DNA from: Folioceros fuciformis
Taxonomy: Eukaryota
Length of the DNA: 39,558 nucleotides
Reading direction: 5' to 3'
Assembly (NCBI GenBank): GCA_049999805.1
Contig: JBNGIO010006455.1
Span: 1-39,558, forward strand
Shown: positions 1-39,558 of the stretch, in pieces
Layout of the letters: the number at the start of each line of letters is the position of its first letter
Position numbering within the stretch: position 1 is the stretch's first letter
Translations under genes and position numbers: made by a program
Notes under the pieces: model-generated
What the model saw: the letters and a program-made list of their open reading frames with translations, nothing else
Told to the model about the DNA's origin: nothing
Database searches by the model: none

Positions 1-2865
1 TGCATATTAGCTAAGCAGAAAGAATCACCTTTCCCTAATGCACCTGCACAAAGAGCCACACAAGTGCTTGAGTTAGTCCATGCTGACATATCAGGAAAGA
101 TCCATTCCCCATCACTGGGTGGATCCCAATATTTTTTCACATTGACAGACGACTACAGCAGGTATACATGGACCTTTCCTATGCGCCTGAAAAATGAAAC
201 CTTTGAGTTTTTCAAGGACTGGCTTCAAACTGCACAAAGGCAATCTGGAATGCTGGTCAAAACTCTAAGGACTGACAATGGCACGGAGTTCATAAACTCA
301 TCTTTCGACAGCCTACTTCAGGAGCATGGGATCCTCAGGCAGCTTACGGTCCCCTACACACCCCAACAAAACGGTGTGTCAGAGCGCAAAAATCAGACTT
401 TGCTTGGGATGACAAGAAGCATGCTGATTTGGGCTGGTTTACCTCAAGGTTACTGGGCGGAGGCTGTGGTAACAGCCACCTATATCCTCAACAGGGTCCT
501 GACAAGTTCAGTCCCTCACAAGACACCTTATGAAGTTTTCTGGCGCAGGAAACCATCTCTACTACATCTTCGTGTTTTTGGATCACGGGCATTTGCCTAT
601 ATATCTGTTGAGAAAAGACGAAAGCTTGACCCTCGAGCACAAGGACTACGTTTTGTCGGCTACAGCGAACGGACTAAGGCCTATAAGTTGTACAACCCCA
701 AAACTGGATCTATGATCTTAGCTCGAAGTGTCACTTTTCTTGAGCCCCATGCCCCTGCTTCACAAGAGACGGCAGAACATTCAGATCAGTATATGACTGA
801 TAAATTAGACCTGGATGTTCTGGAGAACGAGGGGGCTGCCTCTACTTACCCCCTTGATGACATGGACTCTGAAATTGCTGACCCAGTGGAGGATTTTACA
901 GATGAGTCCGCTGAGTCTCCTACTGCCGATGATCAACCACCTGTTGCACTTGATGTGCCACACCCTGATGTCAATAATGCTGATCATGACAACAACCTGA
1001 ATGTGCAGCCTGACCTGGATGATGTACTTGAGATTAATGATCTCTCTGTTGATGAGGGGGATGCTGTCCCCATCCCAGATTATGAGGGGGACATACCCGC
1101 ACCTCATGCACCTCAAGACATTGAGGAATCCCGTGATGACGAGCCCGTGCTTAGACGTTCTACACGTCACAGGCCACCTCCTGACCAATGGGCAGAGCCC
1201 CGATATGAATCCATTGACTTCCGAAAAACCTCTCTAGCGCAAGTTGTTGCCTTGGCTACTGCTAGCTCTGAAATTCCAGATGAGCCTACCACCTTACAGC
1301 AGGCCTTTACTGGCCCACAGAGTGCACAGTGGAAGGCTGCAGTGGAGGATGAGTACCAGTCCCTCATCAAAAATCAGACCTGGGTACTTGTAGACCTCCC
1401 ACCTGGAAGAAAGGCAATCAGCTGTAAGTGGGTTTTTAAACTTAAGCTTAATGCACAAGGACAAGTGGCCAGATACAAAGCAAGGCTCGTGGCTCGCGGG
1501 TTTACCCAAGTTGAAGGTCTCGATTACCAAGAGACCTTCTCTCCTGTCGTTCGCACTCAGTCCATAAGAATCCTTTTTGCATATGCTGCCGAATTTGATC
1601 TGGACCTACAGCAAATGGACGTTTGCACAGCATTCTTGTATGGTGCCCTCGAAGAAGAATTGTACATGTTGCAGCCTGAGGCCTATGAGGACAAACAGCA
1701 CCCGAACAAGGTGTTAAAACTTCTCAAATGTATCTACGGTTTAAAACAAAGTGGGCGCGTTTGGTATATAACGATGCACTTGTACCTGATTAGCATCAAC
1801 TTCGTCCAAAATGCTGCTGACAGCAATGTGTATAAGCTCACACAAGGAGCGTCTGTTGTCATCTTGGCACTTTATGTGGACGATGTTATATTTGCCACAA
1901 ACGATCAAACGCTGTTAGCAAGTGTCAAGGCCAAACTCAGCAGTAAATTTGACATGAAGGACATAGGAGAGCTTAAATTCTGTCTAGGAATCCAATTGCT
2001 TCGTGTGAGGAAAGAAGGGCTACTGTTTATCCATCAGTATAAGTACATAAAAGAGATACTCAGAAAGTTCAACCTTGACGAGGCCAGGCCAGCTACCACT
2101 CCCTTTGCTGCTGGTACAAAGCTGATTAGGGATCAGTGCCCCCAATCACAAGCTGAGAAAAAGGACATGCAGGATGTACCTTACAGGCATGCTGTTGGAT
2201 CCTTGATATTCGTCGCAAATTGGACTCGCCCTGACATACAGTATGCGGTTAGTACAGTTTCGCAATTTCTAGAAAATCCTGCTAGGGTTCACTGGGTAGC
2301 TGTTAAAAGGATCTTTCGTTATCTCAAAGGCACACACACCTATGGACTTATGTATAAGAGCACAGGCCAGAAACAACTTATCTTGCGAGGCTTCACGGAC
2401 GCTGACTGGGCATCAGACTCGGATGCACGTAGGAGTCTTTCTACATACTGTTACTTGTTGGGCTCAGCAGCTGTCACATGGAGCTGCAAAAAACAGGCAT
2501 CTGTTGCTCTAAGTTCCTCTGAGGCCGAGTATAAATCTCTAACTGAAGCAGCCAAAGAGGCTGAGTGGGAACGCAGCTTCCTCAATGACTTGGGGCAGCC
2601 GCAGGAGAAGCCAACACTTGTACTCTGCGATAACACCGCAGCCTTAGAGTTAGTGGAAAGTTTGAAATTTCATGCCAGGACTAAGCACATCGAGGTACAA
2701 CACCATTACATCCGCAACGTGGTACACAGAGGTGTCCTTAAATTGGGTTACGTACAGACAGATGAGAATACTGCCGATATCCTTACTAAAGGATTGCCCA
2801 AATATAAGCACTATTACCACATGGAAGGCATGGGACTGAAGGACTACTCAGCCTACTTCAAGTAG
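1..2865 (+). CDS. copia Pol polyprotein, 5'-partial (GAG-pre-integrase end, integrase, RT, RNase H)
   Basis: Frame open from base 1 (CILAKQKESPF...). Integrase HADI/RTDNGTEF/NGVSERKN; RT YKARLVARGF, QMDVCTAFLYG, LYVDD; RNase H DADWA, EAEY, CDN, ADILTK. No stops or frameshifts. Confidence 0.96.
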   Translation, partial: CILAKQKESPFPNAPAQRATQVLELVHADISGKIHSPSLGGSQYFFTLTDDYSRYTWTFPMRLKNETFEFFKDWLQTAQRQSGMLVKTLRTDNGTEFINSSFDSLLQEHGILRQLTVPYTPQQNGVSERKNQTLLGMTRSMLIWAGLPQGYWAEAVVTATYILNRVLTSSVPHKTPYEVFWRRKPSLLHLRVFGSRAFAYISVEKRRKLDPRAQGLRFVGYSERTKAYKLYNPKTGSMILARSVTFLEPHAPASQETAEHSDQYMTDKLDLDVLENEGAASTYPLDDMDSEIADPVEDFTDESAESPTADDQPPVALDVPHPDVNNADHDNNLNVQPDLDDVLEINDLSVDEGDAVPIPDYEGDIPAPHAPQDIEESRDDEPVLRRSTRHRPPPDQWAEPRYESIDFRKTSLAQVVALATASSEIPDEPTTLQQAFTGPQSAQWKAAVEDEYQSLIKNQTWVLVDLPPGRKAISCKWVFKLKLNAQGQVARYKARLVARGFTQVEGLDYQETFSPVVRTQSIRILFAYAAEFDLDLQQMDVCTAFLYGALEEELYMLQPEAYEDKQHPNKVLKLLKCIYGLKQSGRVWYITMHLYLISINFVQNAADSNVYKLTQGASVVILALYVDDVIFATNDQTLLASVKAKLSSKFDMKDIGELKFCLGIQLLRVRKEGLLFIHQYKYIKEILRKFNLDEARPATTPFAAGTKLIRDQCPQSQAEKKDMQDVPYRHAVGSLIFVANWTRPDIQYAVSTVSQFLENPARVHWVAVKRIFRYLKGTHTYGLMYKSTGQKQLILRGFTDADWASDSDARRSLSTYCYLLGSAAVTWSCKKQASVALSSSEAEYKSLTEAAKEAEWERSFLNDLGQPQEKPTLVLCDNTAALELVESLKFHARTKHIEVQHHYIRNVVHRGVLKLGYVQTDENTADILTKGLPKYKHYYHMEGMGLKDYSAYFK

Positions 2866-3085
2866 CAGTCTCTTATCTTGGTTGTTGATGGGGATGGCAG
2901 CCTCTTTTGTGTCTGCAGATATGTTCCATCCCTGGCAGCCAGATACTTGTGACTGCACAGCATAACACATTTAAAGGCGATATCAGTTCCCGTGAATTCT
3001 TACACACAGTCTGCAAAGCACAGGAGCAGGTGGATGAAGCTTACATGATTGATTAAATCACCTGACAGCCTGTGACTGGACAACC

Positions 3086-3625
3086 CTACACCTCATCCTT
3101 CAGCCTGCTGAGCATCTTTGCTACACCTTCTAGCTGATCCACCAGGCCCTGCATGTTTTCCTTGTCTTTAGCAGGTGTGGATGGGTTGACAGCGACCTCT
3201 TCCTCTGCCATTTTGCCCCAGACAAGTGTGATGTTCAGCTCAACGTGATACCCAGCGATGGTTGCGGACTGCCCGGTGTTGTAGCGGCTCTCCCACTCCC
3301 AGCCTCTGGCCACATCTTCCCGGGACGCCGGTCGTGTGGCAGAATCATAGCTTGCCCCACTCCTCATCCTCATTTTCAACTGTAACAGCAGGATCCACAG
3401 GCGTGTGACGACGAAGAGCGCGAGCTGGGCTTCTGCAGTGAGCACAGCGAGGTGAAGATCCATTCTTGTAGTGGCTGCATTGATTACAGAACGGAAGCTG
3501 GGTCGTCTACTCAACCACCGGATTATGCCCGAGAGTGCCCCAGCGCGAGAGACTGTTCCTCGTGTTTTCTTCCAGCTGCCTGGTTCTCGTGGACAGTCCT
3601 TCGTTTCCAAGGTTTCGTGCTTCAA
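3086..3625 (-). CDS. putative antisense extra ORF in the copia 3' internal region, unknown function
   Basis: 179-codon open frame between the pol stop and the PPT. The listed start is TTG; the first ATG is at MDLHLAV (~3463). Hydrophobic stretch LHLAVLTAEAQLALFVVTRLWILLLQL and an amphipathic C-terminus. No family recognised. Confidence 0.3.
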   Translation of the reverse strand: MKHETLETKDCPREPGSWKKTRGTVSRAGALSGIIRWLSRRPSFRSVINAATTRMDLHLAVLTAEAQLALFVVTRLWILLLQLKMRMRSGASYDSATRPASREDVARGWEWESRYNTGQSATIAGYHVELNITLVWGKMAEEEVAVNPSTPAKDKENMQGLVDQLEGVAKMLSRLKDEV

Positions 3626-3643
3626 GCTAACCGTGGCTAGTTT

Positions 3644-3652
3644 AAGAGGGGG
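3644..3652 (+). other. polypurine tract (PPT) of the copia element
   Basis: AAGAGGGGG directly abutting the LTR start TGTTAG. Confidence 0.85.
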
Positions 3653-3823
3653 TGTTAGTGCAGAATGGTTAAACTTAACCCACGGTTAGGGATATATATA
3701 TAGTTTATATATAATTAGGGGTTGTCTAGTGAAAGGACATCTAGAAAGTATTTAAACATTTTTGTATTGCCATTATGGATTATTATTATTATTATTCCAA
3801 TTCTCGCTCACGCTCATCTTACA
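3653..3823 (+). repeat. 3' LTR (171 bp)
   Basis: Begins TGTTAG and ends CTTACA (near-inverted termini); AT-rich with TATA-like runs and a (TTA)n tract; candidate TSD TAAGC at 3824-3828. The 5' LTR is not in the window, so the end cannot be confirmed. Confidence 0.75.
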
Positions 3824-5147
3824 TAAGCTTCACATGGACTGTTGTAGCTCTTCTACCTAGGTGCGTTTCCAACGAATTAGAGTGATTTTGAGGATCCGAC
3901 AATGGATCCTCTGGATCATATGGTGCGCTGTTTAGATCCAAAGACTCACAGAACCGAGCATCTTGTGCACGCAATTCCGCATCCAAAGTGCTATGCCTCC
4001 AACAATTACGTATGGTATGAGGACTCACAAATGAAGTCTAAGCTTTTACCAGCATAACCACTACTTGATATACATCGATAGTTGTAGCCGCATTGTCTAT
4101 GATCTAGTTGCATTGGTACGAAATCATCAACTTACGATACTGAGCCTTGAAAGAACAGATGATCCATTGGTCCAAAGGTTGATATACGCTTGTCACATTG
4201 GGTGGAAAGAAAACCACCTTTGTAACTTGCAATTGAGCTGCATTACTAAACCGATGCCCAAGACAATTATCCACTATAAGTAACACTCTAGTCCGCCCTA
4301 ATGCAACCATCCTCTGGTCAAAATCTAGCAAAAACTTCTCACATAGCTCTATTGTCATCCATGCCTTTTGGTTTACATACTAGATAATATTCAAATTCAC
4401 GGGATTTTGAACATTCCTGACAGAGAAAGCACGAGGCCTAAGATATCTGTTGATCACAAAAGGTGGCAACTTGCAAGATCCATCAACATTTGTTGTCAGT
4501 CCAATTGTCAATCAGTCCTTAAACTGCTTCCGTCTTGCAATACACATTGTTGCAAGTGTCTTGTTCGGCGGTGCTCTGAAGAAAAGACTAGTCTCATCCA
4601 TATTAAAACCATTTGCAGCTCCATAATCAAGACCTTGAAGTTGCAGCTCTCTAATAGCTACCTTCATTGCTTCTGTATTGTTAACACTCCCTGCCTTTCC
4701 ATGTCTGACAACTGATTTAAAATTATACCTTTTCTTCTAGTGAGCAACCCAACCTCTATGGTATGTCATTTTTGGTCTCTCATCTTTAGGAATCTTCTCG
4801 TGGAATTTGGAAGCCATCTCACAAAGCAAGTCATCTGAAATTATGGCACCTTGAGTTTGGATTGCAAGAGCCCAAACGTGTAGTGCGTGGTCAACGTGTG
4901 GGCATACGACTGGTCTATCCCTCATTTCTGCCATATTAGTTGTTAGACCAATGGCAAAGTCCAACCATTTGTCTTTGTTTTTCACAATCCTAGACAATCC
5001 ACTTTTAGAAGCTGCTATTGAAAACTTCTATGTTTTCCATCTAGTCAACTCCTGAAGTGTGCAAGACTATTGGACATAATATTCGCAAACCTCTTTCTTT
5101 TGTTGCTTTGTTAGGGTAGCAAGCTTGTGCAGCGGCTTGGGCGGCAT
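3824..5147 (-). pseudogene. degenerate pogo/Tigger-like (CENP-B HTH + DDE_1) transposase, interrupted at its 3' end by the copia
   Basis: ATG at 5147 (MPPKPLHKLATLTKQQKKEVCEYY...) with in-frame TAG stops; HTH segment VDHALHVWALAIQTQGAIISDDLLCEMASKF...RGW; DDE_1 motifs VLLIVDNCLGH, FFPPNVTSVYQPLDQ.II.SFKAQYR, VSPHTIRNCWRHS. Confidence 0.88.
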
Positions 5148-5220
5148 TGGTCCTACACGTTAAAGAGAATGGGTAAGGAACACATACAAAATATCTCACA
5201 GCAAGACAACAATTTAGAAC

Positions 5221-5275
5221 ACCATAACATAACTTACAACACCATAAGACAACTTACAACACCATAAGACAACTT
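5221..5275. repeat. 20-bp tandem repeat (AACTTACAACACCATAAGAC), ~2.7 copies, upstream of the transposase
   Basis: Directly visible; possibly subterminal repeats of the pogo-like element. Confidence 0.8.
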
Positions 5276-5600
5276 GTACAATGAAACAACTTATGTACTA
5301 GGAACAATGCTTCTAATCACAAAGCATAGTGTACACATCTACTACATATATAGGCTCAATTTCGATGACAATCTCGATGACTGTTTATGTTTTATGATAT
5401 AATCTCGATAGCCTTTAACTTGACATAATCTCAATAACTCATGATTTAATCTCAATAAGATATTTTTTTATTTTTTTTTAAATATATATTTTTCCTTTTA
5501 CATATGTGTACTTACATTGAATGAGGTGTACTTATATTGTACTTATGTTTGGGAGACATGTTCCCATTTACAAATTAAAGGGGTTTCCATTTAAGCATGT

Positions 5601-5754
5601 AGCACATTCAAAGGAGTAAGCACATTCAAAGGAGTAAGCACATTCAAGGGAGTAAGCACATTCATTCAAGGGAGTAANNNNNNNNNNGGAGTAAGCACAT
5701 TCAAGGGAGTAAGCACATTCATTCAAGGGAGTAAGCACATTCAAGGGAGTAAGC
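5601..5754. repeat. 18/22-bp minisatellite (AGCACATTCAA[A/G]GGAGTA) spanning an assembly gap
   Basis: At least 7 units, some with an extra TTCA; 10 Ns at 5678-5687. Confidence 0.92.
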
Positions 5755-5843
5755 CGGGGCATTCCGGGTCCCAATAGTACGGCTGCTTCACTATTTCTTG
5801 GGCCGCCCCGTATGCTCTTGCTGAAGTAATGCCATTGTGTGTA

Positions 5844-5954
5844 AGCTTGGTCCAAATCATTTTTTTGTGTTTGCTTTACAAGAAAGCAATCCTTCATGGC
5901 AGCTTGGTACAAAGAATCCTAGTGTGTTTGCTTTACGAAAAAGCAATACCTTCA
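5844..5954. repeat. diverged ~57-bp direct repeat, each copy with a TTGCTTT-N5-AAAGCAA inverted repeat
   Basis: AGCTTGGT.CAAA...GTGTTTGCTTTAC...AAAGCAAT.CCTTCA at 5844-5896 and 5901-5954. Confidence 0.6.
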
Positions 5955-8388
5955 CAACCGGCCGCACCTGGCCTTCCATCAACTTTGTAAAGAGCGCTCT
6001 AGGTACCTCGTCAAATCCGAAAATCTTCCCTCACAAGAGATAGATACTGGCCTTCTCTCGGCTTTAACTCACAAAGTGTGCTTCGTCCATCACAAACTTA
6101 GGCAACGGCACTGGAAAATATCTGGGCCATGCCAGCCAGGTGCTCATGTAACAAGGTGGTGCATTTTGGACCGGCTTGCTCCCTGGCATCGCCTTGCCTG
6201 CTTGACGCCCTACACATTGGTGGCCACAAGAACCAGTTGCTCGCCAGCACTCCCCGACTGGACGATCGCCAGGCAAGCCAGTGCAGCGATGCAAGTGGAG
6301 ATGGAGTCCCGGCACTCTTTGTGCCGCCCGATTGGCCGAACCTCTGACACACCAGTGGCCGCGACTGGCCCCGTCCACCCCAGAAGGAGCTAGCAAGCGC
6401 TATATTGAGATTCGCGACGGCGGACGCATGTCTGACACTTTTGTCACCTGGACACGAGCTCGGCGCAGGGATTGGATCCGCCTCATCTGTCGCACACTGC
6501 TCTCCGCAGATTGCAACGGCTCGCTCGTCGGCCTTCCACTATCACGTGACGTCACTCCTGCTAGGGTTCCGTCGCCATGTGTTCGCCAAGTCCGGCCTCC
6601 ATGGATGAATAACACAGTCTGATGCTCGCCGCACCACGCGGGCCAAGCCACGCTGTCTCTCGCACTGTGCGTGCTAGGGACACAGGATGGGCCCGAGTCG
6701 TGGAGCCTGGAGGTGTGGGAGAGGCGAATTTCTCACCCCCAGGCTGCCAGGCCCTAGGCCTAACTAAGCCCCAGCCACGCCTACACGTGACAACCATCAA
6801 CCGGGTGGCACATGCTTGTAATGCGTTGCATCGCACTCTGCACAGGCAGGCACCGTGTTGAATGTCGACGGCCATGTCCGCTGGCTGGACTGTGACGGAA
6901 GTTAATAGGTCATATTCTCTCCATGTCCGATGCCGCCCCTTTCTTTACTGTCGTTCGTGAATGGACCACCTACCGCATCCACACTTCCAGATGCGCAGGC
7001 CGGGCCAGCTGGGTGGCATGCCGATCGGGCCAAGGCAGCCACTGCCCAGACGACCACCACGCACCTGCCCCATCATGTGGACATACGGAGCGTTTCCTCC
7101 GATGCGCTCTCAAAGAAGGGTGTCAAGTGTCAAATCCGGGCTGCATCAACCGCGACAGTTTCTGGTTTTATCTTGCAATAGCAGCAATCGCCATCAGTGG
7201 GGAGTTGGAACCCGGGAGTGAGTGTCATCAACCTCACCTGGCCCCACAGTCGGCCCCAGGCATATTCGATCCAGGATGCCGATGCCCACAGCCCGCGGTG
7301 CACAGGACACTGACTTCGTCTACACCTCTTCCTGCAGGTATCACTGTGCCAGACAGACGTCACATCGGACCGAGCAGCAAATGAGACGAGGAGCAAACAC
7401 GGTGCACAAAGCTTGCATGTGCGCAAGAAGAGGCCATACATAACTGTGACACAGTAAGCTGATAACGGGAAGTGGGAGGGGGCTTGATTGCTCTGGCCGC
7501 GAGAGGCACTTGACTGGTCAGTTTATTCACACAGCCTGAAGGCTGAACTTTAGTACAAGCGCGTGCCGAGGGCGTATAGCTCCGGCATGCACTCCAATGG
7601 GCAGGCTTCGCAAATAATGCAAGGGGAAGAAAAGAATGAACTCGAGATTAAACACAAATAATCGGGGGAGAAGCACCTACTTCCAGGATGGCAATAGGAT
7701 CTATGCAAACGGTGTCATAGACATACCAGCGAACGCTATGGTATGATGTATCCAATTGTCGGCGCCAACAACAACACTTAAGCCGAAGAGAGGAGATATG
7801 CCTCGAGAAGACATGCTAAAGGAATGGGTGACGCACCCACATCCACCCGGCCTAAATCCTCTGCTTCGATGTGCTACTCACGTCTACGGCTGCGCCGGCC
7901 GACTGTGACTAGTCCAGCACCACAGACTCTGCTAGTCGGTGCGGGAGAGACGGAGAATCCACTGAATTGGCTTCCCATATACACTCAGTTTTACACAAAT
8001 CTGAAGGCTCCTCCGAATGATACCACTACACATCCCTCGAGAGCAAAAATAAAGAAATATTGCTGAGCGCAGGCTGAAAGACTACCCGAGCTCATTGAGT
8101 GCCAACTCCCTGTGCCAGGGACCAATGGTGTTCTTGCAAACTTGCTTGCTTATGAGCCATCCTTCCTGTCAACCAACCCAATTTGCCACCCAGTAGACAG
8201 GCATAAATCTGTACTCGGTTCTCATCCAGACTGGTGCATCTAGCTTTCACTCTCCTTGAGGAGATAATACCCAGCAGAAACTTGACGACCAAGCACCTTG
8301 AAATTGGCATCCTTAGATAAGATGCGCATACAAGATAGTACCCTTCCTCTTTGATCTCACGAGTCTGCTCACGGCAGCCTGAGATTTC

Positions 8389-11026
8389 TCAACTCACTTG
8401 TTCTCCAATCAGGTCAAGCCCCACAGCCAGGAAAGCTAGTCCTTGGAAAAGGAGGAAATAGAAGTGCACACCTTTAGCTGATAGTAAGCTCCTTGCTGAC
8501 GCAGTCAGCAGCAAAAATGATAAAGTGAGCTCCTTCCTGTACAGTCGGTTCGTCTTTTTCTTCAAAAAGGGCACTGGACTAGGTGCACCCTGCTGCTGTG
8601 ATTGCTTACCCATACCTTCCAGGTTCAATGCTGATGCCCCACGACGGTGGCCAGCCAACGATAACTCAGCATCCTCTTCTGTCTCCTTCTGGGCTATGGC
8701 CAGGAGGTCTGCCTCCGACGATCGTCCCATCTTCTTGGTGACAACCCACTCATAGGCACTACCGAGTTGGAAAAGTCCCGACACCATGGCATTGAACTTG
8801 GTAACAGACATGGTGTTCTCAAACAACAAGTAAGGAACGAGGAACGGAAAAGACTTCGGAGCAGGTAGAACATTCAGGAAGGACATCAGGGCAGGTATGT
8901 AGCACACCACCCACAGGGGAAGGTGAGCCTCAGGGACAAACATGGTCATGGGTAGAATGATGCAGAAAAGAGTGAACGAGTAGAAGGGAAGAATCAATTT
9001 CCTCAGGAGGAAGAAGAGGAAGATAAGATTGGCTTTCTTTGCAAGAGAAATCTGCGCCAATCACACGGAAACACAAAGAATCAGCAAACGTAACAGAACA
9101 ACCTAGTGACTGTGACACTATCAAAATAGAGCGCTGCTTTCCAATTCAAACTCCACCCACCTCTGATTTGATGATATCGGGCAGGCAGAGACGGAACAGC
9201 TGCATCGGACCAGAGTGCCATCGATGCTGCTGCTTTCTGTACGCCTCGTACGACTCTGGGAGTTCACAGATGCACTGCGCACAGAGGGACACAGGATCCA
9301 AAATAGTCAGGATCTACGAACCACAATTCACCTGCCAAAACGGCTTGACGAGGGTGATCACATGCAAGTGATGAGGGTGTTACCTTCACGTCATTCAGAA
9401 AAATAAACTTCCAACCCTTCAGGTGAGCTCGCACAGCGATATCCATGTCCTCCACAGTGGTCCTTTCCAGCCAACCGCCCGACTCTTCCAGAGCTTTGAT
9501 TCTCCAGACGCCTGCTGTTCCGTTGAAGCCGAAGAAGTTGAGAAATACCCCATTCACTTGCTGCTCCACTTCAAAATGGAATGACAAGTTGATATTCTGT
9601 AATCGTGTCAGCAAATTCTCGTCCCTGTTGATGAACGCCCACCGAGTCTGCACAAGGCCCAGCTCTGGATTGTCCTGCAGAAGACAAAAAAGTCAGAGAA
9701 TGCACAAGCTCAGTGTCTGGCCACTATCAGAACATCAAGGAGACAACCCTCCTCAGAAGCTGGTACTGAACATACAATGAAATGGGGAACAGTCCGCTTG
9801 AGGAAGTCAGGCTGAGGTTGGAAGTCAGCATCGAAAATGGCAACGTATTCATAAGCCTTGACGTAGTCGCACATCATTCCAGCTTTCAAGTTTCCAGCCT
9901 TGTAACCAGTTCGATTGCGCCGGTGCCTGTAAACAGCGTGCACGCCCTTGAGGGACCATTTCTGCACCTCCGCCTTGATGAGTTCTTGAGTGGACGGGTC
10001 ATCTGAATCGTCCAATACTTGGACAAGCATTTTAGACCTGGGCCACTCCATATTGCAGACTGCTGCCAGAGACTGCTGGTAGACCTGCGAAGTCAGGGAC
10101 ACAAGAAAACTGTCAGACCCACAGACGAAGCTACCACACCACATCCTTGTGAGCAGGACGCAGTTCATGGAGAGCACTGGGCTACCAAAGATCTGAAGGT
10201 CGTGCAGCACAAAACGACACAGCCGTGGTCCACAGGCAAGGAAGGACTAAACAGAAAAACCAAAGGCAGGGCCCCGAAGCAATCCATGGAAGCCTGTGCC
10301 TACCTCTCTCTCGTTGCACATTGGTATCTGAACAAGAACATGCGGGTAGGCGGCATCCGGATTCTCCACGTCATCCGGCGTGTCGAATGAAGCCACCTTA
10401 GGCACAGGAGCCACGCGCCTATACTTGATCCAGATACAGCCCAGGCAGAGCAGCAGCCTGTCCGCAGACTGGACGAGGAAAAGAATGATGCAAGCGTCCG
10501 CCAGGAGCTGCAGCGGAGGTGCTATGTAATTGGAGCGCAGAAAGATCCAGGACAGATAGATGACATGCGGCAGGCTCTGAACTTCCACCACCGTGGGCAT
10601 GTGAAGATGGGGCCGAGTGAAGTGCCAACCCTTGAAGTAAGCCAGTATCTCCACACCCAGCATGACGATAGAGAAGAACAAGAAAATCCTGATGCAGTGA
10701 TAGAGCCTTCCCTTGTGCGGCTTGTCCGACGGAGGCGGCACTCCTTCCTGAAAAATAAGGCGCTTCTTCACAGCAGCAAGCACGGTCCAGAGCCCCATAG
10801 CGAGCCAGGCGACGCAGCCCGCCGCCCGGTGGGCCTTGAGCATGAGCACCCAGGTGAGCTGCTTGGTATTCTTGTCCCGATTCTTGTCAGCCTCAAAGAC
10901 TCCAGCCTTGGGGCTCTGCAGCTCCAGCATGGACCAGTTAGGATTCTCCATCTTCACCACCACGGGCGTGCCTCTGTGCGCCTCCTTCGTCCCCAACCAC
11001 TCCCCTATATTAAAGCTAGGTGGCAT
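8389..11026 (-). CDS. CSLC: cellulose synthase-like C (GT2), xyloglucan beta-1,4-glucan backbone synthase, ~699 aa, 5 exons
   Basis: Exons 11026-10304, 10084-9776, 9674-9384, 9274-9161, 9051-8389; all introns GT-AG and phase 0. Motifs [70 protein letters not shown]. Confidence 0.96.
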
Positions 11027-12051
11027 TGTGACAGTTTCTCCTTATCAACCGCTCCCCCAAGCACAGTCGCAGAATCAGGGTGAGAGGAGGAGCTCCGCAA
11101 CCGAAACCGCTGCAGCCCGATCTCCTACGTGCATGCGGCAGCAGGCGCGGAGGGCGAGGCTGGCACGGCCAGGCGGCCCATCCCGAGCTTCCCGCACCGC
11201 ACCCAGGCCGTATCCGCGACAACAGGAAGTGGTGAGCAATCCGCGTCCGGGCTGGAGCATCCCCCGCCGTCCCGGATTGAACCCGAGGCCACGAAATGTG
11301 CACGCAATGCCGCCCCGGATCCGGCGAGCCCAGCAGGCGGTCAGCTTCCAGGAGCGGGGGCCCTCCTGGGCGCCATCGCCGCGGCAATGCCGGGAGCCTA
11401 AGGCGTCCCTCCGGAGGCGCACTCTCCAGGCAGGACCCGAGATGGGAGACGAGGGCAGCACAGGCACGGCAGAGGCGGAGTAAAGAAGGCTGGGTGCAGG
11501 GGAGGAGGCGGGCGGGAGGGACAGGGACTGCGAGGGACGGCGGGCGAGCAAGCAAGGAGGCAGAGCTTTCTGGCGCACCAACCGGGCCGGGCGTGGGAGA
11601 GACGAGGAGCAGGAGAGGAGGAGGAAGCAGGAGCGATGATGAGCGAAGAGGAGGGTGCAACAGCAGACAACAGCAACGGGCTACCAGTCGGCGTCCTGCC
11701 GAACGCAGCTCGCTGTGATGCCGGCCCCTTCCCACACCGCACCTCACCGCATCGCACTGCACTGCTCTGCTCGGCTCTGCTCGTCTCCACTGCTTCTGCA
11801 GCCGCGTTCAGCCTGGCTTCTCACTCCATAGCCCGCCAGCCTGCCACGCCCTGAAGACCCAGAGAGAGAGGAAATAGAGAGAGAGTGCAGAGAGCAGTGT
11901 GGGAACCTGGACCGGGCTGTGCCGGTCTCGGTGACAGCAAAGAAAGGAGAGCCGACGCCAGCTGGCTGCCCGACACTCTCCCATTGCTGCCCGGTTTGAA
12001 AGTTGGTTTGTCCCGTTGAGCTGTCTTTTACCGTGGTGCCGTGGCCATGGC

Positions 12052-12077
12052 CCATGGCCCATGGCCATGGGCCATGG
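12052..12077. repeat. perfect 26-bp palindrome within a CCATGG(C) array upstream of CSLC
   Basis: CCATGGCCCATGG|CCATGGGCCATGG. Confidence 0.85.
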
Positions 12078-14399
12078 ACCCTATTTCTCGTTATTATTCA
12101 GTCTGCGTCGCCCACCACCTGCCGTGCCTGCTCGGCTCCCTTCCCTCGAAGACAAGCGCGGAGTTTGCAAATTCGCATCTGGCCCCCCATAAGCAATCAT
12201 GGTTTTCGCTGCTTCAACTACCATTGCCATCGCAGCCAGATTCATTCAAAGCGCACACTCATTCGCAGTCACGTAATTTCCATTACACATATGTATGAAT
12301 GAAGACGCCCATAACAAACCACTTCTTCTTCTTCTTGTTCTTCTTCTGCTCCTTCCAAGCTCTTATGATGTCACGTCCAGCTGGTGATGATGCAAGGATG
12401 GCAAGGCAAGACAAGGCCATGTACATATTATCACCTTGCCCGGTGGAGAGCCAGGAATGGAGACGTATGTCGGTACACCCATTCAAGTTTACTGTGTGTG
12501 TGTGAAACACCTGGAATGTCCATGCTTTCACCTCGGTGCAAATTGCATGGTACTGGTTTCCATGACGGAACACCGTCACCGTCCTTGGTGGCCTTAACTA
12601 GATTTCTTTCTGTACCCCTTTCGGCATAGAGAAAGCAATACAAATTCATGAGAGAGTTGCACGATGTGGGGGGCCAGGGACCTTGGTTTTTTGCTCGGGT
12701 GGTGTGGACTGGACTCCGACTGGGAGCAGATAATTGGAGGGTGCCGGAGATGGTGGTGTTGCAGCACGGTGCAAGGGCTGGTGGTGGACCAGGTACCCAG
12801 CGACCCGGGAGCACCACGAGCAGGGAAGGGGAGGGAGAAGAAGAGGGAGCAGCCTTTACGAGCTCAAGAAACGCAACCTTGTTTCCTAGCAGTTTCTCTT
12901 GCAATCGCCCTTGTGGTCGTACAAGGCAGACAGAGCTGGCAAACTGGGTCCTGGATCTCACGGCCAACTCGGCTTTGTGGGCCGGTCCAGTTCAGTGGCA
13001 GATGCCTCCGAGCGCAACTGGCTCTTGAAACCGACACGTAGCCCGGCCCTGCCGTTGTGCATATGCAAGCCATGCATCGGGGTTGGAACTTGGGGCTCGG
13101 GCTCGGGCTCGGCTCCGTCGGGAGGGGACGACGGGCGCGGCCCCCGATTCCAAGCCGTCCCTAGGTGAGAATTCCAGTTCCGCGTTCCTTGCCGGCGGAA
13201 CAACCCAGGAGTCCATAATACCACGCAAAACCTGGAACCAACCCCGGCCCCGGTTTCCAGTCAACCTGCGCTGCTGCGACTTCTCTGCTCACCTTCACCC
13301 CCTGACTCCGCCCCTGGAAACGGCCCGGGAAGAAGCCGTGCTGACAAAGAGAACTGGAAAGCCAAAAAGAAAAGAAACAAACACAGCAGAAGAGGTCTCT
13401 CAGTGCGCCACCATTGATAAATCATAGACTCGTTCCTACCCAGCATTCATCTCCAGTACACGACGCCATTATCGGGATGTCAACTTGCGAGTCTCTCCCT
13501 CTTAAGGATACGTTTCCCGCCCGCTCAAGTGTGGGATTAGCACAGCATCCGCTATGTGGTGTGGCGGTGTTTGCGTTACGACACGAGACGAGGCCGAGAC
13601 GTTTCTGGCTTTCCCGCTCAGGCAATTAATGAGCAAGTAAGGAGCGGTGCAGCGTTAATCAGGCGGGGGGATCTGGTGGACTGGATCCCGGAATCTGGTC
13701 ATGCGAGACGCTTGGCGAGGGGCATGGCAGACTCGTTATTTGAGGCCACAGCCTTTGTGTATTGCATGTGCTTGCGCAGGCAGGCAGGCAGGGAAGGCAG
13801 TCGCGCACGCAGGCGGCCGGTTCTCTCCCTCCTGCTTCTTCCTTCCTCTGCTTCACCCTTCTGCTCGGCTGCCTCTCCCCTCTCCACCGACAGCACGGCA
13901 CGTGTGGCAATCGCACATTGCCTCCTGTAGGACCGCCTTTACCTTAACTTGGGGCTGACCGTTAAAGCCCACAACGGCCCGAAGCCCACGGTGGGGCCGC
14001 GCACGCCCCGCCCCTCCCTTCCCCGCCCCGTTCGCAGTTTCCCGTTCTCCCAGTATGCGACCTTGACGTACCAGTACGTATGCGGGCCTATACCTAAACC
14101 ATGCATACACCCTGCCGTACGTATTCTACGCCACCGTGGCCGTACAAGTCACACCTTGATGCCATCACGCCCTGCCCTGCCCTGCCCTGCCCTGACCTGC
14201 ATACAGAACGTACTACCCGGCGTGGGCTCGCCCCACGCCTTCCCTGGATTGTGCCTTTTCCGTTTTTCTTTCATGTTAAAACATCACTTACTTATCCTAA
14301 ACAGATTTATAAATGTAGTTTTAATTATTTGATACATGAATCATTAGTCTTACAATCTTGGTGAACTAGATTAGCATCAATCAATAAAGACTTGTCCCA

Positions 14400-15560
14400 C
14401 TCCTTTCACACAAAACAACATGATACAAGGAAGGACTTCGAGAGATGTTGCGTGTACTTGAATTTACCCACACAAGTTCGCTAATTGTACTACTCTTGAT
14501 GCGATCACACGGAGTCACATTAATTTCTGTTTCCCCTCTCAATTTAAGGGTTGTGTTGCTCTTGCTACAAGTCGTGCTCTTTGATTCGGGTATGATGGTG
14601 TGACATCAATGCTTTACTTACCTCTCACTCCTCTTACTTCGAGACTTGTATTGGGCTCTTTCTTGTTTCACTGGCTTTACCATCTTTAAGACCATTGGTT
14701 CCGTGCAGCTTTTAATCCATAGTGTGAATGTCATTTTTTCTGTGTCCTTACCTTCCCTCATGTTTCAGTACAGTACACGTGCAACAACGAACTACAATCA
14801 AGTAGTGTTTGAACATTCTTTGACATTGTCTTTGTTTGTAGTGAGTGGTTGCGAGTACACGAGAAGACTTTCAAATTGGAAGACCTTAGGTTATGATCAA
14901 GTAAGAATTTATTGAATGGTTTCTCCGAGAAGGAATCTTCGTTAAATGGCGTCACTCTTGAGTGTATGTATGTGCTAGTATGTCACTTTCTCCATCTATG
15001 ACAGCCTCTAGCAATGTGTGATAGAGTGGCTCCATTTCTTTGTCAACTTGGATTACAGCATTACTTTTCCGAGGTCAAAATGAGGATTCTTCATGGTATG
15101 ATTTGGAAGTGAAGGAGTTAGCACCTTTGATCATTCATATAATATCTTGGGTGAGAGTGTCTGTCAAGTTTATGAGTTTCTTATGATTGATACACTTCAT
15201 AGTTCCATCCCTCACTAAGTACTTAAAAACATAATACTTTTCATCTTGGACTAGCCAACCATTCAAGCAAAGATGCAAGATTTCATGATGTGTGCAAAGA
15301 AGAGCTGTAAATTGGGAGCTGAGAGACATGTCCTTCAAGATCAGAAGGTCATGTAAAGGAGTATAAACCTGGTTTAAGGAAACCATGAGTTTAATCATGG
15401 AATTTGAGCTACTTCTCAGAAGCTTTCACGAAATTTTGAAAATACTCATAGATACTAACAGAGTAGGTATGTATACACAGTCTGTACTAAAAACCTCTGA
15501 AATGGTTAACTTGGTTCTTTGATTCCCAGTTTCCTTCTATGATCCATTCCCTTTCTCAAT
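14400..15560. other. AT-rich island, probably a highly degraded transposon remnant
   Basis: Sharp drop in GC relative to the flanks; short stop-interrupted minus-strand frames with no recognisable motif. Confidence 0.3.
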
Positions 15561-15858
15561 CAACTCACCAGAAATGGACTAGGTACAGCAAATGTGGATG
15601 GGATGCATGACCCCATGCCAGGAGAGAGACGTCGACCGTCCGCCGGCTAGCAGCGGTAATCCGCACCGACAGCCGTGAGAGACGTTGAAGGGCGCTGTAG
15701 GGTCGTGGGGCCGGGCCGGCCAGGCACCGTAGGTGTGTGGTTTGAGCTAACCTGACGTGAGGTTGTGCGGGCCGACTTCGTGAGCCTCGTCTCGAGTGCA
15801 TCTAGGAGCAAGGATGATGATGGGAAGGAACCCGGACTCGGCGGGGTCTGGGCCCGGG

Positions 15859-15913
15859 GGCCCTGGCCCTGGCCCTGGCCCTGGCCCTGGCCCGGGGCGG
15901 GGGCGGGGGCGGG
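15859..15913. repeat. (GGCCCT)n hexamer run followed by (GGGGC)n, a potential G-quadruplex
   Basis: Directly visible. Confidence 0.75.
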
Positions 15914-17423
15914 TAACAAAACAGCACATGCTCTAGAATTGTCCAGTCCGCAAACTGCAAGCACAATTTGAGGCAAAAGGGTACGAAAGTCTGGCTCGAG
16001 TCTTAAGACGAGACTTCACCTCGTGGAGGGGAGCGCTGAATCACTAGACTACACATGTTGTTCTCTTTCAATGACGCATTGTTTCATCATAAATACTAAG
16101 CACGGGCCCGATTACGGCACAGGCGCAATCTGGCGTGGGTGCCACAGTCTCTGTTACCTTGCAAGAGGTGCACCGTCCGCAAGTCAGAGAAAGAAGGGCT
16201 GAGAGGAGAGTAGAGGAGAGCAGAGCAGGAACTCCGCATACGCATCCACAGCTGGGTCGCTTTGGAACTGTGGAATGATGGCCTGCTCCTTGCTGGGTGT
16301 GTCAGGATTCGACTTCTGCCTTTGGCTGGCTGGCCTCACATGTTTCTGGGCGATGCCACTTTCTCCCACCTGTGACTTCAGCAGCTTACACAAGGTGGCC
16401 TGGCCCTGGTCTGGTCTGCTCTGGTCTGGTATGGTGACCAGCAGGCGAGGTGAAAGAGTCCAGTAGAGGTAGATCGGAGTCACCGGACCCGGAGACGTAT
16501 GGTAGTTGCATGAGCAACAGACAAGGAATGCCATGTGGAGAAAAAGTAAAGCAAACAGCATGTGACAGCGCCCTAGATACCTGAGGCGTCACTGCATGGG
16601 AGGCCGCGAACACAAGTCCATGGACATTGATCGGGGCGTCCACTGCCACTGTCCACGCCCTCTCATTTACATAACGAAACACACACTCAAACAGCAGAAG
16701 GTGCGATTGTTGCCCAGAAAAGCGCGCGTCTCCAGTACTTTGTAGCGTGCCCCACAGCGTCCAACCGGAGACTGGAACGTAACGTAGCTTCCACCAATTT
16801 TGGTGACACTTTACTTTTGCAAAGGCTGTCACTGGAGTCATAGTGTAATCACTCGCACAGCACAAGTACAAGTGACAGCAAGGGATGCGTCGTTTAAAAC
16901 ACCCAAGTACAGAACGCCCACACATTTATTTTACCCGGTAAGCAAATAATAAGTTCATCCGGACCTTTGCACATCTACAGGCCCACACATGATACCGAAA
17001 ACGAAAAGAGGCTTTCGGAGCGGTTGGGTCTTCCATAGTGACTTGCTACCTAAGTCGTAAGGATCTAGGTACACGTTGGGCTTCTGACCTGGTTTAGTGG
17101 TCCTTAGTGACGCGATGCCGGCAGAACAGCTGGAATCTGCCGACTGCCAAAGAAAAGCTAAAAATAAGAACAAAGTGCTGGTCGACAGCACTGAGACAGC
17201 CTTCACATCGGCGATCAGCAAATAAGTTAGCAGCTGCTCAAAGAGACAACATGGAGCTTGCAATCTCATCCTCGAACTCCTACTCGGCCTATCCTACATG
17301 GTTAGCAATTGACATAAATTATCCAAGTCCAGACTGGCGTAGGGCATGTACAGAGGGAGCGGAGCTCTTCCTTGCCGCAGCTGAATTGCCTCTGGTGCAC
17401 CCGACAAGGAGCCCTGAAATAAA

Positions 17424-18722
17424 TTAACGATGAGAAGCGACGTCACGGTCTAGAGGATTCGATGACTCGTTTCTGATCCGCTTCACTTTGTGGGAGCCCA
17501 GGCTGCGGTGTTGGAAACCCAATGCCTCCAACACCTGGTTGTCAGCGAAGTTGAAAGCACGCTCCATATGCTTCAAGCACCGCTCAATCGGGTAGTCTCC
17601 GTACTTCCCACACGGCTTGCAGCCAACAAAGTGCGTGACAAACGGCCATCTATGATCACCAAAACCTGGATGACTATCCGCCATCATCTCTTCGTACCTT
17701 TCCACCAGGATCTCCCAGTAACCATGCAGGTAGTAGGAGTTCTCTAAATAAACCTTGGGCGACCACTTCTCTTTCTGCGTGATCAATAAATAAATGAGAG
17801 CCGACTGGTCATCCGCCTCGAACTGAGGACGACCATCCAAAAACTTGCTCAGAACCTTTCCGGCCTCATCGCGTATAGCACCCTTGGGCCCCATGGGAGC
17901 CCAGGCGTCTAGCATATCCAAAGACCACTGGCAGTTCCGAAGTAGGAAGCTACCAGTATTCAGTCCTATCCAGCTCTTTGTCTTGTATACGAGGTCATCC
18001 CACCCGTGCAACACGAAGTTGTAGTCCGTGTAATTGTCCACCGGCAGATTGAACACCATGTCTGTGAAGAGGGCATCGCTGTCCATCCACCATATCCACT
18101 CGACCTCCGGATGTGTCAACATCAGCTTCCGCAATAGGGGCAGCTTAGACCAGTATCCGGCCATCTTGTGATCCAAGAAAGCCATGTTGTAGACGATTTC
18201 CATGTCGTGCAGGCGGCAGTAGTCGATCTTGTTCTTCAACGCCTTGAGAAGATAGTGATCGCCAATGGAATTTTCACACGGCTGGGGAGACGATCCAGAA
18301 ACCAACAAGACCCGCGGCTGCCCCTTCTTATTGAACGTCATACCCGGATTCTTCTCCAGCCAAGACTGGCGTTGCTCATTCCAATCAGATATCTGCGGGC
18401 CCAGGCTGTAAGGCAGCCCCGAACTGGCCGCCTCCTCCGCCTGCTCCTCCCAGTCCGTAGGATCCGAGAGGTCGATCTTGACCTCAGTCAGAGTGCGTAC
18501 CGGTTCCCGCACCAGAGCAACATCCTGTGCAGCAAATCCCGCCTCCTGAGTCTGATGGCTCTGGCTCAGCATCAGCGGCCCCCGTAGCACCATCACGGTC
18601 ATAAAACCCGCGAACAAAGTCAGGCACAGATTCTTGAACCCCTTCACAATACCCCTCCCCCGCGGACTGCGCATAAATCTGTTCACGCTCCATCCTCCTC
18701 GAGATGCCCTTAGCAGCGCCAT
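17424..18722 (-). CDS. XXT: xyloglucan 6-xylosyltransferase (GT34, XXT1/XXT2 type), single coding exon, ~432 aa
   Basis: First ATG at 18722 (the track's 18782 start is GTG); N-terminal TM LCLTLFAGFMTVMVLRG; motifs GDHYLLKALKNKIDYCRLH, WWMDSDALFTDM, LNTGSFLLRNCQWSLD, FEADDQSA, WPFVTHFVGCKPC, AFNFADNQ. Confidence 0.95.
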   Translation of the reverse strand: MALLRASRGGWSVNRFMRSPRGRGIVKGFKNLCLTLFAGFMTVMVLRGPLMLSQSHQTQEAGFAAQDVALVREPVRTLTEVKIDLSDPTDWEEQAEEAASSGLPYSLGPQISDWNEQRQSWLEKNPGMTFNKKGQPRVLLVSGSSPQPCENSIGDHYLLKALKNKIDYCRLHDMEIVYNMAFLDHKMAGYWSKLPLLRKLMLTHPEVEWIWWMDSDALFTDMVFNLPVDNYTDYNFVLHGWDDLVYKTKSWIGLNTGSFLLRNCQWSLDMLDAWAPMGPKGAIRDEAGKVLSKFLDGRPQFEADDQSALIYLLITQKEKWSPKVYLENSYYLHGYWEILVERYEEMMADSHPGFGDHRWPFVTHFVGCKPCGKYGDYPIERCLKHMERAFNFADNQVLEALGFQHRSLGSHKVKRIRNESSNPLDRDVASHR

Positions 18723-19366
18723 TCCGAGAGCGAGAAGAGCTCCGTCCGATGCCCTACCCCACCGAACGAGCCCGGAGTCCACAGATCAGCCAACGAACAG
18801 CTCAACTCAAGCACCGGAACCACACCACAGCCCGTCCCAGCCTCAAAACACATTAGCAAACTCCCCCGCAAGCCTACTGCCACAACCATCCGCAGGCATC
18901 CTCCGAAGACTTACGACAGCCATCGATCTTGCTCACCAGATGCTCAGGACCGCCCCCCGCCTGCAGCCTCAAGTCCCCCGTTCCCGCCGCCCTTGCACCG
19001 ACGGCAAGAGCGACAGCATTGCTACAAAGCAATGCCCCCGCGCCCGCAGATGAACCAAGGCCTCCAACCGGAGCCGGCCCAGCGATAGGCGTGAGCCCGA
19101 CCTCAGCAATTGCGATCCCGGACGATCCACCAACCGGCCTCACCCGCCGCCTGCCGTTGGGGAAGAGAGCGCCTCCGCGCGGCTGAGCGAGGAAGAGCTG
19201 GAGCCGTTGTGGCGGTGATAGGTTGCTGTCCTAGAGCTACCGCTGCAGTGTCGCCCTCGCTCGCCTTCGCCTTCTCGGTCGCCCTCTTGCTCTTGCTGGC
19301 TAGCTTTCACTCGATCTCGGACTCTGGAGCACAGCAGGCGGCGAGAATGGCTGGAGGAGAGAGAGG

Positions 19367-19404
19367 CGTGGCGCGGGAGAGGGGGGAGAGAGAGTAGAGA
19401 GAGA
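19367..19404. promoter_or_regulatory. GA/CT-rich tract near the likely XXT transcription start
   Basis: GAGAGAGAGG...GGGAGAGGGGGAGAGAGAGTAGAGAGAGA; CT-rich on the XXT sense strand, typical of plant 5' ends. A similar tract lies at 11861-11895 upstream of CSLC. Confidence 0.4.
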
Positions 19405-21009
19405 CACAACGTACTGTGTGTGTGAAGCTGATTCAAGTGTGTGCGTCGACTGCTTGTACATACATACAGTGTATGTACATTTGTACAGTACTGTGTGTTG
19501 TGGGAGGCGGGTTTCCGGTCTTTCGCATTCCTGTCATGAGCCCGCGACAGAGACCTCTCACACAACTGCTGTGCCGGGATTTTGCACAAGCGGGCAACTT
19601 GAGTGAATTCGAACTTCCCTATACATACGTGGCCCTCGTGATCGATCGCGACACAGAGACTCGATTCAAATATGCTTGCTTTGGCGCTCCGTCTGTCCTC
19701 TGCCCACTGCACTCCCAACACACGTCTCACTGAAATTGGCTTGGAATTTGCATCTAGCTGGAGTCATGACACGTATATTGTGGGTCTGGTGCGGAGAATG
19801 ATTTTTCAGGACTTCTGTGAGGCCAAATCATGGTGTTGTGTACCATGCCTTTCATCAGCCTCAACTGCATTACCCGAAGTGGAATTTAGGCAAAATTATT
19901 GCCAACTAATGCAACTGCCTTCTGGATATCTGTTGCTTGACGGCCACCGCATGAATGTGTAACGAACAGAAGAGTGACACGGGATCGGGACACGGAATCT
20001 TAAACTTCATATGAGATTGGGGCCCTGGGAGTTCAGACTAGTTGGACGGACTACTGGACGAGTTTACTACTTCTGGAGGAAGTTCAGGCTTCTCAACAAA
20101 CTGTGCAAAAGTATGAGAGAGTGTGACTTCATGTTCCGTGCATGGGCTGCACTTGGAGGATTCCCGATGCTTCGCTAGCGAAGAAGACGAGTGAGTGAAG
20201 CACATTCAGGAAGTGGTCGGTCTGCGACTGAAAGAGGATGCAGTCAGCTTGGCAGTACTTTCCCACTGAGAGCAACATGGACAGTAGAAGGGTTCAGTCC
20301 TGCAAGACATAGCATCATCCACGTACAGGGAGGCAGTAGTATATCTCCTGTGATCGATAGGAGCATACAATCCAGTTCCTGGTGCTCCCACCTGTTGCTC
20401 TGGAGCATCCTCTCGGTCACGAACGTTAACCCCGGGTGACGTGCAATTTCGTTCACCACCGTCTCACCTTCTCCGTCTCCTGTTAGCATCGTCCGATGTC
20501 AGAAAGATGTATTTCCGGGAAGGATCCATACCTTCCCTGGGGCTCACGACCTCAAGGTGCTATTCACTCTCATGAAGCCCGTTCCGTGAGCCAACGACTC
20601 TCACAACCCTGTTCCTCAGCTCTGGGGTTTTCGGGCCCTTCCTGGATCAAGCTCTCTTCCTGCATGGGATGTATGACACAGTCTTTCCTCTCTACGGGAT
20701 CATGATCTGCATCAAACGGGAAAAACACCACGACATATTATCAACAACTGCAGGACGCCCAACCCGATCGACAATCGTAGCACGCGCACAAGTGCTGGTT
20801 ATTCAGTACATACATGCGGGCATCAGAACCATGTAAAAGCATAGGCCGGCCTTACAACACGGAGGCACAACGGGTCCAGGCCCAGGAACGCTTAACTGCC
20901 GAGCCTTGACGGTTGGTTGCAGCAAAGGATGCATGTCCTCAACGGCGCTCTCGTCTCTCCTGGAGAGCGTGAAAAATGCACATCCCGTTCGTGACGCATG
21001 TAGGAAGCG

Positions 21010-24000
21010 ATGGGAGACTACGGCGAGGAATCCCGTGGACATTCCCGGGCCGGGTCTCGGGTGGTGACGACAGCGTGGAAGCCAGGGAGGCCTTTGCCTG
21101 CTTCTCGGCATTCCAGTGTCAACGACTGGCCTGCAGAGCGGGCGTCTGGATCGAGGGCCTGGCTGCCCGGCCTGGTGCCTCCAGGAGAACAGGGGGGTTC
21201 TCTGTCTGGCTCCCAGTACAGCATTCCTACGGTAGCAGGGTCCCAGGCCACCGATGACAGCAGCGTGGCGGTGCAGGAGGAGTCTCCTCCCCAAAGCTCG
21301 CAGGTTTTGGGTGATGTCGACCCTGAATGGGCTCCTCGTGCACCGCTGTTTCCTCGCCTGTCCATCAGTGGGGCGCCCTTGAAGCTCATTGATGCGATCT
21401 GGACAGGGGCCCAGGCGGAGGTTATGTCCTTTCTGCACCACCCATTTCTCGGGGCTGTTCTCACGCACAACGTCCCAACCGAGCTTCTGACGCAGTATCT
21501 GAATGAAGAGGCCTTCCTCTTCTCTGCAGCAACTATGTTGTGAGGCCGCTGACCTACTTTCTTTGTTGTGCTGCTTTCATTCAAGAGGTGTCGTAAAGAT
21601 GTCTGACATGAGCGTGCTGTTGCAACACATAGATCTCAACACCCGCTAGTGAGTGCTGCTTTGCTCAACGTGCCAAATTTTATCAACACCTTGAGAGTTG
21701 TGCTTTATGACTTGGTAATGCTCACCTCTTAAGGCAACAAGGCTCAGAGGGTGGTCGCATTTTCGCTTGCCGGATGCCGCATTTTCTCATGCTGGCCAGA
21801 GTTTGTAGACGAAGTTATGGCTGCAGCTCAGGGTTTGTGCATGTCTCAGACTCAAGACGGCTGGAATGGTATATTTGCCACTCTTGATGGATTTCAATCA
21901 CGTGACTTCAACAGCACAGTGGCGCAGCAGAAGCAATGTGGTCCTTCTTGCAACAAAAGTCGTCTTCCAATTACAACGTGGACGCCCTGGTTGCTTGGGT
22001 AGCCATTCTGCGCGTGAGGAGCCTTGTTGAAGCTGTCATTGGCAGGAGGATCCCCACGCAAGGAATAGGAAAGAGTCCATTTGTTGTGTGGATTAGCACT
22101 TATGGTGAAGAAGCGTTTCAGGTCAGTGTATGATCCAGTGTGTGGTGCTTCTGGCTTTGTACTCGTCGACACTCCTGTCATTCTTGGCTGAATGTGGACC
22201 AGCAAGTACAGGTCTGTGCTACGCTACTGGAGGAAGCCCTGGAATCTTGTTACCCACAAAGCCCTGACCAAGGAGAAATGCAACGTCTGCTGGATATCTT
22301 CAGGACAACTATCAGGCTTGACATCGAAATATTTTCAAACTTGTACTCTAGTGTTCCCAACTACACGGAGTATAAAATTGAACAGAATAGTCCGTGGAAC
22401 CCTTGTAATCTCCTCTTTGCCACCGACTATGATTGCACTTGTACAGTGAAGGATTCTTGTTACCTTCTAGTATGGGCCTCAGAGGCTGCAGGGCGAATCA
22501 ATGACGGCCGGCTGGTTCAGGCTCACCAGGCCATTTGCACGGATCATGATGTAAGTGTGCTGGACTGTCTGGCATCCATGCCCGATTTCAATTTTGACCC
22601 GGGCCCTGAGCAATTTATATCGGAGATAAGGTTTGAGCTGTTGCCCGGAATGGACCCTAGTCTTGAATCAATGGCCAGAGCGATTCTCGACCAGGATTAC
22701 ATGGATACAGAGGATATTCCTGCCATGCAACCTGTTGCCGGGTTTGCAGCCATCCGAGAGGCGCTCCTGTGGCTAGCACAGCTTGAAACTGACACAAATA
22801 AGGTAAGGCCAGCAAGATCCCAATTTGGAGCGTTGTTCAGGCCTCAAGTACATCATCTGACCCACAGTCTACAAAAACTGTGGGTTAGGTGACGTCTCGA
22901 ACTGAGCAAGATGACTAATGCATGTCTCATGTTACACAAGGTTGACAAAGCTGGTCGTCTTCTTTCTTTTGCAGAAAGTCATGGACCGTGGACTGTTGGT
23001 GGGCCTTACCAGACAGGCTATCAAGGCAGCGGGGAAGAAGGCTGCTATGCAGAACAACTGCCTCCAAGTACTCAAACGATTAACAAAATCTGGGTGCTCC
23101 ATCCATGTCATCTCCGCGAACTGGTCAAGGGATTTGATTCTGAGCGGACTTTCCTTTATCCCCGGTAGGAAGCTGCATCAAGGCGGCTTTACCCTCTTTC
23201 GTCGTGTCTCGTGTCGCTGTAATGCGGGGGTGGGCAACGAGACCTAATGTATGCTATATCGTGTCATGCAGAAGGCATGCTTTATGTTCACTCCAATGAT
23301 TTGGAGTACGAGGCATCTGGAACATCTAACGGGAAGTTCTCGAGTAGCGTTACAAACGCTTTTGATAAGGAGCACGTCTTGGAAGTGCTTCGAAGGATTG
23401 TGAATCAATTTGCTGGGGTTGAACAGCCTTCCTCGCATTTTCTCCCTGACGATCAGGGAAGGATGGTTGTATACCTGGGAGATGCTCAAACTGACCTGCT
23501 GGCCCTACTTGATGCGGACCTTGGCATAGTTATTGGCAAAAATCCTGCTCTGAGACACATGTTGAGTAAATACAGGATTCGGTTATTGCCACTCGTGGAG
23601 GCTTCAGCGCATATTTCAGTTTCAAGACTGTACAGTTCTCATCGCAGCTACAGGCAATCAGGAATCCTATTTGAAGCAAGTGGTTGGGAGGATGTTGAAG
23701 CCTGTCTCTTTGGGGATTGCACATTACAGGCCACTGACGATTTCAAGGCCTTCTGCTGTCCACCGGGGCAACGAGGTGTTCTTCACAGAGAGAGAACAGG
23801 GCAGCAAAACATGCTGTCCCAGTTCCGAAATTCTGTCTTGCAGACAAACGTTTTTGGATCTGACATTTCATCTCCAGCCCTTCAGCGCATGCCAAAGTAC
23901 CGCAACTCTCAGGAATTTACATATGGGGATCAGCCTTTTGGTCAGGAGCCTCGAAGATTTTCGTCTGATGAAGGGCTGCATATGACAGGGCAAGGCGGGA

Positions 24001-26000
24001 ATGGCCAAGGAGGTGAGTTTGGATCTTTCTCACATGGATCGCCGATGGGAGGGCAAGTTGAATTTTCTCTGGGAGCGCAGTCGAAATCTCTCATGCCCTT
24101 TCCCACGCATGAAGGTTCTGCTGAAGGAGGTCAGTCAGGATCCTTCTCTCAAGGATCTCTGATTGGAGGGCAAGGTGGATTTCCTTTGAGAGGCCAGCCC
24201 AAATCTCTCATGCCCTTTCCCAGACAAGAAGGTTCTGGCCAGTTAGGATCTTTCTCTCAAGGAACTCGCTTCCCTGGATACAATGTTTATTCAGGATCTC
24301 TCTCTCAAGGAACTCTCTTCTCCGGACACGAAGGTTATGGCGAGGGTGGGCAGTCACGATCTTCCTCTCAAGGAACGCCCTTTTCCGGACATGCAGGTTA
24401 TGTTGAGGGAGGATCTCTCACTCAGGGAATGCCCTTTCCCGGACACGCAGGTTATGGTGAGGGAGCTCAGTCAGGATCCTTCTCTCACGGAATGGCCTTT
24501 CCTAGACACGTTGGTCAGGATGAGGGAGGTCGAACTGCATCATTTTCTCAAGAAATGTCCTTCCCTCGCCAGGAAGGTCAGGATGCATCTTTCTCCAGCG
24601 AGTTTCCGTTTCCTGGAGAAGTTGGTCAGGACGAGGGAGGTCGAACTGCATCATTTTCTCAAGGAATGCCTTTCCCTCGCCAGGAAGGTCAGGGTGCGTC
24701 GTTCTCCAGCGAGTTCCCGTTTCCCAAACAAGGTGCGTATGGTGACGGAGGTCGTGGTGGACCTTTCTCCGATGGTTTCCCCTTTCTCGAACAAACTGGT
24801 TACGATAATGAGGGTCAGGGTGGATCGTCGTCACAGGGGATAATGCCCTTTGGTGCTCAAGGAGCTGATGGCCTGGACGGTCCTACTGGATCCTTCTCGA
24901 CGAGAGTGCCTGTTGTTGAAGAAGGTGACCTTGATCAGAGAGGAGGGTCACTCTCTCAGGGAATGCCACCGTTTAGTGGGTTCGAAGGGCCACGTTCCTC
25001 ACGCAGGCTTCCTTTCAGTCCAAGATTTTCCTTCACTATAGGATCGCAAGGGACTCCAGTTGCTAAGAAACAGTCCTTCAGCCAAGCCCCCGCGTTGGCG
25101 CCCATGCCAAAAAACATGTGGATGTCGGCAGATCTACAGCCAGGTGGGAACCAAGGAGATGTACGCTTGGAGACCGTGAAGAGGGATCTCTCCTTTACTG
25201 ATACATCCATGGGGCCTCCGTTCCCATCGCTTGGAGCCCCCGACGGCTCAGTTAGTCAGTCGGGAAGGATGAGCACATCGCCGAAAACAAGCACGAGCAC
25301 TCCTCCCAAGCCATCCTTCGGTCAAGGTGAGTGGTCGAGAGACAGAACGCCACCAAAAGGTAGACCTCTCACTCCAACGTTGTTACCTTTCCATCAAGGA
25401 GCTCAAGGATTGGAGATGAAGGGCACGGACTTCCCAAGGATGGGCTCACCTCCTACCTTATCAAACAGTAAAGATCCTTTCGAGGGCTTCGACATGTCCA
25501 GGCGAGGCTCTCCTCCCCAGAGCATGCCCTTCACTAGTCAGACAAATCCTGGAAATCTCGATGACGGCTTCCCATCGTTTCCTAGAATGAGCACACCTCC
25601 CAAGACAAGGCAATCCAGCTCGGGACCTCCTGGACTTGGTGACGGAGAGCTGAGAGGTATTTCCTTCAGTCAGGCATTCCATGACGATGGATCTCCATCG
25701 TTTCCCAGAATGGGCACTCCTCCCAGGACAAGACAATCCAGTCAGGGACTTCCTGGAGTTGGTGACGGAGTTGTGGGCGGTATACGTCTGAAGGGTTCCT
25801 ACAGTCAATTACCTCTACGGGTCTCTCAAACAGAGTCACCTACTGCGTTGCCCTTCTCACCACCACCGCCTCTCAAGGCGATGAACCGACCTCTGAAGGC
25901 CATGCCCCTGGCCATGATGCCCATGCCCCAGAACACGACCGGAAGTACTCCAAATCCTCTGGGTGGCTTTCCCCAAGGTTTTCAAGGAGAGGACGAATGA
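21010..26000 (+). CDS. divergent TenA-HAD fusion (TH2-like thiamin monophosphate phosphatase family) with a long low-complexity C-terminal extension
   Basis: Exon 1 21010-21539 (LIDAIW...HHPFLGAVLTHNV..ELLTQYL); one or two small exons in 21540-21927 unresolved; then 21928-22121 (PFVVWISTYGEEAFQ), 22212-22802 (FATDYDCTCTVKDS, HAD motif I), 22975-23164 (HVISANWSRDLI) and 23272-26000 (VHSNDL, FDK, YLGDAQTDLLALLDADLGIVIG, LFEASGWEDV, then the tail). Domain order matches my recollection of Arabidopsis TH2. Confidence 0.85.
24010..24980 (+). repeat. coding imperfect tandem repeats (consensus ~G-S-F-S-Q-G-x-P-F-P-x-x-x-G), ~15 units
   Basis: Visible in protein and DNA; clearest 111-bp duplication at ~24511-24621 vs ~24622-24732. 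Confidence 0.9.
25560..25770 (+). repeat. 123-bp-period coding duplication (DDGxPSFPRMxTPPxTRQSSxGxPGxGDG x2)
   Basis: Two aligned copies starting at ~25560 and ~25683. Confidence 0.85.
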
Positions 26001-26541
26001 TGGAATCATTGAATAATTTGTAGAGAGCAACGAGCAAGGTGAGATCCTGGCAAACAACACTCGTAGTCTCTAATTTCAACCCTCCGTCTCTGATGTATGT
26101 CTGTCCTACAACTCATAGGGACAGAAACGATCGAACCTTCAGGGCAGTTCTGAGGACTGACAAACCAGTTCTTTGAGTGGTTGCACAGCGTTGCATTCTC
26201 ACTAACTCTAACACCACCTCATCGTGCATCAAAAATTGTCAGTTCCCTCCGAGGACTGTCTATCGCATTATCACAAACTGACCTCCATTCCATCCTGGAT
26301 GGAACTTAACAAACACGCATCCATGAAAGAAACCCCAATTCCCTATCTTCTGCTCGTGTCCCGTCTTTTGCTCCCTTCAGATCCCTGCATCTTCCCCCAT
26401 CTTGTATACCAACCAAGACAACGTAAGTAGCCTCCTTAGTCTTTTTCTATCAACCAGGAAGAGCAAGTAGCGCAACTAAAACTTAGCATGGATTCATCAT
26501 TAGCGGAGCTTGTTGTTACGGGATACTTGAAGACTTTATCG

Positions 26542-29500
26542 AAAAAAAAAAAGATGGAAGTTCCATCTACCCCGTGGAGAGGGAACAACCCGCAATGGGG
26601 AAATGCCAAGAATGGGGCCTAACCCCGTCGTCCATCTAGCCTGTAACTCCCTATCACTCTTAAGATGTCACATTCTGGTATAAGGTATGGCCTACTTATC
26701 ACAGTGGCCGTTGAAGCCGCATCCGCCGTGCTTGATGTTGTTTGAAGAATCACGTTTGCCAAGGCCTTTTGTGACGCAATCGAAACCCGTTGCTGGAAAA
26801 ATGCCACCAGGTTGGATAGGGAATGCCCAATGTTGCTTCTACTGACGTGATGGGCCTTCGCGCATGTCTTCAAAAACCTGGAAAAATGCTTACCCATGGC
26901 CCTATGCGTTTCAATGGCAAGGGGGATGAACAAGTGACCCTACTACATAGACCTGTACTTGCAAGTCTTCCTTGTCGTGCTTCCTTTTGCCGCCCAAACC
27001 GGGGGGTTGATAAAGACATGCTCACTGATGGTTGTTCGAGTGGGGTCTGTGACCACCACAACTGCTACAGAAACCTGGTACCCCTTGTACAATGAGGCAG
27101 ATGCTATATAGCAAGGTATATGGGCGCTCCTTGTAGGGGAAGAAGCCACCCTCTTTGGCCAAAGAAAACATAACGTCCCTTACTACATTATGGGTGGCGA
27201 TGCGCTGCCTGCCGATAGGGCAATACGCAAGGTGGCTCTTGGGATCGTCGAGGGGGATCCTACAGCTATAAGAAGAGAGAGACCAGGCCAACGACTGGAC
27301 CAAGCTAAGGCGGAACCTCATCACGGTAGAGAAAGAAGTTGGTGCGATTTGGAAAGCTTGGATGCATGGACGGGCCAACAGCCAAGAGCCAGAACCCTTC
27401 CCCGAACAAGATTGAAGGCATGTCCGGGCCTGCTTGTCAATAGAGGAATCTATCATGAGGGCCTGTAGCTCTTGCCCATAATGCTTTTCCATGAGGGTGG
27501 TCTAAAGCCCCCTCATACCCCCACAAAGGAAGGAGGAACCGTGCGGATGAGGTACTCGGGGCGTGTGCAAAGCATGTGGAGGGGATATTGTAGGTCACCT
27601 TTGGGTCCCCAAGCTGATGAAGGTCCTCAATGTGTGCCAAATCCTCCATCAAAGCTGCATCCACCAATTCGTAGATGAAGTTGAGGGGGCCAACAGGGAT
27701 CCCTAGGATGCGGATTCCCAACGGAGAATTGATGTTCCCCTCCGAAAATTGTAGAGATGGAGTAATACCAGATGGAGACTACATCTTACACTTAGAAATC
27801 TTGACTTTTAGGCCCAACCATAAGAGCTCTATTGAGAAAAACTCAAAGGCTTGCTTAACCTTATCCCTTGGACCCAAGAGATGGGTGTCATCGGCCACTG
27901 ATGGGAAGAGACAACCCCCTACCGCAGAAGCGGTAATTGAAAGGGCTCTAAAGTGAGCCATAGCAAAGAGAGCCCCTCATAGGGGATCCCCCTAGCGCGT
28001 ACTTGTTGCCGAGTCGAGCACTGACACCTCCTCCACTGTGGGCCCGTGTTGAAAGTAGAGATTAGACGGAGCACCATAGAAGGAACGGACAAAGAGGATA
28101 AGAGACTCCAAACGACTGCCAGCAACCTTCAGCTCATTCAAAATAGCCACCCTAGAGACGGTGTTGAAGGCATTCTTCACATCAACTTGCAAGACAACCC
28201 AATCTGGATGCAGGTCCAAGATTGCTATAACCCGAAGACCACTGCCTCACAACCCCTCGAGGTAGCAATCCCGAATTGGTGGGGGCTGAAGTGGGCCTGA
28301 AGCTGCTCTCTGAGTTGGAGAGTAATGCTGCGGCTAATGAGCCGCAAGAACGCCTTGCCCACCGCAATGGGGCGCACTCCGGGGTGGGTTTCTCCAAAGC
28401 CAGCAACCTGTCGGCACCCAAGACCATAGCAATCCAAGGGGGAGTCTCACCCCACGCCATAGCAACCGCCAAGGAAAAAAGCTCAGAGAAGCTAGTAGAA
28501 GGGTCCTCCAAAGCAAAATAGTTCCGGAGGTGGTCATAGACCGTCCCGGATAAGCCACTGGAAGAAAGTCTTGGTGCGGTGACAAGAGCTCGACCGTATA
28601 CAACCCGATCAAGGCAAAAAGGCTCCTTGGGCACAAACTGCAGAACCTCCTGAGGGATGGGATCACCTGGGCCTGGATGCAAAGCACGGAGGGCGGCAAT
28701 GGTCTCCTCCGAGGGCGATACCACCGACTCCGGCCGAAGGGCCCTAGCGGCTTTAGCAAACTCCCCTGCTCAACCTAGTAAGAGACACCTCTTGAGACTC
28801 GCCTTCACGGATCCTAATGGACCTAGTCCAACTTGATGGACTCCAACCTTGATTTCGTAGCGCAGCCGGCCTCCACTTGTAAAACCTCCTTGTCCCCCTT
28901 CCGGAACCGACGAAGGCGGGAGGCCACTTCCCTATGACCAGAAAGGCCGCCCCTGGAACGACGAAGGCAACACCTGGGAAGAAAGAGGAACAATGTCCAT
29001 GCTAACTTGTCTCGAGGGTCCGAAGCAAGGCGCTCCAATGGCAACTTGTATGTGAGTCGAACATCGTCATGCAAACACCTAGGGAGACGTCGAAACAAAC
29101 GTGGCCCCGGAAGACGGGTCTCATAAAGGGCTTGAAGATGGGGAGCCTGCGCCTACAGCTACAACCAAGATTCCTACGAAGGAGCAAGGGGCCCATCCGA
29201 AAGAGAAGTTGAAGGAGTAGCAGCAATGGAAGAAGCACCCCTGACATGTAGCTCCCAAAGGGTCCGATTAAAGCCCTTGTGTACTTTAACCAAGTGACAC
29301 CTGATCCCCATAACCCCTTTGAACAAAGGGTTGCATGAGGGACACGGGGTATCCTTGGCTGGCGTGGAAGAATGAGATGCAATAAGTAAATAGAATAGAT
29401 TGCCGTAGAGAGACCAACAGTAAACACCTTGCCGGCTCCAACCTACATGCATAATTCCGGCTTCCAACCCCGAATAACAAAACGAAAAAATATTGTGGAA

Positions 29501-29860
29501 CCAAAGCTCTCTGAAAATCTCCAAGCCAATTAGAAATTTTGAATCCCAGAAGGACCATAATACAAGGAAAATAACAAAAAGGACGAAAGATCGCCAAACC
29601 CAACTCCATCCGGATCGGAGGGCCGCAAACTGGAGTGCGACAAATCCCCCAGGGTCTGCCAAACCTAGCCCCACTGCCACGCCCAAACTGGCCCCAAAAG
29701 GAGCACAAGCCCAGAGAGAGCTGTCGAGCGCTAGCGAGCCATGGGGGCCTTGCAGTCCCCGCCCCTACAGCTACAAGCCTCTACAACCAAAGGCCCCTAC
29801 GGCTCCGCCATAACCTTCTCCCACTCCTCGCCGCTCTCGCTCACCGCTCCTACTATTGTG
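26542..29860 (-). mobile_element. decayed CRE-clade (restriction-like endonuclease) non-LTR retrotransposon
   Basis: Frameshifted single-ORF remnants in order: C2H2 finger CPSCNPLFKGVMGIRCHLVKVH (~29280-29350); RT motifs VRPIAVGKAFLRL, QFGIA..RGCE, DVKNAFNTVSR, GDP, SVADD, GIRILGIPVG; zinc knuckle ..CRIPLDDPKSHLAYC..RIATHNVVRD; endonuclease C-terminus RKTCKY, FIPLAIETH..MG, FQQRVSIASQK. The 5' boundary is approximate. Confidence 0.82.
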
Positions 29861-30132
29861 CTATATTGTATCTTATATATTCAAAACTAAAAGTCTCATA
29901 TGAAATGTTTCATGAATGTTCTTAAACGATTATGTTTTAGAGCTCTTTTATGGAATCATGATCTTTGTAAATTGCTAGTGGGTAAATGGCATCTAACTAT
30001 ATTGTATCTTATATATTCAAAACTAAAAGTCTCACATGAAAAGTTTCATGAAAGTTCTTAAACGATTATGTTTTAGAGCTCTTTTATGGAATCATGATCG
30101 TTGTGAATTGCTAGTGGGTAAATAGCATCTAA
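29861..30132. repeat. 136-bp near-identical tandem duplication
   Basis: 29861-29996 vs 29997-30132, with few substitutions (CTATATTGTATCTTATATATTCAAAAC...GGTAAAT[G/A]GCATCTAA). Confidence 0.92.
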
Positions 30133-32114
30133 CATATCCCCATTTCGTTTCATTCTTTAATATGAATTCACCTCTTGACTCTTCTTCTTTAATGGTTGGT
30201 AAAGGTCCATACGACAATATGTTTTTAAAGTCATGACCAGGCAAGCTCATCTTTGTCTCAACATGTGATCTCGTATTACTTCTGTCATCAAGAAGCAAAT
30301 ACTCTAGGTTTTCTTCATTCTTGACTCCACAAATAAAGCATTTCAAGAATAGAGCTTGCATTGTTCTTTTGATGTTGTTATAGTATTGGTTCCAAAACAT
30401 GTGAGTGAGCAAAAAATTCTTACAGCTAGAAGAACTAGTTTCAATTAGATAATTTTTTTGTATTCTAGTTATTATGCTTGTGTTGTGGATAGGTAAAAGG
30501 CCACTTCTTGTAGACAACATTCCAATTGGTTGCATTGTATCATTACACTTTGGCATAGTGGCACTAGCCCATATACTTTGAAAACCCATAGTTATTTATA
30601 CAAGATGGTTTTAGTATAGAGTCCTTAAGATAGACCAAGACTTTGGTTTTAATGTGTACATGCCTTTGCAATTTATGCTCTTACTACTAGAATGCAAACG
30701 ATAATACAATATGTTTTGCCACACCCAAGTGACGAAACATAATTACATGAATCTTAAGAACATTTGGAGGCAATGAGCAGGCACACACATGTCCTTGAGT
30801 AGGTATAATTACCTAAATCTTGAGAACATTTGAATGTCATTGCCTGTAAAGTTAGAAAGTGTGGTTGTCATATGGACCCAAGCATACATTCCCACAAAGG
30901 ACACAATACACATGCCAGACTCTAAGGCTCAAATCTGGCATTATCATAGCTCTCACCACGCGCATCCGACATCACGAGACGTTCCTATAGCTCTTTCATG
31001 CTCATTCATCGTCCTTGATTGAGACGCATTTCCTATCCCCTAAACATGTTTGTTTGTGCAAGCCTATGATTAAGGCACACTTAGTTTGCAATGGAATTTG
31101 AGCCGGTATTCCATGTTGCTCTCCATGTCACACAACCACTTGGGGGGACCCACGGGATGTCCGGCTTTGAAAGGCATGTCATCTTTTTGTCTACTCGATT
31201 TCTCCAAATGAGTCAAATGCTTTTTTATCAGTCTATGCGCAGTCGCCTGGTTGCGATCAAAGATGAAGGAGATATGAACCGAAGAAGCTTTTGAAAGGCA
31301 GTTCACATTTTGTGTGCCTGGCTGTCTCCAGAAGAGTAAAATCCTCCCCTATCATACATCGATGAAAAGCTTACAATGAGACGGACAAGCCGGTATGGAG
31401 GCTACTTGGCTTCGATCAAGGACAATAGAGCTACTACGGAAAGCTGCCTTTGAAACAATGATCACAGTTTCCAAGTCACTACTTTTTTTTCTTCTTCCTT
31501 GGCACTTCATCAAACCCTTTAACCGTTGCAAATTGTTTGAACCTTCATTCGCAGGCAGCTCTTGTAATGGCATTTGTAAGGGTCCTGGACAAGGCAGACG
31601 AAGCTAGGTGTTGTAAGCGTAATTGGCGCATGGTTTAGTATCGCTGATGCCCGCACCGCCACACCGCGCAGTGTTGGTGTACACAACGGGTTCAGCTCAC
31701 GGACGGAGGATGAGAACTGGTAAGGCCGCATCGTTGGGCGAAACGGAATGGCTTTTGGCTCTAGCCGTAAGGCCTGGCACAACCGTACCGCACGGGCTGT
31801 GGGTATCAACTTCCATAGGGTATCGATGTGTAGGCTAACGAGAGACGCACTCAAACGTCGTCTATGGACATGGCGGTCACGACACAATGGGGCCTTGGAG
31901 GTGGGTCCCACCACCTCGGGTGGAGTGTGCCTTTGCTTTGCACGGAGGATTAGGCTGCGGCCTCCTCCTCACCTCTGTATCTCTCATCGTCTCCATCTCT
32001 CGATGCCCCTTTCTGGAGGCCCCGCAAGGGCTGCACCGTCCTTTCTACAGTGTACCCGTGCGCTTGCCATGCAGCTGCATCCCTGTTTGATTCGGACGGC
32101 GTGCTCTTCGGACT

Positions 32115-32560
32115 TCCTCCTGCAGTCATCACCAGCTCAGGATATTAAGTACGGAGAGACCTCCCCAACCCATCTCTCCACCTACATCTCTGAAGTTCTT
32201 GCCTCGACCTTTCAAGGTTGTCCTGGCCATGATGCGAATGCCCAAGAATATGGCCACAAACTAAGTGCCCCGGACCCTCTGGTTGGCTTTCCTGGGATCT
32301 CAAGTTGAGGACGAATGATGGAGTCGTGTTTGTGTGATGTGTGCACAACGTGAGATCCCAGTAAACCGAAATTTTCCCTTGTCAGTTGAGACGTATTTAT
32401 TTCTCCACCTCGGGGTCGAGAACATGTCTTTCCTACAACTCATAACAAAAAAAACGATCGGACGTTCTGGGAAGTTCCGACAACTAACAAGCCCATTCTA
32501 ATCAGAGTCGTAACAAATCGTTCCATTCTCAGTAACTCAACACCATCTCATCGTTCACGA
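32115..32560 (+). pseudogene. decayed duplicate of the 3' end and 3' UTR of the TH2-like gene (copy of ~25800-26230)
   Basis: PTSLKFLPRPFKVVLAMMRMPKNM vs PPPLKAMNRPLKAMPLAMMPMPQN; the same GAGGACGAATGATGGA stop context (32307 vs 25989); shared UTR blocks TCCTACAACTCATA, AAACGATCG, CATTCTCA.TAACTC, ACACCA.CTCATCGT; stops and frameshifts present. Confidence 0.8.
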
Positions 32561-32749
32561 ACCTAACAAATGTGCTGGAAAAATACGCGACCATGAAAGA
32601 ATTGAGGAGTCATCTAATTTTGTTGATTGCATTGAGATCTATTTGATACCATAGGGCAAGCAATCTGAAGCTGTTAGACAGAGTTCATGAAGTAACCCCA
32701 ACCTTAATAGCTCGTCCACCCACTGTTAGTCTTCCGCCCCTTTAGCAAA

Positions 32750-34677
32750 TCATCTTGTTACCTTGTAAGACTGCAGCAAATGCAAACGAATGCACCTGCG
32801 TTAGTGTTGAGTGCCAGCTAGTTGAGAAACCAAGTAGCGTGGAAAAACAAATCGAGACCGACCTTCACTTTTGCCAAAAGATCCTTTGCGTGCTTGTCAT
32901 TCTGGAAATGGTCTCTCACGGGCTGAAGTACCCGACAAAATATTAGAATCTCGTAATGTCAAACAAGCATACAGGTTCAGGGACTTTGATACGACACCTG
33001 AAGAATATCGTTGAGTGCCTTGGCAAGCGCCGGTTTTACATCGCCAGGATGCAAAAGGCCAGCTTCATAATCATTTTTCATCTCTTCAATGGTTTTGTAG
33101 GTCCTGGAGACGGTGCAAGGACACTGTTCAGCATGTGCCCAAAGTTATAGAACTAATTCACAACAGAAAGGATGGGGACGAGAAAGAAACCTACTTGTTA
33201 CCACCATAAGCTTCAGGACGCACCACAGAAAATGCACCAAACCATGGGATAACAATGTACTGAATGTACTCCAGGCAGGGATTTCCCTCGAAAACACTTG
33301 GGGGGCAGTAAGCTTTCTTGATTTTTGCGTTGACCTCGTCCTGTCAACCATTTCACAGTTTCAGAGGGTCGGCAACAACTCATAACAATATCTGATCGGT
33401 TTTGCTCCACTGGAACGACGACAAGCAGACAGTCCATCGAACTTCGTACCACTGTGTCTTCCATGAATATGGCAGAGTTGGGATCACTTTTTGACATTTT
33501 CTCTTGTCCTTGGAGTAAGCCAGACAACATATCTAAGAAACCAATTAAGTCCACGGACCAACCTGCGGGAAAAGCTGTCAACTAAGTGAAACACAAGACT
33601 CAGGAGTGAGGATACGATGTGAAAGGATGATGGGTTTAAATTTCTTTTTGATGAGGTCGCAGTACTCCCGAGCAAGGACATTCACTTTGCGCTGGTCTAC
33701 GCCAAGCTGACAAATGTCTGCCTGGAGGAACAAGAAACACACAACACTGGGCAAGATGTCAAACATGTAGGGTCAGCAAGCGAAAGACAGACACAAAAGG
33801 CGACTAACCTGAAGAAAGAAGATATCAGCACATTGCATACAAGGGTACATGATCTGTGCACCAGACAGGCTGTCTTGGTCGCTCCTCCCCATAATTTGAG
33901 AACATCTGGGCGTACATGGCGTTGTAGAACACCTCTTGAGGTCGCAATCGACAAGGAATCTCAACATCAGATGCACAGATAGCCTGAAGATACCTCGTAA
34001 GACGGTCCAATGAGTTCTTTCGAGCTATATCCATAACCAGTGGCCAGTAGGTTGTGCTTGAATTGATTTCATCCGAAGACCACAGGAACTTTACCCTTTC
34101 AAGATTCATTCCAACTGCTTTCCAAACTTCAATAAAGTACTGCCCAGTTATCTTGATTTTGTTTAGATCTCCTCCCAACTTGTTGTTTAGGAACGCGTAA
34201 TAATCAGCAATCCAAAATTTGAAGATGCAGCCTGCTTTCGTCAACTTGTTGACATTCAAGGCTTTCATCACTCCCTGTTCTTCACAAAACAAACAGCCAT
34301 CTTGTCACATGCTGATTTTCCAACTAAAATGCAACCATCATCACCTCCGACTCAGCAAACAAAACACCATGCTCCAAGCACCTGCGCTATGTGCATCCTG
34401 CCAGAAGGCTCAAAGCCATCGTAACAGATGGGCTCCTTCTTCATTTCCAGAAGCTTCAAGAGCTCCTCGTCCTTGATGCATTCCTCTCCCACGCTCCGCA
34501 CCAAGTCATACTTCTCTTGCAAGGTCAACCTGGACAAAGCAGCTGGGATCACACTCCCATCTCAACACACGCAAGCATCAAGCGCGCAAAAATGGAGGAT
34601 CTATCCTCGTACTCAGGTCGAGGACTTGAAGATTCCAGCGTCAAGTTCCCCACGGGATGCTCCAACGTATCCGCCAT
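32750..34677 (-). CDS. TyrRS: tyrosine--tRNA ligase, cytosolic type, ~370 aa, 10 exons
   Basis: Exons 34677-34613, 34529-34382, 34274-33994, 33905-33809, 33721-33616, 33532-33450, 33340-33195, 33103-32998, 32922-32863, 32770-32750; all GT-AG and phase-consistent. Motifs YDGFEPSGRMHIAQ, YPCMQCADIF, QLGVDQRKVN, KMSKS, LHPGDVKPAL; ends SYKVTR. Confidence 0.95.
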
Positions 34678-35171
34678 GAGTGCACTCAAGCAAGCTGAGA
34701 AACGGAGCCCTACATACAGCCCAAGGAATGCATGAGCCGACTACTACTCGTCTTGAGACCTCCTAAATGAGGCAATCTTAAACAGAACAGGGAGGAGATC
34801 TACCTGTGTATCAACGTGTTAAACTATGTCTTATCTCGCTGAGAAATGTCGATCGCCTCCCTGATCCGCGATCAAAGAGCGTCTTTGAACGATAGCCACA
34901 ACAACAACGAGTCCAGTAGGGTGGGAGAATCACCATGGATTCTTACTTATTTACTTATTTTACTTATTTAAGTGTTTGATCATTAACTTGCGGGATCAGG
35001 TGAATATTTAATAGCAAAAATATTTTACTGAAAACCAAATATCACATAAATACGAGAAAAGACCTGTGGATATGCTATCGGACAGTACAATTCAACATTT
35101 TTCGTCGCTGTCGGATAACTAGTGTTCTTAAACCCTGATTCTGCCGGAGAAACAGAATCGAATCCCATGCC
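34678..35171. promoter_or_regulatory. probable bidirectional promoter (494 bp between start codons)
   Basis: Divergent ATGs at 34677 (-) and 35172 (+); AT-rich core with TTACTTAT repeats at ~34943-34970. Confidence 0.55.
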
Positions 35172-36160
35172 ATGGCGATGGCGAGAACTCTGGTAGGTAG
35201 GGCAGGGATAGTGGCTGCCCCGATGCCATCAGGTCGCACATTGTGTTTCCTCCCGTCCTTGCACATTTGTTCTTTACCAGGTCAACTCGCCTCCAACTCC
35301 CCGTCCCTCCGCTCCACCCCAGTCTTCATTCATAGCTTTTCCAGGTCCATCCTCCCATCTGCTGCTGTGTTCTTCGCCAGATCCTCGTCCGTATCTGCCG
35401 AGCAGCAGACATCTGACAGCGAAGGAGCTCCTGCTTCTCCTGCTGCTATTCCTGCGGAGGAGGCGGTGCCGGAGCTGAGTGCTTTGGATATTAGAGTGGG
35501 CAAGATTCTCAAGGCATGGAAGCATCCATCGGCGGACTCCCTGTATGTGGAGGAGGTAGATGTAGGAGAGGAGACCGGGCCCCGCACCATTTGCAGCGGG
35601 CTGGTGAAGTACATTCCCGAGGAGGAATTGCAGGTCCGTTTCGTGTTTGCAGTTGATGCTCGCATGGGGTTCTTCGACACTCTTTTGATTAGTGGTCCCG
35701 CAAACTTGGCGCAGGGTAGGTCGGTCATAGTCCTGGCAAACTTGAAGGCACGCAACATGCGTGGCACGAAATCGGAGGGCATGTTGATGGCTGCATCAGA
35801 CGCTGCGCATGAGAATGTGGAACTGCTGACTCCTCCGGAAGGCGCAGTGCCAGGGGAGCGTGCGTGGTTTGGTTCTGAAGAAGATGCAAACCAGTCTGCA
35901 GCAGCCACCCCGAATCAGGCAAGCAGGCTGGTCTCTTTGTCGTCCATGTGCCTGGAGGCATTTCCCACCCTCGCTACCCCGGTCGCGTGACAAATGTGTC
36001 TGCTTGCTGGTTGCAGCTGCAAAAGAAGAAGATTTGGGAGACAATCCAACCTCTTCTTAGCACCACAGACGAGTGTGTAGCCACATTCAGGGACAAGCCT
36101 CTACGGGTGTCCTCGGGCCTTGTGACGTGCAAGTCGTTGAAGGGCGCCAATGTGTCCTGA
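35172..36160 (+). CDS. tRNA-binding OB-fold protein (EMAP-II/Arc1p-C/Trbp111-like) with a probable organellar transit peptide, ~269 aa, 3 exons
   Basis: Exons 35172-35633, 35715-35918 and 36017-36160 (second intron GC-AG). Motifs LDIRVGKILKAWKHPSADSLYVEEVDVGE, RTICSGLVKY, LANLKARNMRGTKSEGMLMAAS, VELLTPPEGAVPGER, KKKIWETIQP. Ser/Arg/Ala-rich, acid-poor N-terminus. Confidence 0.9.
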
Positions 36161-36760
36161 CCTGTCCAGGGTTTGCTCTTCTTCGCAGTGGGGTCATCCA
36201 CATTCACTTCTCCAGATCTCACAGCATAGCGAAGTATGTTTTGCTGCCCAGAGTTCATGGAGATGGGTTTTCTTTTGTCCATAGGAAGTGGGCTGAAAGA
36301 GAGCTCTCCATCCCTTGATGCGCGGAAGCTCGTTGCTTCCATTGTCTTCTCAAGGCCCTTCTGAATCACGCGGAAGGGCTTTTCCTCCCGCTAACAGTAC
36401 TGTACAGCAATGTCCTCAGGACGTTTTGTCAAGCACGCTAGAATCCAAAATTGTGCCCACAGATTGCTGTCCAATTCCAGGGTTGTTGACCGTCAGAGGT
36501 GGCAGGCGTTCCCGCAGAGACGCCGACGAGGAATGCGTCCAACGAAAACAAACCCGCATACGTTTTAAGGCCGGGGCAGGCATCCAGCCAGACTAGCCCG
36601 GCAAAGGGTAAACCAAGTAAAGCGCAACCCTACTCCTCCATAGTGGTGTTGAGAAGTGTGAAGCCAAACCTGGGCCTTTCGACGGCCAGGTACTGTGCAC
36701 ATCTGGATAGTTGTGCGGAGTGAGGAAGCGGAATAGAAAGTGTGTGCTGCAGCCAGCAGC

Positions 36761-37108
36761 ATGCCGACGCTCAACCTGTCCACCAACGTGCCGCTGGACG
36801 GAGTGGCGGTGTCAGACGTGCTCAAGGATGCCAGCAAGACTGTGGCGCGCATCATCGGCAAGCCCGAGTCCTATGTCATGGTGGTGCTCAAGGGTTCTGT
36901 GCCCATCTCCTTCGGCGGCACTGAGGGGCCCGCTGCCTACGGCGAGGTGGTATCAATCGGCGGCCTCTCCCCGGACGTGAACAAGCGGCTCAGCAAGGCT
37001 GTGGCGGAGCTGCTCGAGTCTAAGCTATCTGTGCCTCCCAACCGCTTCTACATCAAGTTTGTAGACGTAGAGAGGACTGACTTCGGGTGGAACGGCTCTA
37101 CGTTCTGA
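36761..37108 (+). CDS. MDL: macrophage migration inhibitory factor / D-dopachrome tautomerase-like protein, 115 aa, intronless
   Basis: MPTLNLSTNVPLD with catalytic Pro2; GKPESYVMV, FGGTEGPAAYGEVVSIGGL, RFYIKF, GWNGSTF. Confidence 0.95.
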   Translation: MPTLNLSTNVPLDGVAVSDVLKDASKTVARIIGKPESYVMVVLKGSVPISFGGTEGPAAYGEVVSIGGLSPDVNKRLSKAVAELLESKLSVPPNRFYIKFVDVERTDFGWNGSTF

Positions 37109-37297
37109 AGGCTCGCTCACCTCGCCCGCTTGCCGGCCGTAGGATATGTGGCAGGACCTCATGTTGGTTGATTGTGTGCTTCACATGCCTTTTCGTATGC
37201 TTGCATATTGGTTGCATAATGCACGATTGATTGCCTTTGCCTGAGTGCTCCACCTGTCCCGGACTCGGGCCCGTGCTGCAAACAGTTTGTAAACGTC

Positions 37298-37320
37298 AGC
37301 TGGAGCTGGAGCTGGAGCTG
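37298..37320. repeat. (AGCTGG)n microsatellite
   Basis: Directly visible. Confidence 0.75.
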
Positions 37321-38559
37321 TGAATCTGAATGGTGAATTGCAATCTGCATAGCTCGGCAGCTTTGTCCCTTGCTGGTTTACATCTGACAAGAGCGCAGCA
37401 GGAAGAAAACGCTTGGTGCATGGCTCCCTACCGCTTTGATTGCTTCCCGCTCCATTAGCAGGAAAACCATGTGGATCAGGTTTTTCCGGCTTGGACCAGC
37501 CTCGCCGACGTCCATAACGTGTGCTTGGATTCTCCACATTCCTCCTTCGTGCAACGGACTGTGAAAAAAAATCTGTCGCAGACTCCTTAAGGTTTTCCTG
37601 TATGGCGTGGTCGACTTGCACCTCTAAGCCTCCCTAACCTTTTTCCCAAAATGTAACTTTCAAGCTGCCTTACTATGAAGTCGTGGAATGCTGGTGTACC
37701 TAGGTTCAAACTTTCGCTTTGGCCTCGCCAAGAGGCGCGCCCAATGGGAATATTTATTTCAATATGAGAATCTGAGCATATTGATTTCAATGCCCGTCTA
37801 ATTATGGTTGTGGTCATATATTTCCCAAGCTATTCTAAGCTATATATTTTATCTCTTCTGGTTATACCCTACACCCTTAATAAAATTACGATTCATTTTA
37901 GTTCAATTTTGACTAGAATAAGAGAATTTAAGTATAATGACAACATGAGCGTACATATATTACTTGTGGCTATGAAATACTAATTTGGATAAATGGCACA
38001 TAATTATTTTTCCTTTTTTTTCTCAACCGTATGTTGTATGCAAATATTCGGGGTGTCTTCCTTGTACAAAGGTCTTGTAGGGTTCCATGTCATCTCATGT
38101 TCTACCCTACTCTAGGGACTTCTTTTTCTTCAAACATTGCCAAGGCTGTGAGCCAATAAGGAACAATCAAGATTCTTTTGTGGACCATCACAAACACACA
38201 AAATTCTTATATCATAATCTATAACCTTAGCAAGTCTAAGAAAGATTTCCTAGCATATGGCAAGTTCTAATTGCCTAGAAGATGACCTTGCACATTGTAG
38301 TGATTGAGAATAGGTGCAAGGTGTATTTGAGAATTCTAGATACAGTTGCCTTGTACATTGTAGGTGCGGATTGTTCTTGCACATTGTATTGTTCTTGTCT
38401 GCAAATTGTACCTATACATCCTGATTACTTTCCCCAAGGACACTTTTGGTTCTACTAAGCGCCCCGGCCCCCGTCGTAGAAAGCCGGCCATAACCCAATT
38501 CTTTTTCTTAATTTTCTGAGGAGATGAGGCTTTGAGACTTTCCTTCGCTATTAGTACCT

Positions 38560-39100
38560 GCCCCCAGATACGCCATGCTACCACCTTGGTGGAAAGCGAG
38601 GTCCTCCCACCATATACGACAGCTATCCAATTATTCCATCGGCCAAAAATGCAAGAGCTCCACACTAATCCCCACCATTGATTTGGCACCAATGGGTGAT
38701 CAGAAGTTGGATCTAACTCGAATAGGGTAGATTGTTCATTTAGAATTGGATTGGCCAAAGAAAAGAGCTCTTGTAGCTAGTCCTTCACCTCTCACCATAC
38801 CTTGCGTGCAAATTCGCAGTGGAAGAACATATGTTGGCTTTTGCGGGGGGCCCCACTACTGCATAGTTTGCACACATCCACCCCCGCCGCTACTAGCAAG
38901 CCATCCCATCGGTCGGCATTAGGTAGGCAAGCCTGAAAAAGGCACCAAACCATGACTCTGACCTTTGGGGGGATTCTGGCAACCAACCAAAGGAGACAGA
39001 GAGCTTCCTTTTGGAGTCGGGCTGACAAGCTCTAATGAGAGGCCATCGGCCGGCGTTGCCGAGCTTCCTGTGGGCGAACCAGCCCGTGATAAATGTCCGC
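38560..39100 (-). mobile_element. L1-type LINE 3' fragment (zf-RVT), degenerate
   Basis: LW...IPPKVRVMVWCL...CLPNADR...CKLC.....SQHMFFHCEFARKVW, followed by WWGLVWSSCIFGRWNNW (a degenerate W..RN motif). Confidence 0.8.
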
Positions 39101-39558
39101 CGTTAGAAAGTTAAAGAAGGACCAGGAACAGGGTCTGCGCCTGACGGTCGTATTCCATGAAGCTCTTTTGGCGCACTTTTAAATTTACACCAGCCTAGGC
39201 ACATATCCATCTTTAAGCTGGTATTGAAAAACCGCATTGTTTGGACGTGTGTTGGATATAACACATAATCATAAATAACTAGAACACTGAAACATGAAGT
39301 AGAAGACTGAAAACTTTTCGACAAAAATCCAAATCGTCCTTCGAGTGCGCCGGTCTACTGGCGCACTGAACAGTGTGTTTCACTAAATCAATCTGGCTAT
39401 GTGCATGCTATGAATAAAAAACCTTTACCAGTCAAATTTAAATAAAGGCATATTGTACCACAAACTGCAAGCACTTTCAATCTACTTCTTTAGATCAAGT
39501 CATGGACGTCCTGGATGGCCTCAGAATCGACAACTATCTCTACATCTCTAAGACGTTG

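What the first reader, a model, noticed from the sequence alone, without database searches (positions are those of the whole stretch)
8389..18722. Candidate xyloglucan biosynthetic gene pair: CSLC backbone synthase next to XXT xylosyltransferase
Seen: full-length CSLC and XXT1/2-type genes lie on the same strand 6.4 kb apart, with no recognisable conserved gene between them. Established: CSLC makes the beta-1,4-glucan backbone, XXTs add the alpha-1,6-xylose, and the two form Golgi complexes; as I recall, the Arabidopsis genes are unlinked. Inference: two unrelated enzyme families (GT2 and GT34) catalysing consecutive steps and sitting side by side could be a cell-wall polysaccharide gene cluster, an arrangement known mainly from specialised metabolism. 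It may be ancestral or co-regulated.
Basis: partly seen in the sequence, partly recalled or inferred. Interest (0 to 1): 0.78.

Follow-up and report, generated by a model that had tools for sequence, protein, structure and literature searches.

The report
Neighbouring xyloglucan CSLC and XXT genes
Two intact, expressed genes for consecutive steps of xyloglucan (cell-wall hemicellulose) synthesis really do sit next to each other in this land-plant genome, but the pairing is absent from every other plant lineage that could be checked, so it looks like an ordinary neighbourhood and not a conserved gene cluster.

Summary
A 5-exon CSLC gene (699 aa; CDS 11026-8389, minus strand) and an XXT/GT34 gene with an intron-free CDS (432 aa; 18722-17424, minus strand) lie head-to-tail, 6,397 bp apart. 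No Pfam-recognisable gene lies between them. Spliced contigs of one public run reproduce all four CSLC introns and show a 5'UTR intron in XXT, as two separate sets of contigs.

The cluster interpretation is not supported:
- The 39.5-kb window holds no third xyloglucan gene (GT47, GT37 or GH16).
- No CSLA/C gene adjoins a GT34 gene in six genomes with positional gene IDs.
- None is adjacent among the locus tags of 12 further species.
- None of 68 metagenome-borne plant XXT loci, 25 distinct genes, has a CSLC in its flanks.

The label "XXT1/2-type" is not supported. The protein is equidistant from XXT1, XXT2 and XXT5 and branches at the unresolved base of the XXT clade.

Close relatives (probably hornworts), copy number in this genome and co-expression could not be tested. 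A lineage-specific co-regulated pair therefore stays open at about 0.15-0.2.

The parts
7488..11768 (-). CSLC transcription unit as covered by spliced contigs of run X3 (about 0.9 kb 3'UTR and about 0.74 kb 5'UTR)
   Evidence: table 8, records 17 and 18. The joints 9051/9161, 9274/9384, 9673/9775 (cut +1) and 10082/10302 (cut +2) are present in X3 only, not in the DNA runs X1 and X2.
8389..11026 (-). CSLC coding region: exons 11026-10304, 10084-9776, 9674-9384, 9274-9161, 9051-8389 (stop included); 699 aa; GT2 beta-1,4-glucan synthase of the CSLC clade
   Evidence: spliced model, GT-AG introns of 219, 101, 109 and 109 nt; PF00535, PF13632; best hits are CSLC / 'xyloglucan glycosyltransferase' proteins at 64-65% over exon 1; tree.
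11769..16907 (.). Interval between the two transcription units. No recognisable gene. GC-rich, with short microsatellites (GCCCT)n at 14169-14200 and (GGCCCT)n at 15859-15893.
   Evidence: (0 of 49 ORFs hit Pfam).
17424..18722 (-). XXT coding region: single exon, 432 aa, GT34 xyloglucan alpha-1,6-xylosyltransferase. It has an N-terminal hydrophobic anchor; the DSD motif and the HFVGCKPCG stretch are conserved.
   Evidence: (alignment to the XXT5 chain 9p3j_B).
16908..19177 (-). XXT transcription unit in X3 contigs: about 0.5 kb 3'UTR and a 5'UTR interrupted by a 183-nt intron (about 18753-18935)
   Evidence: record 19 (16908-18752) and the joint 18752/18936 with 242 letters beyond it.

Best explanation
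The region holds two ordinary, intact and separately transcribed genes of the core xyloglucan pathway. [quoted passage not shown] The XXT protein is a type II Golgi GT34 enzyme that adds alpha-1,6-xylose to that backbone. Function is inferred from orthology and conserved catalytic motifs. Each gene has its own 5'UTR and so presumably its own promoter. They lie in tandem (XXT upstream), with about 5.1 kb separating the XXT and CSLC contigs of run X3. The adjacency is most likely a neutral, lineage-specific accident of gene order, in a region with transposon remnants nearby. It is not a selected biosynthetic gene cluster, and it is not an ancestral arrangement.
For: Identity and integrity: Pfam GT34 E 1e-61 and GT2 hits. 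The CSLC model has canonical splice sites, all confirmed by spliced contigs. DDSDD, FDADF, TVEDMD and QQHRW are present in the translated model (the motif names are recalled). The XXT aligns over residues 69-425 with the solved XXT5 chain, with the DSD and HFVGCKPCG stretches identical. Separate transcripts: the X3 CSLC contigs end at 11768 and the XXT contig starts at 16908; no listed piece joins them.

Only two genes: 208 of 224 ORFs of 70 aa or more in the window were scanned against Pfam; the 16 left out overlap the CSLC or XXT exons in other frames. None gave GT47, GT37 or GH16.

No conservation elsewhere:
- Marchantia has one CSLC (Mp8g17530), and its XXTs lie on chromosomes 2, 3 and 4 (PMC12398305 text).
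- Table S6 of that paper gives the CSLA/C and GT34 orthogroups. In 0 of 6 genomes with positional IDs (Arabidopsis, Brachypodium, Marchantia, Physcomitrium, Mesotaenium, Chara) is any pair adjacent. The nearest pairs are Pp6c21_9120 / Pp6c21_8630 and AT2G24630 / AT2G22900.
- No adjacency appears among the locus tags listed for 12 further species: Diphasiastrum, Ceratopteris, Adiantum, Amborella, Sphagnum, Ceratodon, M. paleacea, Riccia fluitans, Tetracentron, Juglans, Cryptomeria and Hibiscus.
- 0 of 68 metagenome-borne plant XXT loci contain a CSLC by tblastn. These are 25 distinct genes at 97% nt identity; 12 of them have 7 kb or more of downstream flank. Their affinities are angiosperm, conifer, Sphagnum and other bryophyte.

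Transposon remnants lie nearby: copia pol at 1-2865 and DDE_1/Tc5 at 4107-5027. A second 'functionally related' neighbour pair in the same window (a TyrRS core next to an EMAPII-like tRNA-binding gene) shows that such pairs are not rare here.
Against: For this particular pair, chance adjacency is a priori improbable. The expected number is about 2cx/N, roughly 1e-3 for 1-3 CSLC, 3-8 XXT and about 25,000 genes; these numbers are assumed, not measured. The two products are known to act in one Golgi complex in Arabidopsis (review PMC11820401), so balanced co-expression would be advantageous. Both genes have the same orientation, nothing recognisable lies between them, and both appear as spliced transcripts in the same run. 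Close relatives, the only lineage where conservation would count, were not testable. The negative synteny evidence rests on partial lists (the best 120 hits per search).
Confidence: 0.7

Rival explanations
1. A lineage-specific co-regulated pair. In this lineage (probably hornworts) the CSLC and one early-branching XXT are kept together in one chromatin domain, so that the two core subunits of the xyloglucan synthase complex are expressed in step. This would be a minimal two-gene module for a primary cell-wall polymer.
For: Tandem orientation with an empty 5-6 kb spacer. Both genes are present as spliced transcripts in the same run. CSLC4 and the XXTs interact physically in Arabidopsis (PMC11820401). 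The pair-specific chance expectation is low (an inference with assumed copy numbers).
Against: There is no evidence of shared regulation. The two genes appear as separate sets of contigs, and there is no shared sequence motif of 16 nt or more between the two upstream regions. No third pathway gene is present. The linkage is absent in every other lineage checked. A single RNA run cannot show correlation.
Confidence: 0.18
2. An ancestral xyloglucan gene cluster of land plants or streptophytes that is retained here and was broken up everywhere else.
For: Both proteins branch deep: the XXT in the basal polytomy of the XXT clade, and the CSLC on its own branch outside the setaphyte, lycophyte and seed-plant groups. 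In Ceratopteris an XXT-like gene and a CSLC lie only 37 locus-tag steps apart on chromosome 3 (KP509_03G043200 / KP509_03G046900).
Against: It requires independent loss of linkage in liverworts, mosses, lycophytes, ferns, seed plants, Zygnematophyceae and Chara. 0 of 25 distinct XXT genes on metagenome contigs has a CSLC within up to 10 kb of flank. The Ceratopteris proximity is not adjacency and is within chance for multi-copy families (inference).
Confidence: 0.04
3. An assembly artefact: the two genes are joined by a mis-assembly inside the spacer and are not truly neighbours.
For: Contigs of all three runs that could be laid (X1, X2, X3) break at about 13996-14005 with loose ends. None of the 22 listed pieces bridges that point; 38 pieces were not shown. 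A 10-N scaffold gap exists elsewhere in the window, at 5678-5687.
Against: The break coincides with GC-rich low-complexity sequence, which splits short-word contigs anyway. Both DNA runs have depth in all 30 bins across the spacer, at a level like the flanks. The N gap lies outside the pair. X1 and X2 may be the source sample, so they are not independent.
Confidence: 0.05

Closest known systems
Arabidopsis xyloglucan synthase complex (CSLC4 with XXT2, XXT5 and others)
   Same: The same two enzyme families catalyse the same consecutive steps: the GT2 CSLC makes the backbone and the GT34 XXT adds xylose. The catalytic motifs are conserved here. Physical interaction is documented for Arabidopsis (passages of PMC11820401).
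   Different: In Arabidopsis the genes are dispersed; the AGI codes show no adjacent pair. Here one CSLC and one XXT are neighbours. Binding of the two proteins of this window was not tested.
Marchantia polymorpha CSLC (Mp8g17530) and its XXT genes
   Same: A bryophyte-grade repertoire. The window's CSLC is 74% identical (512 of 692) to the Marchantia protein.
   Different: The Marchantia XXTs named in the paper lie on chromosomes 2, 3 and 4. The only GT34 gene on chromosome 8 (Mp8g11830) is about 570 tag steps from the CSLC. The Marchantia XXTs are said to be nearer XXT1/2; the placement of the window's XXT is unresolved.
Plant biosynthetic gene clusters of specialised metabolism (for example the avenacin and thalianol clusters; recalled, not read here)
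   Same: Non-homologous genes for consecutive steps sit side by side.
   Different: Those clusters have three or more genes, are tightly co-expressed and make lineage-specific metabolites. Here there are two genes, a universal primary cell-wall polymer, and no demonstrated co-regulation.
Tandem arrays of cell-wall genes (PMC10762515: 44 of 150 families form tandem arrays in 60% or more of 169 angiosperms)
   Same: Cell-wall genes that are physically clustered.
   Different: Those arrays are duplicates of one family. That study did not look for cross-family neighbours (passages read). Here the two families are unrelated.

Membership tests
[quoted passage not shown] | GT2 catalytic domain | tested here: met
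   PF00535 E 7.6e-08 and PF13632 E 1.1e-08 on exons 2 and 3.
[quoted passage not shown] | Processive GT2 signature D, DxD, TED, QxxRW (motif list recalled) | tested here: met
   DDSDD, FDADF, TVEDMD and QQHRW were read in the spliced translation.
[quoted passage not shown] | Groups with CSLC and not with CSLA or other Csl families | tested here: met
   Exon 1 (259 aa), searched against longer proteins, gave hits whose informative source names are CSLC / 'xyloglucan glycosyltransferase'; none listed is named CSLA. In the tree the protein sits within the CSLC sequences. No CSLA outgroup was included.
[quoted passage not shown] | [quoted passage not shown] | not testable with these tools
   Needs heterologous expression or a mutant.
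XXT (GT34 xyloglucan alpha-1,6-xylosyltransferases) | GT34 domain | tested here: met
   PF05637 E 1.1e-61, covering profile positions 2-237 of 238.
XXT (GT34 xyloglucan alpha-1,6-xylosyltransferases) | Close similarity to structurally solved XXTs, including the DxD metal site | tested here: met
   E 4.5e-172 to XXT5, 6.5e-172 to XXT2 and 2.3e-170 to XXT1. WWMDSDALFTD and THFVGCKPCG are identical in the printed alignment.
XXT (GT34 xyloglucan alpha-1,6-xylosyltransferases) | Type II membrane topology (short N-terminal tail and one anchor) | tested here: inconclusive
   A hydrophobic stretch, LCLTLFAGFMTVMVL, lies at about residues 32-46. This was judged by eye; no topology predictor was run.
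   The protein lies outside the seed-plant XXT1/2 clade (SH-aLRT 97) and outside the group holding XXT3/4/5. It sits in an open polytomy on a long branch of 0.93 (quick search, no bootstrap). A sister relation to either clade is not excluded.
Plant biosynthetic gene cluster (operational definition recalled: three or more non-homologous pathway genes, physically close and co-regulated) | Three or more pathway genes in the neighbourhood | tested here: not met
   Only CSLC and XXT are present. There is no GT47, GT37, GH16 or other wall-related family among the 208 of 224 ORFs scanned.
Plant biosynthetic gene cluster (operational definition recalled: three or more non-homologous pathway genes, physically close and co-regulated) | Co-expression of the members | tested here: inconclusive
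   Both genes are seen as spliced contigs in one run. Contig depth cannot rank genes, and one run cannot give a correlation.
Plant biosynthetic gene cluster (operational definition recalled: three or more non-homologous pathway genes, physically close and co-regulated) | Linkage retained in related genomes | tested here: not met
   The linkage is absent in 6 genomes with positional IDs, in 12 further species' listed locus tags and in 25 distinct XXT genes on metagenome contigs. Close relatives of this organism could not be tested.

The most novel reading that the evidence does not exclude
In this lineage (probably hornworts, whose xyloglucan is reported to resemble that of vascular plants) the CSLC backbone synthase and an early-branching XXT are held together as a tandem pair under shared chromatin or enhancer control. 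This would fix the stoichiometry of the two core subunits of the xyloglucan synthase complex. It would be the first selected linkage of non-homologous genes for a primary cell-wall polysaccharide in a plant.
Probability: 0.15. Interest if true: 0.6.

Novelty: new member of a known kind. Interest (0 to 1): 0.3.

Why it matters
If the pairing proved to be conserved and co-regulated within its lineage, it would extend metabolic gene clustering from specialised metabolites to a universal wall polymer. It would also offer a compact two-gene module for studying or transplanting xyloglucan backbone synthesis. As it stands, the locus supplies a transcript-verified CSLC and a deep-branching XXT from a lineage with no close relative in the searched protein collections (best identities 65% for the XXT and 75% for the CSLC). 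These sequences are useful for rooting the XXT1/2 versus XXT3/4/5 split. The neighbourhood itself is probably ordinary.

Tried and rejected
- Whole-genome search for copy number and other xyloglucan genes: no genome is held for this window.
- Earlier findings of this scan: four look-ups returned nothing.
- Sequencing runs: no RNA holder is listed on record. Run X3 is labelled RNA only as a guess. I treat it as RNA because its contigs skip all four predicted CSLC introns and one XXT 5'UTR intron, which the DNA runs do not.
- X3 gives no cover at 12340-13003 and 14332-16323, and no listed contig joins the two genes. 38 pieces were not shown.
- Contig depths were not used to compare expression. 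Run X6 laid nothing.
- Short X3 pieces with loose ends at 13776 and 14000 were considered as a possible small transcript. They lie on GC-rich low-complexity sequence and were not pursued.
- A shared promoter motif: repeat search over 11027-20500 found only low-complexity families and one 19-nt pair (16752 / 19055), none linking the two upstream regions.
- Tandem repeats, Rfam and tRNA scans of the spacer or window gave only short microsatellites, 0 families and 0 tRNAs.
- The representative-library search (collected after a too-early try) collapses XXT subclades at 50% identity and did not help classification. Ten representatives were named.
- The Atlas look-up of the neighbouring 925-aa ORF gave no family (best score 0.86).
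- Literature: seven full-text searches found no paper reporting CSLC-XXT linkage in any plant. J Exp Bot erac157, on hornwort walls, is not held.
- Table S1M of PMC9915684 has XXT counts for some species, including Marchantia, Physcomitrella and Arabidopsis, but its species columns include no hornwort.
Full report
**What is there.** The window is eukaryotic nuclear DNA of a land plant, and no whole genome is held for it. On the minus strand, tblastn with a Marchantia CSLC (P0123) gave five collinear blocks. A splice search gave a 5-exon model: 11026-10304, 10084-9776, 9674-9384, 9274-9161 and 9051-8389. All four introns are GT-AG, of 219, 101, 109 and 109 nt. The model encodes 699 aa, with 512 residues identical to the 692-aa Marchantia protein. 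Its translation carries DDSDD, FDADF, TVEDMD and QQHRW, the D / DxD / TED / QxxRW signature of processive GT2 synthases (the motif list is recalled). Pfam sees GT2 domains on exons 2 and 3. Exon 1 alone, searched against longer proteins, gave hits whose informative source names are CSLC / 'xyloglucan glycosyltransferase', at 64-65% identity for the best (Ginkgo, Marchantia, Calypogeia, Diphasiastrum).

Also on the minus strand, one open frame from ATG 18722 to stop 17424 encodes a 432-aa protein. It has a full-length GT34 domain (PF05637, E 1.1e-61). Its best hits, at about 65% identity, are Selaginella, Diphasiastrum and angiosperm xyloglucan 6-xylosyltransferases. Against solved structures it matches XXT5, XXT2 and XXT1 at E about 1e-170 to 1e-172, and the WWMDSDALFTD and THFVGCKPCG stretches are identical to XXT5. 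The CDSs are 6,397 bp apart.

**Transcripts.** One public run (X3) is labelled RNA only as a guess. Its contigs skip exactly the four predicted CSLC introns and a 183-nt intron in the XXT 5'UTR. The two DNA runs, X1 and X2, show none of these joints. The CSLC contigs cover 7488-11768. The XXT contig covers 16908-18752 and continues for 242 letters beyond the intron. Both genes are therefore spliced, expressed units with long UTRs, and they appear as separate sets of contigs. What X3 does not cover is recorded under 'tried and rejected', as the tool requires.

**The interval and the flanks.**
- None of the 49 stop-to-stop ORFs of 70 aa or more between the two CDSs hits Pfam.
- Rfam and tRNA scans of the window are empty.
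- The spacer holds only short GC-rich microsatellites.
- Across the window, 208 of 224 ORFs of 70 aa or more were scanned. The 16 omitted overlap the CSLC or XXT exons in other frames.
- Besides the two glycosyltransferases, the hits are: a copia-type pol (1-2865); DDE_1/Tc5 transposase remnants (4107-5027); a tyrosyl-tRNA synthetase core (33216-34304, minus); a tRNA_bind/EMAPII-like gene (35139-35990, plus); MIF (36737-37105); a zf-RVT fragment (38795-39031); and a weak SUZ12 zinc-finger match.
- There is no GT47 (MUR3/XLT2), GT37 (FUT1) or GH16 (XTH) in the window. The 'cluster' is two genes.

**Which XXT, and which organism.** The three solved XXT chains score alike: 576.1, 575.6 and 570.5 bits. 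I built a 55-row GT34 tree holding seed-plant sequences named XXT1/2, sequences named XXT3/5, lycophyte, fern, bryophyte and two algal sequences. It used a quick search with SH-aLRT support only. In it the window's protein falls in an open polytomy at the base of the core XXT clade (support 84). It lies outside the seed-plant XXT1/2 clade (97) and outside the group that holds XXT3/4/5, on a long branch of 0.93. 'XXT1/2-type' is thus not supported, and the subclade is unresolved.

In a 34-row tree the CSLC sits on its own branch, outside the liverwort+moss clade (98), the lycophytes and the seed plants. Its best identity is 75%, to a Ginkgo protein. No protein closer than about 65% (XXT) was found in the collections searched. 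A land-plant lineage distinct from all those represented fits a hornwort; this is an inference, not a result.

**Is the linkage conserved?** Everything that could be examined says no.
1. Marchantia has a single CSLC, Mp8g17530. The XXTs named in the paper lie on chromosomes 2, 3 and 4 (PMC12398305, passages read).
2. Table S6 of that paper lists the CSLA/C orthogroup and the GT34 orthogroup. In the six genomes whose identifiers run along the chromosomes or scaffolds, no member of one group adjoins a member of the other. These are Arabidopsis, Brachypodium, Marchantia, Physcomitrium v6, Mesotaenium and Chara; positional order is assumed for the last two. The nearest pairs are Pp6c21_9120 / Pp6c21_8630 (49 tag steps) and AT2G24630 / AT2G22900. 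Selaginella and Closterium identifiers are not positional and were not scored.
3. Locus tags or contig lengths given with the hits allow a partial check, since only the best 120 hits per search are listed. The 12 further species are Diphasiastrum, Ceratopteris, Adiantum capillus-veneris, Amborella, Sphagnum fallax, Ceratodon, Marchantia paleacea, Riccia fluitans, Tetracentron, Juglans regia, Cryptomeria and Hibiscus sabdariffa. None shows adjacency. The closest case is Ceratopteris KP509_03G043200 / KP509_03G046900, 37 tag steps apart.
4. A scan of metagenome contigs with the XXT protein returned 68 plant loci with up to 10 kb of flank. They collapse to 25 distinct genes at 97% nt identity or more, 12 of them with 7 kb or more of downstream flank. 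Their affinities are to angiosperm, conifer, Sphagnum and other bryophyte XXTs. tblastn with four CSLC proteins found no CSLC in any of the 68 loci.

An ancestral cluster would therefore need many independent break-ups.

**Chance.** With c CSLC and x XXT copies among N genes, the expected number of adjacent CSLC-XXT pairs is about 2cx/N. That is of the order of 1e-3 for 1-3, 3-8 and about 25,000; these numbers are assumed, because this genome could not be counted. The specific pair is thus a priori unlikely. The same 39.5-kb window holds a second pair of that kind: a TyrRS catalytic core, and divergently transcribed from it, an EMAPII-like tRNA-binding gene whose best solved match is the C-terminal domain of human TyrRS.

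**A caveat on contiguity.** Contigs of X1, X2 and X3 all break at about 13996-14005 with loose ends, and none of the 22 listed pieces bridges that point; 38 pieces were not shown. The place is GC-rich low-complexity sequence. Both DNA runs have depth in all 30 bins across the spacer. I read the breaks as a short-word assembly effect, but the adjacency ultimately rests on the window's own assembly.

**Mechanism.**
- Shown: both genes are intact, spliced and transcribed, and both have conserved catalytic motifs.
- Inferred: the two products of this locus do the same.
- Not shown: any shared regulation.

**Literature.** Seven full-text searches found no report of CSLC-XXT linkage. The one large synteny study of wall genes examined tandem arrays of homologues only (PMC10762515, passages read).

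**Verdict.** The genes are new members of known families from an under-sampled lineage. The cluster reading is unsupported, and its 'ancestral' version is effectively refuted. A lineage-specific co-regulated pair remains possible at about 0.15-0.2 and is cheaply testable once relatives' genomes and expression series are at hand.

Noticed in passing
window 33216-34304 (-) and 35139-35990 (+): A tyrosyl-tRNA synthetase catalytic core (Pfam tRNA-synt_1b; best PDB hits are TyrRS, E 2e-37) lies head-to-head with a tRNA_bind/EMAPII-like gene. That gene's best solved match is the C-terminal domain of human TyrRS (1ntg, E 5e-27). In human TyrRS the two parts form one polypeptide. Here they are divergent neighbours about 0.8 kb apart. 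This is a second 'functionally related' pair in the window.
   Followed up: partly
window 22118-26000 (+): A spliced plus-strand gene (GT..AG joints 22118/22200 and 22800/22973 in run X3) contains a 925-aa open frame (23223-26000). It has no Pfam family, and its best Atlas feature score is only 0.86. It is an unknown, possibly lineage-specific, large protein.
   Followed up: partly
window 1-2865 (+), 4107-5027 (-), 38795-39031 (-), 5678-5687: Transposon remnants flank the locus: a Ty1/copia pol (RVT_2, rve, SH3_retrovirus) running off the window start, DDE_1 plus Tc5 HTH fragments, and a zf-RVT fragment. A 10-N scaffold gap sits 1.8 kb beyond the 3' end of the CSLC transcript.
   Followed up: no
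window 13996-14005: Contigs of all three runs that could be laid end here with loose ends. The sequence is GC-rich low complexity (runs of CCCCGCCCC-type words, and (GCCCT)n at 14169-14200).
   Followed up: partly
window 36737-37105 (+): An open frame with a full-length MIF (macrophage migration inhibitory factor / tautomerase) domain, E 1e-26.
   Followed up: no
proteins P0001, P0003, P0241, P0476: Liverwort GT34 proteins of 725-858 aa (Calypogeia, Riccia). The unnamed representative P0241 (858 aa) has three matched stretches. They may be tandem XXT genes fused in the annotation, or genuinely doubled enzymes.
   Followed up: no
Ceratopteris richardii KP509_03G043200 and KP509_03G046900: An XXT-like gene and a CSLC lie 37 locus-tag steps apart on the same chromosome. 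This is the nearest CSLC-GT34 pair seen outside the window. It is not adjacency.
   Followed up: no

Follow-up and report, generated by a model that had tools for sequence, protein, structure and literature searches.

In Folioceros fuciformis, a gene for a TH2-like phosphatase lies in a stretch of 39,558 nucleotides (the window, i.e. the whole stretch of DNA analysed), and its reading frame does not end where the HAD domain ends. This raises the question whether the additional sequence belongs to the enzyme and, if so, what it might contribute. A preliminary description had put the extension at about 760 codons past the sequence EACLFGD; exactly 760 codons are found between this HAD end (23717) and the TGA stop at 25998-26000, within a plus-strand frame (23223-26000) that is open across 925 codons. 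The other five frames over this tail contain 15-39 stops, and 2000 first-order Markov simulations of the tail gave a mean of 21 stops, never fewer than 9, and no open run of more than 325 codons.

The gene comprises six exons on the plus strand, with the ATG at 21010 and an in-frame TAG just 5' of it at 21001. The predicted protein of approximately 1445-1470 amino acids consists of a short, presumably disordered, S/P/G-rich N-terminal extension of about 125 residues, a degenerate TenA-like domain, a HAD domain and the 760-residue tail. Exon joints were taken from contigs of two studies, here called X1, which may share species or source material with the assembly, and X2, which represents a relative (86-95% identical). 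These contigs are treated as RNA solely since GT..AG introns are skipped; no run containing the stretch is recorded as RNA, and the contigs carry no strand. Two further data sets, X3 and X4, yielded no contig on the stretch. Exon 1 (21010..21539) encodes the N-terminal extension and the TenA-like start (HHPF...YLNEEAF). By eye, the acidic, S/P/G-rich N-terminus is unlike an organelle targeting peptide. Among the 27 X2 differences listed for 21019-21387, 17 are third codon positions, and 16 of the 25 changed codons are synonymous. The loose end of X1 contig 20971-21539 matches the assembly from 21633 onward, joining 21539 to 21633 and thus to exon 2 (21633..21714, 82 nt), a TenA-like helix that aligns to the clade-B proteins described below and is left at 21714 by a GT..AG joint in X2. 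Exon 3 (21850 or 21915..22121) covers the site of the catalytic Cys of TenA, occupied by Ile here. Exon 4 (22203..22802) encodes the end of the TenA-like domain, HAD motif I (DYDCT, 22425-22439) and the helical cap region; the X1 joints 22121/22203 and 22802/22975 are both GT..AG, and the intron 22803-22974 is removed in both X1 and X2. Exon 5 (22975..23164) carries the motif II Ser (ISANW, Ser 23113-23115), and the following intron (23165-23271) is spliced in X2, while one X1 contig reads into it up to 23220. The terminal exon 6 (23272-26000) carries the HAD end and the whole tail in one frame, its 5' part (23272..23717) including the motif III Lys (23367-23369), motif IV GDxxxD (23478-23495) and the end WEDVEACLFG.

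The tail is transcribed as part of the HAD gene. X1 contig 23306-24551, which shows no differences to the assembly, and X2 contig 23500-24278 both span the HAD-tail junction, so that each set provides one contig across 23717, with no joint within 23272-24100. Transcripts ending or spliced just after the HAD domain, which had been named as a potential objection, were not seen in these contigs. A hidden intron 3' of the HAD domain was rejected, as the X1 and X2 contigs show no GT..AG joint in exon 6 despite GT-type donors at 24013 and 25327. Coverage extends to 25920 in X1 and to 26055 in X2. The proposal that 23272-26000 is a single transcribed exon thus holds at the junction, whereas the coverage from HAD domain to stop is pieced together, with no one contig spanning it all and the X1 pieces overlapping by just 29 nt.

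Could the tail nevertheless be a separate gene, an untranslated repeat that is in frame by chance, or mainly the product of a tail-only transcript? The X2 depth of 51 in tail contigs, as opposed to 4-7 in HAD contigs, and the 28 in-frame ATGs within the tail point in this direction. However, HAD domain and tail share one exon and one frame without stop or splice joint, the bridged junction is seen in both sets, and the X1 depth is flat (5.4-6.8). Moreover, the high-depth X2 contig extends 1.6 kb past the gene, and the start of this extension best matches a stretch beside a tRNA-synthetase gene; since the contig runs into this matching sequence, the high depth may derive from that neighbour, and contig depth cannot rank genes. 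A tail independent of the enzyme, as the preliminary description had considered, is therefore not borne out and appears extremely improbable. The entry into exon 3 needs more consideration, as the sole acceptor observed (21849, exon start 21850; X2) is out of frame in the assembly and would end translation at codon 255. An in-frame entry into exon 3 requires either another acceptor or a one-base error in the assembly. The gene might accordingly be broken or recently pseudogenised in this accession, yielding a 254-aa product and leaving the HAD-tail frame as a fresh relic or accessible by re-initiation only. It speaks for such a lesion that X2 uses acceptor 21849 without a compensating indel listed there, that the clade-B profile scores 153 bits with 21850-21914 and 146 bits without it, and that the corresponding loops are 39-46 aa long in 4 of 5 orthologues. 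On the other hand, the AG acceptor at 21914 (exon start 21915) is in frame and yields a 1445-aa protein with a loop close in length to that of Selaginella (24 versus 26 aa), the X2 joint at exon 3 is flagged 'between: not known', about 3.9 kb of coding sequence follow without further lesion, and a one-base assembly error accounts equally well for the observation. We thus consider a broken gene quite improbable, though less so than a separate tail.

HAD phosphatases are characterized by motifs I (DxDxT), II (Ser/Thr), III (Lys) and IV (GDxxxD). In the tailed protein all four are intact, with DYDCT, ISANW, FDKE and YLGDAQTD aligning with the canonical TH2 motifs. The fold was tested on the Diphasiastrum orthologue rather than on the tailed protein itself. 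The prediction (pTM 0.80) shows TenA plus a HAD domain like that of cytosolic 5'-nucleotidase III or phosphoserine phosphatase, Foldseek matching the HAD part to 5'-nucleotidase III and SerB (E about 3e-4); the TenA part of this orthologue is recognized by PF03070 (22.6 bits) and, by fold, as B. subtilis TenA (E 1.4e-6). Four single frames of the window gene gave no Pfam match, a PDB sequence search returned only weak motif-IV matches to P-type ATPases, and exon 4 reached a best ESM Atlas score of 0.93 with a streptophyte cluster. The HAD domain is probably an active phosphomonoesterase that depends on Mg and acts on a small metabolite. Among possible substrates, thiamin monophosphate (TMP) and related pyrimidines or nucleotides bearing a phosphate would be the most likely; thiamin monophosphate itself is a serious candidate, albeit one on which we would narrowly not rely. 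The active-site Cys of TenA_C corresponds to B. subtilis Cys135, according to PMC10277260. In the tailed protein this Cys is lost, PCMRLY reading AILRVR, and it is likewise absent in the five further rows of clade B whose alignment is reliable at this position. The Glu of the A.LE..FF motif, which we take to be the Glu205 equivalent, is Asp in the tailed protein and Gln in lycophyte orthologues. For a relation to the separate, Cys-less TenA_E clade the missing Cys may count in favour, but the genome also contains a stand-alone TenA gene (at C5428) that presumably resembles plant TENA_E. The TenA domain has probably given up the Cys mechanism and may serve as a structural or ligand-binding module.

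Phylogenetically, the tailed enzyme is a member of an old, divergent clade of TH2 paralogues, here called clade B, and not a canonical TH2. All 9 clade-B rows form one group (100/100) that is distinct from the canonical TH2 proteins of those species, and a second tree places the tailed protein in clade B at 97/96. Its last HAD exon is 44-56% identical to six clade-B proteins and 35-44% identical to canonical plant TH2. Members were found in liverworts (Marchantia BBN16705.1 and BBN12940.1, Calypogeia CAM6128663.1, Riccia KAL2613172.1), lycophytes (Selaginella XP_024537418.1, Diphasiastrum KAJ7559038.1) and a fern (Adiantum MCO5609498.1), a range that is a lower bound, as a profile search with the clade-B alignment gave just 2 known members. 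They share the signatures SPW.P.N..F.TD[YF]D.TCT, SANWSRD, AFDKE and W..VEACL, are labelled TH2 or hypothetical in the databases, and a literature search turned up no paper on them. Selaginella, Diphasiastrum, Calypogeia and Riccia each possess a separate canonical TH2. The F. fuciformis genome contains two tail-less clade-B paralogues; a lineage-specific duplication giving rise to these and the tailed gene is weakened by a fern fragment that groups with the paralogues. A canonical TH2 was not found in the F. fuciformis assembly with PF03070, five proteins and three degenerate patterns, whose matches were clade-B genes or unrelated. Similar searches did find TH1 and the stand-alone TenA gene, and the assembly, at 7240 contigs, may be incomplete. 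The assumption of a spare canonical copy that would free the tailed enzyme for a new task is therefore not supported. Of the suggestion of a TH2-like phosphatase given a new role, the fusion of HAD domain and tail in one exon and frame stands, whereas the enzyme comes from a paralogue clade that is old and otherwise tail-less.

The tail begins with a non-repetitive, Q/R/S/F/G-rich linker of about 100 aa (23718..24020), followed by a repeat block (24021..25010) of 15 units of 16-39 aa with the consensus [GA]-S-F-S-Q-G-x-P-F-P and a G/E/Q spacer. The 15 units (starts 24021-24945) match [GARP][SP][FLS][ST][QHSDT][GER], and 12 of them match the stricter core [GA]S[FLS][ST][QHS][GE]. As the preliminary description had noted, a Pro-rich block follows (25278..26000); it contains four T-P-P-[KR] sites (25299, 25347, 25593, 25716) and, in addition, R-x-x-S-P-P twice (Ser at 25446 and 25509). 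Within it, [ST]P.[KR] occurs 4 times versus 0.8 expected (p = 0.004), although the copies are partly duplicated and not independent; motif enrichments in the tail are generally inflated by duplication. An ATM/ATR SQ-cluster was rejected, since its excess (19 versus 11.4 expected) reflects SQ being part of the repeat unit and is non-significant within blocks. The tail consists of 16.4% G, 13.2% S, 11.3% P, 8.0% Q and 7.6% F, with 17.5% Pro in its last 240 aa. Its aromatics (9.2%) are nearly all Phe, with 10 Tyr in all, and, as claimed, they are spaced more evenly than after shuffling, albeit modestly so (z = -2.25, a value reached by 6 of 1000 shuffles); for a low-complexity region, aromatic content and evenness are unremarkable. 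Among residue pairs, SF and PF are enriched; there is little Tyr or RGG, and index values are mostly disorder-like. Single-sequence AlphaFold2 gave no structure for the repeat block (mean pLDDT 41), which is weak evidence.

The architecture, which the preliminary description had not recognized, is without a known counterpart: of 117 matches among 1.84 billion representatives none reaches the repeat block, and the other clade-B proteins stop 1-66 residues past the conserved HAD end in the alignment. A word-indexed homologue search with the 908-aa exon scored 0 of 8000 candidates, probably crowded out by repeats, and the best ESM Atlas feature score for the tail, 0.76, is a lead only. DNA and protein searches of the genome revealed no donor save a decayed local copy of the gene's 3' end (32118..32557, plus strand). 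At 73-76% identity this copy covers the ~65 terminal codons together with ~230 nt of 3' UTR, and it neighbours a convergently oriented gene of the Tyr/Trp-tRNA-synthetase family at that gene's 3' end. It has acquired +5/-2 indels, both of which shift the frame, and an in-frame TAA, all within about 100 nt. In the tail, 44 of 44 start-to-start spacings in 13 direct-repeat families are multiples of 3, these spacings not being independent. The tail may have arisen within the lineage through a lengthened last exon and tandem duplications that kept the frame.

The tail is kept as protein and is under protein-level selection. Its frame is conserved in the relative, where all 4 net X2 tail indels (9, 111, 126 and 171 nt) are multiples of 3, compared with 1 of 5 indels 5' of the ATG (adjacent gaps merged alike; Fisher p about 0.04). 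Between duplicated repeat blocks, the count of third-position differences is 31 of 62 (p = 0.005), pS exceeds pN (0.28 versus 0.13), and dN/dS is 0.40 in the coding frame as opposed to 1.32 and 1.20 in the shifted frames. This constraint is moderate, for nucleotide differences to X2 amount to 11.6% in the tail and 5.0-6.8% in the enzyme, roughly a twofold rate, and the number of repeat units differs between the tailed gene and the X2 organism. Such fast evolution with gain or loss of units would also suit an expansion that is translated and tolerated without a specific job. In that case selection would purge no more than stops, frameshifts and changes that promote aggregation, since the enzyme joined to the tail is needed. 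The short ends of other clade-B proteins, including the two paralogues in the same genome, and the large additions accepted by the TH2-type C-terminus in algal TH2-TH1 fusions fit as well. An early stop in the last exon should, however, be harmless if the tail is dispensable, and about 7 stops would be expected from neutral drift across half of the distance between X1 and X2, where none is present (2 of 1000 simulations stop-free). As the dN/dS value and the conserved xSFSQG-x-PF pattern also argue for amino-acid selection, we regard mere tolerance as unlikely. Slightly less unlikely, but still doubtful, is a strong condensate scaffold, in which the tail alone would phase-separate by Phe stickers and concentrate the phosphatase together with other enzymes. 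The repeat block offers 54% G/S/Q/P, 11.6% aromatics, low charge (net slightly acidic), evenly spaced aromatics, no predicted structure and the valency of 15 similar units. Against this, the stickers are Phe instead of Tyr or Arg, FG is depleted, RG is not enriched, Q+N remains at or below 20%, and such a composition predicts phase separation as a possibility, not its use in cells.

In conclusion, we favour, by a small margin over doubt, a six-exon plant gene for a TH2-paralogue phosphatase with a lineage-specific disordered regulatory tail. The tail would be a non-catalytic targeting or regulatory region that controls location or assembly of the enzyme: evenly spaced Phe units could provide multivalent contacts of low strength for self-association, partitioning into condensates or repeated docking of partners, and proline-directed kinases might switch these contacts via the T-P-P-[KR] sites. 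Condensate formation by the tail would be plausible. According to PMC7868968, TH2 is an essential gene in rice; as the F. fuciformis assembly seemingly lacks a canonical TH2, clade B may have taken over. It is, however, rather improbable that hornworts as a whole lost canonical TH2 and dephosphorylate TMP via clade-B enzymes, one of which became a kinase-switched, condensate-forming B1 enzyme through its Phe-repeat tail. If true, a metabolic enzyme would have gained a phase-separating region de novo in one land-plant lineage. Irrespective of this, seed-free plants carry a second, apparently undescribed TH2-like clade with intact phosphatase motifs and an altered TenA site, which may bear on vitamin B1 metabolism. 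The tail represents a lineage-restricted, 760-residue disordered region from in-frame duplication under selection, and the tail-less paralogues in the same genome are natural controls for the role of such a newly gained region. Eukaryotic enzymes not infrequently carry long low-complexity extensions, and the tailed enzyme would seem to be a well-founded curiosity more than a new system.

Compared with known systems, the tailed protein shares with TH2/PALE1, a TMP phosphatase, the order TenA then HAD (At5g32470; PMC7868968) and the conserved HAD motifs. In contrast to TH2/PALE1, it lies in a separate clade on a long stem, has lost the TenA Cys and ends in a 760-aa tail instead of 3-22 residues. 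With the other clade-B proteins it has the signatures and the absent Cys in common, but not their short ends. FG-nucleoporins contain many FG, FxFG or GLFG motifs, and Q/N prion-like domains are strongly enriched in Q/N and Tyr across stretches of 60-80 residues. Like FG-nucleoporins and the prion-like domains of FUS/hnRNPA1 type, the tail is disordered, G/S/Q/P-rich and interspersed with aromatics, in line with a sticker-and-spacer sequence. Unlike them, it is depleted in FG (5 versus 9.5 expected in 760 aa; 2 versus 7.2 in the repeat block), and reaches at most 16 Q+N in 80 residues, so that the analogy initially drawn fails for FG-nucleoporins and fits prion-like domains poorly. The tail shows no sequence match to these proteins. 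Evenly spaced aromatics favour dynamic condensates, as stated in PMC8638251. A closer parallel in working mode may be the Pah1/lipin phosphatidate phosphatases, which likewise combine a HAD-like catalytic core with large disordered regions; according to PMC10797186, several kinases phosphorylate these regions, which govern where the enzymes are located and how active they are. Pah1/lipin belong to an unrelated HAD subfamily with a lipid substrate and without tandem repeats, which makes this an analogy, not a homology. Finally, chlorophyte TH2-TH1 fusions (e.g. Chlamydomonas incerta KAG2445538.1) likewise extend a TH2-type HAD domain at its C-terminus, by 410-580 aa, yet there the addition consists of folded enzymes (HMP-P kinase, TMP synthase), whereas in F. 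fuciformis it is a repeat region.

The tail of the TH2-like gene, described preliminarily as about 760 open codons past the HAD domain with some 15 GSFSQG.PFP-like units and then a Pro-rich block, is borne out in every part. The + strand frame is open for 925 codons (23223-26000), and exactly 760 codons separate EACLFGD, the motif that closes the HAD domain at 23717, from the TGA at 25998-26000. The five other frames of the tail bases hold 15-39 stops, and each of 2000 Markov simulations of the tail contains at least 9. The 15 units (16-39 aa, starts at 24021-24945) share a [GA]-S-F-S-Q-G-x-P-F-P-like core, the C-terminal block is 17.5% Pro, and 44 of 44 spacings between direct-repeat copies are divisible by three. 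The spacing of aromatic residues (9.2% of the tail) is somewhat more uniform than in shuffled sequences (z = -2.25), in line with the regular Phe spacing noted before. AlphaFold2 with single-sequence input gives the repeats no fold, which would fit, and faintly suggests, disorder.

Four sequencing runs were aligned to 19500-27500, and contigs were obtained from two of them (X1 and X2), which we read as RNA because they skip GT..AG introns; the run records of neither say RNA. Long X1 pieces show zero differences to the window, and X1 may stem from the species or the material of the assembly; X2 belongs to a separate study and represents a relative that differs by 5-14%. Taken together, the two give + strand exons at 21010-21539, 21633-21714, 21850 or 21915 to 22121, 22203-22802, 22975-23164 and 23272-26000. 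One contig each from X1 (23306-24551) and X2 (23500-24278) crosses from the HAD domain into the tail with no joint, placing both in one transcribed exon as had been proposed. Coverage reaches 25920 in X1, via pieces with a 29-nt overlap, and 26055 in X2; the contigs are strandless, and the span from HAD domain to stop takes several of them, none covering it alone. X2 splices the last intron, into which an X1 contig extends (23165-23220), possibly through intron retention or as pre-mRNA. Upstream of the ATG, 20035-21009 (+ or - strand) is transcribed in X1 and X2, contains frameshifting indels and 19 + strand ATGs, and is either a long 5' leader or belongs to a non-coding transcript of its own. 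The S/P/G-rich N-terminal extension of about 125 aa (21010-21384, + strand) is kept as protein in X2, where changes are mostly synonymous, and is not seen in the orthologue models of Selaginella (P0002) and Diphasiastrum (P0004).

At exon 3 the frame is in conflict. X2 uses the acceptor leading to a start at 21850, and in the assembly the 65 nt of 21850-21914 shift the frame to a stop at codon 255; the AG at 21914 yields an intact 1445-aa protein. The clade profile slightly favours inclusion with one break (153 vs 146 bits), and the orthologue loops measure 39-46 aa in four of five cases and 26 aa in Selaginella, compared to 24 aa in the skipped form. The conflict could stem from an assembly error of one base, from use of another acceptor or from a frameshift of recent origin.

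The last HAD exon matches six of 889 candidate proteins at 44-56%, from Marchantia, Riccia, Calypogeia, Selaginella and Diphasiastrum. In a tree of 23 rows, from which fragments and poorly aligned rows were left out, these six, a second Marchantia gene, an own-genome paralogue and the window protein form a clade (clade B, 100/100) apart from the canonical TH2 of the same species; a fern fragment also falls into clade B. The full set of four HAD motifs is retained. At the position of the TenA Cys, the window protein has another residue, as have the five further clade-B rows whose alignment is reliable at this site. The Diphasiastrum orthologue model matches TenA structures (E 1.4e-6), its HAD matches including cytosolic 5'-nucleotidase III. 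The TenA Cys defines TenA_C, the Cys-type TenA proteins (PMC10277260). Canonical TH2 combines a targeting peptide with TenA and HAD domains and converts TMP to thiamin (PMC8331165, PMC7868968). Thus, HAD motifs and model matches predict a TH2-type phosphatase, with canonical TH2 rejected on the separate clade and TenA_C on the missing Cys. Of the neofunctionalised TH2-like phosphatase suggested earlier, the TH2-type HAD part stands, outside canonical TH2. In the literature searched, we found no paper on clade B or hornwort TH2, although subscription journals and supplementary tables may mention the genes; clade B is apparently an undescribed clade of TH2 paralogues.

Sequence comparison argues that the tail is under protein-level selection. 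Net X2 indels in the tail (9, 111, 126 and 171 nt) are all multiples of three, so that the frame is conserved in the relative, compared to one of five upstream of the ATG (adjacent gaps merged alike; p about 0.04), a test that is partly non-independent as gains and losses of repeat units carry the unit length. In four pairs of duplicated tail blocks third positions hold 31 of 62 differences (p = 0.005); the gene frame gives a dN/dS of 0.40, the shifted frames 1.32 and 1.20. With the neutral rate taken from exon 1, about 7 stops are expected along one lineage, and 2 of 1000 simulations remained stop-free. At 32118-32557 (+ strand) the last ~65 codons and the 3' UTR of the gene recur as a decayed duplicate, a local control with two frameshifting indels and an in-frame stop within about 100 nt. 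Strong constraint is disfavoured by a divergence from X2 of 11.6%, about twice that of the enzyme (5.0-6.8%), and by a differing unit number.

A convergent gene of the Tyr/Trp-tRNA-synthetase family has its 3' end beside the duplicate, with its stop near 32750. Past 26055 the X2 contig continues with sequence best matching this copy; in the relative the two genes may therefore abut with overlapping 3' ends. Between gene and duplicate lies broken non-LTR retrotransposon-like sequence (~26500-29400, - strand; resembling CRE-type elements) with reverse-transcriptase-like fragments in several frames. A Ty1/copia-type retrotransposon with an open integrase and RVT_2 frame occupies 1-2865 (+); ordinary neighbours are a gene we take to encode a CSLC-like glucan synthase (8389-11041, -), a GT34 glycosyltransferase (17424-18785, -), a tRNA-binding-domain protein gene (35139-36100, +) and a MIF-family gene (36737-37108, +).

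The architecture, unfamiliar at the outset, has no counterpart with a repeat tail among 117 hits from 1.84 billion representative proteins: in no hit does the best-matching stretch fall within the repeat block, and the two that extend beyond residue 160 do so on Ala/Ser linkers in algal proteins. Other clade-B proteins extend 1-66 residues beyond the conserved end, and searches of the rest of the genome yielded no donor. From these searches the tail appears restricted to the gene's own lineage, its simplest origin being last-exon extension followed by in-frame tandem duplication.

The assembly holding the window (G000) contains two more clade-B genes, L004 (C6373:576,200-577,500) and L020 plus L003 on contigs C6626 and C6627, whose ends share sequence, as if a single gene had been split in two. 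Both end about 23 residues past the HAD motif and appear to be HAD-only, lacking TenA; C6373 has a possible upstream exon reading like a plastid transit peptide. The Adiantum nelumboides fragment P0014 (MCO5609498.1) groups with L003 and L004, not with the window gene (100/97; 143 columns), for which old duplication, hornwort-fern transfer and contamination are all possible. An LCIB-family gene is present; among land plants, LCIB is reported from hornworts alone (PMC8075897), which makes a hornwort the probable source. A separate canonical TH2/PALE1, raised earlier as a point to check, was not found in G000 with one Pfam family, five proteins and three patterns, although the same approach found TH1 (C3697:5970-7567) and a stand-alone TenA gene (C5428:65876-66695). 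Lineage loss and an assembly gap would both explain this; since the assembly is fragmented, loss is suggested rather than demonstrated. That a condensate-forming window enzyme has replaced a lost canonical TH2 seems to us quite improbable.

What is new here is that a clade-B member carries a repeat tail which is genuine, under selection and confined to its lineage. The window protein is a putative active small-molecule phosphatase, whose location and assembly partners would be set by the tail. About 15 Phe-bearing units would lie within flexible Gly/Ser/Gln/Glu spacers, and the Pro block carries four T-P-P-[KR] sites vs 0.8 expected (p = 0.004; copies partly duplicated), which fit the consensus of proline-directed kinases. 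The analogy to FG-nucleoporins and prion-like domains drawn in the preliminary description fails on composition, the former with 5 FG dipeptides vs 9.5 expected, the Q/N-prion comparison with 10 Tyr and at most 16 Q+N in 80. Condensate partitioning is plausible, because evenly spaced aromatics favour dynamic condensates (PMC8638251).

TH2-type HAD domains are also fused to HMP-P kinase and TMP synthase (P0027, P0037, P0083, P0092, P0106, P0108, P0124), some including TenA and one from Chlamydomonas incerta, which brings several thiamin steps into one chain. Chlorophyte TH2-TH1 fusions indicate that a TH2-type C-terminus tolerates large additions, although their additions are folded enzymes, unlike the repeat tail. 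As a working analogy, Pah1/lipin comes closest: the disordered, phosphorylated regions of this HAD enzyme control its location (PMC10797186).
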